From Dehalococcoidia bacterium (GTDB lineage Bacteria; Chloroflexota; Dehalococcoidia; GIF9; UBA5629), in assembly GCA_041653995.1 (NCBI GenBank), contig JBAZEK010000001.1, positions 1,030,613 through 1,094,612 of the forward strand: a stretch of 64,000 bases of DNA. Reading direction: 5' to 3'. The translations under genes and the position numbers were made by a program. Positions within the stretch are counted from its first letter, which is position 1; each line of letters opens with the position of its first letter. This document shows positions 1 through 64,000 of this stretch, in pieces. A model generated the notes under the pieces. The model worked only from the letters and a program-made list of their open reading frames with translations. It made no database searches and was not told the origin of the DNA.

Positions 1-60
1 CCCGCAGGTGGCAACGGTTCTGCCGAATATGATGCGCAACTGAACAGGAGGACGCAAACA

Positions 61-876
61 ATGGATACTTCGACTGACGAGCTGTTATTCGAGTGTGACA
101 ACGGGATTGGGGTTATCACTCTCAACCGGCCGGAAAGGAGAAATGCGATCACCTCAACGATGGGTGAAAGCTTTGTTAAAGTATTGGAACAGGCCAGAAA
201 AAGGGATGATATCAAGGTACTGATCATCACTGGCAGCGGCGAAGGCTTCTGCGCCGGCGCCGATGCTGCCAGCCGTCTCAAAGAACGGATAGGAGACGGC
301 GGTTACAAAGCGCTGGAGAAATCCCGCTCGGAGCTTCTGGAACCCGGCATGATAGTAATGCCCCACGCGCTTATGGACCTCGGTAAACCCGTAATTGCCG
401 CTGTTAACGGTGTCGCTGCCGCCTCGGGCCTTTCTCTGGCGCTGTTGTGTGACTTTCGCATAGCTTCAGAAAAAGCCAGGTTTGTCGCTTCATGGGTAAG
501 GATAGGGTTGATGCCGGACGCAGGCGCAAGCTACTGGCTGCCAAGGATAGTGGGGGTTGATAATGCTCTGAAGCTATTTTATACTGGTGAAGCGATTGAT
601 GCGGCCGAGGCAAAGAGGATAAACCTTGTTACACAGGTTGTTCCGCATGAAGAGCTCATGAGTACAGCCATGGACTTTGCAGGCAAAATAGCCAGTATGC
701 CCTCGGTGTCGATTGAGTTGACCCACCGTACGGTTTACCGTTTATTCAACGAGGAGTTGGCGAGGCAGCTGTTTAATGAAAACCTGGCAATGAACATCTG
801 CTTTAACACGGAAGATTTCAGAGAAGGTACAAAGGCTTTTCTCGAGAAGCGAAAGCCCGTATTTAAAGGCATCTAG
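61..876 (+). CDS. enoyl-CoA hydratase/isomerase (crotonase) family protein
   Basis: 271-aa ORF with crotonase motifs (ITLNRPERRNA, GSGEGFCAGAD, AAVNGVAAASG, FREGTKAFLEKRKP). AGGAGG lies upstream of the ATG. Confidence 0.85.
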   Translation: MDTSTDELLFECDNGIGVITLNRPERRNAITSTMGESFVKVLEQARKRDDIKVLIITGSGEGFCAGADAASRLKERIGDGGYKALEKSRSELLEPGMIVMPHALMDLGKPVIAAVNGVAAASGLSLALLCDFRIASEKARFVASWVRIGLMPDAGASYWLPRIVGVDNALKLFYTGEAIDAAEAKRINLVTQVVPHEELMSTAMDFAGKIASMPSVSIELTHRTVYRLFNEELARQLFNENLAMNICFNTEDFREGTKAFLEKRKPVFKGI

Positions 877-906
877 TCAATCAAAGAATCTAGAAGGAGT
901 GCTACA

Positions 907-2271
907 GTGAAGAAAATCAGGATCGGGGCGGGTTCGGGTTACGCGCCTTCCAAGACGGGTGAAGCACTGAGGCTCGTGCTGGAAGGGAATTTAAATTACA
1001 TCTGCTTCGACCAGCTGGCCGAGCTAACCATGTCCATCATGTCCAAGAACCAGCAGAAGGATCCCTCCAAGGGTTACCTTACCCAGCACATCGACGGTAT
1101 GAAACAGGTACTGCCTGAAGCTCACAAGAGGGGCGTTAAAATCATCACCAACGGCGGTGGCGTCAATCCCGAGGCGGCGGCTGACCAGATACTCAAAATA
1201 GCCTCCGATAATAACATCAAAGGTTTGAAAGTTGCCGTGATCAAAGGCGACAATATAGCAGGCAGGATCGACGAGCTGCTCAAGAAAGGATGGAAGTTCA
1301 CCAACCTGGAGACAGGCGAGGACGATATCAGCCGGATAAAAGACAATATCCTGATCGCCAATGCTTACATCGGCTCCGACTCCATTGTCGAAGCACTGGA
1401 GGCCGGCGCTGACGTGGTTGTGGCTGGCAGATGTTCTGATAGCGCGCTTTTCGTTGCCCCAATGATGCACGAGTTCGGATGGAAGTTTGAAGACACATAC
1501 TGGCCACGCATAGGCGCTGCCATTACCATCGGCCACACGCTGGAATGCGCCGATTTCGTCACGGGAGTGGCCAGCCCGGTGTGGGAACATGTACCCAAGC
1601 CGAACGAGATCGTCTATCCGCTGGCCGAGGTATCCGAGGACGGGACGGCCATACTGGAGATGCCGTCATCGGGAGGCGGCCTGCTCAACGAATGGACCGT
1701 CAAAAGCCAGCTCGTTTACGAGGTGCATGATCCTAAAAACTATATTATGCCCGACGGCGTGGCCGATATGACGGCGGTAAAGGTGGAGGACCTGGGCAAC
1801 AACAGGGTGAAGCTGAGCAATATGACCGGCAAGCGCAGGCCGGACACCCTCAAGGTGATCATCGGGTATCCGGGTGGGTTCATAGCGGAGACCATGAACT
1901 ACATATCGGCGCCTAAAGCCCTGACCAAGGCCAGAAGAGTGGAGGAACTGGGCTGGAAGAACCTTACCAAATACGGCATGAAGCGCGAGGATGTGGACGT
2001 ACAGATCGATTACGTCGGCTTGAATTCGATACTCAAGTCCATAGTCCCCCTGCCGGACGAAGACAGTATCAACGAACTCTGCCTGCGTATAGCGGCCAGG
2101 GGTAAAAATCCTCTCGAGGCGGGCATGATAGCCGTGTCTTTCCTGGACATGTCGCCGGTTGGTTTCACTGTATCGGTCCCTTCCAAGCCGAGAAGCTATA
2201 TATCCCTGTGGCCGACGCTGATACCGCGCGAAGAAGTCCCAACGAGTTTTATTATGAAGAGGCTGGAATAA
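907..2271 (+). CDS. AtuA-like (DUF1446) family protein, large part
   Basis: 454-aa ORF with GTG start after GAAGGAG. N-terminus 'IRIGAGSGYA' and length resemble DUF1446/AtuA proteins. Assignment is from memory, not searched. Confidence 0.6.
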   Translation: MKKIRIGAGSGYAPSKTGEALRLVLEGNLNYICFDQLAELTMSIMSKNQQKDPSKGYLTQHIDGMKQVLPEAHKRGVKIITNGGGVNPEAAADQILKIASDNNIKGLKVAVIKGDNIAGRIDELLKKGWKFTNLETGEDDISRIKDNILIANAYIGSDSIVEALEAGADVVVAGRCSDSALFVAPMMHEFGWKFEDTYWPRIGAAITIGHTLECADFVTGVASPVWEHVPKPNEIVYPLAEVSEDGTAILEMPSSGGGLLNEWTVKSQLVYEVHDPKNYIMPDGVADMTAVKVEDLGNNRVKLSNMTGKRRPDTLKVIIGYPGGFIAETMNYISAPKALTKARRVEELGWKNLTKYGMKREDVDVQIDYVGLNSILKSIVPLPDEDSINELCLRIAARGKNPLEAGMIAVSFLDMSPVGFTVSVPSKPRSYISLWPTLIPREEVPTSFIMKRLE

Positions 2272-2273
2272 AA

Positions 2274-2624
2274 ATGAGCAAGAAAGTGTTGATTAAAGAG
2301 CTGGCCTATGTCCGCAGCGGCGATAAAGGCGATATCTCCAACGTGGGGATAATGGCGTTCAATAAAGAGAACTACGAGATCATTAAAAAGCAGGTTACGC
2401 CTCAGAAGGTCAAGGACCATTACAAAGAGCTGGTCAAAGGCGAAGTCAAGGTATACGAGATGCCCAATATCGACGCTCTGCAGGTGGTCATGTACAGAGC
2501 CCTGGGAGGCGGCGCTACCTCTACACTCAGGTTCGATGAGACGGGAAAAGCCATGTGCCTGGGCATGCTATTCATGCCGGTCGAGGTGCCGGACGGATTC
2601 AAGCCGGCCAAACCTCCCATGTAA
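2274..2624 (+). CDS. small AtuA C-terminal-like protein
   Basis: ATG at 2274, 3 nt after the upstream stop and in frame with track ORF 2208..2624. 'VRSGDKGDISNVG' resembles the ~100-aa C-terminal module that is fused in many AtuA proteins. Confidence 0.5.
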   Translation: MSKKVLIKELAYVRSGDKGDISNVGIMAFNKENYEIIKKQVTPQKVKDHYKELVKGEVKVYEMPNIDALQVVMYRALGGGATSTLRFDETGKAMCLGMLFMPVEVPDGFKPAKPPM

Positions 2625-2671
2625 AATGTGTTATAAAAGGTCCAGCGCTTTCGTGCCGGCCATTCCGACTG

Positions 2672-3040
2672 CTATACGCCAGCCAGCCACTCCAGCAATC
2701 CGAATACCAGAACGCAGGCGATAAAATCTATACAGATACCGAAGCCTATTGCCTTGGTCACGCCGCCCTTACGTTTAACGGCGAAAACGACCAATACTAT
2801 TATTGCTATTCCGACCAGCCCAAGAGCTATAACGAAAAATGTATTTGCCAGAACTGACACCCCCGCCATTCCGGTGGCATTGCCGAGCACTTGTGAAGCA
2901 ATAGCAAGCAGGAGCGCCAGACATGGTGGAATTATTGTTGCGGGTATAGCCAGTCTGGCGGGACCAACCAGTTTCTCTTTTGGCCGGATCACCCATGCAA
3001 GAACGATGGCAGCAATGGTCAGCGGGATGGTCAATAACAT
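2672..3040 (-). CDS. small integral membrane protein
   Basis: Internal ATG at 3040 preceded by GGAGGA. About 4 hydrophobic helices. Downstream of the XRE gene in the same orientation. Confidence 0.5.
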   Translation of the reverse strand: MLLTIPLTIAAIVLAWVIRPKEKLVGPARLAIPATIIPPCLALLLAIASQVLGNATGMAGVSVLANTFFVIALGLVGIAIIVLVVFAVKRKGGVTKAIGFGICIDFIACVLVFGLLEWLAGV

Positions 3041-3098
3041 AATGAATTCTCCTCCACTTTTTGGTTTTCTGTCAGAATGTAATTTAGCACGCCTTCCG

Positions 3099-3302
3099 CT
3101 ATCCCTCTTTATCATTCAGAATAAAGATATCTTCGATGGCAGCTCCCAGCGCGCGAGAAATTCCATAAGCCAGCTTGAGCGATGGATTATATTTGCCTTG
3201 CTCGAGAAAGATAATGGTCTCGCGCCGCACCCCCACCATCTCCGCCAGCTTCTCCTGGGTCAGGCCGAGGCGGGCGCGATATTCTTTCATCCTTGTTTTC
3301 AT
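3099..3302 (-). CDS. XRE-family helix-turn-helix transcriptional regulator (short, YozG-like)
   Basis: 67 aa with '[29 protein letters not shown]' HTH. 4-nt ATGA overlap with the upstream membrane ORF. Confidence 0.85.
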
Positions 3303-3919
3303 GACTGTTCAACGGCACTGAAACTTGCACATAATCCCTTGCTATAGATTACCAGGCATCCCAGCAGGCTTAATGCCAGCACCGCCGGCGCCACCAGCAG
3401 CCCGAGTATAAAGAAGAAAGCATCCTCGAAGCCGAACCAGACGCTGACCAGATTATGCAGGACGATGGCCAGCGCGATTGTGCTGAGACAGAGCCCGGCT
3501 GTAATCAGGCATATCCTGAGCCATCTTGCCGCTTTCTCACCCAGGCAGGGACGGACACGGTCATAGTAATAATAGCCGATGACATAGACGAAGCCCACGA
3601 CCACGAGTTGTCCGCTGATGATCAGCTCTTTGGGAGTATTCTTGAAGACATTGAACCTGAACAGCAATATCAGCACTATGCTGGCAATAAAGAAAAATAT
3701 TCCGGTCAGGCGCATTGCACCTGTGAGATTATCGCGAACCCGTTCATCGATGACGGGCATCCGGCCGTGACGGATGAGCGACCACAATTCACGATGCCCC
3801 AGCAGCAAAATACCGGCTATCAGCGCTATCACTACGTACAGGTTCTCTCTGGAAAGCATCAGCATCAATGCCAGCAAACTGACAGCGGCATAGGCTATTA
3901 GTATCCATCTTGCTTTCAC
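3299..3919 (-). CDS. multi-pass membrane protein (DUF2178-like partner of short XRE regulators)
   Basis: 206 aa with several TM helices, translationally coupled to the XRE gene. The paralogous pair at 23503..24129 has the same organisation. Confidence 0.55.
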
Positions 3920-4357
3920 CGCATTTCCTCCCTATGTTAGAAATATTTAACGTTAGATATATATAACATATCACGTTCAAAAAGACCTGTCAAGGATTCC
4001 CACAGAAGCATGATGCAATTAAGCGCAGGTCACTGAGAAGAGTTACTTCGAAAAGCGGAGAGGGTTGATGACAGTCCGAGATAATTTACGCTTTGGTGGG
4101 GCATTGTGGACAGTTCCCGAACTCCTGTTTGAGAGCAAAAAGCTTATTTCGGTGCTGCAGCAATTGCTCACTGAAGGCTAACATGACCTTGTTTCCTTCC
4201 CTCCGACAACCACTTGCTCCTCGCCGGGATAAAACCTTTTCGTTTTGCTAAGCAAGACGCTCGAGATTATAAAGGCAGACCACTGACAGAAATCAAACTT
4301 GACAATTTATACCGGAGAAAGCATCTTCAATGTAGATACTATTGAAGGAGGCTTGGA

Positions 4358-4600
4358 TTGAAAGCTCGTATACAGAAATGGGGAAATAGTCTTGCTTTGC
4401 GTATCCCCAAGTCTTTTGCTTCAGAAGCAGGTTTGCAAAGAGAAACCTCTATTGAAATTTCACTATCAGAGGGAAAGCTCATAATAACACCATTGGCTAA
4501 TCCGAAATTTACTCTTAAACAGCTATTGGCAAAGGTTAATAAAGAGAATTTGCATCATGAGACGGATACTGGCCCCGCCGCAGGTAACGAAGCATGGTAA
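4358..4600 (+). CDS. mazE: AbrB/SpoVT-fold antitoxin MazE
   Basis: 80 aa with 'IQKWGNSLALRIPKSFA' looped-hinge-helix motif. TTG start after GAAGGAGG. Overlaps the toxin ORF. Confidence 0.75.
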   Translation: MKARIQKWGNSLALRIPKSFASEAGLQRETSIEISLSEGKLIITPLANPKFTLKQLLAKVNKENLHHETDTGPAAGNEAW

Positions 4601-4940
4601 GCGCTTCACCTATATTCCAAGATGCGGAGACATAGTGTGGATAACCTTAAATCCTCAAGCAGGACATGAACAATCAGGACGCCGCCCCGCCCTGGTAGTT
4701 TCACCTGTTAGTTATAATGATAAGACAGGGTTGGCCGTCCTTTGTCCCATCAGCAGCATTGTCAAGGGCTACCCTTTCGAAGTACTACTTCCAGAAGGAT
4801 CACCAGTGGCGGGGGCAATCTTATCTGACCAGGTAAAAAGCATGGATTGGCGTATTAGAAATGCAGTACTATTATGCACACTGCCTGCCGGAAATATCTC
4901 TGAGGTGCTCTTAAAACTGAACACCTTGTTATCACACTAA
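4557..4940 (+). CDS. mazF: MazF/PemK-family endoribonuclease toxin
   Basis: 'YIPRCGDIVWITLNPQAGHEQSGRRPALVVS...LAVLCPISS' is typical of MazF/PemK. Start is uncertain: ATG 4557 overlaps mazE by 44 nt. Confidence 0.8.
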   Translation: MRRILAPPQVTKHGKRFTYIPRCGDIVWITLNPQAGHEQSGRRPALVVSPVSYNDKTGLAVLCPISSIVKGYPFEVLLPEGSPVAGAILSDQVKSMDWRIRNAVLLCTLPAGNISEVLLKLNTLLSH

Positions 4941-5137
4941 ACAAATGCAATAAGGTCGTAGCCGGGTTGCGACTTGGACTACTTTACGATACGGCCTAAC
5001 AACTCTATACCGTTCGCAATATGAGTGTACATGCATAATAAAGTCAGCTTTAAATTCTGACACGCCGGCTTGACTGTGCCTTAATTTTCCCTTAATATTT
5101 CGCTCAACCATGACGTGAGGTTTAGGAGGATTGAAAT

Positions 5138-7201
5138 ATGGTGACAATGCTGAGGCTCTGCATAGCCCTGATTATCATTATCGCATTGGTCCTGCCAGGA
5201 ACAGGTTGTATTAAATTGGGCAAACTGCCGGGAAAACAGGCCGCGGAAAATAAGACTGCAGCATCAGGCGTCACGGCCGGGGGAACTGCCGGACAGTCAG
5301 GATCACAGGCGCCGGACACGGCGGGCAATCAGCCCGGTCAGGGCGGACAACCGGGCGCCCAACCCTCCGGCCAGGAGGCACAGGTCATTACCGGCGGTGG
5401 TGGAGTTGCCGTTGCCAACTGGATCGGCACCTGGCAATGCGGCAACTTTAAAATGTATCTGAACCAGGCAGGTGACCGGGTAACTGGGTGGTACGAGTAC
5501 GAAAACAGCGACATCGAAGGCACTGCTACCGGCAACACTCTCACCGGTACCTGGACTGTATCAGGTGTTAAATATGGTTTTCAGATTGTTCAGTCCTCTG
5601 ACGGCAAATCCTTTTCCGGCCGTTATAACCAGGGAACTTCAAGCAATCAAGGTGGATCATGGTCATGCACAAGGATAAGCACGGCCATGCCCACTGCAAA
5701 ATCATCAGGAGAAAATTCCCAGGTAATCACCCAGGGAGGAGGCGTGGCCGTTGCCAACTGGATCGGCACCTGGCAGTGCGGCAACAATAAAATGTACTTG
5801 GACCAATCAGGAAATCAGGTGACCGGGTGGTTCGATTCTGAAAATAGCGATATTGAGGGCTTTGCCACAGGCAATACACTTGTGGGTACCTGGACCAAGG
5901 GCGGAGTCAAATATGATTTCCAACTGGATCAGTCGTCTGACGGTAAATCATTTGCCGGACATTTTCGCCAGGGATCATCAGGCGCATGGACGGGAGAATG
6001 GTTCTGTATACGCACCAGCAGCGCCAGACCTCCGGCGAAACCAGCCACATCATATCCCCCCTCAGCCATACAGACTGCAAGCTGGACAGGTACATGGGAA
6101 TGCAATAATTATAAAATGTACCTGACCCAGACAGGCAGCAAGGTGACCGGCTGGACTGAACTGGATAATGGTGACATCGAAGGCTATGCAACCGGTAACA
6201 CAATTGTCGGCACCTGGACACTCTCCGGAATTGAATATGATATTCAGCTAAACCAGTCATCCGACGGCAAATCCTTTACAGGCCATTACCGTCAGGGTTC
6301 ATCAGGCAATTGGGCAGGAAGCTGGCCCTGCACTTTTATAACCAACGCACAGCCTCTGCCAAAGTCCGCAGTTCGATCTCAGCCTGCACCGACAGCACCC
6401 CCCACAAGCTGGACCGGCACATGGCAGTGCGGCCAGAAACAAATATGGCTACTTCAGACGGGCAGCCAGGTCATTGGCTGGTATGATGAACAGAGCGGTG
6501 ATATTCAGGGCTATGTCACAGGAAATACACTGGTAGGAACCTGGGCGGACGCCTCGGGTGAAAAAGATATTCAGCTGTCCATGTCCGCAGACGGGAATGC
6601 TTTTTCGGGTCATTACCGCACCAGCCCTTCAGCAAGCTGGATCAGCCACTTCTCCTGCACGAAAAAAAGCGCGGAATTACCCGCACCCAAAGTAACATTT
6701 GATATACAGCCCGTAAGTATTACCAGGGGGATGTCCGCGCAGTTATCCTGGAGCACTATACTGGCTACTTCTGTAGATATTAAACCGGACATAGGTCCCT
6801 GTGGCGCTAATGGCAAAATAAATGTCAAGCCCGACGCAGACATCTCATATACATTGAGCGCGAGCAACCCATTTGGCGGATCTAAAGTAACAGTTCCCCT
6901 AAAGGTAACATCGCCGAACTGGAGCGGGGAATGGGACTGCGGAAGCTTTGGGCATATGATACTCACCCAATCCGGCAACCAGGTTAACGGAATATATACA
7001 TACCAGGGCGGTAAAATCAGTGGCTATGTTAACGGGAATAAGCTTGCAGGAACGTGGTCTGAGGACCCGACCCATAAAGCTCCTGATGATGCGGGTGGTT
7101 GCGAATTCACCCAGTCAGCAGATGGTCTTTCCTTTACCGGTTATTATGACTACGGGTTTTCAGGCGCCGTGAGTCCCTGGAACGGGAAAAGGATTAGATA
7201 G
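5138..7201 (+). CDS. secreted lipoprotein with five ~105-aa Trp/Cys-containing repeats plus one Ig-like domain
   Basis: 687 aa with lipobox 'LPGTGC'. Repeats start W(I/T/S)G(T/E)W(Q/E/D)C and end (W/F)xC. AGGAGG upstream of the ATG. Confidence 0.8.
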   Translation: MVTMLRLCIALIIIIALVLPGTGCIKLGKLPGKQAAENKTAASGVTAGGTAGQSGSQAPDTAGNQPGQGGQPGAQPSGQEAQVITGGGGVAVANWIGTWQCGNFKMYLNQAGDRVTGWYEYENSDIEGTATGNTLTGTWTVSGVKYGFQIVQSSDGKSFSGRYNQGTSSNQGGSWSCTRISTAMPTAKSSGENSQVITQGGGVAVANWIGTWQCGNNKMYLDQSGNQVTGWFDSENSDIEGFATGNTLVGTWTKGGVKYDFQLDQSSDGKSFAGHFRQGSSGAWTGEWFCIRTSSARPPAKPATSYPPSAIQTASWTGTWECNNYKMYLTQTGSKVTGWTELDNGDIEGYATGNTIVGTWTLSGIEYDIQLNQSSDGKSFTGHYRQGSSGNWAGSWPCTFITNAQPLPKSAVRSQPAPTAPPTSWTGTWQCGQKQIWLLQTGSQVIGWYDEQSGDIQGYVTGNTLVGTWADASGEKDIQLSMSADGNAFSGHYRTSPSASWISHFSCTKKSAELPAPKVTFDIQPVSITRGMSAQLSWSTILATSVDIKPDIGPCGANGKINVKPDADISYTLSASNPFGGSKVTVPLKVTSPNWSGEWDCGSFGHMILTQSGNQVNGIYTYQGGKISGYVNGNKLAGTWSEDPTHKAPDDAGGCEFTQSADGLSFTGYYDYGFSGAVSPWNGKRIR

Positions 7202-7331
7202 GAGCATTATTGGTTTATGGTAAGTATTTTGGCTTCTATATTTAGTGCCAAATAACCAATATCCCATTGAATACCAGTCCATGCTAAAAAGAGATAAGTG
7301 GTGGTAGTATTACCTGGGGGCAGGTCATTTT

Positions 7332-7407
7332 TGGTGGACCTGGGGAGATTCGAACTCCCGACCTCCTGAATGCAAATCAGGCGCTCTCCCAATTGAGCTA
7401 CAGGCCC
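7332..7407 (-). tRNA. tRNA-Ala (anticodon UGC), CCA encoded
   Basis: Reverse complement GGGCCTGTAGCTCAATTGGGAGAGCGCCTGATTTGCATTCAGGAGGTCGGGAGTTCGAATCTCCCCAGGTCCACCA folds as a cloverleaf. G3:U70 is present; anticodon loop is TTTGCAT. Confidence 0.9.
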
Positions 7408-7468
7408 GCAAGACTACATATTATACTAAATCCGCTTCTGTTTGCTAAACGCCAGTGCGGCGATATAG

Positions 7469-8026
7469 CTATTTCTTGCCTTTGGCTGGTTTAGATGGAC
7501 GCGGCTCCGGTGAGCCCATCCAGCGCTCGTAGTGCACGCGCTCCGGCTTGAACCTGTCCTCCATGCGCGGCCTCTCGTCCGGATAGCCTACGGAAACGAG
7601 GGCGATCGGCACTATCCTGGTCGGCATGTTGAGCAGTTTCCTCATACCGTTCATCCTTTCCACCACCGGATAGACGCCGACCCACACCGCCCCCAGTCCC
7701 AGATCATGTGCGGCCAGCAGGATGTTCTGCGTGGCCGCCGAGCAGTCCAGCACACCCCTGCCTCTGGTCAGCTCGAGGCCGCTGTCGTTACACACCAGTA
7801 TGGCAAGCGCGGCTTCCTTGAGCATATGCGCGTGCGGATGAAAGGTCGGCACCTGTACGAGCGTCTTGCGCTCGGTGATGACCACGAAATGCCACGGCTG
7901 CTCATTGGCTGCCGAAGGGGCTGCCATCCCGGCCCGCAGGAGTTGCTCGACAACTTCCGCCGGCACGCGGTTATCCGTATATTTCCTGATGCTTCTGCGC
8001 GTCATGATTGATTCAAATGTTTCCAT
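7469..8026 (-). CDS. nitroreductase family protein
   Basis: 185 aa with 'RRSIRKYTD...AAPSAANEQPWHFVV' FMN-nitroreductase N-terminal signature. Confidence 0.85.
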   Translation of the reverse strand: METFESIMTRRSIRKYTDNRVPAEVVEQLLRAGMAAPSAANEQPWHFVVITERKTLVQVPTFHPHAHMLKEAALAILVCNDSGLELTRGRGVLDCSAATQNILLAAHDLGLGAVWVGVYPVVERMNGMRKLLNMPTRIVPIALVSVGYPDERPRMEDRFKPERVHYERWMGSPEPRPSKPAKGKK

Positions 8027-8050
8027 CGGTTCACCTCGTAAGCGCCGGAT

Positions 8051-9532
8051 CTATATACGCCGCCTGACCCTGGCAATCCAGCGCCCGATTAAAACGATCA
8101 GTGTAATGACTACCGCCGCCAGAACATAAGGCCAGATCATCTCGTAAAGCGGTGTGGGCGGCGGTTGCCTGTATCCGGTTAAATTCACCTTGAGCCTGTT
8201 GTCCAGTCCGCCGGCTATATGGAAAGTAGTCGCAGTCCTCTTGCCTTCTTTCTCGACAACTATCTTATATGTGCCGTAGAAGCCGCGCATTCTGGCGATG
8301 CCGTCATCACCCGTGTACACATCGCCGCGCGACCACCATTTATCACGGATAAGAGTCAGCAGGCGGTTATAGGCCGGCTTTTTCGTCATATCCATCCGCA
8401 ACAGCCCGGCCGGCGCCCCCTGCCAGGCGCCACTATCCGACAGGTCCCACCAGGTTATGGCCTGCACGGACGGGTGGCTGAAGAGCAGTATGTAGAACTT
8501 CTCCGCGTAATCAGCCTGCTCGTTCTCGCCTGCAGGTGTGGACGGCCACTCGGACGGCTGCTCCTGGGACGATATGCCCGTCCTGGGCTTGCCGCTCAAC
8601 ACGGTCACTTCGGTGAAATGAATGGGGGCATCGAAATCCTTGAACCGCTCGCAGGTATCCCAGACTTGGTATAAAGGCCAGTTGCCGCGGTGCATATGCG
8701 ATTGTATGCCTATGGCATCGAATTTACCCTTCTGCCTGACGATCCCCTGGAGCAGATCGCTATAATCCTGGTCGGTGCGAAAATCGTTGATTATGAGCGT
8801 CGACGTCGGGCAGGCCGACCTGGCCCAGCCCAGCGCATCCGCGCAGACCGTCACAGGTGTACGCTGGGACATCCACTTGCCCACCCGGGTGCTCACCTGC
8901 GCGCTCATGGTCGGCTCATTCACAACATCCCAATAATCGATCGTTCCGCAGAATTCACCGGCAATCTCCTTGACCCGCTTCTCCTGCGCTTTTTGCATAT
9001 CATCGGGCCCGACGGGCGCCCAGCCGGGCACCGATTCAGCCCAGATCAGAGGATGTCCCTTTACCGTGATACCCCTTTTCTCACACCATTCCGCAACCAT
9101 CTCGAGCATAATGGCTGATGACTGGCCCTGCTGCTCTTCATAGCTATCCCAGTAAAAAGGCGCGGTGCCGTAATTGAAAAAAGCGCTCAATGCTTCAGCC
9201 CAGTCCTGGTTGACTGCGGTGGGCCCGTTCTCGGCCAGCGGCGCCAGGCCGGTTCCGAAAAGGAAGTCATGGCTCTGCTGCTCGTAGTATACGCGCGCGC
9301 CCCTCACAGGAACGTTGTTCTCGTCCAGCACCTGTATAACGCCATCCCCCTTGCGTATCTTCTCGATACGGTCGCCGGCGCTCTGCATAATGAACCACTC
9401 AAATATCCCATTGTAAGCCTGAATGATGACATTGCCCGCGCTGACCCCAGGCGCCTGGCAGGCCGCCGCAGGCACAAGCAAAGAGACAACCACAATGGTC
9501 AGCGTCGCTATATAAAAACATCTTCTGTTCAT
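8051..9532 (-). CDS. glycoside hydrolase family 10-like (xylanase-like), membrane anchored
   Basis: 'YWDVVNEP' (acid/base Glu) and 'IHFTEVTV' (nucleophile Glu) motifs. N-terminal signal/anchor from the internal Met 'MNRRCFYIATLTIVVV'. C-terminal TM helix. Confidence 0.55.
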   Translation of the reverse strand: MNRRCFYIATLTIVVVSLLVPAAACQAPGVSAGNVIIQAYNGIFEWFIMQSAGDRIEKIRKGDGVIQVLDENNVPVRGARVYYEQQSHDFLFGTGLAPLAENGPTAVNQDWAEALSAFFNYGTAPFYWDSYEEQQGQSSAIMLEMVAEWCEKRGITVKGHPLIWAESVPGWAPVGPDDMQKAQEKRVKEIAGEFCGTIDYWDVVNEPTMSAQVSTRVGKWMSQRTPVTVCADALGWARSACPTSTLIINDFRTDQDYSDLLQGIVRQKGKFDAIGIQSHMHRGNWPLYQVWDTCERFKDFDAPIHFTEVTVLSGKPRTGISSQEQPSEWPSTPAGENEQADYAEKFYILLFSHPSVQAITWWDLSDSGAWQGAPAGLLRMDMTKKPAYNRLLTLIRDKWWSRGDVYTGDDGIARMRGFYGTYKIVVEKEGKRTATTFHIAGGLDNRLKVNLTGYRQPPPTPLYEMIWPYVLAAVVITLIVLIGRWIARVRRRI

Positions 9533-9637
9533 TTCCAACCCTGTCAACGAAAATACTTTATCTATTTTAGCACAGCATCCAATCTGTCTATACCGGCCTG
9601 CAGCCGCGAATGCCATTAACCCGACCGATAGTATTTT

Positions 9638-9666
9638 TTGACTATTGTTATAAACATCAATATAAT
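9638..9666 (+). promoter_or_regulatory. sigma-70-type promoter TTGACT-17 nt-TATAAT
   Basis: TTGACT at 9638-9643, a 17-nt spacer, then TATAAT at 9661-9666, about 20 nt upstream of the ArsR-family ORF. Confidence 0.6.
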
Positions 9667-9684
9667 ATATGATAATATGAGTAT

Positions 9685-10050
9685 ATGGTAATATATTCAG
9701 GGAGTAATCATTTGGCTGAATTGAAATTGGACCGGGTCACGCTGTATGAGTTTCATGCTCAGTTCTGCAAGACGCTGGCTGACGCCAATCGTTTGCTGAT
9801 CATCGCAGAACTTGTCGGTGGAGAGAAGTCTGTGACCGATCTGGCGCACAATCTGGGCCTCGGTCAGTCCAATGTGTCGAAGCACCTGGCGCTGATGAGG
9901 GAGCGCGGACTGGTGGAAACCAGGCGTGACGGCGCGTCCATCTACTACTCACTGTCGGACCCCAGAATCTTTAAGGCTATTGAACTGCTGGTGCAGGTTC
10001 AAACCGAACAGGTTGCCAGAAGGCATAGCCTTGCGCAGCACAGCCGCTGA
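9685..10050 (+). CDS. ArsR/SmtB-family transcriptional regulator
   Basis: 'FCKTLADANRLLIIAELVGGEKSVTDLAHNLGLGQSNVSKHLALMRERGLV' winged-HTH signature. Confidence 0.85.
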   Translation: MVIYSGSNHLAELKLDRVTLYEFHAQFCKTLADANRLLIIAELVGGEKSVTDLAHNLGLGQSNVSKHLALMRERGLVETRRDGASIYYSLSDPRIFKAIELLVQVQTEQVARRHSLAQHSR

Positions 10051-10116
10051 CGCCGTACGGCGTAGTATCAGCTATGAACGTTGGATTTTAATCAAAAGTT
10101 AAGGAGGCTATTCGAA

Positions 10117-10596
10117 ATGGATAACCAGGCAGACGGGGTGACCATAATAGTAATGAGTGGCGACATGGATAAGATAATAGCTGCGTTCAATATCTCCATT
10201 GGCGCCGCAGCTCTGGGCAAAGAAGCTAATATGTTTTTCACATTCTGGGGCATCAAGGCCATTCAGAAGGGCAACCTGACCGGAGACAGTTTCTTCGGCA
10301 AGATGATGGGGCTTCTGAACCGCGGCGGCATTGATCGCATCGGCCCCTCCCGCTTCAACTTCTGGGGCATGGGGAAATGGATGTTCAACCAGATGATGAA
10401 AATGCATAAGATCACACCCATAGCCGAGCTGCGTCAAACCGCCATCGACCTGGGAGTCAAGCTTCTACCCTGCCAGATGAGTATGGAAGTAATGGAAATC
10501 AAAAAAGAGGATCTCATCGACGAGGCCCAGCCTGCCTGCGGTGTGGCCACCATGCTGGAAATGGCCTACCGCTCCAAGGCGACCCTCTTTATTTAA
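10117..10596 (+). CDS. DsrE/DsrF-like family protein
   Basis: ATG 10117 preceded by AAGGAGG. 'VTIIVMSGDMDKIIAAFNISIGAAALG...FFTFWG' resembles DsrE-family (DrsE_2) proteins. Sits beside TusA. Confidence 0.6.
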   Translation: MDNQADGVTIIVMSGDMDKIIAAFNISIGAAALGKEANMFFTFWGIKAIQKGNLTGDSFFGKMMGLLNRGGIDRIGPSRFNFWGMGKWMFNQMMKMHKITPIAELRQTAIDLGVKLLPCQMSMEVMEIKKEDLIDEAQPACGVATMLEMAYRSKATLFI

Positions 10597-10606
10597 GGAG
10601 CATATT

Positions 10607-11059
10607 ATGTCAGTAGAAAATGAAGTAGTAATGACGCTTAACCTGGAAGGTCTCCTCTGTCCCATCCCGGTAGTTAAAGTCAGCAAAGCAATGCAGGACC
10701 TTCCCGTCGGGGGCGTGCTGGAAGCGACGGCCACCGACCCGGGCGTGCTTGCCGACATCCCCGCCTGGGCGCGCACCACCGGCAACGAGGTCATCAAGAT
10801 CGAACGAGAAGGCAAGCTGGTCAAATTTCAGATCCGAAGATTGAAATATTATACCCGCCATGATCGATCTATCGTTGGCTGTTCTCCTGGTCTCGTTGGC
10901 CGTTGCCCTGGCAGGCGTGGCGGTATGGATTTACCAGCTCTTCTCCAGGCCGAGCGCGTGCGATCCATCGCCCGGCAAGGGTTCGGACAAGCTGGGAGTA
11001 CTGTATGCCTTTACACTTGGCATGCTGCCGTGGAAGAAGGAAAGCGCCGGCCTGCATAA
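10607..11059 (+). CDS. TusA/SirA-family sulfur carrier (domain in first ~80 aa; ORF lacks a nearby stop)
   Basis: 'LNLEGLLCPIPVVKVSKAM' CPxP motif with AAGGAG upstream. The frame continues 200 nt into the next gene with a Gly/Arg-rich tail. Confidence 0.65.
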   Translation: MSVENEVVMTLNLEGLLCPIPVVKVSKAMQDLPVGGVLEATATDPGVLADIPAWARTTGNEVIKIEREGKLVKFQIRRLKYYTRHDRSIVGCSPGLVGRCPGRRGGMDLPALLQAERVRSIARQGFGQAGSTVCLYTWHAAVEEGKRRPA

Positions 11060-11504
11060 AATAGTCTATCTAAGGGGTATCTGCTTTCACATCGGCATTT
11101 TCGCCGGTATAGTGGCGCTAATACTTAGTATCTTCGGCATAGCGGCCGGCAGCACGTTGAACCTGGTGCTGAGCATACTGATGTGGATCGGCGCCGTTGC
11201 AGGCGTTACAGCAATAATATCACGCGCAACCGAAGCCAACCTGAGGGGGATCAGCCGCCCCGACGATTACATCTCGCCCGCGTTGATCACGCTCTTTATG
11301 TCCATGGGCGCGCTGCACGCCATGAACCTCGTCGATACCGTGTATTTTTATGCTGCCGCCAGCGTGCTGTGCCTTTACCTCCCCTGGAGCAAGGTCCGGC
11401 ACTGCGTTTACTTCTTCTTCATGCGCGGTAAGATCGGCGCGATGATGGGCCATCGAGGTCTGCTGGGCACGACGCAACGACAGACGAGGAAAGGAACACC
11501 ATGA
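10860..11504 (+). CDS. NarI/HdrE/DsrM-like polytopic membrane protein
   Basis: 214 aa with 5-6 TM helices. Position immediately before an HdrD/DsrK-like gene, with a 4-nt ATGA overlap at 11501. Confidence 0.5.
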   Translation: MIDLSLAVLLVSLAVALAGVAVWIYQLFSRPSACDPSPGKGSDKLGVLYAFTLGMLPWKKESAGLHKIVYLRGICFHIGIFAGIVALILSIFGIAAGSTLNLVLSILMWIGAVAGVTAIISRATEANLRGISRPDDYISPALITLFMSMGALHAMNLVDTVYFYAAASVLCLYLPWSKVRHCVYFFFMRGKIGAMMGHRGLLGTTQRQTRKGTP

Positions 11505-12790
11505 GCGACAACGACACAGCCACATTAACACCGGCGAATCCGGCATCTACGGACGCCGATATGCTTGATAAGCAGCTGACCAGAGAGGTTGAAGCTGCGC
11601 TGGGCGGCTGCGTACGCTGCGGCCTCTGCGCCGAGTCCTGCCATTACTACTCCGCCCAGCCTCAACTTCAGAATATGCCCGTCTACCGGGGTGAGGCCGT
11701 GAGAAAATTTTTCCGCCAGGCCGGCAGCCGGGCGAAGGGATTATTTCATCGGCCTGCAAAGGCGAAAACCGATGTATCGTCCCTTGACACGCTGGCGGAT
11801 ATGGCCTTCGGCAAGTGCACCCTTTGCCGCCGCTGCACGGTGAACTGCCCTGTGGGAGTGGATACGGCGGCGCTCATGCGTACCGCACGCGCCATCGCCA
11901 CGGCCTCCGGCAAAGCGCCGGAGATACTGGTCCAGCTCGCCGATGCGGCCATCAGCCGCGGGGAGAACATGGAGCTCTTTCGCGATATGTTGCTGGACCG
12001 TTTCAAAGAGCTTGAGGTCGAGACACGCAACAAGATCAATGATCCCGCTTTTTCGATTCCCGTGGGTAAAAAAGGCGCCGATATGCTGTTCGTAGGCCTC
12101 TCGGGCGAGCACAGCATAGTGCCCCCCGCCATATTGTTTCATTACGCCGGGGCAAACTGGACACTCAGCCTGTTTGAGGCGTCCAATTATGGCTCATTCC
12201 TGGGCGACAGCGAGAGATCGAAAAAAATAGCTCAACGCATAATCGACGAAGCCGGAGACCTTGGTGTGAAAGAGGTTGTGATCGGCGAGTGCGGCCACGC
12301 ATATACGGTGCTGCGCTGGGAGGCGCCCAAGTGGTTCAAAAAAGCGCTGCCGTTTCGTGTCAGGAGCCTGATAGAGGTGCTGGCCGAGTGGATACAGAGC
12401 GGGCGGCTGATCCTCAATCCCGAGGCCAATCCCGATCCTGTCACATATCATGATTCCTGCAACCTGGGCCGCAACGGCGGCCTTCTGGAGGAGCCACGCG
12501 TTGTGCTGCGCGCTGCAGTCAAGGATTTCCGCGAGATGTACCCCAACAGGGAGGAAAGCTATTGCTGCGGAGGAGGCAGCGGCATGGTGGCCGTTTCCGA
12601 ATGGGAAGAACGGCGCATGCTGGCGGGCTTGCCTAAAGCCAGGCAGATCAAGGCCACCGGCGCTAAAATCGTTGTCGCTTCCTGCGACAACTGCCGTATC
12701 CAGCTTGGCGAGCTCAACGAGCGCTACAACCTGGGCATCAAAGTGACCGGCCTGGCCGACCTGGTTGTGAACGCCGTCGTCAAAAAATAG
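11501..12790 (+). CDS. HdrD/DsrK-like (Fe-S)-binding oxidoreductase with CCG domains
   Basis: Two ferredoxin-type motifs (CVRCGLCAESC, CTLCRRCTVNCP) and cysteine-rich CCG-type motifs (HDSCNLGR, YCCGGGSG, SCDNC). Confidence 0.75.
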   Translation: MSDNDTATLTPANPASTDADMLDKQLTREVEAALGGCVRCGLCAESCHYYSAQPQLQNMPVYRGEAVRKFFRQAGSRAKGLFHRPAKAKTDVSSLDTLADMAFGKCTLCRRCTVNCPVGVDTAALMRTARAIATASGKAPEILVQLADAAISRGENMELFRDMLLDRFKELEVETRNKINDPAFSIPVGKKGADMLFVGLSGEHSIVPPAILFHYAGANWTLSLFEASNYGSFLGDSERSKKIAQRIIDEAGDLGVKEVVIGECGHAYTVLRWEAPKWFKKALPFRVRSLIEVLAEWIQSGRLILNPEANPDPVTYHDSCNLGRNGGLLEEPRVVLRAAVKDFREMYPNREESYCCGGGSGMVAVSEWEERRMLAGLPKARQIKATGAKIVVASCDNCRIQLGELNERYNLGIKVTGLADLVVNAVVKK

Positions 12791-12834
12791 TTCCAGTGGG
12801 CCTTTTCTCTCCCTGCATTGCCGGCGCTTATTAG

Positions 12835-12920
12835 TCATTGCGAGGAACGTAGTGACGAAGCAATCCTGTACGTGATTGCGTATACACAAGATTGCCACGC
12901 TTCGCTCGCAATGACGAGGA
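12835..12920. repeat. REP-like palindromic intergenic element, copy 1
   Basis: 'tcattgcgaggaacgtagtgacgaagcaatc...gattgccacgcttcgctcgcaatga'. Terminal inverted repeat cattgcgag/ctcgcaatg and inner gcaatc/gattgc. Translates as the FARNDE-type pseudo-ORF. Confidence 0.7.
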
Positions 12921-12988
12921 GAGAAACGCTGGCAACGACGTCTCGGCAAATACACCTCTTAACAGCGCCGTATGTTATCATTTGAGAC

Positions 12989-13720
12989 GTGGAATCCATT
13001 CCCCTCCTCAAGTACCTTGTGGAAGCCGGAATCGGCGCCAGGCGCCAGGTAGTAGCCGCCATCAAGATCGGCCGCGTATCAGTCAACGGGAAGCAGGCCG
13101 AGAGCTATACCATGCCGGTCTATCCGCAGGCGGACAGGATCACCTTCGACGGTAAACCCGTCGCGTTCCACAGCCGTGCCAGAATCGTCCTTATGCTGCA
13201 CAAACCGCTGAACCTGCTGACTACCACTAGCGACGACCGCGGCAGGCAGACTGTGCTCGATATCCTCCCAGCCGAGTACCGCGGACTGGGCCTGTATCCT
13301 GTGGGAAGACTGGACCACGATACCACCGGGCTGCTACTTCTGACCAATGACGGCAACCTTACCTACCGCCTGACGCATCCCCGCTTCGAGCTGGGCAAGG
13401 AATACTTTGTGCACATAGAAGGTACGCTGAGCCGGCAGGAAAAAGAGCTGCTGGAAAAAGGCGTGATGCTGGACGACGGCATCACAGCGCCCGCCGGAGT
13501 GAAGGAGATCGGCTACGAGCCGCCCTACAATTACAGCATCACCATCCACGAAGGGCGCAACCGCCAGGTCAGGCGCATGTTCGCCCATCTCGGATATACC
13601 GTCAAATCCTTAAAACGTGTCAGGATGGGGAATCTCCGGCTGGGCGACCTGGCTGAAGGAAGCTTCAGAAGACTCTCTGCACAGGAGATCGCATCGGCCC
13701 TGCGCCAGCACAAACAATAG
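12989..13720 (+). CDS. pseudouridine synthase, RsuA/RluB family
   Basis: N-terminal S4 domain and catalytic 'GRLDHDTTGLLLLTNDG'. GTG start. Confidence 0.85.
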   Translation: MESIPLLKYLVEAGIGARRQVVAAIKIGRVSVNGKQAESYTMPVYPQADRITFDGKPVAFHSRARIVLMLHKPLNLLTTTSDDRGRQTVLDILPAEYRGLGLYPVGRLDHDTTGLLLLTNDGNLTYRLTHPRFELGKEYFVHIEGTLSRQEKELLEKGVMLDDGITAPAGVKEIGYEPPYNYSITIHEGRNRQVRRMFAHLGYTVKSLKRVRMGNLRLGDLAEGSFRRLSAQEIASALRQHKQ

Positions 13721-13837
13721 CACGCTCGAGTTCATAATCATTGACGGGTAAGTCAATGATGTGCAGCCGTTGCCCTGTTGGTGTACAATATGCAGGGTTT
13801 TGCTCGCAACTAATTAAAATAAGGAGTGTGATTCAAT

Positions 13838-14779
13838 ATGGGTGACAGGCTAAAGGGCAAGGTAGCAATCGTTACGGGTTCCGGACGCGGCATCGGCCGT
13901 GCCGAGGCCATGGCGCTGGCCGCTGAGGGCGCCAAGGTTGTTGTCAACGACCTCGGCGCAGCTTCAGACGGCTCCGGCAAATCGGCCAGCCCGGCGGAGG
14001 AAGTCTGCCAGGAGATCAAGAAGCTGGGCGGCGAGGCCGTACCCAATTTTGATTCTGTGGCCACCTGGGCCGGCGGCGAGAATATCGTAAAGACCGCTAT
14101 CGATAAATTCGGCCGCATCGACATCCTGGTCAATAACGCGGGCATCCTGCGCGACCGCATGCTCTTCAACATGAGCGAGGACGAGTGGGATATTATTCTC
14201 AAAATACATCTATATGGCCATTTTTACTGTGCCAGGGCTGCTTCTCCCTATATGCGCCAGCAGCGCTGGGGGCGCATCATCAACACCTCATCCATCGCCG
14301 GCCTGGGCAATATGGGCCAGACCAACTACAGCGCAGCCAAAGAGGGCATCGTCGGATTCACCCGCTCGGCGGCTCTGGATCTGGGCAAATACGGCATAAC
14401 CTGCAATGCCATCCGTCCCAATGCAGCCACGCGCATGACGGTTACACCCGAGCTCAAGGCCGCCTGGGAGAAGAGGGCCGCAGCGGCGGGCATCACCGAT
14501 AAGGCGCAGTTCGAGGCCATGATCAGCCAGATGTTCGCCTCCAAACCTGAGAATATCGCCCCTGTAGTGGTTTTCCTCTGCACGGACGAGGCTGCCAACA
14601 TCAACGGCAGGACCCTCTTTATCAACCTCAACCAGGTCGGCCTGTATTCAGAGCCTGCCCTGATCAAGGAGATCAATAAGGCCGAAGGCTTCTGGTCTGT
14701 TGATGAACTGGTCAAAGAGATCCCGGGCAAGCTGACCGGCGACCTGGTGAATCCGGCGCCGCCTCAGCCGGCCAAATAA
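13838..14779 (+). CDS. short-chain dehydrogenase/reductase (SDR)
   Basis: 'GKVAIVTGSGRGIGRA' Rossmann motif, 'NNAG', and 'YSAAKEG' catalytic YxxxK. Confidence 0.85.
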   Translation: MGDRLKGKVAIVTGSGRGIGRAEAMALAAEGAKVVVNDLGAASDGSGKSASPAEEVCQEIKKLGGEAVPNFDSVATWAGGENIVKTAIDKFGRIDILVNNAGILRDRMLFNMSEDEWDIILKIHLYGHFYCARAASPYMRQQRWGRIINTSSIAGLGNMGQTNYSAAKEGIVGFTRSAALDLGKYGITCNAIRPNAATRMTVTPELKAAWEKRAAAAGITDKAQFEAMISQMFASKPENIAPVVVFLCTDEAANINGRTLFINLNQVGLYSEPALIKEINKAEGFWSVDELVKEIPGKLTGDLVNPAPPQPAK

Positions 14780-14878
14780 ACCGCTCAAACAGATAAGCTA
14801 AACAGAAGGGCATCACCCTAAAAGATGCCCTTCTGTTATAATCTCCTTTAACAAGCGCCGGCAGGCTTCAATCAGAGG

Positions 14879-16351
14879 TTGAAAATGACTGATTTCATCG
14901 TGCAGGACAGCCGACGTCAGCTCTGGATCGTCATAAGCGTGGCATTTGCAGCGTTTATGGCGGCGCTGGATACCTATATTGTCAACGTGGCCCTGCCCAC
15001 CATAGCGTCGGATTTCAATGCCAGCCCCACCGATGCGGCGCTCATCACGCTTTCATATCTGCTGGTCATCACCAGCACCCTGCTTATCTTCGGTAAGATC
15101 GGGGAGAGGACAGGCTTCAAAGTCGTGTTTGTCGCCGGATTCGCCCTGTTCGCCGTCGGCTCTTTCCTGAGTGGACTGGCTCCCACGCTGTACCTGCTCT
15201 CAGGCGCGCGCTGCATACAGGGATTTGGCGCCGCCATGCTTTACGCCGTGGGGATGGCCATGATAATCAGGTACATACCGCCGGGCAAGCGCGGCTGGGC
15301 TTTCGGCATCACCTCGACCGGGGCCGGTATGGGCGTGATTATAGGCGCGCCCATGGGCGGCTTTATCACGCAGTACCTGGACTGGCACTGGATATTCTGG
15401 TTCAACGTGCCGGTCGGTATCGCCGCCGTCATCGTGGCGCTGAAGGTGATGCCCAACGACCGCGTCCGCCGCAAAAAGGGCGTCAAACTTCCCCCCTTCG
15501 ATATCGCCGGCGCCCTGATGAGCTTTTTCGCGCTGGCGCTCCTTGTGGGAGCTATAAACCGGGGCCAGCAGTTCGGCTGGGACCACTGGGGCATCTGGGG
15601 CTCATTCACTCTCTCCGCCATACTTTTCATAGCGTTCGTACTGTGGGAGAAGAGGTGCCGCGATCCCCTGCTCGACATGTCCCTTTTCAAGTTCGCCAGC
15701 TTCGGCTTCGGATCGTTCGCCGCACTGGCCGCATGGAGTATGTACTCCGGAGGCAACTTCCTCTTCCCCTTCTACCTGACCATGATCCAGGGCCTTTCAT
15801 CCAGCATGATCGGCTCCATCTTCCTTATCAGCTCCGTTGTATATATCGCCACCAGCCTTTACATGGGACGGCTGTCCGACCGGATCGGCAGGCGGGTGCT
15901 ATGCTGCGCCGGCATGATCTCGGCCTGCGCGGCGCTGATTTTCCTGGCGCTGACGATGGGCCTGCCCTCCCTCATTCCCATGATGGTTTATCTGGCATGG
16001 GTCGGCGTATCCATGGGCACATTCGTCTCACCCAATAACAGCCTTATGCTCGGATCCATACCGACAGATAACCAGGGCGAAGCGTCGGCGGCGTCCAGGG
16101 CCATGCAAAACCTGGGCATGGTGCTGGGCGTGGCTATCTTTGAGACCGTGTTCTCGGCCTTCATACCATCCGCCGACCTGGGCTCCGAGCAGGCCGTTGC
16201 AGGTGTGCCCACAAACGTGCTTGTGATGGGCTTCAGCGCCGCATGTTTCGTGGGCGCCGCCATGTGCGTTTTATCCCTCATCCTATCCTGGCTGGCCAAA
16301 GAAGACAGTGCGGCTGCAACGGGCGAAAAGCCCGGGCCCATAGCGATTTAG
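14879..16351 (+). CDS. MFS transporter, DHA2 (EmrB/QacA-like, ~14 TMS)
   Basis: 490 aa. 'LDTYIVNVALPTIASDF' and 'GKIGERTGFK' motifs are typical of DHA2. Start is TTG 14879 or ATG 14885. Confidence 0.8.
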   Translation: MKMTDFIVQDSRRQLWIVISVAFAAFMAALDTYIVNVALPTIASDFNASPTDAALITLSYLLVITSTLLIFGKIGERTGFKVVFVAGFALFAVGSFLSGLAPTLYLLSGARCIQGFGAAMLYAVGMAMIIRYIPPGKRGWAFGITSTGAGMGVIIGAPMGGFITQYLDWHWIFWFNVPVGIAAVIVALKVMPNDRVRRKKGVKLPPFDIAGALMSFFALALLVGAINRGQQFGWDHWGIWGSFTLSAILFIAFVLWEKRCRDPLLDMSLFKFASFGFGSFAALAAWSMYSGGNFLFPFYLTMIQGLSSSMIGSIFLISSVVYIATSLYMGRLSDRIGRRVLCCAGMISACAALIFLALTMGLPSLIPMMVYLAWVGVSMGTFVSPNNSLMLGSIPTDNQGEASAASRAMQNLGMVLGVAIFETVFSAFIPSADLGSEQAVAGVPTNVLVMGFSAACFVGAAMCVLSLILSWLAKEDSAAATGEKPGPIAI

Positions 16352-16378
16352 CGTACCTTTATACAGAGGTTACTTTCG

Positions 16379-16873
16379 ATGCAGGGCTATGAGATAAGAC
16401 GGGTACGGGAGGCGGACCGCAGCACCGTGGTGAGCATCTTCAACTACTTCGTTGAGAACAGCTTCGCTGCCTACCCCGATAAAAAAGTGGGGCCGGAGAT
16501 CTTCGACCTGCTTAAAAATATGAGCAGGGCGGGGGTTTTTTATGTGGCGGAAACGGCAGACAAAGAGGTGATAGGCTTCGCCCTGCTGAGACATCACCAG
16601 GTTGCAGAGGCGTTCAAGCGTGCCGGCGAGATCACCTATTTCATTCTGCCCGGGCACGAACGCAGGGGCCTGGGCTCCCGCTTTATGGAGACCATTATTA
16701 TTGATGCCAGGGCTGCAGGTGTGGAAACGCTACTGGCCAATATATCATCGCTCAACGAGGTGAGCCTAAATTTCCACCTCAAGCACGGATTCAAAGAGTG
16801 CGGAAGCTTCCAGCGCATCGGGCAGAAGTTCGGCCGGGATTTCGACGTCGTCTGGATGCAGAAATTCCTGTAG
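16379..16873 (+). CDS. GNAT-family N-acetyltransferase
   Basis: 164 aa with 'HERRGLGSRFME' acetyl-CoA binding-type motif. Overall resembles phosphinothricin-acetyltransferase-like GNATs. Confidence 0.75.
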   Translation: MQGYEIRRVREADRSTVVSIFNYFVENSFAAYPDKKVGPEIFDLLKNMSRAGVFYVAETADKEVIGFALLRHHQVAEAFKRAGEITYFILPGHERRGLGSRFMETIIIDARAAGVETLLANISSLNEVSLNFHLKHGFKECGSFQRIGQKFGRDFDVVWMQKFL

Positions 16874-16886
16874 GCCGGCGCACGCG

Positions 16887-16972
16887 TCATTACGAGGAAC
16901 GCAGTGACGAAGCAATCTTGTGCCGTCATGCGCGTGAACAGGATTGCCGCGCCCTCCGGGCTCGCAATGACC
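16887..16972. repeat. REP-like palindromic intergenic element, copy 2
   Basis: 'tcattacgaggaacgcagtgacgaagcaatc...gattgccgcgccctccgggctcgcaatga'. The left half differs from copy 1 at only 2-3 positions. Lies between convergent genes. Confidence 0.7.
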
Positions 16973-16990
16973 AATGATGATTAATACTTA

Positions 16991-18259
16991 CTACTTCGAG
17001 CGGAAATCGAAAGGCCCGATTTTAAATTCGTACTGATCTGAGTCCGGCGCCGGTATCCAATCCTGGCCGTCGCCCTGGTCGAACTCATAGTACCCCGGCA
17101 GCCTGTCGGGCCATTCAGCCAGCTCAACCGGCACCGAGAGCTGCTGATCCCCTCTCTGTATAGACAGTGTGACTTTATCCCCCGGCTTCTTGCCGTTGAA
17201 ATAAGAAAGGATATCGTTCACTTTAGCTACAGGTGTATCATCAACCGCCAGGATAATGTCGCCACCCGCCGCAGGCTCGTTTTGTTTATTCCTGCCGCTC
17301 TCCACCAACCCGGCCCTGTCCGCAGGGCTGCCGGTTATAACGCCGACGATGTACACGCCCTTCGTCGCCTTGAGATCCAGCTTGTCCTCCAGGTCTCGGC
17401 TGACGGGCATGCCCTCGATGCCGAGCCAGGGGGCCCTGATGGTGCTGCCCTTGATCAGCTCAGGCAGTACTTTTTTAGCGGTATTGATAGGTACGGCAAA
17501 TCCCACCCCGTTGGCTGTGGCCTCTATAGCAGTATTGATACCGACTACTTCGCCTTTCGAATTGAGCAGCGGGCCGCCGGAATTGCCGGGATTGATTGCG
17601 GCGTCCGTCTGTATGATATCCGTTATATTGCGGCTGTTGGAATTTGGTATGGACCTGCCCGTGCCGCTGATGATGCCGATGGTGATAGAGCCCTGCAGAC
17701 CGTAGGGCGAACCAAGGGCCAACGCCATCTGGCCGGGTTTGACCTCGCTGGAATCTGCCATCACCAGGTATGTCAGGTTCGGCACTTTGGAAGCATCCAC
17801 CTGCAGCAGGGCTACATCGTTATTGAGGTCTGCTCCGATGACCTTTCCCTGGAGCTCGCTGCCGTCGCTGAGCACGATCTTGACGGTGGAAGCCCTGTCC
17901 ACCACGTGGTTATTGGTGAGAATATGGCCTTCCGTATCGATGATGAAGCCCGATCCCTGCCCCCTCATATTGGGTATATCCAGGCCGAAGGGGCCGAGCA
18001 ATTTAGAGGCGATCGTTGTCTCGGATTCCACCTGCACCACGGCCGGTATGCACTTTTCATACAGCGAAACAACCGTGTCTTCATCGTAGAGCGGCGTCAC
18101 CTGCACCGTCGCCGATGAGGAGGGAAGGTTGATGGACTTCTGCTCCGTGGAAACGGATCCCGCGCTGCAGCCGGTAAGCAGGAGCGCAGCAATTAAAAGG
18201 GCAGCGGCCGGCGTTCCGATCATGCTGCGCCGTCCACTGCAAATTTTTAATAAAGACAT
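16991..18259 (-). CDS. HtrA/DegP-type trypsin-like serine protease with PDZ domain
   Basis: 'GSGFIIDTEGHILTNNHVV', 'DVALLQV' and 'GNSGGPL' catalytic triad motifs, a C-terminal PDZ, and a lipoprotein-type signal. Confidence 0.9.
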   Translation of the reverse strand: MSLLKICSGRRSMIGTPAAALLIAALLLTGCSAGSVSTEQKSINLPSSSATVQVTPLYDEDTVVSLYEKCIPAVVQVESETTIASKLLGPFGLDIPNMRGQGSGFIIDTEGHILTNNHVVDRASTVKIVLSDGSELQGKVIGADLNNDVALLQVDASKVPNLTYLVMADSSEVKPGQMALALGSPYGLQGSITIGIISGTGRSIPNSNSRNITDIIQTDAAINPGNSGGPLLNSKGEVVGINTAIEATANGVGFAVPINTAKKVLPELIKGSTIRAPWLGIEGMPVSRDLEDKLDLKATKGVYIVGVITGSPADRAGLVESGRNKQNEPAAGGDIILAVDDTPVAKVNDILSYFNGKKPGDKVTLSIQRGDQQLSVPVELAEWPDRLPGYYEFDQGDGQDWIPAPDSDQYEFKIGPFDFRSK

Positions 18260-18294
18260 TTATAACCTCCCGGTATTCGATATCCGTAGTGAGA

Positions 18295-19104
18295 TCAAAG
18301 GTTCTGCGGCCCGAAGAATATCTCGTAGTAGTACATGTTGCCCGCCTCCGGCTCCGTGATACGCTCAACGCGGCCCTGCTCGAGGTCGACCAGCGCCAGC
18401 CAGGTTTTCCCATCGAGCTGCACCGATACGATGGCCTGTGCCGCGGCGGGCGTAACTTTCAGAATGGAGCCTCCGATAACGGACATATTGGAGACGGAGG
18501 AAAAAATAGGGAAGACCCTGTCCACACTTCCACCCCTGTCCATGACACTTTTCATCCTCTCATCCGCAGCGGCGATTTTTATCGCGCCTTCACGCTCATC
18601 CTGGGCCAGCTCCGGCATAAAAAGCCCCTCGTAGCGCCGTGCGCTTACCACCGTTTTGACGTTTATATCCACATCGGCTTCGATTAAATCCCCCATACAT
18701 CGCCCGCAGATGACGCTGGCCATACCGTCCCTCACATCCACGCGCATTATGATGATCTCCCCCGTGCCGTTGAGGCGCTGCTGTATGCCGGGATCCCTTT
18801 TGACCACGTCCGCAGCGACAACCGAGGGCGAGGGGGCGGCCAGATAAAAGGCCAGCGATAGCACGGCGGCCACAACGAAGATGGCCAGGCCGCTGGCGGC
18901 GGCCATCCTCCAGGACGGCGCGCGCAGCCAGTTCAGCCAGCCCTTAAAGATGTTCCCCGGCGATTCCAGGCTTCCGCCCGCTGCCAGAGCTTTCGCATAG
19001 GCACCCTGCAGCAGCACCTTTCGCAGGCTGCTTTTGTGTCCCGCTACCATCAGGTCGGGCAGATCAGTGCTTTCCAGCATCCTGATAAGCGCTTCTTTTT
19101 TCAT
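18295..19104 (-). CDS. single-pass membrane protein, putative anti-sigma factor
   Basis: 269 aa with one TM helix ('MAAASGLAIFVVAAVLSLAFYLA'), immediately downstream of the ECF sigma gene. Function is inferred from position only. Confidence 0.4.
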   Translation of the reverse strand: MKKEALIRMLESTDLPDLMVAGHKSSLRKVLLQGAYAKALAAGGSLESPGNIFKGWLNWLRAPSWRMAAASGLAIFVVAAVLSLAFYLAAPSPSVVAADVVKRDPGIQQRLNGTGEIIIMRVDVRDGMASVICGRCMGDLIEADVDINVKTVVSARRYEGLFMPELAQDEREGAIKIAAADERMKSVMDRGGSVDRVFPIFSSVSNMSVIGGSILKVTPAAAQAIVSVQLDGKTWLALVDLEQGRVERITEPEAGNMYYYEIFFGPQNL

Positions 19105-19156
19105 AATCCTATGCTTCCGTCCAATAATATAATGTGTTTTAACATAAAAAGTTGCA

Positions 19157-19750
19157 TCACTTCATTTGTTCGCGGAGCTTTTCGACCCCCCTGTGCAGCA
19201 GCGACTTGATTGTTCCCTCTTTCTTGCCCAGTATCTTCACCATCTCGCGTATCTTCTTTTTTTCGAAGAACTTCAGGGCTATGACCTCCTGATAAATAAA
19301 GGGCAGCTCGGAGATCTTTTTGTGCAGTGTAATGAATTCCTCGTGCCGGCTCAGCTCCTCCTCCGCCTCGCTTATCTCGTCGCTGTAATCACCGGTGTCC
19401 GCCAGGTCGGCGATGGATTCGATGCTGGATATCCTCCTTCCCCCCTCCCTGCGGTAATGGTCATTAACCTCATTGCTGGCGATACGGTAAAGCCAGGCCG
19501 CGAAGGGCACGTCCCGCCAGCGATACTTTTTAATCTGCGCAAAGGCTTTGAGAAAGGTTATCGATGTTATGTCAAGTGCTAACTGAACACTGGCAGTTCG
19601 TTTCAAAGCATAGTTGAAGATGCGCCGGTAGTAGATTTCGTACAGTTCTCCGAAGGCTTCCGGGCTGTGCTGGGCGCGCTTCACCAGCTCCTTTTCCGCT
19701 TGCAACTGGTCCGGCGAAAGCGAAGTATCAGACGTCATATGATCAGGCAT
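19157..19750 (-). CDS. ECF-type RNA polymerase sigma-70 family factor
   Basis: Region 2 ('FGELYEIYYRRIFNYALKR', 'DVPFAAWLYRIASN') and region 4 HTH ('IREMVKILGKKEGTIKSLLHRG'). Confidence 0.85.
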   Translation of the reverse strand: MPDHMTSDTSLSPDQLQAEKELVKRAQHSPEAFGELYEIYYRRIFNYALKRTASVQLALDITSITFLKAFAQIKKYRWRDVPFAAWLYRIASNEVNDHYRREGGRRISSIESIADLADTGDYSDEISEAEEELSRHEEFITLHKKISELPFIYQEVIALKFFEKKKIREMVKILGKKEGTIKSLLHRGVEKLREQMK

Positions 19751-19881
19751 GTAACACAGTTTAACTCATAACGTAATGGATGCAAAAAGGTTGCATGCGT
19801 AAAACAGGCTGCAACGATATTGGTAATTGTGGCAGGCAACATGCACGGCCTGTATGCGAACTGACGGGCAGCGCGATCCGG

Positions 19882-20559
19882 CTACTGGTTCTTGAAACCC
19901 CAGCGCCAGATGACTGCCGCCAGGATGCCGCCTATGAGGGGCGCAACCCAGAAGAGCCAGAGCTGCGACAGTGCCTCTCCGCCAACTACCAGCGCGGGCC
20001 CAAAGCTGCGCGCCGGATTAACAGAGGTCCCTGTGATGGGTATCCCCACCAGGTGGATAAGCACCAGCGAGAGACCGATGGCCAGCCCGGCAAAGCCCGC
20101 CGGGGCATTTTTGCTGATGGATCCGAAGATAACGAAAAGGAAGAGGGCGGTCAGCACGATTTCAGCCACGAAACAGGATAACAGGTTGAACTGGCCGGGA
20201 GATAGAGCGCCGTATCCGTTCTGGCCCAGGCCGTTAACCGCCAGTGAGTATTCGGGCATACCGCTGGCTATCAGCCACAGCAGCAGGGCAGCCAGCACAC
20301 CGCCCACACACTGGAATATCACGTAAAAAATGGTGTCTTTCCAGCCCAGCCTTCCGGCAACCAGCATGGCCACGGATATGGCCGGATTAATATGGCAGCC
20401 TGATATGTTGCCGATGGCGTACACCATCGCCAGCACGGTCAGACCGAAGGCGAAGGAGATGCCCATGAAGCCGATATACTTGCCGGCGATAACGGCGCTG
20501 CCGCATCCTATCAGCACCAGCGCAAATGTGCCTATCAGTTCCGCCCAGTACTTTTTCAC
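19882..20559 (-). CDS. aqpZ: aquaporin Z / MIP-family channel
   Basis: Two NPA boxes ('GCHINPAISVA', 'GTSVNPARSFGP') and 6 TM helices. Confidence 0.9.
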   Translation of the reverse strand: MKKYWAELIGTFALVLIGCGSAVIAGKYIGFMGISFAFGLTVLAMVYAIGNISGCHINPAISVAMLVAGRLGWKDTIFYVIFQCVGGVLAALLLWLIASGMPEYSLAVNGLGQNGYGALSPGQFNLLSCFVAEIVLTALFLFVIFGSISKNAPAGFAGLAIGLSLVLIHLVGIPITGTSVNPARSFGPALVVGGEALSQLWLFWVAPLIGGILAAVIWRWGFKNQ

Positions 20560-20592
20560 TTCCCGTTTACCTCCTTTCCCGGATTATTCGAT

Positions 20593-21294
20593 CTACTTTT
20601 TCAGCGAATCAAGCGCATTCTGCCAGGCAAGCACGGTCGCATAGGCTGTATTCTTATTAAATGCGATATACAGGTCGACCTTGTGCACAAAGGCCACCGC
20701 TTCGATCTCAGCCGGATCCACGCCCGCCTGCTTGGCCACCAACGCCACATCGGCGCCCGTGCCCAGCCAGAGGTCTGCTTCTCCCGCCACCAGCTTCTTC
20801 AGGCCATCGGCGGTTGAATCGACATAAGCGAAATTGATGCATCCCTGCTGAGCCAGCTTCTGCTGGCCCGCTTCATCTTTAACAACGGCAATGCATTTAA
20901 CGGTCCTGGCCTCATCGATACTGCTAACTCTGACATTCGAGCCCTTCCTGGCATAGAGCCAGTTCTCGTAAGAGCCTATAGGACCCACCCACATGAAAAG
21001 GTTTTCCCTTTCCGACGTCCTGGCCATGGAATAAAGCGCGGTATCGGGTTCCGCAAGCACGACCTCGTAGGCCTGTGACCACGGCAACACCTCGATGGTG
21101 ATGTTCTCGCCCAGCTTGTTGATTACACCTTTGACCGCCTCGGTGGATGAACCGACCAGGTTGCCGCCGGCATCGGTGTAATTGAAAGGAGGATATTCCT
21201 CCGTCATAACGCGCAGTTTAGCGGGCTGCGCCGGCGTTGTGCATGCAGTGACAAGCAGTATTACTGCTATAAGAGCAAAACAAAGTCTCTTCAT
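20593..21294 (-). CDS. periplasmic solute-binding protein (family 3 / amino-acid-type), lipoprotein
   Basis: Signal peptide 'MKRLCFALIAVILLVTAC' from the internal Met. 'EEYPPFNY' motif is typical of SBP_bac_3. Confidence 0.65.
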   Translation of the reverse strand: MKRLCFALIAVILLVTACTTPAQPAKLRVMTEEYPPFNYTDAGGNLVGSSTEAVKGVINKLGENITIEVLPWSQAYEVVLAEPDTALYSMARTSERENLFMWVGPIGSYENWLYARKGSNVRVSSIDEARTVKCIAVVKDEAGQQKLAQQGCINFAYVDSTADGLKKLVAGEADLWLGTGADVALVAKQAGVDPAEIEAVAFVHKVDLYIAFNKNTAYATVLAWQNALDSLKK

Positions 21295-21558
21295 ATCTCC
21301 TACCTCAGTGGTTTTTAACAAGATTATACTCCAGATTCGGCAATGTCAATAGGTGAATGGTACTGGACCAAACACTGGGACAAGATGAAAATCGAGATCG
21401 AGGCGGCGCAGCAATACGAGAGCCGTGAATCGCCTGCTTAATCATTCAGACAGGTCAGTCCGCCTTTGTGTGAATCTGATGCAATTTGGTAGCCCTGCAC
21501 AACGGAGCTATAATGCAATTCAGACCCGAGTATAGTGTCGCTGGAGGTTCTGTCTAAT

Positions 21559-22032
21559 ATGAACTTCAAATTTATTCCGGCATTGCTCTTAATGATACTG
21601 GTTTTATCCGGCTGCGCTTCCGGCACAGCTGATTCCAACACCCCACCAACTCCCACCCCGTCAGATAACTCAACTTCAGCGCCTTCGGACAAGGCGCCGC
21701 GCATCAGCATCGAAGAGCTGTTGCAGAAGATGAACAGCGGATCGGATATCCTCATTGTCGATGCCAGGAGGGATGTGGAAGAACAATTCAAGATAGCGCA
21801 TATCAAGGGCGCCATTGCGGTTCCTCCCGATAAAATCACGGCGGGACAATGGACGCCGCCGCCTGATCTAAACAGAGAAATAGTCATCTACTGCTCCTGT
21901 CCCAACGATGGGACAAGCGCCAGCGCTGTGCTTGTACTGGTTAGTAAAGGTTACACCAACGTCAGGGCATTGAAGGGCGGCTGGAACGCCTGGCAGGCAG
22001 CCGGATACCCTGTGGAATCCGGTACCGATTAG
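21559..22032 (+). CDS. rhodanese-domain lipoprotein
   Basis: ATG 21559 after GGAGG. Lipobox 'LSGC'. 'ILIVDARRDVEEQFKIAHIKGA...IVIYCSCPNDGTSA' rhodanese active-site loop. Confidence 0.8.
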   Translation: MNFKFIPALLLMILVLSGCASGTADSNTPPTPTPSDNSTSAPSDKAPRISIEELLQKMNSGSDILIVDARRDVEEQFKIAHIKGAIAVPPDKITAGQWTPPPDLNREIVIYCSCPNDGTSASAVLVLVSKGYTNVRALKGGWNAWQAAGYPVESGTD

Positions 22033-22053
22033 GGAGTTTACTTCCGGCTCATT

Positions 22054-23361
22054 TTACTCAGGCGTAATCTCAGAGATATAGGAAACGCCGGCAACAGCAC
22101 GTTTGATGCGGGTTGTATCCAGAAGGTGACGCATATCCACAAACTCACCGGCGCGCGCGATCCTTCTGATTTCTCCGTCCAGATCCAGGGCATAATCCCA
22201 CTGCATATTTTCAAAGACCACACCGTGGTTATGCAGCAGCATCATCTTCTTATCGCCGACATTGGCCGGGTGCATATAGAACGCGTTCTCCAGTGCTGAT
22301 TTCGACAGGTGGGACAGGTCGGCCGTCAGGTCCAGCCCCAGTCCGAAGCTGATCATGGTCCGGCCGGGCAGCTTCGGCTCCAGATTAATGTCCATCCATT
22401 TCTCTATATTTTCAGGATCCGTAATCAGTCCTTTGTTGGCCGGGGCGTGTTTTTTGATGGGGGAGATTTTGACGCCGGAGCTGAAAAGCACGTCCAGGTC
22501 GGCTATCATGGCCACGCTCACCAGGCCACGATTAATCACCTGCCGCTCCCGGGCTATATCGAAAACGGCTTCGTACAGCTCGCTGAGGGTAATCGCTTTG
22601 CTGCCAGCGTCGTCACCTACCAGCATGATATCGTTAAATTCACCATGCAAAGCCAGATTGAGACCGGTGTGGATCATGACCTCGCCTGTATCTTTTTGAG
22701 GGATGAGAAAATCGGGTGTGTCGTTTCCGTCGGTGGGCAGCCAGACCATGGTGCCTCCGCTGGTCATCATTTCGCCCAGCAGCGGCAGGCAGTCTTCAAG
22801 GCTACCGCCCAACGCCCCCAGGCCGATGGAATACTCCGCCTCGGAGAAACGCCTCTGCCGTATATCGCCTGATTCCAGGGTGGCATTCATTACTTTGCTC
22901 AGATCGCCCACGGTCTTCAGAGTGGCGGGGCGATCGGTAACGTGGAAGACGTGAAAGCTGGTATCCTTTCTGTGGTAACAGGGAAGGCTTCCCCAGTCCT
23001 TTTCGGAGCGTCTCATATCCTTCAGCATGGAGCTGTGGTTGACGGCTTCGTCCACCGTAGAATAGGTGGGGAACATGCCTTCCATACCCGCCATCTTCAA
23101 GACCTGGGCCGGGTATTCCGTAATTCCACACAGGGAGAGATGCCCTTTTCTGCCGGCCAGTTTTTTATGTATGGAGAGAAGGAGCCTGATGCCCCCGCTG
23201 CTCAAATACAGCGCGCCGGACATATCGAGCACCAGATAGTGATCGTCCTCCGTTACAAGGAACTCAAGCTCTTTGCCCAGGCCGGCGGCCTCAAAGGCGC
23301 CCAGCCTGCCCTCCAGAGCCACCACCAGGATGCCGTTTCTGCGTTCCGATTTAATGCTCAC
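22054..23361 (-). CDS. STAS-domain protein fused to a ~320-aa unrecognised C-terminal domain
   Basis: N-terminal ~105 aa look like an anti-sigma-factor antagonist ('ILVVALEGRLGAFEAAGLGKEL...LVLDMSGALYLSSGGIRLLLS'). I do not recognise the remainder. Confidence 0.7.
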   Translation of the reverse strand: MSIKSERRNGILVVALEGRLGAFEAAGLGKELEFLVTEDDHYLVLDMSGALYLSSGGIRLLLSIHKKLAGRKGHLSLCGITEYPAQVLKMAGMEGMFPTYSTVDEAVNHSSMLKDMRRSEKDWGSLPCYHRKDTSFHVFHVTDRPATLKTVGDLSKVMNATLESGDIRQRRFSEAEYSIGLGALGGSLEDCLPLLGEMMTSGGTMVWLPTDGNDTPDFLIPQKDTGEVMIHTGLNLALHGEFNDIMLVGDDAGSKAITLSELYEAVFDIARERQVINRGLVSVAMIADLDVLFSSGVKISPIKKHAPANKGLITDPENIEKWMDINLEPKLPGRTMISFGLGLDLTADLSHLSKSALENAFYMHPANVGDKKMMLLHNHGVVFENMQWDYALDLDGEIRRIARAGEFVDMRHLLDTTRIKRAVAGVSYISEITPE

Positions 23362-23502
23362 AACGATTCAATTTAATTAATAAGCCGGAGTATGTCAACA
23401 GACAGCAGTCCGAATAAAGACGGTACACAACCGGTAATACACTTGACAGAATGTATAGTATGCTTTACAATTAGTATAATAAACTATATAGGAGACGTTG
23501 TA

Positions 23503-23883
23503 ATGCAAGTAAGCAGATTCCGAGTCTACAGGGCGATTATAGCCGCCGGGCTGGCCGTTGCCGTGGCGATTGCGATCGCCACCGATATCCCCTTAATCGC
23601 GCTGGTCGCGGTTGTCGTTGCTATCGCGCTTGCCATAGTTCTGGAACGCCGCAACAAAGAGATCGTGCGGGATGAGCGGATCCAGCAGATCGGCGGGAGG
23701 GCCGCCACTGCATCTTTCAACAGCGTGATTATACTGGCGGCTGTGGCCGCGCTGGGCGCTGCCCTTTTCCGCAATCAATTGCCTGAAAATATTGTATTCG
23801 TCGGCAACATCATGGGCTATTTCGTCTGCATCGCCATAATACTGCACCTGTGCTTTTACGCATATTTCAGCCGCAAGCTTTAG
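23503..23883 (+). CDS. multi-pass membrane protein (DUF2178-like)
   Basis: ATG 23503 after AGGAGA. 4 TM helices. Followed 9 nt later by a short XRE gene; paralogous organisation to 3099..3919. Confidence 0.55.
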   Translation: MQVSRFRVYRAIIAAGLAVAVAIAIATDIPLIALVAVVVAIALAIVLERRNKEIVRDERIQQIGGRAATASFNSVIILAAVAALGAALFRNQLPENIVFVGNIMGYFVCIAIILHLCFYAYFSRKL

Positions 23884-23892
23884 GGTGTAAAT

Positions 23893-24129
23893 ATGAAAAA
23901 CAGGTTAAAGGTATTCCGGGCCATGCACGACCTCACACAGGAGGCGCTGGCCGATCGATTGCGCGTGACCAGGCAGACGGTCATATCCATCGAAAACGGC
24001 AAATACGACCCTTCCCTGCCGCTTGCCTTCCGTATCGCCAATCTTTTTAACGTGAAAATCGAGGACGTCTTCTTCTACGAAGGTGGTCCGGGTGAGTTCC
24101 ACGGCTATCCACCCAGGTCTGAAAAATGA
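23893..24129 (+). CDS. XRE-family HTH regulator (short, YozG-like)
   Basis: 'LTQEALADRLRVTRQTVISIENGKYDPSLPLAFRIANLF'. Confidence 0.85.
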   Translation: MKNRLKVFRAMHDLTQEALADRLRVTRQTVISIENGKYDPSLPLAFRIANLFNVKIEDVFFYEGGPGEFHGYPPRSEK

Positions 24130-24148
24130 AGCCGCCGCAAAGAAGCAG

Positions 24149-24538
24149 TCATGCCTTCCCAAAAGCGCCCTGGAGTATCAGTAGAGCCGAAATTGTAAAA
24201 ATAACCGGACAAAGTCTATATGGAATAAAATCGATTTGGGCGCCTGTAAACAGCGACAGCACTGCCATCGCTATCAGCATGACCGCTGCTGATACAAACA
24301 CAACTTTCCGTGATTTCAGATTACTGTAGTTGAGTGCTGCAACGAGAATTACCAACCCTCCCAGGAATAAGAGCGTCAGGCCTTCATTTATCCATTCCAT
24401 CAAAACTATTCTTGTATTGTCGACTGAAATGGCGCCGAATCCATCGACAACCGAATCAGTGGGAATCAAGTGAGCAATACCCCATAAGATACACAGTGCG
24501 CCACCGATTATAACCAATACTTTCCTGGCCATCTTCAC
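24149..24538 (-). CDS. small integral membrane protein (4 TM)
   Basis: 129-aa hydrophobic ORF, convergent with the XRE gene. Confidence 0.5.
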   Translation of the reverse strand: MKMARKVLVIIGGALCILWGIAHLIPTDSVVDGFGAISVDNTRIVLMEWINEGLTLLFLGGLVILVAALNYSNLKSRKVVFVSAAVMLIAMAVLSLFTGAQIDFIPYRLCPVIFTISALLILQGAFGKA

Positions 24539-24642
24539 ACTCCTTCAATTTGTTACCGCACCATCCAGTTCAGGCAGCTGCCCAATCAATTACAATAGTA
24601 TCCCATCCGACCTCCCATAGTCATCACGCCATTTTCATTTCA

Positions 24643-24666
24643 GTAATCTCACGACTGTTTCTTAAA
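24643..24666. repeat. 24-nt direct repeat, left copy, flanking TA cassette
   Basis: 'gtaatctcacgactgtttcttaaa' recurs at 25312-25335 with 1 mismatch. Confidence 0.8.
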
Positions 24667-24701
24667 TATGGTATGATAATATGTAATACCAGGAGGTCAT
24701 A

Positions 24702-24944
24702 ATGGGCAAGGAAAAGATAGCGATCACTATTGATGGGCAGCTTGTCAGCGAACTTGACGGGCTGGTGGGTAAAAACGTCTTTCAGAGCCGCAGCCAGGCT
24801 ATTCAGGAAGCTGTCCATGAAAAACTTATGCGAATCAGAAAGACCCGCCTGGCGGAAGAGTGCGCCAAACTTAATCCTTCATTTGAAAGAGCCCTCTCCG
24901 AGGACGGATTTGAAGGGGATATTAAACAGTGGCCGGAATACTGA
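24702..24944 (+). CDS. ribbon-helix-helix (CopG/MazE-like) antitoxin
   Basis: 'KIAITIDGQLVSELDGLV...SRSQAIQEAVHEKL' RHH pattern. AGGAGG upstream. Overlaps the toxin ORF by 16 nt. Confidence 0.75.
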   Translation: MGKEKIAITIDGQLVSELDGLVGKNVFQSRSQAIQEAVHEKLMRIRKTRLAEECAKLNPSFERALSEDGFEGDIKQWPEY

Positions 24945-25264
24945 GGGGAGAGATCCGCTGGGCGGACTTAAGCCCAACTCGGGGACATGAACAAACGGGT
25001 TTGCGCCCCGTGCTCGTTGTCAGTCACGACGTTTTCAATGAACGCTCGGGCACCGCTATTGTAGTCGCAATCACGAGTCAGCTGCAGCAGGCTGGTTTTC
25101 CACTTGTCCTGGAGTTGAAAACGGGAGGCCTTCCCAAGCGTTCATGGGCAAAAATCAGCCAGATCAGGACCGTTTCAACTGAAAGGCTGGGCAATAAAGT
25201 CGGTAGATTATCCCACGAAGAGCTGGCAAAAATCATCGATGGTCTGAACGAAATCGTTGCATAA
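24929..25264 (+). CDS. MazF/PemK-family toxin
   Basis: 'RGEIRWADLSPTRGHEQTGLRPVLVVSHDVFN...AIVVAITS'. GTG start. Confidence 0.8.
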   Translation: MAGILRGEIRWADLSPTRGHEQTGLRPVLVVSHDVFNERSGTAIVVAITSQLQQAGFPLVLELKTGGLPKRSWAKISQIRTVSTERLGNKVGRLSHEELAKIIDGLNEIVA

Positions 25265-25311
25265 ATATACGCCGGGCAGCTTCGAGAAAAACATACTGCA
25301 TTATTATTTAG

Positions 25312-25335
25312 GTAATCTCACGACTGCTTCTTAAA
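25312..25335. repeat. 24-nt direct repeat, right copy
   Basis: 'gtaatctcacgactgcttcttaaa', 23/24 identical to 24643-24666. Confidence 0.8.
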
Positions 25336-25368
25336 CAGGCATGCAACCTGCATCACCAACCTGCCGGG

Positions 25369-25397
25369 TTGAATTCACCGGTCACTGGTGATAGTAT
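25369..25397 (+). promoter_or_regulatory. candidate promoter TTGAAT-17 nt-TAGTAT
   Basis: Hexamers at 25369-25374 and 25392-25397. The spacer contains the small inverted repeat tcacc...ggtga. Confidence 0.4.
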
Positions 25398-25430
25398 TTC
25401 CAACATAATACGCATAAAGGAGGACTATTG

Positions 25431-25484
25431 ATGCTTGCCATTTTAATAACTGCGGATATTACATCCCTTGAGGTTTCAGGCTAG
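25431..25484 (+). CDS. 17-aa mini-ORF (MLAILITADITSLEVSG)
   Basis: AAAGGAGG lies 6 nt upstream of the ATG. Bracketed by the candidate promoter and an intrinsic terminator. No homology claim. Confidence 0.3.
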   Translation: MLAILITADITSLEVSG

Positions 25485-25517
25485 ATACCATATCATCGTT
25501 TAACCGATAGATTGCCG

Positions 25518-25543
25518 GTCGTTCCGCAGGGAACGGCTTTTTT
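25518..25543 (+). terminator. intrinsic terminator
   Basis: Stem cgttcc/ggaacg (extendable) with loop gcag, followed by TTTTTT at 25538-25543. Confidence 0.6.
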
Positions 25544-25654
25544 GTTCTTCTCCTGATCAGGAAGTAAGGCTTAATTACGCACGGGGTGTGAGTCCGTGGA
25601 TTATTCGACATTGAATAATGTCCTGATTAACTTACTTTCGAAAAGGAGCAAGAA

Positions 25655-26764
25655 TTGAATATAGCTTCAAACCATTCACGAACACCCAACCTCCAGGATA
25701 TAGGGTGGAATTCGTTTTTTCAGAAGAGCTACCGGGCGTTGCAAATCCCGGACACCATGCCTGCCAGAGTCATCACCGAACTCAAGGATGCTTTTCAGGT
25801 TTACACTGAATGCGGGGAATTGACTGCCGCGGTTTCAGGCAGGATGAGACACTTCGCTGAAAGTGAAGAACGATATCCGGCCGTCGGCGACTGGGTTGTC
25901 ATCAAACGGCTGAATAACGAACGGAAAGCGGTAATCCATGCCGTACTGCCGAGAAAGAGCAAATTCTCCAGGAAAGTTGCCGGGGAACGTACCGAAGAGC
26001 AGATTGTCTCGGCTAACATAGACACCGTTTTCATTGTCAGCGCTATGGACGGCGGCAGGAACTTCAATCTCCGGCGGATTGAGCGATATCTCACACTTGC
26101 CTGGAGCAGCGGCGCCACCCCGGTAGTTGTCCTCAATAAAGTCGACCTGTGCACGGATATCGATACGCCCGTTCACGAAGTCGAGACTGTCGCTCCGGGC
26201 ATATCCATTCACCCGGTCAGCGCCCGTGAGAAAATCGGTCTGGATGCGCTCACAGCTTACCTGGGAAGAGGAAAAACGACTGCTTTTCTGGGCTCCTCGG
26301 GCGTGGGCAAATCCGCACTGATCAATGCGCTGCTCGGCGTGGAGAGACAGAAGACGGGAGAGGTCCGGGGAGACGACCGCATGGGCAGGCACACCACGAC
26401 CAGACGCGAACTGATCATCCTTCCCGGCGGCGGCATGGTGATTGATACGCCGGGTATGAGGGAAATCCAGATGTGGGCCGGAGAAGAGGACCTGCAGGCG
26501 GCATTTCAAGATATCGAGATGCTGGCCGGACAATGCCGCTTCAGCGATTGCAGTCACAACACGGAATCCGGCTGCGCCGTAAAAGCAGCAATCGCCAGGG
26601 GCGCTCTTGACCCATCCAGGCTGGAGAGCTTCAGGAAACTGCAGAGGGAAATAGATTACCTTGCATACAGGGAAGAGCATGGTACACGCCTGTACGAAAA
26701 GCTCAGATGGAAGAAAGTAGCTAAGCTGGTGAAAGAAATAAAGCATAATCCCAAGAATCGTTAA
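25655..26764 (+). CDS. rsgA: ribosome small-subunit-dependent GTPase A
   Basis: Circularly permuted GTPase: 'VVLNKVDL' (G4) precedes 'GSSGVGKSALINAL' (G1). C-terminal zinc knuckle 'CRFSDCSHNTESGCAV'. TTG start after AAGGAG. Confidence 0.9.
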   Translation: MNIASNHSRTPNLQDIGWNSFFQKSYRALQIPDTMPARVITELKDAFQVYTECGELTAAVSGRMRHFAESEERYPAVGDWVVIKRLNNERKAVIHAVLPRKSKFSRKVAGERTEEQIVSANIDTVFIVSAMDGGRNFNLRRIERYLTLAWSSGATPVVVLNKVDLCTDIDTPVHEVETVAPGISIHPVSAREKIGLDALTAYLGRGKTTAFLGSSGVGKSALINALLGVERQKTGEVRGDDRMGRHTTTRRELIILPGGGMVIDTPGMREIQMWAGEEDLQAAFQDIEMLAGQCRFSDCSHNTESGCAVKAAIARGALDPSRLESFRKLQREIDYLAYREEHGTRLYEKLRWKKVAKLVKEIKHNPKNR

Positions 26765-26831
26765 CCGGCTGCAGACGTTTGAACCAATAGTCTCCCTCGC
26801 ATCATTCTTGATCGCAGGGGGGCTATCAGTT

Positions 26832-26871
26832 TTGACCATTTGATTAATAATTGCTACAGTTATTGATATCA
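26832..26871 (+). promoter_or_regulatory. candidate promoter (TTGACC-17-TACAGT) overlapped by an AT-rich inverted repeat (possible Fur/PerR box)
   Basis: 'tgattaataattg' (26841-53) and 'cagttattgatatca' (26857-71) are imperfect inverted copies, directly upstream of the Fur-family gene. Confidence 0.35.
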
Positions 26872-26886
26872 GGATGTATTACTAAT

Positions 26887-29545
<2,659 letters not shown>

Positions 29546-29561
29546 TACCATAAACGCTTTT

Positions 29562-29600
29562 CTGTGATTCAAAGGTAACAATGTTACCTTTGAATCACAG
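29562..29600. terminator. perfect 18-bp stem hairpin downstream of katG
   Basis: 'ctgtgattcaaaggtaac'-aat-'gttacctttgaatcacag'. No T-tract follows, so terminator function is inferred. Confidence 0.45.
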
Positions 29601-29661
29601 TAGCAATCCATTATGAACCCGCAGGCAGGGCAGAATGACTATGCTATGATAGATACTCACA

Positions 29662-30966
29662 ATGGTCTATTTCGAAATAATCATCATTATCTTTTTGACT
29701 ATGCTCAACGGCTTGCTCGCCATGTCCGAGCTTGCTATTGTCTCTTCACGTAAAAGCCGTCTTGAACAGATGATGAAAAACGGGGACAAGGGGGCGCGTT
29801 CAGCTCTCCGGCTCCTCGAGAATCCCAGCCGGTTCCTTTCAACCGTCCAGATAGGCATCACTCTTATCGGCCTGATCGCCGGTGCATTTAGTGGAGCAAC
29901 GATCGGACACCGCCTTGGGCTTTGGCTGGATTCCTTTCCAGTGATCTCACCATATGGTGACATACTGGGTATAGGTGTTACGGTTATAGCCATTACGTAT
30001 TTATCTGTGATAATAGGTGAACTCGTCCCAAAGCGGATTGCCTTTGCCCAACCTGAGAGGATTGCTGCTTCCATTGCCAGGCCAATGCAGGTGCTCTCGC
30101 TCATATTCACGCCTGCGGTCTGGTTGCTTCACGTATCAACCGAAGGAGTGTTGCGTGTATTCCACATGTCGGCAAACAGGGAAACAAGCATCACTGAAGA
30201 TGAGGTCAAATCACTCATCACCGAAGGGACAAGAGCGGGTGTCTTTGCTCCGCAAGAAAAGGAGATGATCGATGGTGTACTCAGGCTGGCAGACCGCCCG
30301 GTAAGAGCAATCATGACACCGCATTCCAAGATAATCTGGTTGGACTTACAATCAGATCGGGATACTATACTCAAGATACTGGAGACCAACCGCTTTTCCC
30401 GTGTTTTAGTCTGTGATGGAACTCTGGATAAGCCGATTGGCGTTGTGAATGCTAAAGACCTTCTGCCAAAAGCCATGACTTGCGCTGATATTAATCTGGC
30501 TGATTTGATTACACCTTTGCTTTATGTTCCTGAAAACACATCTATCCTTATACTTCTCAATCAATTCAAGAAAGAAAAGGTGCATGTGGCCGCCGTAATC
30601 GACGAATACGGCATGACTAAAGGGCTGGTCACGCTCACCGATGTAATCGAAGCAGTCGCTGGAGATTTGCCGGAACTTGGCGAAGATATGACTCCTGAGA
30701 TTACCCAAAGAGATGACGGATCGTGGCTGATCGACGGCATGCTGCCGACGGATGAATTGGAATCCATCACCGGCATCAGCGTGGGGAAAAGTATGAAGAT
30801 CCTTGCCGGATTCGTAATGGAACAGCTTGGACATATACCGGCAGCAGGTGAGAGCTTCATCTATGGGAGCTATCGGTTTGAAGTGGTGGACATGGACGGC
30901 AACCGTATCGACAAGGTACTCATCCAAAACATTCAAAACGCTGCTGAAGCTCAAAGCTCGGATTAG
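29662..30966 (+). CDS. CNNM/TlyC-family protein (DUF21-CBS pair-CorC_HlyC)
   Basis: 434 aa. N-terminal 4-TM DUF21 ('LAMSELAIVSSRKSRL'), CBS region, and C-terminal transporter-associated domain. Confidence 0.85.
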   Translation: MVYFEIIIIIFLTMLNGLLAMSELAIVSSRKSRLEQMMKNGDKGARSALRLLENPSRFLSTVQIGITLIGLIAGAFSGATIGHRLGLWLDSFPVISPYGDILGIGVTVIAITYLSVIIGELVPKRIAFAQPERIAASIARPMQVLSLIFTPAVWLLHVSTEGVLRVFHMSANRETSITEDEVKSLITEGTRAGVFAPQEKEMIDGVLRLADRPVRAIMTPHSKIIWLDLQSDRDTILKILETNRFSRVLVCDGTLDKPIGVVNAKDLLPKAMTCADINLADLITPLLYVPENTSILILLNQFKKEKVHVAAVIDEYGMTKGLVTLTDVIEAVAGDLPELGEDMTPEITQRDDGSWLIDGMLPTDELESITGISVGKSMKILAGFVMEQLGHIPAAGESFIYGSYRFEVVDMDGNRIDKVLIQNIQNAAEAQSSD

Positions 30967-31005
30967 CAATCATTATCTTTGGCTTTGCCGCTCCCTTTGA
31001 CGCTC

Positions 31006-31029
31006 GCCCGCCCGGTTGCGGGCCGTTTT
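31006..31029 (+). terminator. possible intrinsic terminator
   Basis: gcccgc-ccggtt-gcgggc followed by cgTTTTg. Confidence 0.35.
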
Positions 31030-31038
31030 GATCTGGGT

Positions 31039-31275
31039 TTACATGATGTAGGGCGTGCGGCAGCATTTAAGTGCAACACGATGAGAACATATGGTGGGCG
31101 ATACTGGATTTGAACCAGTGACCCCCTGTGTGTAAGACAGGTAAAAACCTTTAATTGACTGGAGCTTATTGATAATCTCTAGGGAAGCCTTACGTTGTCC
31201 TGAAAGAATCATGCTCAAATAGCTTTTACTGATACCTAATTCTTTGGCTAATTGACTCTGTGTTAACTTTTTCAT
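31039..31275 (-). CDS. HTH protein = putative N-terminal fragment of the split integrase (Int-N)
   Basis: ATG 31275 abuts the xis-like stop. HTH 'LTQSQLAKELGISKSYLSMILSG'. Residues 49-61 are encoded by the att/tRNA copy and the last 17 aa by host flank. Confidence 0.6.
   Translation of the reverse strand: MKKLTQSQLAKELGISKSYLSMILSGQRKASLEIINKLQSIKGFYLSYTQGVTGSNPVSPTICSHRVALKCCRTPYIM
31092..31142. repeat. att site (distal copy): 3' 51 nt of tRNA-Val(UAC) without the 5' half
   Basis: 'tggtgggcgatactggatttgaaccagtgaccccctgtgtgtaagacaggt' is identical to 43144-43194. Confidence 0.95.
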
Positions 31276-31530
31276 TTATTTCACCCGCCTTTTTATATCC
31301 TTTAAGCCTGCGTTTCCAATTATCGGTAAATATTGGTACGACTTCTTCTGTCTTCCTTTTGCACTAAAGTTCCCCTGTGGTTTTCTCACAAAATGACAGT
31401 CTACCTCATCAATAAGCCATCTCCGTCCAATGTAGAGTGCATTAATCCGTCCCTCTGACAAAAGCTTACGAACCCGTCTCTCAGATATACCAAGCCTTTC
31501 TGCTGCCTGTGGAACCGTAAGTAGTTTCAT
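31276..31530 (-). CDS. excisionase-family DNA-binding protein (Xis-like)
   Basis: 'LLTVPQAAERLGISERRVRKLLSEGRINALYIGRRWLI' is the typical excisionase/MerR-type HTH_17 pattern. Confidence 0.7.
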   Translation of the reverse strand: MKLLTVPQAAERLGISERRVRKLLSEGRINALYIGRRWLIDEVDCHFVRKPQGNFSAKGRQKKSYQYLPIIGNAGLKDIKRRVK

Positions 31531-31706
31531 TCAATTACCTTCTATCATTTTAATATTATACCGTTATCGGAATAATGTCAAGTATAATTACAAGCTAAAA
31601 TATCTTTTCTTTTTGCCGCATTTTTCCATAATACTCCGCAGAATTTTTTCAAATCGTATTTAAATTAAGTTTTAAAAGTTCAAGAATGAGGGTTTATAAT
31701 ATGCAT

Positions 31707-31817
31707 ATAAACTGGAAGCATATGGAAGGAAGCACGATAGAAAGTTAGAACGTAAGCAAGCGAGTAAGCAAGAAGGAAAGCAGGCGAGCAGGGAAGCTAT
31801 GTTGCTTTCCTTTTTTT
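31707..31817 (+). ncRNA. candidate ~110-nt purine-rich small RNA or leader ending in an intrinsic terminator
   Basis: TATAAT at 31695-31700. Five GGA motifs. 8-bp stem ggaaagca/tgctttcc (31775-82 / 31803-10) followed by T7. Confidence 0.3.
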
Positions 31818-31841
31818 AATTTTTTGATTCGGAGGTACGAA

Positions 31842-32057
31842 ATGACTGAAAACAAGGTCAAGGAAATTAGATTGAGCAAATGCATGAATCAGAGAGAACT
31901 GGCAGAGAGAGCTCATATCTGTCAAACAGCTATTTCAGACATTGAAAGGGGGGTAAGACTACCATGGAAAGCAGCGTCTGAAAAGCTTGCTATTGCATTG
32001 GGTGTCACAATCGAGGAATTATTCCCAAACAATCTTAGGGGAGGTAAAAATTGCTAA
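31842..32057 (+). CDS. Cro/CI-type XRE HTH regulator
   Basis: ATG 31842 after GGAGG. 'MNQRELAERAHICQTAISDIERGVRLP'. Divergent from xis-int. Confidence 0.75.
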   Translation: MTENKVKEIRLSKCMNQRELAERAHICQTAISDIERGVRLPWKAASEKLAIALGVTIEELFPNNLRGGKNC

Positions 32058-32398
32058 ACAAAAATAGAACGTCTTTAAAGCTGGGAAACAAGAAAGTAGG
32101 CTACTTTGAAGGTGATAAATTCATCAAACCCGTAATCGGCTCAAAGCATCTGCTGAAATTTCCTTACCAAGCTTGGGCAATTGATGCCAAAGTATTTGAC
32201 GATGAAATTAAACCTAACGCCAATTATTTTATTGTAAGAGATAGGGAGTCGGGGCTTGAATATAGTTGTACGGTAAAGGACTTCGACAATTTAAAGCGAA
32301 CCATTAACAGAGGGTATGGTAAGCAGTACAGTCTATCTCTAAAACATTGGAAAATAGCAGCTATGGAAGACGCTGAAGCTTCCAGTAACGCAACATAG
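32051..32398 (+). CDS. hypothetical protein
   Basis: 115-aa ORF with TTG start after GGAGG, overlapping the cro-like stop by 7 nt. No recognisable motifs. Confidence 0.5.
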   Translation: MLNKNRTSLKLGNKKVGYFEGDKFIKPVIGSKHLLKFPYQAWAIDAKVFDDEIKPNANYFIVRDRESGLEYSCTVKDFDNLKRTINRGYGKQYSLSLKHWKIAAMEDAEASSNAT

Positions 32399-32579
32399 AG
32401 TAGTGCAGCACCCGTTTTAGTAGTTGGAGGTGCTGTGTAAAAATGGTATTAGACAGAAGGAAAAGGCTGATGGAGGAGGGTATGACTCGCCATGATATTT
32501 CAGGAGCCTACTTATTTAATCAATTCAAGTGAGTTGTAATAGATGGTCATACCTATTCGATGGTCTTAAGGAGGAAAAT

Positions 32580-33026
32580 ATGATTCAGGGCATAGAAAAT
32601 TATATAAATTTAACAGATACCAAGAATGAATGGGCAAAATTTCTAAATGGCTTTGAATGGCATTGGTTCTTTACTCTCACATTTGATAAAAAGGTAAGTG
32701 ATGACTTGGCATACAAGCAATTCTTTAGGTGGAAGAATTGGATAAAGAGTTCAGTAGGACACAGAATTTTCTATCTAATTATTCCTGAGCGTCCCAAGTA
32801 TAAGGGAGATAATACTCATATTCATGGATTTCTTAATGGTGTTGAAAATGAGAAACCCTACATATGGAGAAGGAAATGGGAGGCAATGGCAGGCTTTTCT
32901 CGGATTCAACCCTATGATAGTTCAAGGGGTGCAAGCTATTATCTAGCGGATAAAATTGTATTTAAAGAAGAGGATATTTATCATAGCAAAGACCTAAATA
33001 TGATAAAGATAAATACACTCAATTAA
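32580..33026 (+). CDS. HUH-superfamily rolling-circle replication initiator (Rep)-like protein
   Basis: ATG 32580 after AAGGAGG. Motif I 'FFTLTF', motif II 'THIHGFL' (HUH), motif III 'YYLADK'. Confidence 0.55.
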   Translation: MIQGIENYINLTDTKNEWAKFLNGFEWHWFFTLTFDKKVSDDLAYKQFFRWKNWIKSSVGHRIFYLIIPERPKYKGDNTHIHGFLNGVENEKPYIWRRKWEAMAGFSRIQPYDSSRGASYYLADKIVFKEEDIYHSKDLNMIKINTLN

Positions 33027-33117
33027 ATCCATTATATATATCAATATGATTATTACTACAAACATCAATATTTATTTCTTTTACTTTTACTTTTCCTTAT
33101 GCCCCTTTTTTATTTTT

Positions 33118-33172
33118 GCCCCAAATATGAATTAAATATAAATATCTACAATTAATTGCATAAAATTGGGGC
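33118..33172. other. hairpin (7-bp GC-rich stem, 41-nt AT-rich loop): candidate replication origin
   Basis: gccccaa (33118-24) pairs with ttggggc (33166-72). The loop holds 'taaatataaatatctacaa' (33133-51), which recurs at 34198-34216. Confidence 0.35.
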
Positions 33173-33231
33173 ATAGGGAAAAAATCACATATAAAATTCA
33201 AATAGAAAGTCAGGAGGAATCAGTAAGTAAA

Positions 33232-33858
33232 ATGAGTACAATAATTTCAAAACCTACGACAATTCAAATTAGCATGCTTGGGACACATGCCTTTTGTGAA
33301 TATAGGATATATCTTGAGCTTGTTATGGGTTTTAAAGCACGAGGTACACCAGAAATGCTTGAAGGCACAAAAGCACACTCAAGGATAAATACGATGGCTT
33401 TCTTAACGAGAGATTCAAATATTAGCATTGAGGATGCGTTGCTCCAAGCAGAGTCAGACGGAAGAGAAATAACAAAAAGGAACGTACGGGTAACAGGTAA
33501 GATACTACGTGGGAATATCGATGAAATTCACATTGGGCCAAAAGAAATTACGATTATAGATGATAAAAAATGGGCAGAGCATTATCCATCATATAAAAAT
33601 CAAGTCTTTGGCTATTGCCTTGCGTTTAAAGAACAATACAACCCAAAGCAGCCGATATACGGTGCCATAAAGAATTATCAGTCTGGAAAGGAAGTCTGGA
33701 AAAAACAATTTTCAGTTTTGGAAGAGGAATATATAAACGGCATTGTTCAAAGAATACTGGGGATAATTCGTGAGGATATCACTCCAAAACCCATTGGTGT
33801 TAGAGAAGTATGCTGGCAATGTGGATTTAAAAATTACTGCAATGTAAGGACACGATAG
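33232..33858 (+). CDS. Cas4-like PD-(D/E)XK nuclease with 4-Cys cluster
   Basis: N-terminal Cys 'HAFCEYRIYLE', 'IDEIH', 'IIDDKK', 'NQVFGY' (QxxxY), C-terminal 'CWQCGFKNYC' (C-x2-C-x5-C). AGGAGG upstream of ATG 33232. Confidence 0.6.
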   Translation: MSTIISKPTTIQISMLGTHAFCEYRIYLELVMGFKARGTPEMLEGTKAHSRINTMAFLTRDSNISIEDALLQAESDGREITKRNVRVTGKILRGNIDEIHIGPKEITIIDDKKWAEHYPSYKNQVFGYCLAFKEQYNPKQPIYGAIKNYQSGKEVWKKQFSVLEEEYINGIVQRILGIIREDITPKPIGVREVCWQCGFKNYCNVRTR

Positions 33859-33895
33859 CAAAATGGTGGAAAAAGGAAAAAGAAGAAACTAACTA

Positions 33896-34159
33896 CTATA
33901 CTGCCTTGAAACCCACAATAAAGTAATTTGATTTATCAAATATAAGTCTTATCTTGTGTTCTGAATTATCCTTGCCGGCCAGGGCAATTAAGAATGATAG
34001 CTTCTTTGGATTAGTAACTGTCTTAGAAATTGGACGATGGACAATAAAACCCTCAAGTTCAATCTTCACATATCTACAGCCAGTCTTCGGATATGGCAAA
34101 TCCTTCTCTTCCACAATATCTATATATTTGCATATGGCTGAATTTGTCCTTCTTGGCAT
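33896..34159 (-). CDS. hypothetical protein
   Basis: 87-aa ORF on the opposite strand, with purine-rich SD (AAGGGAAGAAAGGAA) upstream of the ATG. Confidence 0.4.
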   Translation of the reverse strand: MPRRTNSAICKYIDIVEEKDLPYPKTGCRYVKIELEGFIVHRPISKTVTNPKKLSFLIALAGKDNSEHKIRLIFDKSNYFIVGFKAV

Positions 34160-34503
34160 ATTTATTTCCTTTCTTCCCTTTTCCGCTAAATTTAAACTAA
34201 ATATAAATATCTACAAATTATTATATTAAATCCACAACCAAATTTGAATATGAATGCCACAGATAAATGGCGGAAAAGAAAAAGAGTCTTAGAGATATTA
34301 TTATTTTGTATTATTTTCTTTAATAGTCAGATAGCAAGTGTGGCTAAGGGCAATTTTACCTTTAAAAATATTGAATCTGGTTGTCATTTGTCTAGTGCTT
34401 TAAAAATAGAAAACCTTCACGTGTGAGAAATGCCAGTAGCACGTGTATTAGAAGCGGCATTTTAAATAAAATCTTAGCCCAAAGTCATAGCAAATATAGA
34501 TTG

Positions 34504-34532
34504 TTGCATGCGTCCTTTTAATACGATAGAAT
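34504..34532 (+). promoter_or_regulatory. promoter TTGCAT-17 nt-TAGAAT (copy A)
   Basis: Both hexamers and the spacing are conserved in the duplicated unit at 40413-40441. Confidence 0.5.
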
Positions 34533-34558
34533 ACGGTCAATGTAGTGAGGCTGGGGAG

Positions 34559-36502
34559 ATGAAATATTTACTTGCTTGTTTCATAGCACTATTCGTTATA
34601 TCAGCCTGTGCATCTCAAGTCCATGTTGGTGACCAAGCTCCAAACTTCACACTGACAGATATAAATGGTAAACGTATTAGTCTGCAAGATTTTCGTGGCA
34701 AGCAGGTTGTTCTTTATCTTTGGTTTTTATATTGTCCTGAATGTACAGAAGACCTTGCTGAGATTCAAGAGTTGAATAATAATAGTGACGAAAGAGTCAT
34801 TAAGTTCCTAACCATTAACCCAGAAAATTCATCAAAAGACGTTGCGGATTTTTTCACTAAAAATGGATATAGTTTCCCAGTTTTGTTTGATTTAGATGGA
34901 AGTATTTACAAGCAATATAATTTACGACCTCGGTCTGCACCCTACACAATAATTATTGCTCCTGATGGAAAGATTAACAATATTACAGTGGGGAATCTTC
35001 ATTATCAAGGTGGTTTAAAACGGTTAATTGGAGATAACGTAACATCCTTCAGTCCAAGTGCACAAACTCAAAAGACTCCAATAATTATCGTACCCAGTTT
35101 ACAATCTCATGGTGTCGATGAACTTGCTTATGTATCTAGCGAAACGAACACGAACTCTATATATGTCGTGAATGCAAACGGGGAATATATTGCTAACTCA
35201 TCTGGAAAAATGGATGCATTATACCATGTTAGTTGGTCGCCAAACGGAGATAAGATTATTTTTGAAGTGGTTAAAGATATCAATATAGACCAGAGAAATA
35301 TGACCCTTATTTCTTCGTCTGATATTTATTCTCTTGATATTAAAGACCATGAAGAGCGTAGACTTACTTCAAATTATCCGTATAGCAATTGTTCTCCCAC
35401 ATGGATTGAAGACGATAAAATCGTATTTTATTCAACAAGGGGAAGTTCGTATGGCAGTTTTTTACAAAATATATACATCATGAACGCAGACGGAAGTAAT
35501 CAGATAAATTTAACTAATTGTGCAGAGAATGTACCTATGGTATTAGAACCAATATTATCGCCTGACCACTTGTCTGCAGCATATATTACGGGTAAGTTAT
35601 TCGATGAAGATATATATGTGATAAACCTAGTGAATGGAAATAAATTTGAAATAGGCCATAATCCAACATTTGCACCCTGGACTTGGTGGTCTCCAAACAG
35701 TAAACAGATAGCGTATATATCTGCCTCTCTAAACGGGGGGCCTGAATCATTTTATCTCTACGATGTCGAAAAACAGAAACCGATAAAATACTATGATAGC
35801 CCTCAATCTTATTCTATTATGGAAATAGCATGGTCGCCAGACAGTAACAAAGTCGCTATTTTTGAAAAACCGCAGAGCTTGTATGTTTTAGATTGTCTGA
35901 GTTCCAAGTTTACAAAACTTGATGGGATATGTGACTGGGTAGTAGAGATGAAATGGATACCTAATAACCAACAAATAGCCATTATTGGTGACAGGTTTAC
36001 AAACAGAAACTTGTATGTAATTGATATTGGTGAGCAGAGTAAGCATAAAATCAATCCAGAGGGAACGGCAGTCGAGTCGTATCGATGGTCAACTGATAAT
36101 ACAAGAATCATTTATTGCTTAGATGATGGATATCTTTACACAACTTTCCTACCCAACTTAAATACCATAAAACTAATGCAACTTAATAAAAATACGATAA
36201 AAGGGTTAGCTTTGTCACCAGACGGTTTATTAATCGCTGTTGCTCTGAGTGACGATACTCTAACTGTAATTTCATTAAACAATAACAAGGTGTGCTTGTT
36301 AACTAATGATTATTACAATATTGGAGCAATTTCTTGGTCGCAAAACAGTAACATACTTGCATTTGAATACGGAACTTTATGGGATAGTCCGTTTGTATGC
36401 AGTAACATTCAAATCATCAATTTCGAAAACGAGGAACAGTTCATTAAATTAGATAAACCAATCTCAGGACGCTCTCCAATTTGGGCGAGAAAGGAAAAAT
36501 AA
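34559..36502 (+). CDS. lipoprotein: TlpA/ResA-like thioredoxin domain (CPEC) fused to TolB-like beta-propeller
   Basis: Signal 'MKYLLACFIALFVISAC'. 'VGDQAPNFTLTDINGKRISLQDFRGKQVVLYLWFLYCPEC'. Then >=8 PD40-like blades ('SWSPNGDKIIFE', 'WWSPNSKQIAYIS', 'AWSPDSNKVAIF', 'ALSPDGLLIAVA'). Confidence 0.75.
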   Translation: MKYLLACFIALFVISACASQVHVGDQAPNFTLTDINGKRISLQDFRGKQVVLYLWFLYCPECTEDLAEIQELNNNSDERVIKFLTINPENSSKDVADFFTKNGYSFPVLFDLDGSIYKQYNLRPRSAPYTIIIAPDGKINNITVGNLHYQGGLKRLIGDNVTSFSPSAQTQKTPIIIVPSLQSHGVDELAYVSSETNTNSIYVVNANGEYIANSSGKMDALYHVSWSPNGDKIIFEVVKDINIDQRNMTLISSSDIYSLDIKDHEERRLTSNYPYSNCSPTWIEDDKIVFYSTRGSSYGSFLQNIYIMNADGSNQINLTNCAENVPMVLEPILSPDHLSAAYITGKLFDEDIYVINLVNGNKFEIGHNPTFAPWTWWSPNSKQIAYISASLNGGPESFYLYDVEKQKPIKYYDSPQSYSIMEIAWSPDSNKVAIFEKPQSLYVLDCLSSKFTKLDGICDWVVEMKWIPNNQQIAIIGDRFTNRNLYVIDIGEQSKHKINPEGTAVESYRWSTDNTRIIYCLDDGYLYTTFLPNLNTIKLMQLNKNTIKGLALSPDGLLIAVALSDDTLTVISLNNNKVCLLTNDYYNIGAISWSQNSNILAFEYGTLWDSPFVCSNIQIINFENEEQFIKLDKPISGRSPIWARKEK

Positions 36503-36527
36503 GAAATTTCAAAAATGGAGACTGAAT

Positions 36528-36824
36528 ATGACTGGCGAATTGGGAAATTTTGTTATCGTCATGGGATTACCCTGTTTAGGAGCGCTGTTAATAGCTTTTT
36601 GTTCATTACCAACCGATAAATGGACAATAAAACACACTTTTATGTTGGTGGGAACTTCACTAATTTTTATTAGCTTTATTTTGCAAGCATATCAGATTAT
36701 TGATAAATACCCTGATAAAAATGAATATATATTTGGATGGTGGATTGTCGGTTTAGCTACCGTTATCATGGCTATAATAGGGCAAATTATTAGAATCAGA
36801 TACGGTAAAAGTTGGTTCCAATAG
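36528..36824 (+). CDS. small membrane protein (3 TM)
   Basis: 98-aa hydrophobic ORF, 26 nt after the upstream stop. Confidence 0.5.
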   Translation: MTGELGNFVIVMGLPCLGALLIAFCSLPTDKWTIKHTFMLVGTSLIFISFILQAYQIIDKYPDKNEYIFGWWIVGLATVIMAIIGQIIRIRYGKSWFQ

Positions 36825-36920
36825 GATAATAAAATAGTGGGAAAGGAAAGAGAAGGAAATTTAATTAGCTATCTATATTTAAGATAAGAGTGACTTATAG
36901 AACTTCATTGAGGTTGGGAG

Positions 36921-37451
36921 ATGCAACAACAGTATCAATGCCCTAATTGTAGGTATCCAGTTGCTTATGGGAATAATTTCTGTGGACATTGTAGACAACA
37001 ACTAATCTGGCAACAATTAATGCCACCTTCACCACCAGTACACCATCAGCAAACACCACAAGGCATTATTGGGAAATCACACGAGCAAAACACTTCTGGA
37101 CAAGGTGGTCAATCAATAATACCCGATGAAAAGCGTATTAAACTTCCAAAACTCAATATTCGTTTCGACTTTGAGTTGTTTCAAGCAATTGAGGACAATG
37201 ACCGTAAACTGGCTGAACAGCTCAAAGCAAAATATGGGGATGATGTTTATAATTCCAATTTTTATAACCTGCTTAGTATCGAAGACGCTAACTCAGTAGA
37301 CTCACTTCATCTTAAACTAGTATCAGTTGAAAAAATGAATTTCAATGATATTTTATGCGAAAGTATCAAAATAGAGACTGAAAAAGTACGCAAAAGGATA
37401 GAGGAGCTTGAGAATATAAAAAATTTACGCAACGGGATTGAGGAAGTGTAA
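36921..37451 (+). CDS. zinc-ribbon protein with Pro-rich linker and helical C-terminus
   Basis: 'MQQQYQCPNCRYPVAYGNNFCGHCRQQLIW'. Head is homologous to the host ORFs at 57880(-) and 58107(+). No TM helix. Confidence 0.65.
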   Translation: MQQQYQCPNCRYPVAYGNNFCGHCRQQLIWQQLMPPSPPVHHQQTPQGIIGKSHEQNTSGQGGQSIIPDEKRIKLPKLNIRFDFELFQAIEDNDRKLAEQLKAKYGDDVYNSNFYNLLSIEDANSVDSLHLKLVSVEKMNFNDILCESIKIETEKVRKRIEELENIKNLRNGIEEV

Positions 37452-37511
37452 GGAACTGACTAAACCCCTGAAACTGGCAGCTCGAGTAAGAAAAATGGCG
37501 GGAAAGAAAAT

Positions 37512-39368
37512 TTGATTTATATGTTATGGGATGATACGTATCGTAAAGATGCAGCGGAGTATGAAATCTATCTGCGTATGCATCATAAAGAAAAAAACGA
37601 TTACGAGAAGCTTTTATCTAATCTTGAACGTGAGTGGTCAGAAAAATCAGTTAAAGAAGAAAACTACATATCGCTTAAAAAGGAATACACAGCGAAACTA
37701 CAGGAAACAAAGAAGTACATTTCAAAGCTGAAATTCCAGATTACAGCACTCATTAAAAAATGTAATAAAGACATAGATAAAATCGATAGCCAAATTGAAC
37801 AAATTAAATTGCGGCACAAAGTTGGTGAATATTCAGAGGAGAAACTCAAAGAACTATTATCACCATCTGAAACAGAAAGAAGGCAATTTGAATCCTTAAT
37901 AATCGAACTGAAACGCATACATGGCTTGAAATATATACCTAAACCAACTACCGATGATGTTGTATCAGAAACAGAACCGAGTCAGCCTAGAAGGTCTCCT
38001 ATCCCAACGTCATCTACTTCTATTTCAACAGCTGAAGAGCAAGCCCCCGAAATATCAGCACCAATGAGTTTTGAAGAACCGCCTCCTATTTTGGTACCTG
38101 CTGTATTTAAAAAGTCTTCACCTGTAAGAGTAAAGAAGAGTCTGTGGATTATGGCTTCGATTACTATGTTTGTAATATTAATTCTCTGTTTTGTTATTTG
38201 GAATATAGAAGTGCATAAAAAGGTAATCCCTCAGATTGGAGACCAAGCTCCAAACTTCTCTCTCCCAGATATGAATGGTAAAACGGTTAACCTTCAGGAC
38301 TTTCACGGAAAGGGTGTTGTTCTTTACCTTTGGGACACATCATGTCCTTACTGCAAAAATGACCTTAGCTGGATAAATGAATTAAATGGCTGCACCTATG
38401 ACGAAGCAATAATATTTTTAACTATTAATATCTCAGATTCACGTGGAACAGCTATTAAATATTTTGAGGAAAATGGATATAGTATTCCCGTTTTAAATGA
38501 TATGCGTGGGACGGTTATTAAGCAGTATGTAAAGTACACCTTAGGCCATACGTATCCAGATACTATTCTTATTGGTTCAAATGGCCAGATTCGTAATGTA
38601 AAAGTCGGGCCCTTCCAAAGCAAGACTGAATTAAAAACATTTATAGAATCAGGTTTAACCCCCCGTTGGGATAATACTCCTCCACAAATTTATGATATTA
38701 ATCTTTCTAAGGCCTCTATTTTGAGTTGGAAAACGGATGAGGAAACACATAGTAATATACAAGGGTTTCGTAATAGTGTCGGAGGTGCTGGAGTCACTCT
38801 TGGTGAAAATTGGACAAGATATCATAGCGTAAATGAAACAGTTTGCACTAATGGCTACTATGACCAAATTCAAATCAACTCGTATGACCGCTGCGGTAAT
38901 TCTGCTTCAAAAGTTTTTACACTGCCCAACTGCATAAATTTAGGTTGTAGAGCTCCTGATTTCACAGCAACTTCAACTAATAATCAGGATATAACGCTGT
39001 CCGCAGTACCTAGCAAAATGACTCTACTTCACTTCTGGCTACTCGGATGTGGTGCATGTGAAAAGGAACTTCCATTAATCCAAAAACTATATTATGAGCG
39101 TCCTAGAGAAGAACTTGAGATATTGGCTGTGAATGTTAGAGGTGACATATACAGCATAAATGACTTCGTTACTGCAAATGGTTATAGATTAATTATTTTA
39201 CTAGATACAGAAGGCATAATAGATGCCGCCTATCATAATCCAAGGTTCCCCACAACCTTTTTATTGGATTGCAATAAGGTAATTATTAACAAGCATGACG
39301 GTGCCTTTCAAAATTATGAAGAAATCGTTGATTTTGTAGGTCAGTATCCAAAACTTCCTGGTAAATAG
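37512..39368 (+). CDS. coiled-coil / TM / thioredoxin (CPYC) / Fn3-like / thioredoxin (CGAC) protein
   Basis: 618 aa. TM 'LWIMASITMFVILILCFVIW'. 'IGDQAPNFSLPDMNGKTVNLQDFHGKGVVLYLWDTSCPYC', 'ILSWKTDEETHS', 'CRAPDFTATS...LLHFWLLGCGAC'. Start uncertain (TTG 37512, ATG 37521, or frameshifted ATG 37495). Confidence 0.7.
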   Translation: MIYMLWDDTYRKDAAEYEIYLRMHHKEKNDYEKLLSNLEREWSEKSVKEENYISLKKEYTAKLQETKKYISKLKFQITALIKKCNKDIDKIDSQIEQIKLRHKVGEYSEEKLKELLSPSETERRQFESLIIELKRIHGLKYIPKPTTDDVVSETEPSQPRRSPIPTSSTSISTAEEQAPEISAPMSFEEPPPILVPAVFKKSSPVRVKKSLWIMASITMFVILILCFVIWNIEVHKKVIPQIGDQAPNFSLPDMNGKTVNLQDFHGKGVVLYLWDTSCPYCKNDLSWINELNGCTYDEAIIFLTINISDSRGTAIKYFEENGYSIPVLNDMRGTVIKQYVKYTLGHTYPDTILIGSNGQIRNVKVGPFQSKTELKTFIESGLTPRWDNTPPQIYDINLSKASILSWKTDEETHSNIQGFRNSVGGAGVTLGENWTRYHSVNETVCTNGYYDQIQINSYDRCGNSASKVFTLPNCINLGCRAPDFTATSTNNQDITLSAVPSKMTLLHFWLLGCGACEKELPLIQKLYYERPREELEILAVNVRGDIYSINDFVTANGYRLIILLDTEGIIDAAYHNPRFPTTFLLDCNKVIINKHDGAFQNYEEIVDFVGQYPKLPGK

Positions 39369-39441
39369 ATAATTTCTTGATATTAAGAAATCGAGGTGTA
39401 CTGGTCTGAACCCCTGAAACTGGACAGCTTGAGTAAGAAAA

Positions 39442-39951
39442 ATGGCGGAAAAAGAAATGCAACAGGAGGAGCATCCCCTAAATATGGGGAAGCTACTTGT
39501 GAATTTCCAATCACTTGAGATAGCTCTCCGTCTATTTCTTTATAATGATGAAATTGCCTCTAGAGTTTCATCTCCTCAGGCGGTAAACCTAAATGCTATG
39601 AATGCGGGGGATATAGTAGCTGAAAATGCGTTCACAAACTATGATAGTCTAAGTCAACTCATTGATAAATATAATAACCATCCCAACATCATATCGACAG
39701 GTCTAACCATTGATAAGACTTTAGTGGACATACGTGATGCAATAGCTCATGGAAGAGTCGCTGGAGTCACTCCTTTGCTTGTGCCTCCTTTAAAACTAAT
39801 GAAGTTTGATAAACCAAAGAACAAAAGTGTGAAAGTAACATTTAGCGTTTTATTGACAAGGGAATGGTTCATTCTAGAGATGGCTAAGGTTCAAGATGCA
39901 GTTTTTAAAGTCTTTCAAGCTATCCAAATAATACAGAGTGCTAAGACATAA
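39442..39951 (+). CDS. hypothetical protein with RxxxxH (HEPN-like) motif
   Basis: 169 aa, predicted helical. 'VDIRDAIAHGRV' matches the Rx4-6H HEPN signature. Motif-level evidence only. Confidence 0.45.
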   Translation: MAEKEMQQEEHPLNMGKLLVNFQSLEIALRLFLYNDEIASRVSSPQAVNLNAMNAGDIVAENAFTNYDSLSQLIDKYNNHPNIISTGLTIDKTLVDIRDAIAHGRVAGVTPLLVPPLKLMKFDKPKNKSVKVTFSVLLTREWFILEMAKVQDAVFKVFQAIQIIQSAKT

Positions 39952-40412
39952 GTGGTGCCCTCTGAAATCGCTCTGAGGGGCTGAAATCAGGGTGTTGCAT
40001 ATTGAACATGACGGATTCCACCTGTCATTACTATTCCAGCTTAATTAGAGCCTTTAAAGTATTAAACAGTAAAGGTAATAACTCTACTTCCTTTCCCTTA
40101 AGCCCCTTTATTATTTCTTCGCCTAAGTTTCCGTTCAAGTGAATTATGTCGCTTTTAAGACCAACAAACGCTGGTACACCATAAACACGTTTACGTTCAA
40201 GCCAATTATGTCGTTTTGCATATATTATTTCCAGCTTAAATTAACTACAGAAAAATGGGGCAAAAAGAGAAAAAGGGGAATTATATATCAATTTATTGTC
40301 AATAATCTTTGAAATACTATTACTTCATCTGAGAGAGATGCCAGCAGCTAAGTGTAACGGCATTGAATTTTAAATAACTTCTCAGCCCAAAGTGGTAACG
40401 CATATAGGTCTA

Positions 40413-40441
40413 TTGCATAAGTATTGTTCATATAATAGAAT
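40413..40441 (+). promoter_or_regulatory. promoter TTGCAT-17 nt-TAGAAT (copy B)
   Basis: Same hexamers and spacing as 34504-34532. Followed by an identical 5' UTR and signal-peptide coding sequence. Confidence 0.5.
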
Positions 40442-40467
40442 ACGGTCAATGTAGTGAGGCTGGGGAG

Positions 40468-41880
40468 ATGAAATATTTACTTGCTTGTTTCATAGCACTA
40501 TTCGTTATATCAGCCTGCACACCAAATAACTCAATAAACAACGTTGAGACATTCCCAAAAATCGGAGATAAGATACCGAATATCTCATGGACTACTATCA
40601 ATGGCGAAAAGATTGATTTAAATCAGTTTAAAGGCAGTTGGGTGCTACTATGCTATTGGTGCTCTTGCCCTGTACATAGGAATGACATACTGACTATTCA
40701 TAATGTTTATGATTCATTATATGATAAGAATCTCGATGTCATTGTAATTAATGATACTTATGCTCAGATAGAATTAGAGGCATTTGGAAAACAAAACAAT
40801 GTACCGTTTTATTTAATTGAAGATAATCAAAAAACAATTGATAAACTTGTACCATTTGGCAACAGGCCAATATATCTCTTAATTGATGGGAGTGGGGATT
40901 TACATGCTATCGAAATAGGTACATTTCGCTCTGGCGAAAATAGCGTTAACAATGTAATCAATTTCCTTGATGATGTGATTAAGGTAAGAATCGATAATAT
41001 TACAGTCACTAATATTACTTCAAATAGGGCAACTGTGAGATGGAAAACAGATAAGGCAGTACCGTGTTGGTTGGAAATTCACCCCCAAGGTGACCCAATC
41101 GGAAAGTGCATCGGCAAGACAAATCCAAATACATTTCATGAATTGATATTAAACTGTAATCCCAACACAGCTTACACTTTTAACGTAGCTGCTAGTGGAT
41201 TAGATAATTCTTTAATTAACGATGCAAGCAATCGTAGTAGTGAATTTTCATTTCAAACATTACCAAATTGGGTTACTTCTTTATATGAGGTTGACTCTAC
41301 TAAACCAAAAATATCGAATGTTAAAGTTTCTATAATTACAGATACGAGTGCAGAGTTATATTGGGAAACTGATGTGGAAGCTCAAGTCACCGCTACAATC
41401 TGTAAATATATATCCAGTACTGATGCGCCCTTAAACTCCCAGAAAATTGATTTTATAGAAGACATATATTTTACAAAGAAACATAGCTTTACAATTAGCT
41501 CTCTTGAGCCAAGACGATTATATGACGTTGGTTTAAATGCCAAAGATAGAATGGGAAGGGTTGCCGATTACAGTGTCGAATTTTTAACACAACCTTCAAA
41601 TTATACTCACGGAGCGAAGATATCCAATATATCTTTATATGACATCACGGACAGGAGTGCTAAATTAAAATGGTCAACTGACAAGTCAGTATGGAGTTCA
41701 GCCTGCTATAAATATGAGTGCTCTTCTGGGGACATCAACACTGAGCATTCATATACACTATCCTATGGTCTGGAACCCGATACAGAATACTGGGTGCAAA
41801 TTCTAGCACATGGGGAATCGGTATCTGATGTATTCAACTTCAGAACATTAAAGACAACAGATAAGGTAGATATGAAATGA
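40468..41880 (+). CDS. lipoprotein: degenerate thioredoxin-like domain (WCSCP) plus three Fn3-like domains
   Basis: Identical signal 'MKYLLACFIALFVISAC'. 'IGDKIPNISWTTINGEKIDLNQFKGSWVLLCYWCSCP'. Fn3-like starts 'ITSNRATVRWKTDK', 'ITDTSAELYWETDV', 'ITDRSAKLKWSTDK'. Confidence 0.7.
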   Translation: MKYLLACFIALFVISACTPNNSINNVETFPKIGDKIPNISWTTINGEKIDLNQFKGSWVLLCYWCSCPVHRNDILTIHNVYDSLYDKNLDVIVINDTYAQIELEAFGKQNNVPFYLIEDNQKTIDKLVPFGNRPIYLLIDGSGDLHAIEIGTFRSGENSVNNVINFLDDVIKVRIDNITVTNITSNRATVRWKTDKAVPCWLEIHPQGDPIGKCIGKTNPNTFHELILNCNPNTAYTFNVAASGLDNSLINDASNRSSEFSFQTLPNWVTSLYEVDSTKPKISNVKVSIITDTSAELYWETDVEAQVTATICKYISSTDAPLNSQKIDFIEDIYFTKKHSFTISSLEPRRLYDVGLNAKDRMGRVADYSVEFLTQPSNYTHGAKISNISLYDITDRSAKLKWSTDKSVWSSACYKYECSSGDINTEHSYTLSYGLEPDTEYWVQILAHGESVSDVFNFRTLKTTDKVDMK

Positions 41881-41907
41881 AAGAAAATCAAAAGGGAGGT
41901 AAAGAAG

Positions 41908-42084
41908 ATGGTAGCAAATAAGAAGAAGTATTATGCAGGGGAATCAGCTAAAGTCTCTGGCAAATACAACGAATGCAGATTGGGCACAGGCAAAACAGGA
42001 GTAACAGCAAATGTCAAGAAGGGGGATACACTCCCACCACATAAAATAGGAGCTCATTGGGAGTTATCAAGAAAATCTAAATAA
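41908..42084 (+). CDS. small YjzC-like protein (58 aa)
   Basis: Not in the track (<60 aa). AAGGGAGG lies 8 nt upstream. 'GESAKVSGKYNE...VKKGDTLPPHKIGAHWEL' resembles the YjzC family pattern (from memory). Confidence 0.5.
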   Translation: MVANKKKYYAGESAKVSGKYNECRLGTGKTGVTANVKKGDTLPPHKIGAHWELSRKSK

Positions 42085-42316
42085 TATAGACATATTTAAG
42101 AAAGTGGTGACTTATAAAACTTCATGCTGTCCTGAAAGCTGAATGACCGAGTATATCTTTGCACCATAATAAAGTTCAGCCAAGGCACCGTTAAAATGTA
42201 CTACAGAATTGTTCTAAAGGGCCAAAATGGGGTATATAATATAGGGCATGACAGATTCTTCCTGCCTGAGCTTTTCAAGCTTAATTATTGAACAAATAAC
42301 TATGAAATCCTGATTG

Positions 42317-43081
42317 CTAACGAGGTAACTGATTTGAGCCGTTCACATCTTTGTAGACTTGAAGAGCATCCTCAAAGGATAAAGATTTTGAATACCTTTC
42401 AACCATAGAAATGCTTTCCCAACCGCCTAGATTTTGCACAATACGAGTGGATAACCCAGACTTAATATTGTGAATACAAAACCCTCTTCTATAGCTATGG
42501 GCGTTGGACTTAATGCCAGTTTCTTTAGACAATCGTTTAAGCATAGTTTTAATGCCAGCTCTTGATATTTCAAAACTATCATGCTCATCAAACCACTTTC
42601 CGATAACACCATTACCAGCTAAAGCCTTACGATACTTGTTACCCTTGCCCAGAATGGTTACTGTACCTTCACCCCAGTCAAAGTCTTTAGCGTGCACATT
42701 AGCACATTCACTCAGCCTTACTCCTGAGTACCATAAGAAACTAATTAATGCTCTATCACGTTCACAATGACAATGATTTATCAGAACTTCTAATTGTTCT
42801 TTTGATACCGCAGGCAATAGCTTCTTTTGAATTTTTGGGCTAGGAACTTTGTCAATAACCTTGTCGTGAATATAGCTATTGCTGTATAGCCATGAAATGA
42901 GAGTTTTGAGAGCTTGATAGAATCTTGCTTTGCCATTATGACAGGTAAGTGATTTTAGATAAGCATTAACTCCATCTGGACTTAGGGGATAACCAATAAA
43001 ATGAGTTAAAGTATATTCGTAAAATTCAATAGTTCGCTTACTACAACCATCGGGGCGAGAAGAAATAAACTTCTCCAACAA
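42317..43081 (-). CDS. tyrosine recombinase, C-terminal part of split integrase (Int-C)
   Basis: Catalytic residues in 'GVRLSE' (R), 'HSYRRGF' (HxxR) and 'MVERY' (Y). No ATG or SD (track start is TTG) and first Met codon is at residue 180. The frame stays open upstream through attR. Confidence 0.85.
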   Translation of the reverse strand: MLEKFISSRPDGCSKRTIEFYEYTLTHFIGYPLSPDGVNAYLKSLTCHNGKARFYQALKTLISWLYSNSYIHDKVIDKVPSPKIQKKLLPAVSKEQLEVLINHCHCERDRALISFLWYSGVRLSECANVHAKDFDWGEGTVTILGKGNKYRKALAGNGVIGKWFDEHDSFEISRAGIKTMLKRLSKETGIKSNAHSYRRGFCIHNIKSGLSTRIVQNLGGWESISMVERYSKSLSFEDALQVYKDVNGSNQLPR

Positions 43082-43143
43082 TTCTTTTGTGAACTTTTTG
43101 TAGCTAACTTGTGAATATTGTGAAATTGAGCTGTAGTTTTCTT

Positions 43144-43219
43144 TGGTGGGCGATACTGGATTTGAACCAGTGACCCCCTGTGTGTAAGACAGGTGCTCTA
43201 ACCGCTGAGCTAATCGCCC
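43144..43219 (-). tRNA. tRNA-Val (anticodon UAC), CCA encoded; integration target
   Basis: GGGCGATTAGCTCAGCGGTTAGAGCACCTGTCTTACACACAGGGGGTCACTGGTTCAAATCCAGTATCGCCCACCA. Anticodon loop CTTACAC. The 3' 51 nt form attR. Confidence 0.9.
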
Positions 43220-43226
43220 TGGGGAG

Positions 43227-43302
43227 TGGCACGCCTGGTGGGGCTTGAACCCACGGCCTCAGCCTCCGCAGGGCTGCGCTCTATCCACTGAGCTACAGGC
43301 GC
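43227..43302 (-). tRNA. tRNA-Arg (anticodon GCG), CCA encoded
   Basis: GCGCCTGTAGCTCAGTGGATAGAGCGCAGCCCTGCGGAGGCTGAGGCCGTGGGTTCAAGCCCCACCAGGCGTGCCA. Anticodon loop CTGCGGA. G1:U72 pair. Confidence 0.75.
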
Positions 43303-43308
43303 ATAAAA

Positions 43309-43397
43309 TGGTGCCGAAGGTGGGAGTTGAACCCACACATCCGTTACGGATACTACGCCCTGAACGTAGCGCGTCTGCCATTCCGCCACTTCGGCCC
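43309..43397 (-). tRNA. tRNA-Leu (anticodon CAG), long variable arm, CCA encoded
   Basis: GGGCCGAAGTGGCGGAATGGCAGACGCGCTACGTTCAGGGCGTAGTATCCGTAACGGATGTGTGGGTTCAACTCCCACCTTCGGCACCA. Confidence 0.9.
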
Positions 43398-43470
43398 TGG
43401 GCAGCACAGGATTTGAACCTGTGACCCCTTGCGTGTGAAGCAAGTGCTCTAACCGCTGAGCTAGCCGCCC
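43398..43470 (-). tRNA. tRNA-Val (anticodon CAC), CCA not encoded
   Basis: GGGCGGCTAGCTCAGCGGTTAGAGCACTTGCTTCACACGCAAGGGGTCACAGGTTCAAATCCTGTGCTGCCCA. Its discriminator base directly abuts the 5' end of tRNA-Leu. Confidence 0.9.
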
Positions 43471-43605
43471 TCTAACGCTATATTTTATTCTTTAACAAGG
43501 TTTAAAAGCAAGGCGAACCGCCCCGTACAATCATAGTTCATCAGGATTTATAAGCCCGCGCTGTGGACATCCCTCTACTCCAATGCATATAATTCAACTA
43601 CACCC

Positions 43606-44448
43606 ATGTTATCTTTTAAGCCGCTTGAAGCCGGCCCATCATCGCTGCTGAGTGTCCTCATCCTGCTTGCCGTGCTGGCTGTGGCCTGTGCATCACCCCT
43701 GCCGTCGCAACCGACGCCGGGCGACGATAATTCTCAACCCACGGCTGAGCCGGCGCAGATACCGGCTGCTCCTCCACCGGAACCGGCTGAATCCGAGAAC
43801 GTCTCCACAACAGTTGCCACTCCGGGATCGCCCGTCCGGATAAAGCTTATCCACTACAGGGGCACGCTCAGCAGGATCGGTTGCTGCAATCCGGGACTTT
43901 ACGAGAGAGATGAATTCGTTGTCATCCAGAATGTCGGAGATACGTATGTCGATATCGTCGACTGGCGTCTGACCAATATTACCAGGGGCTATCCCACTTT
44001 CATATTCCCGTCGCACTTCCCCTGCGTCCCCTACGAGCTGCCGCCGCCGGACCCGACCGAGGAAATAATATCGACCGAAAGCTATTACTCCTTGACCAAG
44101 AACCCGGCGCAGTCCGAGATCTACAGGTTCACGACAAATCCCCAGCAGTCCAAACCGACCAATGTGCCCAACAGTGAAATAGACTGGGCTTCATGCACGC
44201 CGGTGGAACCGCTGGACGAGACGCCCATGCAGCCGATAGCGGGCGAACAGGGAGTGCCGCCGCAGTGCATCCTCTACCCCGGTCAAACGATACTGGTATT
44301 CACAGATGAAATTCACTGCCAGACCGGAGGCTTCTCCTTCAACTGGGGACTGGGCAATATCTGGAACAACGTGACCGCCGATACGGCCGCGCTGTATAAC
44401 GCCCGCGGCGAAGAGGTATCGCGCAGGAGCTACCTTGTCGGCAGATAG
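43606..44448 (+). CDS. secreted protein, possibly lamin-tail-domain (LTD)-like
   Basis: Signal/lipobox 'LAVACASP'. 'DEFVVIQNVGDTYVDIVDWRLTN' and 'AALYNARGEEVSRRSY' resemble LTD strands. Weak, from memory. Confidence 0.35.
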   Translation: MLSFKPLEAGPSSLLSVLILLAVLAVACASPLPSQPTPGDDNSQPTAEPAQIPAAPPPEPAESENVSTTVATPGSPVRIKLIHYRGTLSRIGCCNPGLYERDEFVVIQNVGDTYVDIVDWRLTNITRGYPTFIFPSHFPCVPYELPPPDPTEEIISTESYYSLTKNPAQSEIYRFTTNPQQSKPTNVPNSEIDWASCTPVEPLDETPMQPIAGEQGVPPQCILYPGQTILVFTDEIHCQTGGFSFNWGLGNIWNNVTADTAALYNARGEEVSRRSYLVGR

Positions 44449-44586
44449 CGGCATGTTTTTCTCCCCGAATTATTAAGTTTATTGATTTATTTAATACCTG
44501 TGTATATAATCAAGAAAATGGTTAAACATAGTCCGCCGGAAATACGTTTTCTCTATGGATAGTTATGGATGTGATGGAGAGATGAA

Positions 44587-45612
44587 ATGCAGCAATGGAT
44601 AAGATGCACCAGATGCGGCGCCAATAATGCTCCCGGACAGAAATTCTGTAACGCATGCGGTACACCCCTGCCGACCGTCTGCCCCAATTGCGGAACCCCG
44701 GCAGGTCCCGGCAGCACTTTCTGCGCCAGGTGCGGCATGACATTCAGCGGTATGCCCCAGCAGACCGGATATTACCCTCCGCAGCAGCCGGGATATCCTC
44801 AGCAACCTGGCTATCCGCAGCAACCGGCATATCCGCAACAGCCGGGCTATCCTCAGCAACCGGGCTATCCTCAGCAACCGGGCTATCCGCAACAGCCGGG
44901 ATACCCGCAACAGCCTGGATATCCGCAGCAGCCCCCCGGCTACCCGCCTCAACAGACCGGCTATTATCCTCCGCAGCAGCCGGGTTATCCTCCACAGCCG
45001 GGATATCCGCAGCAACCGCCCGGTTATCCGCCGCAGCCGGGATATCCGCAACAGCCCGGCTATCCCCAGCAACCGGGATATCCGCCGGGCTATCCTCCGC
45101 AGCAGCCGCCACGCGGAGCGTATCCGCCGGGCGCAAGGCCACCCCAGCAAGGCGGCGGCAAAGGCATGCTCATATTGCTGCTGGTTGTTCTGATTGCCGG
45201 CCTGGCAGGCTTCGGTTACTGGGCTTACAGCCAGGGCTACCTCAAGGGCATACTTAACTTCGGCAGCGATAACACCACCACCTCCACAGGGAAACAGAAG
45301 GACACTGTGCCGCCCACCATCAGCGGCGTAGAAGTTAGCGCCAAGGCCATAAACGAAGTCGGCATTATCTGGAAGACGGACAAGCCATCCAGTTCTCAGG
45401 TGGAATGGGGTCCCAAGGGATCGTTCGGCAACAAGACGACACTACAGGATGACCCCGTGAGCGGTACCAGCATCGGTGTCACCGATCACGGGGTTATCGT
45501 CAAGGGATTAACGGCAAATACTGAATACCAGTACCGTGTGTTATCACATACCGACGGCAACGTTGACGCCGTATCCGCCACCAATACTTTCACGACACCT
45601 TCGGCAGATTAA
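44587..45612 (+). CDS. double zinc-ribbon / PGYPQQ-repeat / TM / Fn3-like domain protein
   Basis: '[19 protein letters not shown]...[19 protein letters not shown]', 132-aa Pro/Gln/Tyr repeat, TM '[21 protein letters not shown]', and C-terminal '[16 protein letters not shown]...TEYQYRV'. Confidence 0.8.
44755..45150. repeat. 18-nt tandem repeat (P-G-Y-P-Q-Q) coding region
   Basis: About 20 degenerate copies of 'ccgggctatcctcagcaa'. This generates the long spurious ORFs in other frames and on the other strand. Confidence 0.9.
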
Positions 45613-45644
45613 CCCTCCTTTTCGCTGCGTTTACAGATTTTCTA

Positions 45645-46529
45645 ATGTATCAATCAACAGTACCCTGCCCTAAATGCGGCGCGCAGAACCTGCGGGGACA
45701 GTGGGTATGCGCGTACTGCGGAAATACGCTTGTCGTTTATTGTCCATCCTGCCATACCGGCAACGCCATCGACAGCCAGTATTGCCACGCCTGCCATGCA
45801 GTTCTCGCGTATACCGGCGTTCCGCCGGCTCAACCACAGTATCAACCCCAACCCCAGCAGCCTCAACCATATCCGCAGTACCCGCAATATCCTCCCGGGC
45901 AAACTGACCAGGGCCAGTACCCTCCGCAGTATCCACCCTACCCTCCACCCGGTTATCCACCACAGCAACCACCCTACCCGGACTACCAGGCCGGATACGG
46001 CCAGCCCGGCGATTATAAACCATACTCGGTTCACGGCGGCGAAGCCTACGCCGGAGGCGGGCTGGACGGCCTGATCGACAGGCTCAAAGAGTTCGTGCGC
46101 AATACCAATCCCATTCTCCTCTCTTCGCTGGTGGTGCTGGTAGTCGGTCTGACCATCTTCCTCATCCTGGCCTTCCAGTTCGGCTGGATCAAGACGGGTT
46201 CGGCGCCCAAAGTAGAAACAGTTAAAGATACCACAGCTCCTGTGATAACTTATTTAACTTATGAGCCCGGTGAAAATAGAAGCATTATAATAATTTGGGC
46301 AACCAATGAGCCAGCAAGTACGCGGGTCGAGTGGGGTATCGCACCTGTTTTCAACCAATTCACACTTATAGAAAACGATCCCCAAGTTGGCCAAGGTACA
46401 CTTTCACATAGGGTAACATTGACTAACCTGCTACCAAACACCAGCTATATTTACCGCGCAATATCATATGACAAAGCAGGGAACAAATGCATGAGTCCTA
46501 CTATGCCATTCCAAACTACGAACTACTAG
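45645..46529 (+). CDS. double zinc-ribbon / PQ-rich / TM / Fn3-like domain protein (paralogous architecture)
   Basis: 'CPKCGAQNLRGQWVCAYCG...CPSCHTGNAIDSQYCHACH', PQY-rich linker, TM 'ILLSSLVVLVVGLTIFLILAF', and 'IIIWATNEPASTRVEWG...TSYIYRA'. Confidence 0.8.
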   Translation: MYQSTVPCPKCGAQNLRGQWVCAYCGNTLVVYCPSCHTGNAIDSQYCHACHAVLAYTGVPPAQPQYQPQPQQPQPYPQYPQYPPGQTDQGQYPPQYPPYPPPGYPPQQPPYPDYQAGYGQPGDYKPYSVHGGEAYAGGGLDGLIDRLKEFVRNTNPILLSSLVVLVVGLTIFLILAFQFGWIKTGSAPKVETVKDTTAPVITYLTYEPGENRSIIIIWATNEPASTRVEWGIAPVFNQFTLIENDPQVGQGTLSHRVTLTNLLPNTSYIYRAISYDKAGNKCMSPTMPFQTTNY

Positions 46530-46632
46530 TAGAAACGCACCCTGCCTCAAAGCCCGCGTAACATCCGACACCGATCATACATTGCTCCGGGCCCGCATTG
46601 GACATACAATATTAAGCATTTAAGGGATTATC

Positions 46633-46917
46633 ATGCAGCAAAACTTTCTCTGTCCCATCTGCTGGCAAGAAAATACGGCCGGCAGCACGGTGTGCAGCCA
46701 CTGCCACTCACAACTCGGCGTTCTGGGCGCCGTCAATTCCAATTGCCCCCATCCCGGCTGCCGATGGCCGCGCGTACCCTACGACCGCTTCTGCGGCAAC
46801 TGCGGAAGCCCTCTGCAACCCATCTGCCCTAACTGCGGCAACAACATCTCCAGGGACTCGAGATACTGCCCCAAATGCAGCTTTTTCTGCGGCGGGGGCC
46901 GGGAAGGATTAAAATAA
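46633..46917 (+). CDS. stand-alone multi zinc-ribbon protein
   Basis: 94 aa with repeated CxxC pairs ('CPICW...CSHCH', 'CPHPGC...CGNCG', 'CPNCG...CPKC'). Confidence 0.65.
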   Translation: MQQNFLCPICWQENTAGSTVCSHCHSQLGVLGAVNSNCPHPGCRWPRVPYDRFCGNCGSPLQPICPNCGNNISRDSRYCPKCSFFCGGGREGLK

Positions 46918-46942
46918 TCATATAGCACTGCTGGAGAAGTAT

Positions 46943-47263
46943 ATGGCTGATATCCTTGACGAAGCTCAATCGTTATTACAGTGCAAGACCTGCCCCTGGT
47001 ATAAGAACTGCGTCCTGCCTGTCCGCGTGACGGAGCTCGACCTGAAAAAGCAACTCGGCTCGAATATATCTTTCTCCACGCCTCCCGGCATGGAGGACCT
47101 GGGTCTCAACCAGTTGCTGGGGGGTCTGGCTTCAGCCGCCGAAAATTCGATGCTGGAAGGCTGCCCGGTTTTCATCGATAGACTGCGCTCCAATCCCAAT
47201 CTGGCCCTGCGCATTAAAAAGGTCATGCAGGAGTGGTCGGACGAAAGCGGCGACCAGCAATAG
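46943..47263 (+). CDS. hypothetical protein
   Basis: 106-aa ORF ending 4 nt before xth. Contains a 'CKTCPWYKNC' motif. Confidence 0.5.
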   Translation: MADILDEAQSLLQCKTCPWYKNCVLPVRVTELDLKKQLGSNISFSTPPGMEDLGLNQLLGGLASAAENSMLEGCPVFIDRLRSNPNLALRIKKVMQEWSDESGDQQ

Positions 47264-47266
47264 CTG

Positions 47267-48130
47267 ATGAGCGATCAGATCAAGCTTATCTCCTGGAACG
47301 TGGTCAGCATGCGAAACATGCTGGATAAGGCCAACCTGGCGCCGGACGGACAACCACATTTGCCCTTTCTCGACTGGTTGAAACGGGAATCGCCCGACGT
47401 TGTCTGTTTCCAGGAAACGAAGCTGCAGCAGTCCCAGCTCCCTCCCGCCCTCGAAAACCCGGCCGGCTACTTCACGCTCTGGAATTTCGCAGAGAAGAAG
47501 GGCTACAGCGGTGTGGCCACATTCAGCCGTAATAAGCCTCTTTCCCACAGCAGCGGGCTGGGGATAGAAAGGTTCGACAGCGAGGGCAGGGTGCTGATGA
47601 CCGAACACCCCGGATTCAAACTCTTCAACATCTATTTTCCCAAGGCCTATTCGCCAAAGGAGGTGGCCACAGCCCGCAAAGAGGGCGCAGGAAATGCCGA
47701 TAAAATGGCGGAACGGCTGCCCTTCAAGCTGGCCTTTTACGATGCGCTGCTGGAACACGTGGACCGATTATCGGAGCGGGGCGAAAAAATTGTTATCTGC
47801 GGCGACTTCAATGTAGCCCATACCGAGATAGACCTTGCCCGTCCCAGGGAAAACCGCGAGACCTCCGGATTCCTGCCCGAGGAACGCGCATGGATGGATA
47901 AGCTGATCGACCATGGGTACGTCGACACCTTCCGCCATATCTATAAGGACGCCGGGCATTACACCTGGTGGAGCTACCGCTTCAAAGCACGGGAAAAAGA
48001 TATCGGTTGGCGTCTCGACTATTTCTTTATCTCACGCAATCTGACCGAATCGCTGACCGGCGCATTCATCCTCAAAAACGTGCTGGGATCGGACCACTGC
48101 CCGGTGGGCATAACGTTGAAAATAGGCTGA
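47267..48130 (+). CDS. xth: exodeoxyribonuclease III
   Basis: 'ISWNV', 'DVVCFQETK', 'GYSGVA', 'VICGDFNVAH', 'WRLDYFF' and 'GSDHCPV' EEP-family motifs. Confidence 0.9.
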   Translation: MSDQIKLISWNVVSMRNMLDKANLAPDGQPHLPFLDWLKRESPDVVCFQETKLQQSQLPPALENPAGYFTLWNFAEKKGYSGVATFSRNKPLSHSSGLGIERFDSEGRVLMTEHPGFKLFNIYFPKAYSPKEVATARKEGAGNADKMAERLPFKLAFYDALLEHVDRLSERGEKIVICGDFNVAHTEIDLARPRENRETSGFLPEERAWMDKLIDHGYVDTFRHIYKDAGHYTWWSYRFKAREKDIGWRLDYFFISRNLTESLTGAFILKNVLGSDHCPVGITLKIG

Positions 48131-48153
48131 GCAGGCCTTAATATAAAGGGTAT

Positions 48154-48453
48154 ATGATCGACGCCCTGCACGAACTGAAAAACAATATAGCGCGCGTAGA
48201 GCAGAGCCATCCCCACCTGGGCAACGACCTTTCATCCACATGCGACAGGGCCATCACGGAACTGCAGGAGATCCACCGACGGCAGCGCATGGCCGGGACG
48301 AGGGATAGCGCTGAAGCCGCGCCGCGGACAACCGGGACCAATCCCCTTTCGCAGATGATCGATAAGACAGGCGCCTGTATCATAAGCGGACTGGACAGGA
48401 TGGGCGACGCCATCATATTTCTCTTCGTAAAGATCGGCAGGGTATTCAGTTAG
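48154..48453 (+). CDS. hypothetical protein
   Basis: 99-aa ORF with no recognisable motif. Confidence 0.4.
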   Translation: MIDALHELKNNIARVEQSHPHLGNDLSSTCDRAITELQEIHRRQRMAGTRDSAEAAPRTTGTNPLSQMIDKTGACIISGLDRMGDAIIFLFVKIGRVFS

Positions 48454-48498
48454 ACGCCTGATTTCAATACAAAGCGGCTTCTCTGTTAAGATATTTGC

Positions 48499-49443
48499 AT
48501 GAAAAAAACGCAGCGCATCGCTGTGATAGGCGCCGGCGCCGTGGGAAGCTATTACGGGGGACGTCTGGCCGAGGCCGGACATGATGTCCGATTCCTGGTC
48601 AGGCGTGATTACCATACCGTCAGGTCGTCCGGCCTGAATGTAACCAGTCCGGACGGGGATTTCCTGCTGGCACGTCCTTTTACAGCTGCAGACAGCACGG
48701 AGATAGGTACGGTGGACTGGGTGATCTGCGCGCTCAAGTCAACCTCCATTCATGCCGCACACAAGCTGGTCCAGCCCTGCGTGGGCGCCGACACCCGCAT
48801 ACTGGTGCTGATGAACGGCCTGGGATTGGAGGACCATTTCGCCGGGTGGTTCGGCCAAGAACGCATATTCGGAGGCCTGGCCTTTACCTGTATCAACAGA
48901 GGCAAGCCCGGTAACGTGCATCACCTGGCATACGGAACGGTTACACTGGGACACTACAAAAACGATCAAGGCGAGATCGACAAAGCCCTTGCGCTGTGGT
49001 CGGGCAGCAAAACCAGCGTTGTCTCAGCGTCCTCGCTTTTGAAGGCCCGCTGGGAGAAGCTTTGCTGGAATATACCTTTCAGCGGCCTGTGCGTGGCCGG
49101 CGGAGGTATCACGACCGACCGCATCATGGCGGACGAAGGACTGCGCGCCGCTGCAAAGGCATTGATGCAGGAAGTCATATGCGCGGGAAACGCCGACCTG
49201 GCATATCACGGCGAAAAATCCGACATCGACCGCAATACAATAATAAATAGTCTGTTTCAGAAGACTTCCACCATGGGAGCATATAAGCCGAGCACCATGA
49301 TCGATTTCGTGGAGGGCAAGGCTATGGAGGTCGACGCCATCTTCGCTGAGCCGCTACGGCGCGCCCGTGAACTCAAGGTCCCCACCCACCGCCTTGCGCT
49401 GCTTACAACCCTGCTGAGATCCCTCAACCACGGCCGGCAATAG
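48499..49443 (+). CDS. panE: 2-dehydropantoate 2-reductase (ApbA/PanE family)
   Basis: 'IAVIGAGAVGSYYGGRLAEAGHDV' Rossmann motif, 'KSTS' and 'WEKLCWN' family motifs. Confidence 0.8.
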   Translation: MKKTQRIAVIGAGAVGSYYGGRLAEAGHDVRFLVRRDYHTVRSSGLNVTSPDGDFLLARPFTAADSTEIGTVDWVICALKSTSIHAAHKLVQPCVGADTRILVLMNGLGLEDHFAGWFGQERIFGGLAFTCINRGKPGNVHHLAYGTVTLGHYKNDQGEIDKALALWSGSKTSVVSASSLLKARWEKLCWNIPFSGLCVAGGGITTDRIMADEGLRAAAKALMQEVICAGNADLAYHGEKSDIDRNTIINSLFQKTSTMGAYKPSTMIDFVEGKAMEVDAIFAEPLRRARELKVPTHRLALLTTLLRSLNHGRQ

Positions 49444-49455
49444 GGCCCGAGGCCG

Positions 49456-49866
49456 CTACGGTACCGTTATGCCCGATTCCCCTGAGATAGGCACGTATCT
49501 GAATGGACCGCTGTAATCCAGACCCTCCATGCCCATTTTAATATCGTTTACATCCCATATCGAGCTGATGATCCAGACCACCGCCACCTGTTTGCTGGCG
49601 GTAAGCTTTATTAGTATGGGGGCGAAGTCCTTTGTTCCCTGTTTATAGTACTCGATGGGGCCTATCTCGTAACCCTCAGCGACGGATCGCTGCTTCATCG
49701 CGGCCAGCGAGCTCCTTCCGGTCTCATTATCGAGGACCAGGAAAGAGGCATAACTTTTGGATGGATCATAGGTGAAGCCCTGTTCCGGCAACAACGAACA
49801 TGCAAGACACGGCAACGCAAGCAGGACGAGAGCCGCCAGGGTAGCAAGAAGCAGTTTCAGACGCAT
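49456..49866 (-). CDS. lipoprotein, function unknown
   Basis: Internal ATG 49866 gives the signal 'MRLKLLLATLAALVLLALPCLAC'. The longer track ORF's N-terminal extension is antisense to a better + strand gene. Confidence 0.55.
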   Translation of the reverse strand: MRLKLLLATLAALVLLALPCLACSLLPEQGFTYDPSKSYASFLVLDNETGRSSLAAMKQRSVAEGYEIGPIEYYKQGTKDFAPILIKLTASKQVAVVWIISSIWDVNDIKMGMEGLDYSGPFRYVPISGESGITVP

Positions 49867-49950
49867 CTTTTTAATTTCCTTACCGGTATTCCGTATATTA
49901 TACAAAATGGCAGGCCTGGACGCCCAATTCGATGTATAATCGTCAGTAAT

Positions 49951-50160
49951 ATGAAAAGGGTCTACCACAACGATAAAATAACGGTTTTCTGGGATTCGGA
50001 GAAGTGTATACATTCCGGCAACTGCTTCTCCAACCTGCCCGAGGTTTTTAAACCGATGAGGCGTCCCTGGGTGGATATCAATGCCGCCGAAGCGGCGACT
50101 ATTAAAAGCGCCATAGACAAATGCCCATCGGGCGCGCTTACCTGTGAACTGCATAAATAG
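49951..50160 (+). CDS. small divergent 4Fe-4S mono-cluster protein (YjdI-like)
   Basis: 69 aa: 'ITVFWDSEKCIHSGNCFSNLPEVF...IDKCPSGAL'. Confidence 0.65.
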   Translation: MKRVYHNDKITVFWDSEKCIHSGNCFSNLPEVFKPMRRPWVDINAAEAATIKSAIDKCPSGALTCELHK

Positions 50161-50252
50161 CGGGTGACTGTCGTTAGGGACATTGGGGGCATGACTAAAT
50201 ACCTATTGATACCGGAATATCTGCTGTTATAATAAGCAGTTGGAGGTGATCT

Positions 50253-50900
50253 ATGGGAATCCAGAATGCGGGACAGGTGCTCGGTGTCGTATGCCTGGGT
50301 CTGGCATCCCTGGCAGCATTTCTCATGGTGCCGGCGCGCGAACTGAGCATACGGGAGAGGATCGGCATACATACGTTTTACTGGGCTTTTGCCGTCTACG
50401 CAGCCTGGACCATATTCTTCATGTCGGCAGACCAGGGCTGGGAAAGATATTTTTATACCTGCATACCGTTGATGCTGGGATTGATCCTCAGCCTGTTGTC
50501 CGAGCTGCAGTCCAAACAGCCGCCCATCAATATAAACGATGCCCGTCTCAAAAAGATCGCCGTCCGGACGTGGCAAAGGCTGCCTAATCACGTGAAAAGA
50601 GGGCTGCAGAGCACCGTCATGAATATACAGGAGGTCCCGGAGTGGGACGAGCTGGACGAGGAATATTCCAGGGATTCCACGGCCAGGGCAGCGCGCTGGT
50701 ATACCATCCTGCCCCTGCCGACCAGAGGTATAATACACGTATCGGAAAGCGACTGCCGAAACCTGCAGGACCAGGCTGTAGCGGCAGCCCTGGCACGCGA
50801 GTTAGGCATGGCATATCAATCCACCAAAACCCCCTTCGACAGCAACGCCATCGAAAAAGCCGGCGACGAGCTGCCTGTTAAATGGAAGTTCACTAAATAG
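50253..50900 (+). CDS. membrane protein with soluble C-terminal domain, function unknown
   Basis: 215 aa with 3 N-terminal TM helices. Confidence 0.5.
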   Translation: MGIQNAGQVLGVVCLGLASLAAFLMVPARELSIRERIGIHTFYWAFAVYAAWTIFFMSADQGWERYFYTCIPLMLGLILSLLSELQSKQPPININDARLKKIAVRTWQRLPNHVKRGLQSTVMNIQEVPEWDELDEEYSRDSTARAARWYTILPLPTRGIIHVSESDCRNLQDQAVAAALARELGMAYQSTKTPFDSNAIEKAGDELPVKWKFTK

Positions 50901-50990
50901 GTCCGGCCTGTTGCATTCGTCTCATATCAACCGTATCATGGTGACGGTTCACTATCTATGCCCGCGGGGAACTGAGGAGGAGAACAGTAT

Positions 50991-52187
50991 ATGCTGAGCA
51001 AAAGCAGGACCTCTGTCAGGGCCGTCGATGTCGACGATGTGCTTTCCGAGTGGCGTTCCAGGGCGGTCACGGTTTTAACTTACGTGGTTCTGATAGTGGC
51101 GCTGCCGGCATTTGCGATTTCAGCGTTCTCCATGTACGCGTCAAAATCCTGGGCCGCGTTTGTCGTGATGAGCGCGGCTTACCTGGGGATGATCGCGCTT
51201 GCCTTATTAAAAAAGATCGATTTCAGGTTGCGGGCCTGGGTGCTGATCACACTGGGCTATATGATGGCCGCGGTCAATTTATGGTATTTCGGGTCCGCGG
51301 GTTCCGCGCGCGTTTATCTCCTGGCATTACCCATTTTGGGATTCATTCTAATCGGTACGCGCACCGGATGGGTCACCACCGCCTTCAGCGCCCTGCTCTA
51401 CGCTGTTTTCTGCCTTCTTGACTATTACGCAATCCTCTCGCCCCGCTTATTGCCTCTCGATAGATTTGATTTGTTGAACTGGGTTACGACTGGTTTTACT
51501 ATGATGATGCTGCTGGTTATCATCGTGATCCTGCTGATACGCATGTACCGTTTCCTGATCAACACCCTGAGGAAAGAGCGTGTCCTTTCGGCCGAGCTGG
51601 AACAGACCTACGACGCGACTCTGGAGGGCTGGGCTACTGCACTGGAATATCGCGACCTTGAAACGGCCGGACACTGTCACCGCGTCAGCGCAATAACCAA
51701 AAGGCTGGCGGAGGCCGACGGCACGGGAGCGCTCGATATAATGGACGTCCATCGCGGCTCCCTTCTGCACGACGTCGGCAAAATGGGCATACCGGACAGC
51801 GTCCTGCTCAAGCCGGGCAAGCTCACCGATGAGGAATTCAAGCAGATGCAGCAGCATACAACCTATGCGTATGAACTGTTGTCCCATATACCCTATCTCA
51901 AACATGCGCTGGATATACCTTACTGCCACCACGAGAAATGGGATGGCAGCGGCTATCCGCGCGGGTTGAAGGGCACGGATATCCCCCTTTCGGCCCGCAT
52001 CTTCTCGGTGGTCGACGTCTACGATGCCCTCATCTCGGACCGCCCATACCGCAAAGCCTGGCAGGAAGAGAAGGCGATCGAATATATAAAAGAGAGATCG
52101 GGCAAAGATTTCGACCCGGCCGTGGTCCAGGCGTTTGTAAAGCTGGCCGAAGAGGAAACCGATTCGCTTTCCAGCAGCGAAGAATGA
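50991..52187 (+). CDS. membrane-anchored HD-GYP domain phosphodiesterase
   Basis: 5-6 TM helices, then 'HCHRVS', 'LLHDVGKMGIPDSVLLKPGKLT' and 'HHEKWDGSGYPRGL'. Confidence 0.85.
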   Translation: MLSKSRTSVRAVDVDDVLSEWRSRAVTVLTYVVLIVALPAFAISAFSMYASKSWAAFVVMSAAYLGMIALALLKKIDFRLRAWVLITLGYMMAAVNLWYFGSAGSARVYLLALPILGFILIGTRTGWVTTAFSALLYAVFCLLDYYAILSPRLLPLDRFDLLNWVTTGFTMMMLLVIIVILLIRMYRFLINTLRKERVLSAELEQTYDATLEGWATALEYRDLETAGHCHRVSAITKRLAEADGTGALDIMDVHRGSLLHDVGKMGIPDSVLLKPGKLTDEEFKQMQQHTTYAYELLSHIPYLKHALDIPYCHHEKWDGSGYPRGLKGTDIPLSARIFSVVDVYDALISDRPYRKAWQEEKAIEYIKERSGKDFDPAVVQAFVKLAEEETDSLSSSEE

Positions 52188-52350
52188 CAGACCATAGCAA
52201 ACCCGAGGCTATGTCGCTTCAAGCTGTTATGAAAATCCTTCTCAAGAATAATTAATCAGCCCGCTACTGAATTAGGTATGCCTACGTATTTATCAGGCGG
52301 CGCTAAGATTGTATACTTTCCACTCACTACAATGGAGGAGAAAGTATACA

Positions 52351-53187
52351 ATGATAAAAATAATCTGCGACAGCACCGGAGACATTCCCGAGGAAATAAG
52401 AAAGCAGTACGACATCACCATCGTGCCGCTTAACGTGCAATTCGGCACCGACAGCTATCAGGACGGCGTGAACCTTACTGGAACTCAGTTCTATAAGATG
52501 CTGGTGGAGGGCAAGGTGCATCCCACCACATCCCAGCCCGCGCCCGGCGTGTTTGCCGAGGCATATGAGAAGCTGGCCAAACAAACGGATGAAATACTGG
52601 TGCTGACCATATCGGCCGGCATCAGCGGCACCTACGACAGCGCCATGCAGGCCAAACAACTTGTGGACAGCAAGCTTAAAATCGAGGTCATCGATAGCAA
52701 GTGGACCTGCGCCGGGCTGCTGCTGCCCACACTCAAAGCTGCCAGGGCGGTTGAAAAGGGCATGAAGATGGCGGAGATCACCAGTATGATAAAGGATATC
52801 CTGCCTAAGATCCGTGTCTACATGATTTTCGACACCCTGGAATACCTGAGGAAAGGCGGCCGCATCGGCCGGGCCAAGGCGCTGCTGGGGGGTATGCTCA
52901 AACTGAACCCGGTTTTGACGCTCAAGGACGGTGTAATCCACCCGGTGACTCAAGCTCGCGGCCGTGCCAAAGCCGTAGATCTATTGGTTGACCTGATTAA
53001 AAAGACCGGTAATCCTGACGAAATCGTGGTGGAAGATGCCACCACACCGGATGAGCTCGAAGACCTGGCCAAACGTATAGGCTCCGCCATCCCCAACGCC
53101 AAAATAATCCGCACCAAGGTTGGCCCCACTATCGGCGTCCACGCCGGTCCGAGGATTATGGTCGCCGGCGCAATAGCCACCGTCTGA
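52351..53187 (+). CDS. DegV-family fatty-acid-binding protein
   Basis: ATG 52351 after GGAGGAG. 'IKIICDSTGDIP', 'TSQPAPG' and 'SAGISGTY' DegV motifs. Confidence 0.85.
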   Translation: MIKIICDSTGDIPEEIRKQYDITIVPLNVQFGTDSYQDGVNLTGTQFYKMLVEGKVHPTTSQPAPGVFAEAYEKLAKQTDEILVLTISAGISGTYDSAMQAKQLVDSKLKIEVIDSKWTCAGLLLPTLKAARAVEKGMKMAEITSMIKDILPKIRVYMIFDTLEYLRKGGRIGRAKALLGGMLKLNPVLTLKDGVIHPVTQARGRAKAVDLLVDLIKKTGNPDEIVVEDATTPDELEDLAKRIGSAIPNAKIIRTKVGPTIGVHAGPRIMVAGAIATV

Positions 53188-53234
53188 TCCTCCTCTCCAT
53201 CAGTCAGACTACTGGAACCTGTGAAGAATCCCGA

Positions 53235-53284
53235 TGTGAGCCGGGTGCGGTCTATGTCGTTATCCGGCTCACAGGTTTTTTTTG
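53235..53284 (+). terminator. intrinsic terminator
   Basis: 10-bp stem tgtgagccgg/ccggctcaca followed by a T8 tract. Confidence 0.7.
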
Positions 53285-53479
53285 CTTTCAGCCCTTCCGC
53301 CGCCTGCAATCGATCCCATTTCAGCAGTGTTTCGGATCAACCCTGTATTAACCCAGTACCTAAGTCATAGTACCATAGTAGTATTGCTAATTTGAATATA
53401 CTGAGGTTATATATATGACATATGTATATGAGGTCGGATGTGAGGGTCCCCTTCAAATCAAACTTATATACATGCAAGG

Positions 53480-55312
53480 GTGAGGGTGAAACCGAATAGA
53501 TATGAAAAAGATCGATCTTTAAGTGAGGCATGGGCCGGCATCGACCGCGAGAGCTGTGATCAGCTGTTCAAATCGATATTTTTGAATTCCCCCATAGGTA
53601 AATACGTTGGGCAGAACGGCAAGTTCGTGCTCTTTAATCCTGCCTTTGAAAAGATCACCGGTCATAAGAAAGACGATCTCAGGGACATGCGCCATTTGAG
53701 CCTGGTCGTCCCGGCCGACAGGGAGCTCGTCAGAAGGAATGCCGTGCGCATGCTTAAAGGTTTGCGCAAAACACCCTACCGGTTCAGGGTATGTACGCGC
53801 ACGGGCGAGGTGCGCTGGATAATCGAGACAGTCGTGCCCATCGTGTACCGGGGCCGGCGCGCCGTCCTGGGCAATTCCACGGACATCACCAGCCAGAAAA
53901 ACCTGGGGGAGTCGTTTAAGGCAAGCGAGGAAAAATACCGCGCGCTGGTGGAGAATATCAACGACGTTTTATTCACGCTGGACACCAGGAAGACTATAAC
54001 TTATATAAGTCCGGTCGTAGAGCGCGTCACCAGCTATAAAGTTAAGGAATTGCTGGGACAACCCTTTACCTCATATGTACATCCGGATGACCTGCCGGGC
54101 CTGCTGGGCAGCTACAAACGCCTGCTGTCGGGGATAGTGGAGCCATGGGAATTCCGCCTGAAGGACAGGGACGGTGAAACCAGATTCGTGCGTTCCTCCA
54201 GCCGCCCGATCTACCGGGAAAAACGCATCGTGGGGGTTTCCGGCCTGATAACCGATATAACCGAGCACAGGAAAGCTGAGGACGAGCTTGTGAGATCCAA
54301 GAACCTGTTGCAGAACGTGATAGACGCCACTCCCGACTGGATGTGCGTCAAAGATTTCGAGCATAAATACATATTAGTCAACAAGAGCTTTGCTCAGGCT
54401 CAGCACCTTTCACCCCGGGATATGATAGGCAGGCCGGATACCGACTTCTTCGCGGAAGAGCTATGCGTGGGTAATCCGGGAAAAGGCATCGCGGGATTTC
54501 ACCATGACGACATGCAGGCCTTTCAGGGCCTCCTCGTGCAGAATCCCGGGACCGTTGTAACCTGGGCCGATAGCTCACAACATATTTACGATATATACAA
54601 TATCCCGTTGAGGGACAACTCGGGAAATGTGTACGCCGCCCTCACGTACAGCCGCGACTCCACAGAGAGACAGAAGGCGGAGGAAGAGCGCGAGGCATCC
54701 ATCAACGCCCTACAGAGGACTTTGCGGGCCCTGGTGGATACCATGGTCAAGGTGGTGGAGATGCGAGACCCATATACCGCCGAACACCAGCACCGGGTGG
54801 CCGACCTGGCGGGCGCCATTGCCAGGGAAATGAAGATGGATGAGCTGCGGATCGAACACCTGGTGATGGCGGCCAAAATCCACGATATCGGCAAGATGTA
54901 TGTGCCGTCGGATATACTCAGCAAGCCCGGCAAACTGACCGACACCGAACTGGACCTGATCAAGACGCATACCCTCGGCAGCTATTCCATACTGCGGGAC
55001 ATCGAGTTCTCCCGTCCCATCGCCTTAATGGTCCTGCAGCACCATGAAAGGCTGGACGGTTCCGGTTACCCCCGGGGATCGACGGGCAAAGAGATGCTGA
55101 CGGAGTCCAAGATACTGGCTGTGGCCGATGTGGTGGAAGCCATGTCGTCGCACCGCCCCTACAGAGCGGCGCTGGGTATAGATAAAGCCCTGAATGAAAT
55201 ATCAAAGAATCAAGGCAGGCTGTACGATCCCGAAGTTGTCGACGTCTGCCTGATGCTGTTTAAAGAGAAAGGATTTAAATTCGAGGACAGGTTCGTCTAC
55301 AGGGACCTGTAG
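53480..55312 (+). CDS. multi-PAS sensor with C-terminal HD-GYP domain
   Basis: Three PAS-like segments ('FEKITGHKKDDL', 'VERVTSYKVKEL', 'NKSFAQAQHLSPRDM'), then 'HQHRVA', 'KIHDIGKMYVPSDILSKPGKLT' and 'HHERLDGSGYPRG'. GTG start is uncertain. Confidence 0.8.
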   Translation: MRVKPNRYEKDRSLSEAWAGIDRESCDQLFKSIFLNSPIGKYVGQNGKFVLFNPAFEKITGHKKDDLRDMRHLSLVVPADRELVRRNAVRMLKGLRKTPYRFRVCTRTGEVRWIIETVVPIVYRGRRAVLGNSTDITSQKNLGESFKASEEKYRALVENINDVLFTLDTRKTITYISPVVERVTSYKVKELLGQPFTSYVHPDDLPGLLGSYKRLLSGIVEPWEFRLKDRDGETRFVRSSSRPIYREKRIVGVSGLITDITEHRKAEDELVRSKNLLQNVIDATPDWMCVKDFEHKYILVNKSFAQAQHLSPRDMIGRPDTDFFAEELCVGNPGKGIAGFHHDDMQAFQGLLVQNPGTVVTWADSSQHIYDIYNIPLRDNSGNVYAALTYSRDSTERQKAEEEREASINALQRTLRALVDTMVKVVEMRDPYTAEHQHRVADLAGAIAREMKMDELRIEHLVMAAKIHDIGKMYVPSDILSKPGKLTDTELDLIKTHTLGSYSILRDIEFSRPIALMVLQHHERLDGSGYPRGSTGKEMLTESKILAVADVVEAMSSHRPYRAALGIDKALNEISKNQGRLYDPEVVDVCLMLFKEKGFKFEDRFVYRDL

Positions 55313-55453
55313 CTACCGCCTGCCGATATCACCGCCATCTTTCTAAACCACTTTGCTTTCCTCTACGTTTTAATATTTGATCAATATTTGAGCTGTATAC
55401 TGTTTATGTAAACAGCTTAAGATGGTCAATTATAGTGCGCAGGACGTAGATAA

Positions 55454-55651
55454 ATGCTGAAGAATTTGTACTGCCCCAGGTGCATGGCGCGGGTTATGTG
55501 CGGTGAGAGATTCTGTGGGAATTGCGGTGCAAACCTTGTATGGGCGGTGCGGCCGGCACAGTCAGGTGTGCCTGTGACGCCCATCAGCAAGGATATCTCC
55601 AGATTACTGGCAGACTTCGAGAAGCATATTAAATACAGCCATTCCAACTGA
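55454..55651 (+). CDS. small zinc-ribbon protein
   Basis: 65 aa: 'YCPRCMARVMCGERFCGNCGANLVW'. Confidence 0.5.
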   Translation: MLKNLYCPRCMARVMCGERFCGNCGANLVWAVRPAQSGVPVTPISKDISRLLADFEKHIKYSHSN

Positions 55652-55751
55652 AGTAATACACCGCCCGTTTAAGTTTAAGAGTTGCATAATAAGGAAGCGC
55701 TGACCGGGTCGATGCGATCAGCGCTTCCCTGTTTTATAAGACGTCAGGCTG

Positions 55752-56180
55752 CTACGGCATGGGCGGCGGGGGTGGCATGGTGCCGGGGAAGGGGCCGGGG
55801 AACGGGCCGGGGAACGGAGCGGGCCGCGGCGCCGGGTATGAACGATACGGGTAGTTATACCAGGGTGTGCCGTAGGAGTAGGTCCGGTAATAGATAACGG
55901 TGGGTTGATAGGCCGGCTGCGCAGAAGTTACATACGTATTCTGCTGCCGCAGTTTGGCCTGGGCTTCAGCCAGCGATTGCTGGGTAGTATTCAGTTGCTG
56001 CTGGGTTGAAGACAACTGCTGCTGTGTAGAGTTCAGCGAGTTGTTGAGTGAGTTCACCTGGCCTTGCAGGGCCATGTACTGCTCGCTGCTTATACCAGTG
56101 GAAATGCAACCCGCAGACATCACCGTCATCAGCAATACGACTGATAGAACCGCGATAATTGCTGTCTTTTTCATTTTCAC
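55752..56180 (-). CDS. lipoprotein with Gln-rich coiled coil and Pro-rich tail
   Basis: Signal 'AIIAVLSVVLLMTVMSAGC'. 'LNSTQQQLSSTQQQLNTTQQSLAEAQAKL'. GGAGG upstream. Confidence 0.6.
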   Translation of the reverse strand: MKMKKTAIIAVLSVVLLMTVMSAGCISTGISSEQYMALQGQVNSLNNSLNSTQQQLSSTQQQLNTTQQSLAEAQAKLRQQNTYVTSAQPAYQPTVIYYRTYSYGTPWYNYPYRSYPAPRPAPFPGPFPGPFPGTMPPPPPMP

Positions 56181-56281
56181 CTCCTTTTTCTTAGCATAAA
56201 GGAGGTGAACTCAGTATGCTTGACGGCAATCTGACAAGTTACTGATATCAGGCTAACAAATTATCGATCGAGGCTGAATTG

Positions 56282-57880
56282 TCACGGGGTTACGCTCACG
56301 GTGACCGTGGCGTTATCAGTCCCGTAGCTGTTGATGGCGGTCAAGGTAAAGCTGGTGGTTTCAGCCGGCGATACAGCCTGCGTGTATTTCGAGGCTGGAA
56401 CGCCGATGCCCTGGTCAATAATGTATAAAGTAGCGCCATTCACATTCCAGGAAAGGTTGGATGTCCCGCCCTGAGAAATGCCGGTAGGCGTGGCCGTGAA
56501 AGATCTTATTATCGGCGCAGTGCCGTCGGTTAAAACGCCTACCGCAACCGTGACTTCCTTCTTTACGGAGCCGAACGTGTTGACCGCGGTCAGCTCATAA
56601 GTGGTGGAAGCGGTCGGTATCACCTTCGTCCAGCCGGAAGACGGTACGCTGCCGACATTCGGGCTGATAGAGACTGTCCTGGCCGCATCGACCGTCCAAT
56701 TGAGTGTCACCTCCTCCCCCAGCATGATCGAATTGTTGCTTACGGAGAAGGTTTTAATCCGGGGCGGGTCTTTGGTCAGCGCCGGACCGGTGCTCAGGCT
56801 GGAAGCATCCACGCTGATAGTGACCGTCCTGGTTACCGAGCCGTAGTCGCTGTCGGCCCTCAATGTATATACTGCGGTCTCGGAGGGCGTTATTCTGACC
56901 GTACCCTTTAAGGCCACGCCGCCGATGCCCGGACTGATATTAATCGATTTCGCGCCGATGATATCCCATGCCAGCGTCGCTTCGTCGCCGGCTTTAATCG
57001 AGGACGGGCTGGCGCTGAAGATCGTGATGATGGGCGTCTTGGATGTGCTTACCTCCAGCGCGGCTGAAGCGGTTGTATTGCCGTTGATATTGGCCGCCGT
57101 CAGCACATAGCGGGTGGTCGCTCCCGGGGAAACGACTTTCGATCCGGTCGAAGATACGGTTCCCACCTCCGGCTGGATGGAAACCGATGTTGCGCCGGAG
57201 ACGTTCCAGGATAAAGTGGACGTCTGCCCCACATAGATACCGCCAGGGCTGGCAACAAAGCTGTTGACCGTCGGCGGCTTGCCGGTGACCTCAACGGTTA
57301 TCTCCCTGCTCACAGAGCCGCCGAAACGGCTATCGGCGGTCAGCTTATAGGTAGTGGTTTCATCCGGCGACATTTTCTTTGTTCCGCTGAAAGACACCGT
57401 CCCTATGCCGGGGCTGATGGAGACGGCGGTTGCCTCGCCGACATCCCACTGTAAAGTCACCTCCTGGCCGGATATAATCGTAGATGAACTGGCCTCGAAA
57501 GCTGTAATAACCGGCGGCGCAAACAGTTTTTCAATATCTCCCTTCAAAGCAACGCCCGTGACGATAAGCGCTGTAACAACAAGCAAGGCAGAGGCTATAG
57601 CAATAGTCTTTGTCCGGTTATCTTTTATCCGCTGCAGCAGTTTCGATACGACGCTATTATTCGGCGGTTGTTCCTGTCCCTGCGAATCCTGACCCGCCCA
57701 TTGATTACCTTCCTGCGACTGATACCATTGCTGCTGCTGATCATGCCGGGAATCGTATGACTGGGACTGGCCCTGCGTCTGGGATCCCTGCCAGTTGAGG
57801 ACGGTTTTGCAGTATGAGCACTGCGCCTGTCCGTAGACGACAGGTGTGTTGCAGTAGGGGCAGTAATACATTTGCTGCAT
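56282..57880 (-). CDS. zinc-ribbon / Gln-rich / TM / 5x Ig-like repeat surface protein
   Basis: 'MQQMYYCPYCNTPVVYGQAQCSYCKTVLNW', TM 'IAIASALLVVTALIVTGVAL', and five ~80-aa repeats with core 'TLSWNVSGATSVSI.P..G.V...G...V.P..TT.Y.LTA'. Confidence 0.85.
   Translation of the reverse strand: MQQMYYCPYCNTPVVYGQAQCSYCKTVLNWQGSQTQGQSQSYDSRHDQQQQWYQSQEGNQWAGQDSQGQEQPPNNSVVSKLLQRIKDNRTKTIAIASALLVVTALIVTGVALKGDIEKLFAPPVITAFEASSSTIISGQEVTLQWDVGEATAVSISPGIGTVSFSGTKKMSPDETTTYKLTADSRFGGSVSREITVEVTGKPPTVNSFVASPGGIYVGQTSTLSWNVSGATSVSIQPEVGTVSSTGSKVVSPGATTRYVLTAANINGNTTASAALEVSTSKTPIITIFSASPSSIKAGDEATLAWDIIGAKSINISPGIGGVALKGTVRITPSETAVYTLRADSDYGSVTRTVTISVDASSLSTGPALTKDPPRIKTFSVSNNSIMLGEEVTLNWTVDAARTVSISPNVGSVPSSGWTKVIPTASTTYELTAVNTFGSVKKEVTVAVGVLTDGTAPIIRSFTATPTGISQGGTSNLSWNVNGATLYIIDQGIGVPASKYTQAVSPAETTSFTLTAINSYGTDNATVTVSVTP
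56285..57517. repeat. five tandem ~240-nt coding repeats (Ig-like domain)
   Basis: Periodic protein motif as described for the CDS. Confidence 0.8.
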
Positions 57881-58106
57881 GATATATTTTTACTTCCGTC
57901 ACAGAGGTAAGTCAAGCTGTATAAATAGTCCGGTGTGCCGGGATTGTTCGATCTTCTCCCTGTGGTTGACGAAGCTTAGCATAATGCATAGTCCGGGCCG
58001 GGTCAACTCATTCTCAGATAAGGACGCCATTGCTTTCGTGCCCTTAATAAATCCTTTATAATTTGCACATAAACTATTACATATATGACAAAAGTGAAGA
58101 TTTGTT

Positions 58107-60068
58107 ATGCAGCAAATGTACTCTTGTCCAAACTGTAGAGCGCTTATTCAGTATGGACAGCCGTATTGCAGCAACTGCGGTATGACCTTTAATTGGCCTC
58201 CTCCACAACCGCCTCCTTACCCATACCCCAACCAGCAATATATGTACGGCAATCAGGGGGCTATGCCGCCCGGGAAAAGCTCGATGGGCGGTTTTGTCTG
58301 GTTTATTGTGATATTGCTGATCGTCGGCGGAGCGATCGGCGGCTTCTATTACGCTACGAACGGAGATGTCTTGAAATGGTTCACCCCACCCTCCGTAACA
58401 TCCTTCGACGCCAGTCCCAAGTCCATCACGTCGGGAGGGACGGCAACATTAAACTGGGCCGTCATGGGGGCTCAATCGGTCTCCATCAGCCCCGACATCG
58501 GGACCGTGTCATCCAGCGGTTCGCAGGCTGTGAATCCTGATAAAACGACCGAGTACACACTGACCGCCTCCAATTTATCCGGCTCCTCCCGCGCCTGGGC
58601 CACCGTTACAGTTACAGCTCCGAGCAAGCCGGCCATCAGCAGCTTCAGTTCCAATCCGGGCACTATCACCGCCGGGCAGTCGGCCACATTATCATGGAAT
58701 GTTACGGGGGCAACCTCGGTTTCCATCAGTCCCGCTGTCGGCAACGTATCATCGAGCGGCTCAAAGACAGTGACACCCACCGAGACAACCAGCTACACGA
58801 TCACCGCCGTCAACGACGCCGGCTCGTCTACAACAACAGCCAAAGTTACGGTGAATCCGTCCGGACCACCGACGATCGCCAGTTTTACAGCCAGCCCGGC
58901 CTCTATCACCTCAGGCGGGAGTTCGACGCTGTCCTGGACCGTCAGCGGCGCAACCTCTGTTACCATTAACCAGGGTGTGGGCACAGTATCGACTTCCGGA
59001 ACCAGGTCGGTATCGCCCTCCACCACAACCACCTACACCCTTACAGCCGGCAACAGCCTGGGCAGCTCCACCGCGACGGCCGCTGTCACGGTCACGGCGG
59101 CAGGCATACCCGTCATAACCATATTCACCGCCAGCCCGTCGCCGATTACCGCAGGGGACAATATGACACTGTCGTGGACCGTAACGGGGGCGACAACGAT
59201 CAATATCTTGCCAGGTGTCGGAACAGTATCGGCAACAGGAACGCGCACTCTGATCCCCGCTGCGACCACCACCTATACGCTAACCGCCACCAACACTAAC
59301 GGCCCGGCGACCGCGACAGCGACGGTGACGGTGGCTTCGGAAGGCCCACCGGTAATCAGCTCGTTTTACCCATCTCCCGTCACCGTTACCTCCGGATCGT
59401 CTTCGACACTGCACTGGACTGTTGCGGATGCGACGGAGGTATCCATTACCCCCGGCATCGGCGTCGTATCTGCCACCGGATTAGAGACGGTAACGCCTTT
59501 ATCCACAACCACCTATGTATTAACCGCCTTTAACAGCCACGGCACAATCACGGCGACGACCGCTGTCACAGTGGCCCCGGCAGGCTATCCCGCGATCAGC
59601 TTCTTCAATGCCGTCCCGGCCTCGGTCGCGTCGGGACAATCGACAACGTTATCATGGACCGTCACTGGGGCGAGCACGGTCTCCATCAACCAGGGCATAG
59701 GCGCCGTTTCGGCCTCGGGTTCCAGGACAATAACTCCCGCCGCCACCACCACATACACAATTACCGCAACCAACGGCTCCGGCTCTGTTGCTGCTTCAGC
59801 TACGGTAACCGTAACGACAACCTCAGGTACGCCTCCGGTAATAGATTCTTTCGGAGCTTCGCCCACTACCATCTCGCCCGGAGGATCATCGCTGCTGAAC
59901 TGGTCCATAACGGGAGCAACTTCCATCTCAATCGAACCCGATATAGGCGAGCCATCATCGTGGGGCTATCAGGACGTATATCCCACGGAGACCACGACTT
60001 ATACCCTGACCGCCTTCAACAGCGCGGGTTCGGATACAGCCACAGTGACCGTGACGGTAACTCCCTGA
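58107..60068 (+). CDS. zinc-ribbon / Pro-rich / TM / 7x Ig-like repeat surface protein
   Basis: 'MQQMYSCPNCRALIQYGQPYCSNCGMTFNW', TM 'FVWFIVILLIVGGAIGGFYY', and seven 80-aa repeats of the same family. Confidence 0.85.
   Translation: MQQMYSCPNCRALIQYGQPYCSNCGMTFNWPPPQPPPYPYPNQQYMYGNQGAMPPGKSSMGGFVWFIVILLIVGGAIGGFYYATNGDVLKWFTPPSVTSFDASPKSITSGGTATLNWAVMGAQSVSISPDIGTVSSSGSQAVNPDKTTEYTLTASNLSGSSRAWATVTVTAPSKPAISSFSSNPGTITAGQSATLSWNVTGATSVSISPAVGNVSSSGSKTVTPTETTSYTITAVNDAGSSTTTAKVTVNPSGPPTIASFTASPASITSGGSSTLSWTVSGATSVTINQGVGTVSTSGTRSVSPSTTTTYTLTAGNSLGSSTATAAVTVTAAGIPVITIFTASPSPITAGDNMTLSWTVTGATTINILPGVGTVSATGTRTLIPAATTTYTLTATNTNGPATATATVTVASEGPPVISSFYPSPVTVTSGSSSTLHWTVADATEVSITPGIGVVSATGLETVTPLSTTTYVLTAFNSHGTITATTAVTVAPAGYPAISFFNAVPASVASGQSTTLSWTVTGASTVSINQGIGAVSASGSRTITPAATTTYTITATNGSGSVAASATVTVTTTSGTPPVIDSFGASPTTISPGGSSLLNWSITGATSISIEPDIGEPSSWGYQDVYPTETTTYTLTAFNSAGSDTATVTVTVTP
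58386..60065. repeat. seven tandem 240-nt coding repeats (Ig-like domain)
   Basis: 560 aa / 7 = 80-aa period. Each unit contains 'S.L.W.V.GA..V.I..G.G.VS..G...V.P...TTY.LTA.N'. Confidence 0.85.
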
Positions 60069-60379
60069 CGTTTTGAACCTGCAATACGTTTGCGTTCAAC
60101 TAAAAACCGGTATAGCTATAGCGAACCAATCATTACAGGGAATCGCTATAATCCGGTGCACTTATACAGCGATGGAACCCGGCAATAACCGGATGCTACT
60201 TCTTCTTGGCTGTGCCCTTTTTAGCTTTGGTCGGCTTACCCTTTGTCTTCGGCGGATTGTGAGCAGCGCACGTCTTGCACATAATATCCTCCTCGCCTTG
60301 AAGCTGTCTCCTTACTTCCGATAATAGTTATTCCGTTTAAAGCTGTCAAATTAAAAGGCATACATACTTAAAAGGTCGA

Positions 60380-61465
60380 TCAAGGGGTGCATGTGATGGT
60401 AAAACTCGCCTGGTTCGACATCATCGGCAACGGGGTAAGGATGCTCACCCTTTCCCAGTACGTGACATTGGAGGCCACATAGATCATCCAGCTCGTTGAT
60501 ACGGTCTTGGTGCCGGCCGCGCTGAAGACGAGGGTCTCCACCGGGCCTGTCGCGCCGTCGATACGCTCCCATCTATATGTTACCGTGCAGGGCCCGTCGA
60601 CAGTGATATCAGCGGACGTGGTAACAGTTTTCGGGCACGGGCCGGTATAGTTGGACGGATTTGCCGTAGCTACAGCGCTTGTCACCTTGGGAGGACCCGA
60701 CCAGCCGCCTCCACCGGGCGGAGTTGCGGGAGGCGGTGTTATCGGTACCGGCGTCCCTACCACAAATGTTCCGACCTGGACTGTTTTTGTAGCTGTCCCA
60801 CCACAGCCGGTGGCTGTCAGTACATAGGTTGTAGAAGTTGTCGGATAAACCACGCGTGAGCCCGGTGACCCCACTTCACCGAAGCCGCCGGGTGAAAGAA
60901 CAACAGAATTCACCAGTTCCCCCGACGTTCCGTTGGTTACCGGACCCCATTCCAGTGTAACCGCCTTGCCGGATTCAACAAAACCGGGATTCGCCTCAAA
61001 ATGGGAAAAAATAGGTGCTCCGGGACATCCGGCGGGCGAGGGTTGCTGCGGTTGGCCCGGTTGCGATGGCTGTTGCGGCTGGCCCGGTTGCGACGGTTGC
61101 TGCGGCGTCCCTGTTCCTGCCACTTCAACCATAACCTCGCGTCTGAGCACAGTGCTGCCTATATCTATCATAAGAGCATAGACGGTGGATTCGGACGGGC
61201 ATACCTGCTTCTGGCCGGAGGCATTCACCGGTTGGCCTTGCAGTTCCACTCCAAAGAAACCTTCGCCCTGAATACTCCAGTTCAGATTAACGCATTCTCC
61301 CGGCTGAATAGTGTTTCTGTCCGTTGTGAAAACTATTTGCGGTTCCCCGGGGGGCTGAGCGCCCTGCGGCGTGCCCGGAGCAACTTCACTTCCTCCCCGG
61401 CATGTGCAGCTGACAGTGGCCAGCATGATCGCAATAAGCACTACAGCAAATACACTTCTACACAT
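60380..61465 (-). CDS. lipoprotein with two Ig-like domains of the same family, PQQPSQPGQ linker and distinct C-terminal domain
   Basis: Signal 'VVLIAIMLATVSCTC'. 'VNLNWSIQGEGFFGVEL...STVYALM' and 'VTLEWGPV...TSTTYVLTA'. Confidence 0.75.
   Translation of the reverse strand: MCRSVFAVVLIAIMLATVSCTCRGGSEVAPGTPQGAQPPGEPQIVFTTDRNTIQPGECVNLNWSIQGEGFFGVELQGQPVNASGQKQVCPSESTVYALMIDIGSTVLRREVMVEVAGTGTPQQPSQPGQPQQPSQPGQPQQPSPAGCPGAPIFSHFEANPGFVESGKAVTLEWGPVTNGTSGELVNSVVLSPGGFGEVGSPGSRVVYPTTSTTYVLTATGCGGTATKTVQVGTFVVGTPVPITPPPATPPGGGGWSGPPKVTSAVATANPSNYTGPCPKTVTTSADITVDGPCTVTYRWERIDGATGPVETLVFSAAGTKTVSTSWMIYVASNVTYWERVSILTPLPMMSNQASFTITCTP
61041..61105. repeat. 27-nt tandem repeat (2.4 copies) encoding PQQPSQPGQ
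   Basis: 'ggttgctgcggttggcccggttgcgat' / 'ggctgttgcggctggcccggttgcgac' / 'ggttgctgcgg'. Confidence 0.85.
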
Positions 61466-61683
61466 TTCAAAACCTCCTCAGTATCATAGCAGTGTGCTGA
61501 GTCCCGACAATACAAACCCGTTAAGGACATATTAAAAGAAATCCCTGGAATCGGCAATCAAGACGATGGTCCCGGCTGATAGAACGTATGATCGGCCTGC
61601 TGACCGCCGGGATTGATTAATGCCGGAGGCAAGATCCCGTTATTGACACCGGGACACATCAGAATCTACAATACTTATCTGAA

Positions 61684-62109
61684 ATGCCGATTGCTTCTTA
61701 TACGCATACCATTGCCACTGTGCTGGGCTTTATTTGCGCGATAGTCTGCGCCGCCCTCATGCTGAACTTGAAGACGGATGAGCAGAGGCTTAAAAGGGCG
61801 CGCATCGCACGTCGCATAGCGCCTGTAACCTGGGTCGCCTTTATCGCGCTTATTATCAGCGGAATCTTTCTGGCCCTGGACAAGAATGACCTCAATGTCT
61901 ATGTATTGGGAGCGAAGCACCTGCTGGTGTTAATACTGCTGGTCGACGCCCTGCTGATTCACTTCCGCTATTTCCCGCGATTTTTCAAACAGATCGGATC
62001 ACCCGAGTTCGCTAAAACATACACGGTGATGCGCCGCATCGGCGCACTGTCCGTTTCCTGCTGGATCATCATCCTTGTGCTTTCGGTCCTGCTTGACCGT
62101 TTGACTTAG
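61684..62109 (+). CDS. integral membrane protein (4 TM), function unknown
   Basis: 141-aa hydrophobic ORF. Confidence 0.5.
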   Translation: MPIASYTHTIATVLGFICAIVCAALMLNLKTDEQRLKRARIARRIAPVTWVAFIALIISGIFLALDKNDLNVYVLGAKHLLVLILLVDALLIHFRYFPRFFKQIGSPEFAKTYTVMRRIGALSVSCWIIILVLSVLLDRLT

Positions 62110-62151
62110 GCTCTTGTTCCCATTTCCTGCGCAAAGACTATAATATCAGCT

Positions 62152-62439
62152 ATGAAAGGCGCCTGGTACGTTTATATAGTCGAGTGCAGTGAGGGTACCC
62201 TTTACACAGGCATCACTAACAATATTGATAAGCGTATAAGGGATCACAATGCAGGGATCGGTTCCAGGTACACCAAAGGGAGGAGGCCTGTTAAATTGCT
62301 CGGGAAGTGGGATTGTGCCGACAAATCACATGCAGCTAAAATGGAGTATAAAATAAAGCGCCTTTCCAGATCAGATAAACTGAGGGCAATCATGGGAATG
62401 GTAAAATCAAAAGGAGAAGGGGAACTTGATCAACGTTAA
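62152..62439 (+). CDS. GIY-YIG nuclease-family protein (UPF0213-like)
   Basis: 'WYVYIVECSEGTLYTGITNNIDKRIRDHN'. Confidence 0.8.
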   Translation: MKGAWYVYIVECSEGTLYTGITNNIDKRIRDHNAGIGSRYTKGRRPVKLLGKWDCADKSHAAKMEYKIKRLSRSDKLRAIMGMVKSKGEGELDQR

Positions 62440-63448
62440 GACTGTTCTGTGTATTATATTGGCTGGATTGGCAACCATTTTATGCGGTTGCATTCCTGCG
62501 GTGGTGGTATCCGATATCCCGGCCCGCAACTGGGTAATGAGCGTCGTGACCAACGAAAACTCAGCCTGGACCAGAGGAGCGCAGCTGTTCGCCGACCTGG
62601 TCAAACAACGCAGCGGCGGCCGGATTCAGATAACAGTTCATCCCGATGCCGGGCTGGCGGGCGGCAACCAGGTGAACGAACTGACCATGCTGCGGGACGG
62701 CAACATTAATTTCACCTATCACTCCAATTTGCTTTATTCCAATCTCGACCAATCGTTCGCGGCCATTTCCATGCCGTGGTTGTTCACGGACTATGCGCAG
62801 GTCGATGCGGCGCTGTCAGGTGCGGCCGGCAGCGAGCTGTTGAAGGAGACGGAAGCCTACGGCATAGTCGGCCTGGCCTACGGCGAGAACGGTTTTCGCC
62901 AGTTGACCAACAGCAAGCTCGCGGTACGTGGACCCGACGACATGCACGGTTTGAAGATCCGTATCCCCGATGTAGGGCTATATAACTCGATTTACACAGA
63001 ACTGGGCGCCACCCCCATAATAATGAACTTCCCCGAGGTTACCGGCGCACTCAAGCAGGGACAAATCGACGGCCAGGAGAATCCCGTGGACATTATTGTG
63101 TCCTCCCGGCTCTACGAGGTACAGAACCATATTACCGTCTGGAACTACTCCTACGACGCCCTTATCCTGGGAATGAACAAGAAGGACTGGGACGGTTTAC
63201 CCGCCGCTGCACAGAATATTATCAGGCAGGCGGCAATCGAAGCTTCACAGGAACAGGTAAAGCTGTCTCGCGATGCCGCCCGGACGAAGTTGAGCCTGTT
63301 GCGTGATAAGGGCATGGCTGTAACCGAACTGACACCGGACCAGGTTAAAGCATTTCGGACTGCGACAGAACCGGTATATGCGGAATGGTCGGGTAAGATC
63401 GAACCCCATATTCAAAAGTTATGGGAGATCAGGAGCCTGTCCCAGTAG
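62426..63448 (+). CDS. TRAP-transporter solute-binding protein (DctP family), lipoprotein
   Basis: Signal 'CIILAGLATILCGC'. Overall DctP-like pattern ('ISMPWLF', 'GLKIRIP', 'GQIDGQENP'). No adjacent DctQ/M genes. Confidence 0.75.
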   Translation: MINVKTVLCIILAGLATILCGCIPAVVVSDIPARNWVMSVVTNENSAWTRGAQLFADLVKQRSGGRIQITVHPDAGLAGGNQVNELTMLRDGNINFTYHSNLLYSNLDQSFAAISMPWLFTDYAQVDAALSGAAGSELLKETEAYGIVGLAYGENGFRQLTNSKLAVRGPDDMHGLKIRIPDVGLYNSIYTELGATPIIMNFPEVTGALKQGQIDGQENPVDIIVSSRLYEVQNHITVWNYSYDALILGMNKKDWDGLPAAAQNIIRQAAIEASQEQVKLSRDAARTKLSLLRDKGMAVTELTPDQVKAFRTATEPVYAEWSGKIEPHIQKLWEIRSLSQ

Positions 63449-63612
63449 CCGCAAGCTACACGGATCGTTTCAACGCTATCATATGGCAGCCATCTGCCGG
63501 CACTATCTGATATTGACCGATATTAATCAGACTTATACAATGTAACTTAACGAACACTTACTTTTTCCACTATCAATAAACGCAGATCAGTCTTGCAATA
63601 TAGGAGGCAGCA

Positions 63613-64000
63613 GTGAAAAAAAACATAGCATCTCAGATATTGGTGGCGATTCTTACTCTGGCTTTATTGTTTGTATCTGCGCCCGTCGTCGCTGATTCCG
63701 GTCTCACCAGCGGGTTTGTAAAAATCAAGGACTGGGATGAGACACATGAAGCCTTCAGTTTTTCATCGGGACAAGTTGCCTGGGGCAGCGGCGACTTCTT
63801 TATTTCACCCAGAGGGATCCATGTTTTTGAATCTCCCGGCATCATCGATATGGGTTTGGTATATCTTGACGATGTAGGCGAGGCGCCGGCAGCGGGATAT
63901 GTGGAGATGGCTGCGCCGGTTGATGGTCATACATATGTTGTGCGCTCCAATGGAAAGTACGGTAAATTCTATCTCGAGGAGACCTATGATTGGCTGACCC
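63613..64000 (+). CDS. secreted protein, 5' partial (continues past window end)
   Basis: GTG after AGGAGG. Signal 'ILVAILTLALLFVSAPVVADS'. The frame is open to base 64000. Not in the track because no stop is reached. Confidence 0.5.
   Translation, partial: MKKNIASQILVAILTLALLFVSAPVVADSGLTSGFVKIKDWDETHEAFSFSSGQVAWGSGDFFISPRGIHVFESPGIIDMGLVYLDDVGEAPAAGYVEMAAPVDGHTYVVRSNGKYGKFYLEETYDWLT

Follow-up and report, generated by a model that had tools for sequence, protein, structure and literature searches.

Why does a mobile element carry several exported thioredoxin (Trx)-fold proteins, and what might they do at the cell surface? The question is raised by positions 34504 to 42084 of a 64-kb stretch of a Dehalococcoidia chromosome, the whole of which is referred to here as the window. 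An earlier note, made from the sequence alone, had described seven co-oriented cargo genes in this region and treated them as one system.

The region is the cargo half of an integrative element

An AT-rich integrative element of 12.05 kb is inserted in the chromosome, and positions 34504 to 42084 make up its cargo (accessory) half; the GC content of the element is 35%, compared to 55% in the flanks. The insertion site is the 3′ end of a tRNA-Val(TAC) gene (43144 to 43219, minus strand; ARAGORN; Rfam, 74 bits), of which the 3′ 51 nt (43144 to 43194) constitute the right att repeat. The left att repeat (31092 to 31142, no strand assigned) is a direct 51-nt copy of this part of the gene and scores 32 bits as a degenerate tRNA. 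A second assembly has the same island at 99.86% identity. At the left border, the 3′ end of an XRE-type HTH gene (31039 to 31275, minus strand; Pfam HTH_3, 1.2e-10) runs across the att repeat, and the C-terminal residues of its product are tRNA-derived. Next to it lies the gene for an excisionase-like (Xis-like) HTH_17 protein (31276 to 31530, minus strand; Pfam HTH_17, 2.8e-10). On the plus strand are those for a second XRE-type HTH regulator (31824 to 32057; Pfam HTH_3, 5.9e-10), a 115-residue protein without a family match in any library searched (32051 to 32398), a rolling-circle Rep-like protein with an HIH motif (32529 to 33026; Pfam REP_ORF2-G2P, 3.5e-6, with 27.6 bits just below the cut-off of 27.8), and a Cas4-like PD-(D/E)XK nuclease with a C-terminal cysteine cluster (33166 to 33858; Pfam Cas_Cas4, 4e-7; PADLOC Cas4, 9.6e-15; TIGR00372, 1e-13, under that model's cut-off). 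The right end holds a tyrosine integrase that most resembles the XerA type (42317 to 43081, minus strand; Pfam Phage_integrase, 3.3e-21; NF040815 XerA, 1.5e-31, under the model cut-off). The GC shift, the att repeats, and the integrase, Xis-like, Rep-like, and Cas4-like genes bear out the earlier view of the seven genes as mobile-element cargo.

Organization of the cargo

All seven co-oriented ORFs (g1 to g7) are present as described, and they appear to fall into two transcription units, g1 to g5 and g6 to g7. Each unit would start with the same 85-nt cassette, comprising the 5′ untranslated region and the signal peptide. By alignment, the first copy (34524 to 34608, plus strand; repeat family D3), which contains the ribosome binding site, start codon, signal peptide, and lipobox cysteine of g1, is identical to the second (40433 to 40517, plus strand), which opens the g6-g7 unit. 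Another element of about 52 nt, located upstream of g4 (37460 to 37511, plus strand; repeat families D5 and D7), recurs upstream of g5 at 39406 to 39458 according to repeat search and alignment.

Three membrane-anchored proteins of one modular family

The functional core of the cargo is formed by g1, g4, and g6, which belong to one modular protein family and are attached to the cytoplasmic membrane, on its outer face, via a lipid anchor or one transmembrane (TM) helix. In each of them, one or two ResA/TlpA-type modules are joined to a protein-binding scaffold, i.e., a PD40/TolB-type propeller or Fn3 domains. Together they hold four ResA-like Trx-fold modules, predicted to face outward, with the motifs CPEC, CPYC, and CGAC and the noncanonical C-x2-C-x-CPVH. 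Dehalococcoidia reportedly lack a peptidoglycan wall. The Pfam AhpC-TSA/Redoxin matches of the three proteins range from 1e-12 to 1e-38, and ResA is the best NCBIfam model for all of them, each scoring under its cut-off. These matches, along with the lipoboxes and the single TM segment, agree with the earlier assignment of the modules to the exported ResA/TlpA type, and the N-terminal strand GD.AP(N/D)F...NG proposed as common to them aligns with GSDAPNFVLEDTNGK of Bacillus subtilis ResA.

The g1 gene (34559 to 36502, plus strand) encodes a lipoprotein with a ResA-like Trx module, whose CPEC motif lies at residue 59 (Pfam AhpC-TSA, 9.6e-25; Redoxin, 8e-19), and a beta-propeller. The ORF reaches upstream to 34508 (34508 to 36502), and its likely start is at 34559 (MKYLLACFIALFVISAC, lipobox ISAC), as in the NCBI call (MFA5399816.1, 647 residues). 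The propeller is of the PD40/WD40 type and matches the TolB-propeller model TIGR02800 at 1.8e-30, under the cut-off, in keeping with the TolB-like propeller originally described.

The domain order first proposed for g4 (37512 to 39368, plus strand) also held: this type II membrane protein comprises a cytoplasmic coiled coil, a TM segment, a Trx module (CPYC), an Fn3-like domain, and a second Trx module (CGAC). Its single TM segment (residues 211 to 229) is preceded by basic residues, two Redoxin stretches were detected (Pfam, 3.8e-38; CPYC at 278 and CGAC at 513), and its middle domain resembles one of the g6 Fn3 domains by profile comparison (hhalign, 74%; E value of 2.8e-5). Homologues of g4 include P0002 (35% identity) and a 580-residue protein of locus L010 (37%).

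The AF2 model of the lipoprotein g6 (40468 to 41880, plus strand; pLDDT of 78) contains a ResA-like Trx domain (4nmu, TMt of 0.81) followed by three Fn3 domains, matching the earlier description of a Trx-like lipoprotein with a noncanonical motif. The stretch aligned to the ResA motif is CPVH, in which the first cysteine is retained and the second is replaced by histidine, and additional cysteines lie at positions −5 and −2 of this motif. Three cysteines and one histidine are near-invariant in the g6 family (C65, C67, and H70 are retained in about 10 of 12 sequences), and pairwise identity averages 75% in the N-terminal half of the Trx module, including the active site, compared to 45 to 51% in the Fn3 domains. 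With CPVH and two additional cysteines, the g6 module may represent a monothiol or metal-binding variant.

Partners of the core proteins

The product of g2 (36528 to 36824, plus strand; 98 residues) has three hydrophobic segments by hydropathy, as expected for the 3-TM protein previously described, and has neither a significant family match in the libraries searched nor a homologue in the related loci. The g3 gene (36921 to 37451, plus strand) encodes a cytoplasmic zinc-ribbon protein with a Q/P-rich linker, a helical tail, and no TM segment by hydropathy. Its motif, CPNC-x10-CGHC, yields weak Pfam zinc-ribbon matches (E value of about 1e-3), and over 30 residues the ribbon is 47 to 50% identical to the N termini of host proteins with a zinc ribbon-TM-Ig architecture. 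Because P0003 and P0004 carry a zinc ribbon in one chain with TM-Fn3-Trx, g3 is probably a split-off cytoplasmic partner of g4. As for g7 (41908 to 42084, plus strand; 58 residues), a Pfam YjzC match does exist, but the suggested YjzC likeness is weak (E value of 0.011; 16.5 bits versus a cut-off of 25); the protein also matches phrog_3202 (7e-6).

The g5 protein (39442 to 39951, plus strand), formerly noted as RxxxxH/HEPN-like, belongs to the HEPN superfamily and carries an invariant RDAxAHGR motif. Its HEPN-like family is independent and widespread, with 722 cluster representatives; g5 could be an unrelated toxin, defense, or addiction gene riding as a passenger in the g1-g5 operon. Since none of the related loci contains a homologue of g2, g3, g5, or g7, the idea that all seven genes form one system did not survive.

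Related loci in Chloroflexota

Paralogues of the Trx lipoproteins, either fused to propeller and Fn3 modules or encoded next to them, recur in approximately eight contigs of Chloroflexota, with a GC content of 35 to 42% in every case. The family is rare, as a pattern scan retrieved it in 1 of 185,579 species representatives. It shuffles its domains and is confined to AT-rich islets of this kind in Chloroflexota, a generalization drawn from these approximately eight short contigs. Each islet has one to three genes of the family, and integrase, mobility, defense, or HEPN genes were not found in the loci examined. The functional coupling of Trx to a scaffold recurs independently, as a fusion in g1 and P0139 and next to propeller genes in L001 (NHL), L011 (PD40), and L012 (a TPR-NHL-PD40 protein).

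With a profile of the g1/g4-N type, B. subtilis ResA was the best solved match (1e-26), followed by Streptococcus pneumoniae Etrx (2yp6 and 4hqz). Whether the CxxC motifs are conserved among homologues, a point raised in the earlier note, depends on the type: 6/6 sequences of the g1/g4-N type keep CxxC and cis-Pro at aligned, invariant positions, but CxxC is lost in modules 2 and 3 of P0002 (SCHF in one, the other cysteine free) and in P0139 (QSYPDH). As several relatives' modules have lost CxxC, part of the family may be noncatalytic. The reported separation from cytochrome maturation and thiol transport genes was upheld: a scan of 40 host ORFs of the window detected no CcdA/DsbD, ccm/res, or Msr gene, and none was found in the approximately eight related loci examined.

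Proposed function and alternatives

With slightly more confidence than doubt, we read the element as carrying a horizontally transferred set of thiol-disulfide reductases/isomerases for the cell surface, with scaffold domains that hold the clients. Exposed proteins would be the substrates of the canonical modules (CPEC, CPYC, and CGAC, with cis-Pro), which would serve as dithiol reductases or isomerases. The propeller and Fn3 domains would keep a client beside the active site, as in NHLRC2/SOQ1, and the two sites of g4 might operate in the manner of the paired catalytic domains of PDI. A host CcdA/DsbD-type transporter encoded off the element would supply the reducing power. The likely benefit would be repair or maintenance of the redox state of cysteine, and perhaps methionine, at the cell surface; by analogy, such an oxidative-repair role would parallel that of the pneumococcal Etrx lipoproteins.

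Adhesion or ligand capture, the latter put forward in a redox-dependent form as the alternative hypothesis of the earlier note, is unlikely. Here the Trx folds would chiefly serve for binding or be pseudo-enzymes, in proteins acting as surface adhesins or receptors built of Trx-fold, Fn3, and propeller units. The repeated loss of the canonical motif (g6, P0002, and P0139) and the extensive domain shuffling with a common signal-peptide cassette, as in variable surface-protein families, would suit this explanation, but the invariance of CxxC and cis-Pro in the g1/g4-N type and the fact that conservation in the g6 family peaks in the half containing the active site, with its retained cysteines and histidine, argue against it. 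A somewhat lower probability goes to the main hypothesis of the earlier note, namely exclusion or defense, in which host surface disulfides are remodeled or virions attacked so that competing elements or phages are blocked, with the HEPN protein as an intracellular backup. While the genes ride a mobile element, a HEPN-superfamily gene lies in the same unit, and the proteins have predicted surface exposure, no result of the analysis favors exclusion: none of the seven cargo proteins has a significant PADLOC match (the best E values, 0.0012 [g1] and 0.037 [g4], come from matches that do not span a full stretch). Moreover, the relatives stand in small islets devoid of integrase, defense, and HEPN genes, the HEPN family spreads on its own, and the tandem paralogue arrays resemble a cell-surface gene family.

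We give little credence to Sco/TlpA-like copper delivery or metallo-/heme-protein maturation with C-x2-C-x-C-x2-H of g6 as the metal site: the near-invariant cysteines and histidine of g6 and weak SCO1-SenC matches (1.8e-7 for g1; 1.3e-5 for P0002 and P0010) point that way, but ResA and StoA, rather than Sco, match best, the Sco CxxxC...H signature is missing, and cox, ccm, and copper genes are absent from the vicinity in every locus examined. Least probable is an integrated pleomorphic or plasmid-like Dehalococcoidia virus using membrane or envelope proteins for thiol-disulfide exchange in entry, which would explain integrase, Rep-like, and Cas4-like genes on a 12-kb co-oriented genome with every large protein membrane anchored, but family searches of the element proteins recognized no capsid, packaging, or morphogenesis ATPase, IMG/VR scans and phage/plasmid searches were negative, a BFVD fold search returned generic Fn3 matches only, and relatives occur singly in nonviral islets.

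Comparison with known systems

As in other tRNA-targeting integrative elements (genomic islands and integrative plasmids), the integrase adjoins the tRNA gene, the att duplication spans the tRNA 3′ end, and an Xis-like gene accompanies a deviant composition. Unlike them, this element pairs a small XerA-like integrase with rolling-circle Rep-like and Cas4-like genes; neither relatives of the Rep-like protein nor a close relative of the combination was present in the phage, plasmid, and IMG/VR collections searched. Compared with HEPN-superfamily toxins (HEPN/MNT, RiboL-PSP, and Swt1-like), g5 has an inserted three-stranded sheet, reaches the cut-off of no Pfam HEPN model, and is not adjacent to an MNT or other antitoxin gene.

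The earlier statement that no described system combines the cargo parts requires qualification, since both Trx-propeller fusions and surface Trx lipoproteins are known. The cargo modules share with ResA, TlpA, StoA, and CcmG (DsbE type) the fold, the N-terminal GD.APNF strand, W...CxxC, cis-Pro, and attachment to the membrane on its extracytoplasmic side. They differ in having no link to pathways for cytochrome c, Sco, or the spore cortex, in their fusion to propeller or Fn3 domains, in occurring twice per chain in g4, and in being located on a mobile element, with g1, g4, and g6 under the ResA cut-off and CPVH in g6. Pneumococcal Etrx1 and Etrx2 are likewise lipid-anchored, surface-exposed TlpA-like reductases (PMC3914529) and rank among the top sequence matches, but they are single-domain proteins encoded chromosomally beside ccdA and msrAB2, whereas the cargo proteins are multidomain and have no CcdA or Msr partner nearby. 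The fusion of a TlpA-like Trx domain to a beta-propeller is the architecture of NHLRC2/SOQ1, with prokaryotic homologues that include Chloroflexi (PMC6107167), and SOQ1 is membrane anchored on the extracytoplasmic (lumenal) side (bioRxiv 10.1101/2024.11.01.621559). The neighboring propellers of L001 and L012 are true NHL propellers, unlike that of g1, which also has CPEC instead of CC(I/V)NC and no SOQ1-type C-terminal domain; the likeness is one of architecture. Finally, g4 recalls PDI/DsbC-type multi-Trx isomerases in having two CxxC modules, predicted to be catalytic, on one chain, and P0002, with one catalytic-type and two cysteine-poor Trx modules, recalls the a and b domains of PDI, but the g4 modules are of the ResA type, are separated by an Fn3 domain, and belong to a membrane-anchored protein with a cytoplasmic coiled coil.

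Thioredoxin modules of the ResA/TlpA type, predicted to be extracytoplasmic

All seven co-oriented ORFs that the earlier note had placed at 34504-42084, the cargo half of the island, were found. Its thioredoxin (Trx) calls were borne out by AhpC-TSA/Redoxin matches (1e-12 to 1e-38, far beyond chance) in g1, a Trx-propeller lipoprotein, in two stretches of g4, a coiled coil-TM-Trx-Fn3-Trx protein, and in g6, a Trx lipoprotein with three Fn3 domains. The fold is that of ResA/TlpA (DsbE-type) proteins, according to the Pfam Redoxin/AhpC-TSA models, a match to PDB ResA at 1e-26 and an AF2 model of g6 (pLDDT 78), in which a ResA-like Trx domain (4nmu, TMt 0.81) is followed by the three Fn3 domains. 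A BFVD search with this model returned generic tandem-Fn3 matches only. Relative to the curated ResA subfamily model (NCBIfam NF002854, cut-off of 170 bits), all three proteins scored lower, with 89.5 bits for g1, 161.7 bits for g4 (summed over its two modules) and 53 bits for g6.

The other domain assignments fared variably. The propeller of g1 matched PD40/WD40/TolB-type models and the Fn3 domains of g6 matched fn3/Pur_ac_phosph_N, as had been proposed. For the middle domain of g4, the Fn3-like call came down to a profile-profile match (hhalign 74%, E 2.8e-5), and for g7, the YjzC-like call came down to a weak one under the cut-off (E 0.011). The description of g1 as a lipoprotein was retained (lipobox ISAC), but its start was moved from 34508 to the most likely position, 34559 (MKYLLACFIALFVISAC). 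With lipoprotein signal peptides on g1 and g6, and the g4 modules lying C-terminal to a single TM, the Trx modules of all three proteins are predicted to be extracytoplasmic.

Active sites read CPEC in g1 and CPYC and CGAC in g4, and residues C43, C46 and P114 (the cis-Pro) were invariant in alignment A5. The g6 module does not carry the CxxC active site. Its motif had already been recognized as non-canonical, and alignment to ResA refined it to CPVH, since Cys67 occupies the position of the first active-site Cys of ResA and His70 that of the second; further Cys residues stand at -5 and -2. Within the g6 family, the active-site half is the most conserved part, with 75% pairwise identity versus 45-51% in the Fn3 domains.

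In agreement with the earlier note, no link to cytochrome-c maturation or CcdA/DsbD was found, and neither a CcdA/DsbD electron supply nor a client pathway (cytochrome c, Sco or Msr) was detected among 40 host ORFs scanned across the window or in the regions flanking related loci; the recovered related loci themselves carried no ccm/res, CcdA/DsbD or Msr genes. The three-TM protein g2, with an LPC motif in TM1, was considered as a half-CcdA and rejected, as it showed neither a DsbD/CcdA Pfam signal nor a PCxxP motif and is not conserved at related loci.

A rare and modular family in Chloroflexota

The view of the seven genes as one system did not hold, as g2, g3, g5 and g7 have no homologues at any related locus. 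What recurs instead is the combination of ResA-type surface modules with scaffolds of the propeller or Fn3 kind, either in one chain or as neighbours and often present as multiple paralogues. P0002, a g4 relative (35% identity), runs from a coiled coil and a TM through Trx (CPYC), Trx (SCHF), Fn3, a Cys-free Trx-like domain and a second Fn3 to a C-terminal domain. Eleven g6 relatives were recovered at 34-56% identity, and in one of them, P0139, a g6-type Trx domain is fused to a PD40 propeller. The g1 Trx domain is 58-63% identical to that of three lipoproteins (P0010-P0012), in which a signal peptide as in g1 and a Trx domain (CPEC or CLEC) precede an Fn3-like domain of the kind found in g4.

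The recovered loci are all AT-rich (35-42% GC). The islet L001, which encodes P0002 and then an NHL-propeller lipoprotein, spans 7 kb of a chromosome with 58% GC. The 3-kb islet L008/L013 follows CoaE and tRNA-Asn in a Chloroflexia MAG with 50% GC. CoaE is also followed by a low-GC stretch in L016, there with a related Trx-Fn3 lipoprotein, and the site may be the same. Neither an integrase nor att repeats, the latter sought around both islets, were found for L001 and L008, which look like fixed remnants. Elsewhere, L010 combines genes similar to g6 and g4 with one for a third Trx lipoprotein, L011 has three tandem g6-like genes and a PD40 propeller protein, and L012 has a g6-like gene along with genes for a further Trx protein and for a TPR-NHL-PD40 protein. 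L010 is AT-rich throughout the 12.7 kb fetched and so may come from a lineage that has the family natively. The family is rare. A genome-contig scan of 185,579 species representatives with g6-family patterns gave one true relative, and a JGI metagenome scan with patterns of the g1/g4-N type (the Trx module of g1 and the N-terminal one of g4) returned mostly generic TlpA proteins, with three close loci only (L016 to L018).

Two further observations were made at these loci. The last ~170 residues of P0002 (L001 9893-13168), past its second Fn3, form a domain shared with a separate 233-aa TM protein (L010 4833-5534); it has no Pfam match, and its conserved Cys/His/Asp pattern is, by eye, reminiscent of transglutaminase or papain-like folds. 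An FHA-domain ABC transporter (~800 aa) adjoins Trx-lipoprotein genes in two independent contigs, L010 (11517-12736) and that of P0011.

For g3, a Zn-ribbon protein, the relatives offer a Rosetta-stone type of argument: both P0003 and P0004 have a Zn ribbon in the same chain as TM-Fn3-Trx, so that g3 may be tied to g4. The g3 ribbon also resembles the N-termini of host Zn-ribbon-TM-Ig/Fn3 proteins. At least four such zinc ribbon-TM-ectodomain proteins are encoded in the window (44587..45612 and 45645..46529 on the plus strand, 56282..57880 on the minus strand and 58107..60068 on the plus strand), two of them directly adjoining the island. In each, an N-terminal zinc ribbon is followed by a P/Q-rich linker of PQQPGY-type repeats, one TM and an ectodomain that is either Fn3 (Pur_ac_phosph_N-type) or Ig-like. 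This architecture is the chromosomal counterpart of g3 plus g4. The HEPN-like protein g5 is a member of a widespread family (722 cluster representatives at E<=1e-3) whose proteins stand alone, measure ~160 aa and bear a HEPN Rx4-6H motif, with R98 and H103 invariant in 39 sequences, inside RDAxAHGR. No curated HEPN model scored above its cut-off, the best being HEPN_RiboL-PSP (9.8e-4, 6 of the 39 members; E 0.078 for g5 itself).

Shared 5' cassettes open two putative cargo transcription units

Genes g1 and g6 open with the same 85 nt (34524-34608 and 40433-40517), which include the RBS, start codon, signal peptide and lipobox Cys. Similarity extends another ~150 nt upstream, and the mature proteins are just ~30% identical. 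Genes g1-g5 are spaced 25-96 nt apart and g6 and g7 are 27 nt apart, with 516 nt separating g5 from g6, so that the cargo would comprise two transcription units, each opening with the same cassette. The family clearly illustrates how modules are shuffled behind a 5' UTR/signal-peptide cassette that is itself conserved.

Upstream of the cassette lies a motif (TTTTAAATAA..TC.AGCCCAAAGT; 34459-34523 and 40367-40432) that is also conserved before Trx-lipoprotein genes of other contigs (L011 2438-2505; L016 3887-3917). It matched no Rfam family and may be a common promoter or regulatory site. Across the whole island, Rfam detected tRNAs only, and the repeated 5' cassettes therefore correspond to no known RNA family.

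Other repeats were noted in the vicinity. A conserved element of ~52 nt (CTGAACCCCTGAAACTGG.CAGCTYGAGTAAGAAAAATGGCGG) precedes g4 (37460-37511) and g5 (39406-39458); its ATG is the start codon of g5 in the latter copy and begins a 6-codon mini-ORF ending at the g4 start in the former. Two successive genes of the L001 islet, for the Trx protein and the NHL-propeller protein, begin with an identical 16 nt (ATGAAGGGAGGCAGAA; 9893-9908 and 13186-13201), a repeat that echoes the shared 5' cassettes of the window. The 516-nt non-coding g5-g6 spacer contains a 29-nt direct repeat with 86% identity (40127-40155 and 40189-40217), and a GC-rich hairpin lies 3' of g5 (~39958-39981).

The island is a small tRNA-integrating element

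GC content is 0.34-0.38 within ~31.0-43.2 kb, against 0.51-0.58 outside. An identical 51-nt direct repeat (31092-31142 and 43144-43194) copies the 3' end of tRNA-Val(TAC) (43144..43219, minus strand), and a small tyrosine integrase gene, closest to the XerA type (42317..43081, minus strand), is located 62 nt from this tRNA gene. The island thus combines an integrase beside a tRNA, an att duplication of the tRNA 3' end and a deviant composition, as tRNA-integrating elements do. Genes at the end opposite the integrase encode two XRE-type HTH proteins, an excisionase-like HTH_17 protein, a 115-aa protein without known function, a rolling-circle Rep-like protein (PF23343, 27.6 bits against a cut-off of 27.8) and a Cas4-like PD-(D/E)XK nuclease, the sole significant PADLOC match on the island and outside the cargo.

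The host is annotated at NCBI as a Dehalococcoidia MAG (1.28-Mb contig), and a second assembly from another sample contained the same island at the same site with 99.86% identity. A search for an empty site or an independent copy with the flanking CNNM gene and the 618-aa g4 retrieved only the same strain, with the site occupied, or contigs broken at the island edges. The att tRNA gene opens a group of four closely packed tRNA genes (43144-43470, minus strand), namely Val(TAC), Arg(GCG), Leu(CAG) and Val(CAC). Over the att region, tRNA-Val(CAC) is 82% identical to tRNA-Val(TAC), and this second Val tRNA could be a secondary integration target.

An XRE-type HTH ORF at one edge of the island (31039..31275, minus strand) runs through the att repeat, its last ~34 codons (from residue 45) lying in the repeat and host flank and the first 17 of these matching tRNA-Val; the C-terminus of its product would change upon integration or excision. 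A fragment of 24 codons between g7 and the integrase gene (42111-42182, minus strand) shows 46% identity (E 7e-4) to the C-terminal end of the island integrase and may be what is left of a former integrase copy.

A tentative role in redox maintenance of the cell surface

A far-reaching and rather unlikely reading is that AT-rich mobile cassettes circulating in Chloroflexota deliver interchangeable surface redox modules, in which ResA-type domains are combined with propeller, Fn3 or further Trx domains behind a common 5' UTR-signal-peptide cassette. These would form a horizontally transferred extracellular protein-thiol/methionine repair and isomerase system, including a so far undescribed C-x2-C-x-CPxH active- or metal-site class, with an electron supply independent of linked CcdA. 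In our main explanation, which we consider somewhat more likely than not, the ResA-type modules would act on exposed proteins, whose disulfides they would reduce or isomerize or for which they would feed a repair reaction; the scaffold domains would position the client; electrons would come from a host CcdA-type transporter encoded elsewhere; and the benefit would be redox maintenance of the cell surface. Dehalococcoidia are reported to lack a peptidoglycan wall. A catalase-peroxidase gene (KatG-type, Pfam peroxidase 3.3e-75) is located 1.5 kb from the island (27302..29545, plus strand), implying that the host encounters oxidants and that its lineage deals with peroxide. Elsewhere in the window, a host cluster encoding a DsrE-like protein, TusA, a 4-TM protein and a Fer4/CCG (heterodisulfide-reductase-like) protein (10081..12790, plus strand) suggests sulfur-relay or thiol redox metabolism.

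Other explanations have less support than surface redox maintenance. Exclusion or defence, which the earlier note had entertained, is disfavoured because no cargo protein significantly matches a PADLOC model: nothing was returned for g2, g3, g5, g6 and g7, and the partial matches of g1 (E 0.0012) and g4 (E 0.037) were marginal and non-significant. That the proteins are adhesins with degenerate Trx folds is likewise less well supported; in the test of CxxC conservation, the motif proved invariant in the g1/g4-N type, but g6 has His for the second Cys. The cargo could also encode provirus envelope proteins, again a less supported reading. The Rep-like protein falls just below its cut-off and no ATPase or coat protein was recognized that would place the island among inoviruses, plectroviruses or other proviruses; neither g4, Rep, the Cas4-like nuclease nor the integrase had a match in IMG/VR, tblastn of Rep against phages and plasmids and of g6 against phages was equally negative, and PHROGs recognized only two families on the island, both of unknown function. 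Metal handling by the cargo proteins also has less support than the redox explanation.

If the function given in the main explanation is true, extracellular protein-thiol maintenance would be an accessory trait that is exchanged horizontally within a bacterial class of high abundance but with very few cultivated members. Even if it is wrong, the island is a cleanly delimited small Dehalococcoidia integrative element without relatives in current virus and plasmid collections.

Comparison with known systems

Each single part is of a known kind, i.e., a tRNA island, ResA-like lipoproteins, a Trx-propeller fusion, multi-Trx chains and HEPN. Our literature search found nothing specific on Trx-Fn3 proteins or on Dehalococcoidia islands. 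In the literature searched, the modular ResA-Fn3/ResA-PD40 family with its common 5' cassette, its confinement to AT-rich Chloroflexota islets, the conserved C-x2-C-x-CPxH variant and the small backbone of a XerA-like integrase, a Rep-like gene and a Cas4-like nuclease all appear to be undescribed. The conserved non-canonical CPxH motif and the two extra Cys of the family are of biochemical interest.

A precedent for a surface redox role is provided by pneumococcal Etrx1/2 (PMC3914529). Further precedents are NHLRC2, with conserved residues along the cleft that separates its Trx domain from its propeller (PMC6107167), and SOQ1, in which a lumenal Trx domain feeds a C-terminal domain that reduces methionine sulfoxide (bioRxiv 10.1101/2024.11.01.621559). 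If the proposed function is true, this Trx-plus-propeller logic, for which clients are poorly defined, would extend to simple bacterial lipoproteins usable for substrate trapping. Both proteins join a Trx-like domain to a six-bladed NHL propeller, whereas the propeller of g1 matches PD40/WD40/TolB models; NHL propellers appear only as neighbours, in L001 and L012, and are not fused as in NHLRC2/SOQ1. The active sites differ as well, being CC(I/V)NC in NHLRC2/SOQ1 (PMC6107167) and CPEC in g1.

What the first reader, a model, noticed from the sequence alone, without database searches (positions are those of the whole stretch)
42317..43194. Integrase ORF is partitioned by its own att site (SSV-type arrangement) in what looks like a bacterial genome
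Evidence at the right end: the 254-aa tyrosine-recombinase ORF (43081->42317) has no ATG, no SD, and no Met codon before residue 180. By hand translation its frame stays open upstream through 43082-43143 and through the att copy (...S P T K E N Y S S I S Q Y S Q V S Y K K F T K E | L L E K F I S S...). Evidence at the left end: the 78-aa ORF 31275->31039 starts with ATG immediately after the xis-like stop and encodes an HTH. It crosses the other att copy in exactly the same codon phase (...SYTQGVTGSNPVSPT; the Thr codon at 31095-31093 corresponds to 43147-43145). It then runs 17 codons into host DNA. Consequence: joining the ends through one att copy, as in an excised circle, gives a single uninterrupted 336-codon ORF (61 + 21 + 254) with the layout HTH - core-binding - catalytic domain, in an xis-int operon. 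attP therefore lies inside int, and integration separates Int-N from Int-C by 12 kb. This is the hallmark of SSV1-type integrases of archaeal fuselloviruses, and I am not aware of it being an established feature of bacterial elements. It raises the question of how, or whether, the element excises.
Basis: partly seen in the sequence, partly recalled or inferred. Interest (0 to 1): 0.85.

Follow-up and report, generated by a model that had tools for sequence, protein, structure and literature searches.

The report
Bacterial integrase split by its own att site
A 12-kb mobile element sitting in a tRNA-Val gene carries an integrase gene that is cut in two by the element's own insertion, and about 30 related elements in Dehalococcoidia bacteria show the same split, an arrangement that a 2021 review says is found only in archaea.

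Summary
A 12,052-bp, low-GC element lies between exact 51-bp direct repeats (31092-31142 and 43144-43194). The repeats are the 3' part of tRNA-Val(TAC).

The recombinase frame has no ATG, GTG or TTG above the TTG at 43081. It stays open through the att copy. The 78-aa HTH ORF at the other end enters its att copy in the same codon phase. Joining the ends gives one 336-codon ORF: XRE-type HTH, linker, Xer-like core-binding domain, catalytic domain.

For this window alone, chance would give this about 8% of the time. The comparison with relatives is what makes it convincing:
- 93 of 120 homologues carry tRNA-encoded N-terminal extensions.
- The int frame runs into the adjacent tRNA in about 44 of 49 genomic loci.
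- In-silico excision restores a seamless HTH-integrase ORF in 34 of 42 loci, across about a dozen att cores in both tRNA orientations.
- One natural contig (L001) carries the unsplit gene.
- The att-encoded peptide falls in a predicted disordered linker.
- GTTCACAA repeats flank the core inside the coding sequence.

This is not a member of the SSV family by sequence. It is a bacterial analogue that also has the gene layout of mycobacteriophage integration-dependent immunity. How it excises is unresolved.

The parts
31092..43194 (-). Whole integrated element plus both att copies (12,052 bp start to start)
   Evidence: Exact 51-bp direct repeat. GC about 0.35 inside against about 0.55 in the flanks.
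43144..43219 (-). tRNA-Val(TAC), the integration target. Its 3' 51 nt (43144-43194) are the right att copy.
   Evidence: ARAGORN. Rfam tRNA at 74.2 bits.
31092..31142 (-). Left att copy, the displaced 3' fragment of tRNA-Val
   Evidence: 51 of 51 bases identical to 43144-43194.
42317..43143 (-). Int-C: a start-less reading frame for the spacer, the Xer-like core-binding domain and the catalytic domain. The only candidate start is the TTG at 43081.
   Evidence: Translation. PF00589 at E = 4.5e-21. XerA model positions 9-253 align to joined residues 92-314. Family-invariant residues in A1 include R143, K167, K173, H216, R219, W242 and Y251, which I read as the catalytic set.
43087..43124 (-). 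Three direct TTCACAA repeats in the spacer next to the core. I read them as candidate recombinase or HTH binding ('arm') sites. They also encode part of the linker.
   Evidence: Three of the 14 window-wide matches fall within 38 bp. All 30 reconstructed attP regions have 2-3 GTTCACAA repeats at this position.
31143..31275 (-). Int-N: ATG plus 44 codons of XRE-type HTH upstream of the core. As integrated, the ORF continues through the att copy and 17 host codons to the stop at 31039.
   Evidence: ORF list. HTH_3 at E = 1.2e-10. Same phase as Int-C.
31276..31530 (-). Xis-like 84-aa HTH_17 / excisionase-domain gene. Its stop abuts the Int-N ATG.
   Evidence: PF12728 at E = 2.8e-10 and TIGR01764 at E = 2.3e-10. 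The same gene precedes the HTH in L001, L010, L014, L024, L077 and L142, and a partial one in L120, but not in every family member.
31552..31581 (-). Promoter-like site (TTGACA ... TATAAT) for the xis / Int-N operon, with the palindrome CCGATAACGG between the hexamers
   Evidence: Consensus scan. A similar arrangement with CCGCTATCGG occurs in L001.
31824..32057 (+). Divergently transcribed 77-aa XRE HTH gene in a cro-like position
   Evidence: HTH_3 at E = 5.9e-10. Plus-strand promoter-like site at 31671-31700.
32529..33858 (+). Replication module: a rolling-circle Rep-like protein (32529-33026) and a Cas4-like PD-(D/E)XK nuclease (33166-33858)
   Evidence: PF23343 scores 27.6 bits, just under its 27.8 cut-off. 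PF01930 at E = 4e-7.
34508..41880 (+). Cargo: three AhpC/TSA-type redoxin-domain proteins, one with a beta-propeller and one with FN3 domains, plus small ORFs
   Evidence: Pfam.

Best explanation
The element encodes one integrase made of an N-terminal XRE-type helix-turn-helix domain, a flexible linker, and a Xer-like core-binding plus catalytic module. Its attachment site attP lies inside the DNA that encodes the linker. attP consists of a tRNA-identical core flanked by GTTCACAA-type repeats.

Shown here by sequence analysis:
- Integration into tRNA-Val(TAC) has cut the gene.
- The promoter, the xis-like gene, the start codon and the HTH (Int-N) sit at one end of the element. There the ORF reads into host DNA.
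- The remaining 275 codons (Int-C) sit 12 kb away next to the tRNA, with no start codon of their own.
- The intact gene exists only across an attP junction, in a free circle or between tandem copies.
- This arrangement is a conserved property of a Dehalococcoidia-wide family.

Inferred, not shown:
- The full-length protein is the active integrase, and its HTH binds the TTCACA repeats as an arm-type domain.
- Splitting the gene locks the element in place, acting as directionality control as in archaeal SSV-type 'suicidal' integrases.
- The HTH-only product, still expressed in the integrated state, acts as a repressor or competitor. That would give an integration-dependent switch like that of mycobacteriophage BPs.
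- Excision then needs full-length integrase supplied in trans by an episomal, tandem or superinfecting copy, or rare expression of Int-C.
For: In the window:
- The 336-codon ORF is seamless across the joined ends.
- There is no start codon above the TTG at 43081.
- No promoter-like site or terminator lies between the tRNA and Int-C.

In the family:
- 93 of 120 homologues have at least 20 extra N-terminal residues. These are translations of tRNA genes, such as ...GSNPxSxT and ...SLRGRCPKPLDECAT.
- In about 44 of 49 genome loci the int frame runs open into the adjacent tRNA. Targets include Val, Ala, Glu, Gly, Met and Arg, in both orientations.
- Eleven of the 15 genome loci with a second att copy rebuild a single ORF carrying the HTH and the integrase.
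- Twenty-three of 27 metagenome loci with both att copies do the same.
- L001 is a natural, unsplit xis / HTH-att-int operon with no tRNA gene.
- More distant relatives (P0158, P0169, P0258) are direct HTH-integrase fusions with no tRNA peptide. The HTH is therefore a genuine domain of this recombinase clade.

Structure and sites:
- In the AlphaFold2 model of P0012, residues 34-66 have pLDDT below 50. This stretch includes the att-encoded residues 48-62. Confidence is above 90 through most of the model from residue 71 onward, falling again only at residues 287-308.
- All 30 reconstructed attP regions have 2-3 direct GTTCACAA repeats on the int side. Most have a TTCACA-N4-6-TGTGAA inverted repeat on the HTH side.

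Decay: roughly a quarter of integrated Int-C copies are frameshifted or truncated. That fits a fragment that is not expressed.
Against: - No expression or recombination data exist for any member.
- Only one intact unsplit gene was found among about 140 loci. Other contiguous junctions (L067, L079, L085, L089) are frameshifted or truncated remnants.
- The peptide motif SSQKFT upstream of the TTG may be conserved because of the DNA repeats rather than the protein. It does not by itself prove translation there.
- Six of 120 homologues start Int-C at an ATG inside the att core. This suggests Int-C may work without the HTH.
- Int-C contains complete core-binding and catalytic domains.
- In this window Int-C lies downstream of a tRNA operon in the same orientation with no terminator between them. 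The TTG could therefore give some Int-C.
- This copy lacks the HTH-side inverted repeat because of a 27-bp in-frame deletion, so it may be crippled.
Confidence: 0.8

Rival explanations
1. There are two separate genes arranged as in mycobacteriophage integration-dependent immunity. One is a small HTH repressor whose 3' end contains attP. The other is an independent, arm-less Xer-like integrase translated from the TTG at 43081 or an equivalent. On this view the shared frame is incidental.
For: - The gene layout matches BPs: rep, then attP, then int in one direction, with a cro-like gene divergent from them.
- Int-C is a complete core-binding plus catalytic protein.
- Int-C is distantly related to the arm-less Brujita integrase 5vfz (E = 2.8e-10).
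- Most weak phage hits are mycobacteriophages.
- A subgroup really is organised this way, with an ATG in the att core.
Against: - Independent genes would share a phase only one time in three and would collect stop codons in the 20-45-codon spacer. The fusion is instead preserved in 34 of 42 reconstructions, over about a dozen att cores and both tRNA orientations.
- No start codon is conserved at or near the TTG. The equivalent codons are CTG or CTT in L001 and L004.
- Distant relatives are direct HTH-Int fusions.
Confidence: 0.1
2. This particular copy is an immobilised relic. The split is real for the family, but here the element can no longer excise and the open frames are simply not yet degraded.
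For: - A 27-bp in-frame deletion removes the TTCACA..TGTGAA inverted repeat that L080, L004 and L123 have on the HTH side.
- Many relatives show decay: L002, L007, L034-L036 and L054.
Against: - The att copies are 51 of 51 identical.
- Both halves are intact, and the family-invariant residues I read as catalytic are present.
- The three int-side repeats are intact.
Confidence: 0.15
3. Int-C is made in the integrated state, by read-through from the tRNA operon and initiation at the TTG or at start codons inside the tRNA. It carries out excision together with Xis, so the gene is not really disabled by integration.
For: - Int-C has the same orientation as the tRNA cluster, with no terminator between them.
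- Many homologues have an in-frame ATG or GTG inside the tRNA, for example MGSNPISST and MISSLRGRCP.
Against: - In about half of the att types, int is antisense to the tRNA, so read-through cannot be the general route.
- The in-tRNA start codons vary between loci and are absent here.
- No Shine-Dalgarno sequence precedes the TTG.
Confidence: 0.12

Closest known systems
SSV-type ('suicidal') integrases of archaeal viruses and plasmids (SSV1, pTN3, pT26-2)
   Same: attP lies inside the integrase ORF. Integration into a tRNA gene partitions the gene into a short int(N) and an int(C) that carries the catalytic domain. The intact gene exists only in the free or tandem form, and integrated copies decay (papers read; this family).
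   Different: - The host is a bacterium of the Dehalococcoidia.
- The protein belongs to PF00589 and is Xer-like, not PF16795.
- The N fragment is an XRE-type HTH.
- Int-C keeps a complete core-binding domain.
- Some members also carry an xis-like gene.
- Repeated GTTCACAA sites flank the core.
Integration-dependent immunity of cluster G/N/P actinobacteriophages (BPs, Brujita, Charlie)
   Same: - The order is HTH gene, then attP, then a small Xer-like int, all co-transcribed, with a divergent cro-like gene.
- Integration changes the C-terminus of the HTH protein and separates int from its promoter (paper; window).
- There is weak sequence kinship to Brujita Int.
   Different: In BPs, rep has its own stop codon and a degradation tag, and int has its own start. 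Here the HTH ORF runs without a stop into int, so the 'viral form' of the HTH protein is the integrase itself. Repressor activity of Int-N has not been tested.
Myxophage Mx8 IntP/IntX and Burkholderia phi52237 / phiE202 / phiK96243 integrases
   Same: These are bacterial elements whose attP lies within the int coding sequence, so integration alters or partitions int.
   Different: In those phages the att site is at the 3' end. Integration only swaps a C-terminal tail, and the gene keeps its promoter, start codon and catalytic domain. Here the cut is in the 5' third and removes the promoter, the start codon and a DNA-binding domain.
IME1 elements of Dehalococcoides (bioRxiv 10.64898/2026.09.15.751708)
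   Same: - The host class is the same.
- The elements lie downstream of a tRNA.
- The first gene is a XerCD-family tyrosine recombinase and the last gene is a Cro/C1-type HTH 'repressor'.
- They are found both integrated and as circular episomes.
   Different: IME1 elements are about 21-28 kb with virion-like genes. The preprint treats the two end genes as separate and never mentions attP. I could not obtain IME1 sequences, so whether its end genes fuse across attP is untested.

Membership tests
SSV-type (suicidal) integrases | attP lies inside the integrase ORF, and integration splits the gene into int(N) and int(C) | tested here: met
   Window. In 34 of 42 related loci, in-silico excision gives one seamless ORF. 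A natural unsplit gene exists in L001.
SSV-type (suicidal) integrases | Sequence family Phage_integr_3 (PF16795), superfamily 25_02 of Badel et al. | tested here: not met
   Pfam at E <= 0.1 lists only PF00589 plus HTH families. The best NCBIfam matches are XerA, XerC and XerD.
SSV-type (suicidal) integrases | Found in archaeal hosts and archaeal mobile elements | tested here: not met
   62 loci come from MAGs, nearly all labelled Dehalococcoidia or Chloroflexota. The window's host genes include KatG, EmrB and HD-GYP response regulators.
SSV-type (suicidal) integrases | Full-length protein catalyses integration and excision without a directionality factor, and the fragments are inactive | not testable with these tools
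   This needs biochemistry. An xis-like gene is present in some members only.
Integration-dependent immunity cassette (BPs type) | attP lies inside the ORF of an HTH protein that sits directly upstream of int in the same orientation, with a divergent cro-like gene | tested here: met
   compared with the description read.
Integration-dependent immunity cassette (BPs type) | The repressor has its own stop codon and a C-terminal degradation tag in the viral form, and int has its own start codon | tested here: not met
   There is no stop between the HTH and int in the joined ORF or in L001. No start codon is conserved for Int-C.
Integration-dependent immunity cassette (BPs type) | The truncated prophage-form HTH protein is the active repressor | not testable with these tools
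   I found no TTCACAA match in the xis / XRE intergenic region 31531-31823. The function is inferred only.
Tyrosine recombinases (PF00589, Xer-like) | Catalytic residues R, K, H-x-x-R, H/W and Y, preceded by a SAM-like core-binding domain | tested here: met
   Family-invariant residues in A1 include R143, K167, K173, H216, R219, W242 and Y251, which I read as the catalytic set. The XerA model is covered over positions 9-253 of 263. The AlphaFold2 model has a confident two-domain fold.
Heterobivalent (lambda-type) integrases | An N-terminal arm-binding domain plus repeated arm sites flanking the core in attP | tested here: inconclusive
   Repeats flanking the core are found in all 30 reconstructed attP regions. 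The N-terminal domain is an XRE-type HTH, not the lambda/Tn916 fold. Binding has not been tested.
Mx8 / phi52237-type att-in-int | attP overlaps the 3' end of int, so integration changes only the C-terminus | tested here: not met
   Here the core lies at codons 45-61 of 336.

The most novel reading that the evidence does not exclude
A widespread bacterial family of small integrative elements in Dehalococcoidia uses one gene as both integrase and lysogeny switch. From the free circle the gene makes an HTH-integrase. Integration through an att site embedded in the linker turns the same promoter-proximal gene into a stand-alone HTH repressor and silences the catalytic part. If so, self-splitting integrases arose independently of the archaeal SSV family. 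They would link SSV-type partition to integration-dependent immunity, and perhaps to the IME1 virus-like elements of Dehalococcoides.
Probability: 0.4. Interest if true: 0.85.

Novelty: new variant of a known kind. Interest (0 to 1): 0.8.

Why it matters
[quoted passage not shown] This family would be a bacterial counter-example, and by sequence an independent one. It has dozens of natural replicates on different tRNA targets.

It also offers material for several open questions:
- How recombination direction can be controlled by gene topology rather than by a directionality factor.
- How att-site specificity changes while a reading frame is kept. About a dozen cores in both tRNA orientations all have to be read through as a linker.
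- How the simple switches of BPs-type phages relate to integrases that carry an arm-binding domain.

There is a practical consequence too. Gene callers currently annotate these genes as 250-300-aa 'XerC/XerD' proteins with tRNA-derived N-termini, plus orphan HTH regulators. Element boundaries and integrase lengths in Chloroflexota MAGs are therefore systematically mis-annotated.

Tried and rejected
- IMG/VR viral contigs were scanned with the integrase alignment and with the HTH-linker alignment. They returned only unrelated XRE proteins or distant recombinases. The family is absent there, so no circular viral genome was obtained.
- tblastn against annotated phages and plasmids gave nothing above 30% identity.
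- I tried to tie the family to Dehalococcoides IME1. The preprint has no supplementary files held as text, and cluster look-ups of distant homologues gave no organism names. The link remains a lead only.
- The host flanks share only the tRNA cluster with the fetched Dehalococcoidales loci, about 86% over 200 nt. The exact host taxon is therefore not fixed.
- A strict regular expression for the xis gene missed most loci. A looser check showed that xis is present in only some members.
- Rfam found no RNA family at the non-tRNA att target of L041.
- I considered and rejected an assembly artefact, because the pattern recurs in independent assemblies. I also rejected a true start at the TTG as the general rule, because no start codon is conserved there.
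Full report
**1. What is in the window.**

ARAGORN finds a cluster of four tRNA genes on the minus strand. They are Val-CAC, Leu-CAG, Arg-GCG and Val-TAC, and tRNA-Val(TAC) lies at 43144-43219. The last 51 nt of that tRNA (43144-43194) recur exactly at 31092-31142. The 12 kb between the two copies has a GC content of about 0.35, against about 0.55 outside. This is the usual signature of an element integrated into the 3' part of a tRNA gene.

Host genes elsewhere in the window are of bacterial type. They include KatG, an EmrB-type efflux pump and HD-GYP response regulators.

**2. The observation.**

- The recombinase frame read from 43420 down to 42317 is open from a stop inside tRNA-Arg, through tRNA-Val and a 62-nt spacer, to the stop at 42317. 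The only ATG, GTG or TTG is the TTG at 43081, and it has no Shine-Dalgarno sequence.
- At the other end, an 84-aa xis-like ORF (HTH_17, TIGR01764) is followed directly by a 78-aa ORF. The N-terminus of that ORF is an XRE-type HTH (HTH_3, E = 1.2e-10). It reads through the left att copy and 17 codons of host DNA.
- Joining the two ends through one att copy gives a 336-codon ORF with no internal stop. HTH_3 covers residues 2-38 and Phage_integrase covers 175-315. The archaeal XerA model aligns over residues 92-314.

Taken alone this is weak evidence. The core is open in all three frames, and a stop-free 21-codon spacer in the right phase has a probability of about 0.08.

**3. What relatives show.**

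A search with the joined protein found 447 homologues. The named ones are all from Chloroflexota or Dehalococcoidia.

Among the best 120 homologues:
- Ninety-three carry 20-80 extra N-terminal residues. These are plain translations of tRNA genes, such as GAVAQLGERLPCTEEVRGSNPLSST, VAHTGFEPVISSLRGRCPKPLDECAT and GFEPTTSCLGSKHSTAELHP.
- Fifteen are called at the TTG equivalent. For the closest one (88% identity, L066) the DNA shows the frame open for a further 38 codons into a tRNA-derived stretch.

One homologue, P0012, is a contiguous 324-aa protein with the HTH, the peptide SLRGRCPKPLDECAT and the integrase. On its contig (L001) a sigma-70-like promoter comes first, then a 54-aa xis-like gene that overlaps P0012 by 4 nt. 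The att part is only a 44-nt fragment of tRNA-Glu, and no tRNA gene is present.

A scan of one genome per species returned 62 loci, nearly all from MAGs labelled Dehalococcoidia, Dehalococcoidales or Chloroflexota.
- In about 44 of the 49 loci that retain the 5' end of int, the frame is open into the adjacent tRNA. Targets are Val-TAC, Val-CAC, Ala-GGC, Ala-TGC, Met-CAT, Arg-TCT, Glu-CTC, Gly-GCC and Gly-TCC. For several of these, int is antisense to the tRNA, so the element sits at the tRNA's 5' half.
- A second att copy was found in 15 of these loci. In 11 of them an ORF beginning MKQVELAxxLGISKSYLSMILSGQR... enters that copy in the phase used by int at the first copy. In-silico excision then gives one ORF of 324-363 aa.

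A metagenome scan seeded on the HTH motif added 27 loci with both att copies. Twenty-three of them rebuild an ORF containing both the HTH and the catalytic motif.

In total 34 of 42 reconstructions succeed, or about 32 after removing obvious duplicates, and this window is one more. They cover roughly a dozen att cores.

If the two ends were independent genes, phase agreement would occur one time in three, and stops would build up in the AT-rich spacer. The failures are loci with visible decay (L002/L112, L007), one probable chance repeat (L054), and one locus with no in-phase HTH (L130). In two more (L111, L119) the HTH is in phase but my catalytic-motif pattern did not match.

**4. Anatomy of the site and the protein.**

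In all 30 reconstructed attP regions the int-side arm carries 2-3 direct GTTCACAA repeats, often 10 bp apart, about 15-45 bp from the core. Most HTH-side arms carry a TTCACA-N4-6-TGTGAA inverted repeat. The window has three TTCACAA copies at 43087-43124.

These repeats encode the recurrent peptide motifs SSQ and KFT. That peptide conservation may therefore reflect a constraint on the DNA rather than on the protein.

An AlphaFold2 model of P0012 gives three parts:
- a helical N-terminal domain, modelled with low depth;
- a segment with pLDDT below 50 over residues 34-66, which includes the att-encoded residues 48-62;
- a confident two-domain recombinase from residue 71 onward, apart from a low-confidence stretch at residues 287-308.

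So many unrelated tRNA-derived peptides are tolerated at this position. That fits a linker with little structure.

The closest solved relatives by sequence are Pyrococcus XerA (4a8e), E. coli XerD (1a0p) and the arm-less integrase of mycobacteriophage Brujita (5vfz).

More distant homologues (P0158, P0169, P0258) are direct HTH-integrase fusions with no tRNA peptide. Others (P0127, P0194, P0141, P0161) again begin with tRNA-derived peptides.

**5. Variants and decay.**

Six of the 120 homologues (P0038, P0039, P0062, P0084, P0094, P0115) begin MRxxxxR..KFT. In L148 this start is an ATG inside the tRNA-Glu core, read in another frame because one 10-bp repeat is missing. In these members Int-C is a gene in its own right. 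This shows that Int-C may work without the HTH, and it shows what the unfused state looks like.

About a quarter of integrated Int-C copies are frameshifted or truncated. Several HTH-att-int' junctions are remnants (L067, L079, L085, L089).

The window's own copy has intact halves and a perfect repeat. It lacks the HTH-side inverted repeat because of a 27-bp in-frame deletion relative to L080, L004 and L123.

**6. The rest of the element.**

- Divergent from the xis / Int-N operon, with promoter-like sites in both directions, lies a second XRE gene.
- Next come a rolling-circle Rep-like protein (borderline PF23343 match) and a Cas4-like nuclease.
- After those come three redoxin-domain proteins, which look like cargo.
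- Related elements are 2.5-10 kb.
- The xis-like gene is present in some members only.

**7. Most likely mechanism.**

Shown by sequence: attP is embedded in the linker-coding part of a single HTH-integrase gene, and integration separates the promoter, start codon and HTH from the core-binding and catalytic domains.

Inferred:
- The full-length protein, made only from an attP junction, is the integrase.
- Its HTH reads the TTCACA repeats as arm-type sites.
- The split blocks re-excision.
- The HTH fragment that is left, still behind its promoter, may occupy those sites or act as a repressor.
- Excision would need integrase from an episomal, tandem or superinfecting copy, or rare Int-C expression.

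In this window read-through from the tRNA operon is possible, since no terminator was found. That cannot be the general route, because many relatives have int antisense to the tRNA.

**8. Comparison with what is known.**

The behaviour matches archaeal SSV-type 'suicidal' integrases, which a 2021 review calls exclusive to archaea. The protein is not in that sequence family, because PF16795 is absent, and the hosts are bacteria.

The gene layout (HTH, attP, int, with a divergent cro-like gene) matches integration-dependent immunity in BPs-type phages. The difference is that here no stop codon separates the HTH from int.

Bacterial cases of attP inside int are known at the 3' end. These are Mx8 and Burkholderia phi52237-type phages. 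They do not remove the start codon or a domain.

A 2026 preprint on Dehalococcoides IME1 describes elements with a Xer-type recombinase as first gene and a Cro/C1 HTH as last gene. They are seen both integrated and as circles, and the preprint never mentions attP. This may be the same arrangement going unrecognised, but I could not test it.

My literature searches found no description of this family. The library searched is incomplete.

**9. Verdict.**

It is a new bacterial variant of a known kind of system. The regulatory role of Int-N and the route of excision remain hypotheses.

Noticed in passing
L024:16095-16697: After the second att copy (tRNA-Met type) the Int-N frame runs on for about 130 more codons. 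These look like the N-terminus of a different recombinase, suggesting that two unlike elements sit in tandem and form a chimeric HTH-integrase ORF at their junction.
   Followed up: no
L006, L008, L014, L069, L070 and others (tRNA-Glu CTC); also the Gly and Ala types: Many family members integrate at the 5' half of the tRNA gene, with int antisense to the tRNA. The Islander paper counts only 159 of 3919 islands with a 5' tDNA fragment.
   Followed up: partly
L041:403-451 and 6366-6414: One element uses a 49-bp att core that is not a tRNA and matches no Rfam family. The split HTH-integrase ORF is still preserved, and the Int-N part contains two HTH-like segments.
   Followed up: partly
window 34504-34608 and 40413-40517; 34626-34777 and 38236-38387: The three redoxin-domain cargo genes share repeated DNA. 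The start of the first and third genes, including the N-terminal sequence MKYLLACFIALFVISAC, is 92% identical over 105 nt. This suggests duplication within the element.
   Followed up: no
window 31095-31160 (minus strand): Rfam scores the displaced att fragment plus 15 nt of element DNA as a weak tRNA (32.4 bits against a gathering score of 29). The HTH-side arm therefore keeps some tRNA-like character beyond the exact repeat.
   Followed up: no
window 31552-31581; L001 about 254-283: The promoter-like site upstream of xis has a short palindrome between its two hexamers, CCGATAACGG here and CCGCTATCGG in L001. It could be an operator.
   Followed up: partly
L229:4311-9031: A distant, unsplit HTH-integrase (P0158) sits between two 247-aa molybdopterin-oxidoreductase genes in opposite orientation. 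This could be an insertion into a duplicated gene or an inversion system.
   Followed up: no
L066:1061-1190: The closest relative of this integrase (88% identity) lies next to the 5' half of a tRNA-Ala(TGC)-like sequence, which is fused to a degenerate copy of the Val-type att. ARAGORN calls no tRNA there. It may be an off-target integration that broke a tRNA gene.
   Followed up: partly

Follow-up and report, generated by a model that had tools for sequence, protein, structure and literature searches.

The window analysed here, a 64-kb stretch of a metagenome-assembled Dehalococcoidia genome, contains a set of genes whose products begin with a small cysteine-rich head. A regular-expression scan of its 469 open reading frames (ORFs) of at least 40 residues for an N-terminal CX2C-X10-CX2C motif returned exactly seven, called A to G, with the first cysteine at residue 7 or 8 in each. 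When residues are shuffled, the expectation is 0.013 such ORFs (maximum 1). All seven had been listed in the initial annotation, and the one to three CxxC...CxxC ribbons that it placed close to the initiator methionine are found throughout: two in A and in B, three in C (the middle one with CX4C...CX2C spacing), and one each in D, E, F and G.

The heads of A-G are zinc ribbons of Pfam type, for which zinc binding itself is predicted from the sequence. A, B and C score above the gathering cut-offs of PF13240 (Zn_Ribbon_1), PF12773 (DZR) and PF13248 (Zn_ribbon_3). The F head, scanned alone, scores 28.1 with PF13248 (cut-off 27); D, E and G are individually sub-threshold in the zinc-ribbon families, and 20-21 of 24 heads of the D/E/F/G type match PF12773 or PF13248. 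In a profile-profile comparison the D/E/F/G-type heads match the A/B heads with a probability of 97% (E 1.1e-10), so that the N-terminal similarity claimed for the group is significant. The four head cysteines are invariant across alignments A1-A5. Conserved residues that are not ligands include MQQ, Y5, YGQ and W30, with Trp30 nearly invariant in the D/E/F/G type. The head is also widespread and modular: 6,842 clusters (50% identity) match its profile at E<=1e-3, and other membrane segments and ectodomains occur behind the identical head type. NCBIfam matches are sub-threshold throughout; they involve a PP2C phosphatase model, in its N-terminal ribbons, and a '4-Cys prefix' domain.

Three of the genes form a cluster on the plus strand. 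A (44587..45612, 341 aa) consists of a double zinc ribbon (residues 1-53), a (PGYPQQ)n linker encoded by a DNA repeat at 44778-45085 (18-nt period, 16 copies), a transmembrane (TM) helix at residues 193-211 (45163-45219) and an Fn3/PAP_N ectodomain (residues 247-337). B (45645..46529, 294 aa) has the same plan, with ribbons at residues 1-52, a P/Q/Y linker at 53-140, a juxtamembrane helix at 141-153, the TM helix at 156-178 and an Fn3 sandwich at 201-290; it is identical to P0001, and its NCBI name is 'fibronectin type III domain-containing protein'. C (46633..46917, 94 aa; NCBI MFA5399827.1, 'zinc ribbon domain-containing protein') is a soluble protein of three ribbons with 13 cysteines. The conserved gene upstream (43606..44448, plus strand) encodes a protein with a lamin-tail domain (LTD) that is exported and bears a signal or lipoprotein anchor at its N-terminus. 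Downstream lies X106 (46943..47263, plus strand), which encodes a cytoplasmic protein of 106 aa with four cysteines; it is a conserved neighbour, found between C and the ExoIII gene in 16/25 loci, and its membership in an A-B-C module is uncertain.

A second group is found about D (55454..55651, plus strand, 65 aa), a single ribbon with the conserved C-terminal tail VTPISK.IS.LLADFEKHIKYSH. E (56282..57880, minus strand, 532 aa) has a ribbon (residues 1-31), a Gln-rich linker (32-77), a short helix (78-86), a TM helix (about 93-113, modelled inside a longer helix at 89-119) and five Ig-like domains (124-531). F (58107..60068, plus strand, 653 aa), a paralogue of E with 41% identity, has a ribbon (residues 1-30), a short P/Y/Q linker, a TM helix (62-80) and then about six to seven Ig-like repeats. 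The order D-E-F is retained in locus L004, where the D orthologue begins MQQKYCCPNC.

Public gene calls handle several of these genes poorly; A and F are omitted or truncated, and C is uncalled in two collections. This might suggest that the cysteine motifs arose by chance in ORFs that are non-coding or read in the wrong frame, an interpretation with next to no probability that comparative data already refute. Seven heads are observed against 0.013 expected, intact orthologous ORFs are present in 25 genomes, C is under strong purifying selection (median dN/dS 0.105), and Pfam matches lie above gathering scores. The mis-calls are themselves accounted for. A is split because the (PGYPQQ)16 repeat opens a reverse-strand ORF, and the NCBI start of F is M53 (P0075, 601 aa), with the head retained in orthologues P0076 and P0078. 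When the exact sequences of F and A were sought among public gene calls, neither was found, because those calls start differently or split the gene. Because of the low-complexity linker, such genes are systematically split or deprived of their heads in standard gene calling, so that the architecture is under-counted in databases.

Membrane topology and ectodomains

A, B, E and F each have precisely one segment hydrophobic enough for a TM helix, and it lies before the ectodomain. The same hydrophobicity analysis found no TM helix in C, D or G, and a signal peptide is absent from all members. The seven had been described as one family of single-pass envelope proteins; this holds for A, B, E and F and fails for C, D and G, which are soluble. 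For the long members the proposed succession of linker, one TM helix and beta-domain was confirmed. The combined content of P, Q, Y and G in the linker is 94% in A, 80% in B and 75% in F, and the E linker is rich in Gln and Ser. The linkers are disordered in the AlphaFold2 models of B and E.

A cytoplasmic head and an external beta-sandwich, as the initial annotation had it, are favoured for A, B, E and F by several features besides the missing signal peptide. Counts of Lys plus Arg flanking the TM helix favor the N-in orientation in B orthologues (22:1), E-type (24:1) and F-type proteins (12:0); the A family is neutral (5:6), with no charge bias. All 4-8 cysteines lie N-terminal to the TM helix, with 0-1 in the ectodomains. 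PhoA fusions have shown N-in topology for membrane proteins of Lactococcus with the CX2CX10CX2C motif (PMC4628341), and the present proteins probably follow their analogues in this.

The ectodomain of A and of B is one Fn3/purple-acid-phosphatase-N-like domain, and that of E and F comprises five to seven tandem Ig-like domains, in line with the Fn3-like or Ig-like folds first suggested. PF16656 (Pur_ac_phosph_N/Fn3) scores 38.9 bits with A and 37.3 with B (cut-off 30), and the top Foldseek matches of the B model are Fn3 domains and PPD1. The E model contains five Ig-like sandwiches (pLDDT 80-95) with repeats of roughly 90 residues; its Foldseek matches are titin I65-70 (3e-15), Sidekick, DSCAM and GhpA. 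Pfam matches of the E/F ectodomains at E<=0.1 are I-set and PLipase_C_C, the I-set score being a sum of weak stretches only. The E head is modelled as ribbon-like with pLDDT 76-86, and the B head with a lower confidence of 50-63. For the heads, E and X106, sequence searches of the PDB turned up no solved structure that is closely related. Ig repeats of the E/F kind also occur behind lipoprotein or Sec signals, for example in ORF 60380-61465 of the window.

Gene order and conservation

The order tRNA cluster-LTD-A-B-C-ExoIII is kept in every related locus that is long enough (25 species-level loci). The LTD gene is always upstream of A and C always 3' of B. In 19-21 of 25 related loci the gene immediately before B is a full-length A-type ORF, and an A-like ORF precedes B in every locus whose upstream DNA is present. 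No sigma-factor, divisome or secretion genes were found in the window neighbourhood or the syntenic loci. C is more conserved than B. No Rosetta-stone fusion of C was found, all 21 homologue clusters being stand-alone proteins of 90-94 aa. Conservation of ATGCAGCAA was considered as an RNA-level signal and ruled out; C orthologues vary their synonymous codons, and the upstream regions have no common motif.

Conservation within the anchored proteins is uneven, the head equalling or exceeding the ectodomain and the linker drifting. Mean pairwise identity in the B family is 0.71 for the head, 0.37 for the linker, 0.76 for the TM helix and 0.61 for the ectodomain; in the E family it is 0.70, 0.30 and 0.64 for head, linker and ectodomain. 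Head conservation says little about a binding surface, since the fold itself partly imposes conservation on a zinc knuckle of 30 residues.

G (36921..37451, plus strand, 176 aa) is carried by a 12-kb integrative island (31092..43194, GC 0.35). It has a zinc ribbon of the E/F type (52% identity to the E head), a linker of Q and P and, behind it, a helical tail that is soluble and apparently a coiled coil. The island has an integrase gene (42317-43081, minus strand), and its ends are marked by a 51-nt direct repeat without mismatches (31092-31142 and 43144-43194). Its attachment site is the tRNA-Val(tac) gene of a minus-strand cluster, Val(tac)-Arg-Leu-Val(cac), at 43144..43470, which flanks LTD-A-B-C. 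The clustering of A, B and C beside this tRNA/integration hotspot had been singled out in the initial annotation, and a causal role of the hotspot can be ruled out: the island has a 51-nt att repeat of its own at its two ends, and the adjacency is ancestral synteny and not an effect of integration, because the tRNA cluster precedes LTD-A-B-C in 11/11 related genomes checked. G and the downstream ORF at 37512-39368 are not one interrupted gene; they share a frame but are separated by two TAA stops and a ribosome-binding-like site. No relatives of G were found in viral contigs.

Zinc-ribbon membrane proteins in other organisms

The head-plus-anchor design is an already catalogued domain architecture, to which A, B, E and F add members and not a new kind of system. 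The zinc-ribbon-TM-extracellular arrangement was described for the YARHG-domain proteins by Coggill and Bateman in 2012 (PMC3355149). Like A, B, E and F, these start right at the N-terminus with one or two ribbons of PF12773, PF13240 or PF13248, cross the membrane once near the middle of the chain and place their C-terminal domain outside the cell; the head is predicted to be intracellular. They differ in their ectodomain (YARHG in place of Fn3 or tandem Ig-like domains) and in their hosts (Firmicutes, not Dehalococcoidia), and the long P/Q/Y-rich tether is prominent in the present proteins, unlike the YARHG proteins.

Zinc binding and N-in topology have been demonstrated by experiment for Llmg_0524 and Llmg_0526 of Lactococcus lactis (PMC4628341). 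These two proteins and TcaA of Staphylococcus aureus share with A, B, E and F the CX2CX10CX2C motif with identical spacing, the TM helix and an extracellular chain. The two Lactococcus genes lie together in one operon, and A-B and E-F are likewise paired, whereas no counterpart of the short llmg_0525 gene was recognised between the genes at the present loci. Among Pfam matches at E<=0.1 and Foldseek fold matches, homology to the ectodomains of TcaA and Llmg_0526 was not detected in A, B, E or F. The cell-wall-integrity phenotype of the Lactococcus/TcaA system may not transfer to Dehalococcoidia.

Three further proteins illustrate what such a ribbon can bind. In Caulobacter ZitP, the ribbon alone docks the cytoplasmic scaffold PopZ (PMC5182065, PMC5182063). 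The layout of ZitP, in which a spacer connects an N-terminal cytoplasmic ribbon to a single TM helix with an extracytoplasmic domain beyond it, resembles the one predicted for A, B, E and F, and its critical W35 just after the second knuckle recalls the Trp30 of the D/E/F/G-type heads. Unlike the A-G heads, its ribbon belongs to PF13719 (MJ0042 type, with CX2C-X17-like spacing); neither PF13717 nor PF13719 was matched in Pfam (E<=0.1) or among the listed matches of 24 heads (E<=0.01). The C-terminal DUF3426 of ZitP gave no Pfam match in any member, and PopZ is an alphaproteobacterial protein. In Myxococcus GltJ the ribbon binds its own linker and MglB (PMC11135422). GltJ also has an N-terminal ribbon, a long disordered linker and a membrane anchor; the GYF domain after its linker gave no Pfam match in any member, and it serves the gliding-motility machine of a diderm, whose MglA/MglB context is absent at the present loci. 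In Haloferax CdpC, a C4 zinc ribbon binds the cytoskeletal protein FtsZ1 (10.64898/2026.07.16.738847). CdpC is likened by description to the present proteins in its membrane attachment, very long disordered linker and C4 ribbon, and its distant relatives are multi-ribbon proteins, like C. It is, however, an archaeal protein held peripherally by an amphipathic helix, with neither TM helix nor ectodomain, whereas A, B, E and F are bitopic; its FtsZ-binding ribbon is C-terminal and those of A-G are N-terminal.

Possible roles of the ribbon head

To our knowledge, a function is known for almost none of the N-terminal zinc-ribbon membrane proteins, of which thousands exist. The studied cases (ZitP, GltJ, CdpC, Llmg_0524 and TcaA) organise polarity, motility, division or envelope integrity. 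We give a probability of about one half to the reading that A, B, E and F are type-II bitopic proteins whose cytoplasmic ribbon is a docking module that binds a partner or a further ribbon and so couples it to the surface domain. One or two C4 ribbons would lie in the cytoplasm, with the N-terminus in and the C-terminus out, on a disordered Pro/Gln/Tyr/Gly-rich tether of 30-140 residues that precedes the TM helix; this helix would lead to a non-enzymatic beta-sandwich. The ribbon would dock a cytoplasmic partner or another ribbon, as shown for ZitP, GltJ and CdpC, and docking would position, cluster or regulate the surface protein. Docking to, or signalling from, an intracellular partner is plausible from the conservation pattern and by analogy with ZitP-PopZ, GltJ-MglB and CdpC-FtsZ1. 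For the soluble C and D, which are inherited together with A and B and with E and F, respectively, we infer a role as partners, bridges or competitors for ribbon contacts.

Other explanations of the head fit parts of this evidence. The ribbon could be without a partner and act as a fast-folding zinc-stabilised cap that fixes the type-II orientation and shields the disordered tail from proteolysis, the proteins being adhesins or a coat. Ectodomains that work behind other anchors, as in the lipoprotein versions, agree with this, as do the constant 7-8 residues from Met1 to the first head cysteine and the Lactococcus study, which found the Cys-Zn sites stable to oxidants and assigned the very stable complex probably to protein stability (PMC4628341). 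We consider it unlikely, as a cap would leave unexplained the retention of a 30-140-residue tether, the conserved non-ligand MQQ, Y5, YGQ and W30, and the soluble ribbon-only proteins C and D, inherited along with the anchored ones and under strong purifying selection. It is quite improbable that the proteins are membrane-tethered nucleic-acid binders or transcription factors whose ectodomain senses an external ligand. Nucleic acids are additional ligands of zinc ribbons. The nearest solved sequence relatives of the heads are ribosomal or RNA-binding ribbons (a weak similarity, E 2e-3 to 2e-2), a gene for an ExoIII-family nuclease adjoins the A-B-C cluster, and nucleic-acid binding has been proposed for the identical Pfam head and TM architecture of YARHG proteins (PMC3355149). 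However, a single 25-residue ribbon with neither basic patch nor helix is a poor sequence-specific DNA binder, Fn3/Ig arrays are typical of structural or adhesive proteins and not of ligand sensors, seven paralogues per 64 kb are unusual for regulators, and target or protease genes are absent from the conserved synteny.

Many anti-sigma factors consist of a cytoplasmic domain, a TM helix and an extracytoplasmic domain, and the Cys-rich heads before a TM helix and ectodomain repeat this layout. In a ZAS-type sensor, loss of zinc or oxidation of the head would release a bound regulator, and the llmg_0524 mutant is indeed sensitive to cumene hydroperoxide (PMC4628341). This seems very improbable here. 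The HX3CX2C motif is absent, the zf-HC2 profile is unmatched in Pfam, the window neighbourhood and syntenic loci contain no sigma-factor gene, and the Lactococcus sites are stable to oxidants.

The docking reading can be carried further, at the price of becoming quite improbable: LTD-A-B-C might be a trans-membrane module, conserved in this Dehalococcoidia clade, in which C bridges the A and B heads and couples the surface to FtsZ or another cytoskeletal or polar scaffold, as CdpC does in haloarchaea, with the island-borne G as a mobile-element protein plugging in. Dehalococcoides lacks a peptidoglycan wall. If such a module existed, it could provide a link from envelope to cytoplasm in a lineage that may likewise be without that wall. 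The window is a compact natural test set: it offers two pairs of anchored paralogues, two ribbon-only proteins inherited along with them, a copy on a mobile element and an operon-like cluster that all sufficiently long related loci retain (25 loci). An interaction of the heads with C or D would indicate a general docking code, ribbon-to-ribbon or ribbon-to-scaffold, in the envelopes of monoderms.

The idea that two anchor types define A.B and E.F heterodimers was dropped, as hhalign support is uneven. The anchor segments match at 62% for A-F and 15% for B-E, with an A set contaminated by B-like sequences, and at 94% for E-F, a match driven by the first ectodomain residues. B and E seemingly have a common GLLxRIK juxtamembrane helix, and A and F a common GGFxYATNG end to the TM helix.

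Zinc ribbons at the N-termini of seven proteins

Seven open reading frames in the window begin with a zinc-ribbon head: A (44587-45612, +) and B (45645-46529, +) with two ribbons each, C (46633-46917, +) with three, and D (55454-55651, +), E (56282-57880, -), F (58107-60068, +) and G (36921-37451, +) with one each. When all 469 window ORFs of at least 40 aa were scanned, CX2C-X10-CX2C at 7-8 residues past Met1 was found in exactly these seven, as the initial annotation had claimed, versus 0.013 expected from residue shuffles. A, B and C exceed the Pfam gathering scores for Zn_Ribbon_1, DZR and Zn_ribbon_3, and the F head, scanned in isolation, exceeds that for Zn_ribbon_3; D, E and G singly fall below the Pfam zinc-ribbon gathering thresholds. 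Pairwise comparison yields two head subgroups, {A, B, C} and {D, E, F, G}, and A and B are paralogous over their full length, as are E and F. The D/E/F/G-type head profile, built from 24 sequences (consensus MQQxYxCPNCxAPVxYGQxxCxNCGxxLxW), matches the A/B-type double-ribbon profile with 97% probability and E 1.1e-10 in profile-profile comparison, so the proposed N-terminal similarity is significant. A Met-Gln-Gln start (MQ[QK]) is shared by A, C, E, F, G and a D orthologue (L004, 4614), in heads otherwise diverged. Among C orthologues its codons vary synonymously, which places the constraint at the protein level.

The head is a widespread, promiscuous N-terminal module. Its profile matches 6,842 clusters at 50% identity (E<=1e-3; 1.84 billion representatives searched), and in other proteins one or two copies stand before unrelated membrane and ecto-domains.

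Architecture and predicted topology

A, B, E and F each contain one hydrophobic segment of transmembrane (TM) strength preceding the ectodomain, and no signal peptide was found in these four. Head and TM helix are joined by a segment rich in Pro, Gln, Tyr and Gly in A (94%), B (80%) and F (75%) and in Gln and Ser in E. In A this linker consists of (PGYPQQ)n units, specified by 16 copies of an 18-nt repeat. AlphaFold2 models were built with family alignments for B and E. That of B has a low-confidence head, disorder at 53-139, a juxtamembrane helix, a TM helix at 156-178 and a confident Fn3-like sandwich, which in Foldseek searches of the PDB matched Fn3 domains and the purple acid phosphatase N-domain. 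That of E has a ribbon-like head (pLDDT 76-86), disorder at 32-77, a TM helix and five beta-sandwiches, with matches to titin, Sidekick, DSCAM and bacterial GhpA Ig arrays. Hydrophobicity, linker composition and both model analyses thus bear out the description of the long members as ribbon, Pro/Gln/Tyr-rich linker, single TM helix and beta ectodomain. To call all seven single-pass envelope proteins was an overstatement, because a TM helix is missing from C, D and G.

Indirect evidence from charge and cysteine distribution supports, but does not prove, a cytoplasmic head and an external ectodomain. Counted protein by protein, K+R within the 15 residues flanking the TM helix points to N-in by 22:1 for B orthologues, 24:1 for E-type and 12:0 for F-type proteins; the A family is neutral (5:6). 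The four to eight cysteines all lie N-terminal of the TM helix; the ectodomains hold none or one.

Mean pairwise identity among 39 B orthologues is 0.71 in the head, 0.37 in the linker, 0.76 in the TM helix and 0.61 in the ectodomain; for 32 E-type proteins, whose linker carries a 31-residue indel, the values are 0.70, 0.30, 0.51 and 0.64. About half of the best 120 F homologues open with the MQQ...W head and then a TM helix, and others place lipoprotein or Sec signals before the same Ig repeats. Head plus TM helix is one of several interchangeable anchors.

Proposed docking by a tethered ribbon

In the best-supported reading, to which we assign a probability of about 0.5, A, B, E and F would be type-II membrane proteins in which a flexible tether lets the cytoplasmic ribbon dock with a partner in the cytoplasm or with another ribbon. 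A structural or adhesive domain at the surface would thereby be positioned or regulated, with C and D, both soluble ribbon proteins, as co-evolving partners or competitors. Docking by membrane-tethered ribbons has been studied experimentally in three cases: the ZitP ribbon binds PopZ (PMC5182065), that of GltJ binds its own linker and MglB (PMC11135422), and that of CdpC, at the tip of a disordered linker of 243 residues, binds FtsZ1 (10.64898/2026.07.16.738847). The likeness is one of mechanism, not membership; profile searches of the members found neither DUF3426 nor the ZitP-type ribbon family, both present in ZitP, nor the GYF domain of GltJ.

It is doubtful that the ribbon is instead a partner-less topogenic or stabilising cap. 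Nucleic-acid binding has been proposed for YARHG proteins (PMC3355149); that the A/B/E/F-type proteins are membrane-tethered nucleic-acid binders is improbable. A ZAS-like sensor is unlikely, since the heads lack an HX3CX2C motif and no sigma-factor gene lies nearby.

Proteins with N-terminal ribbons, then a TM helix and an extracellular domain, were reported in 2012 (PMC3355149), and examples from Lactococcus and Staphylococcus have been studied (PMC4628341). The architecture is thus published, and the genes are in public annotation, partly mis-called. B is identical to a protein in a Dehalococcoidia MAG (contig of 1.28 Mb), named 'fibronectin type III domain-containing protein' by NCBI; C and G are 'zinc ribbon domain-containing protein', and D, E and the 106-aa neighbour X106 'hypothetical'. 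In public gene calls A appears as two pieces: a phantom ORF on the reverse strand, covering the (PGYPQQ)16 repeat, and a truncated 3' piece of 148-150 aa (cf. loci L001 and L002). C is absent from the gene calls of two collections, and the NCBI version of F (P0075) starts at M53 and loses the ribbon, the head being kept in orthologues. Truncation in gene calling likewise accounts for many of the 'head-less' B homologues of 160-260 aa in databases. Four points are new: a Dehalococcoidia clade conserves the cluster LTD-A-B-C, the triple-ribbon protein C is under strong constraint, the MQQ...W head forms a distinct subtype, and this subtype occurs on an integrative element.

Genomic settings

Scanning a single genome per species turned up 25 loci related to the cluster, all in Dehalococcoidia or other Chloroflexota MAGs. 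Every sufficiently long locus has the order LTD (an exported lamin-tail-domain protein gene), A, B, C, (X106), ExoIII nuclease gene. C orthologues are complete, start with ATG, always stand alone at 90-94 aa and are 65-98% identical (B lower, 44-74%), with a median dN/dS of 0.105. X106 (46943-47263; four Cys, CKTCPWYKNC ... C; 75-92% conserved) lies between C and ExoIII in 16 of 25 related genomes and has no match in Pfam, NCBIfam or PDB. The clustering of three members at a tRNA/integration hotspot had seemed notable; a tRNA Val-Arg-Leu-Val cluster lies ahead of LTD in 11/11 loci examined, so this proximity is ancestral. In another genome (L025, 189-635) a 148-aa MQQ...W-headed protein with a multi-pass membrane region lies upstream of the same tRNA cluster, an example of this head type reused in varied membrane contexts near the locus.

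G is a gene of the 12-kb integrative element (31092-43194; GC 0.35 versus about 0.54), which is inserted in tRNA-Val(tac) and bounded by perfect 51-nt direct repeats (31092-31142 and 43144-43194). The element also encodes an integrase (42317-43081, -), a Rep-like protein (32529-33026), a Cas4-like/PD-(D/E)XK nuclease (33166-33858) and three exported AhpC-TSA/TlpA-like thiol-disulfide oxidoreductases (34508, 37512, 40468). Two internal repeats point to recent duplication within the element: one of 34 nt (37478-37511 / 39425-39458, 88% identity) immediately 5' of two genes, and one of 105 nt (34504-34608 / 40413-40517, 92%) that takes in the 5' ends of two TlpA-like genes.

On either side of the E/F pair lies another envelope protein: a lipoprotein-like one of 142 aa (55752-56180, -), whose coiled coil is Gln-rich and whose tail is rich in Pro and Tyr, and one of 361 aa (60380-61465, -) that has a signal or lipoprotein N-terminus, no zinc ribbon, and two copies of the E/F-type Ig-like repeat (28% identity, E 1e-13). 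The order D, 136-142-aa lipoprotein, E, F recurs in a relative with 76% F identity; more distant E-type genes are located elsewhere. D follows directly on a PAS-PAS-HD_5 (HD-GYP-like) gene, both here (53480-55651) and in a relative (L004, 2635-4811), and a second such gene, MASE11-HD_5, is at 50991-52187. Through these HD_5 genes the cluster may be connected with cyclic-nucleotide signalling.
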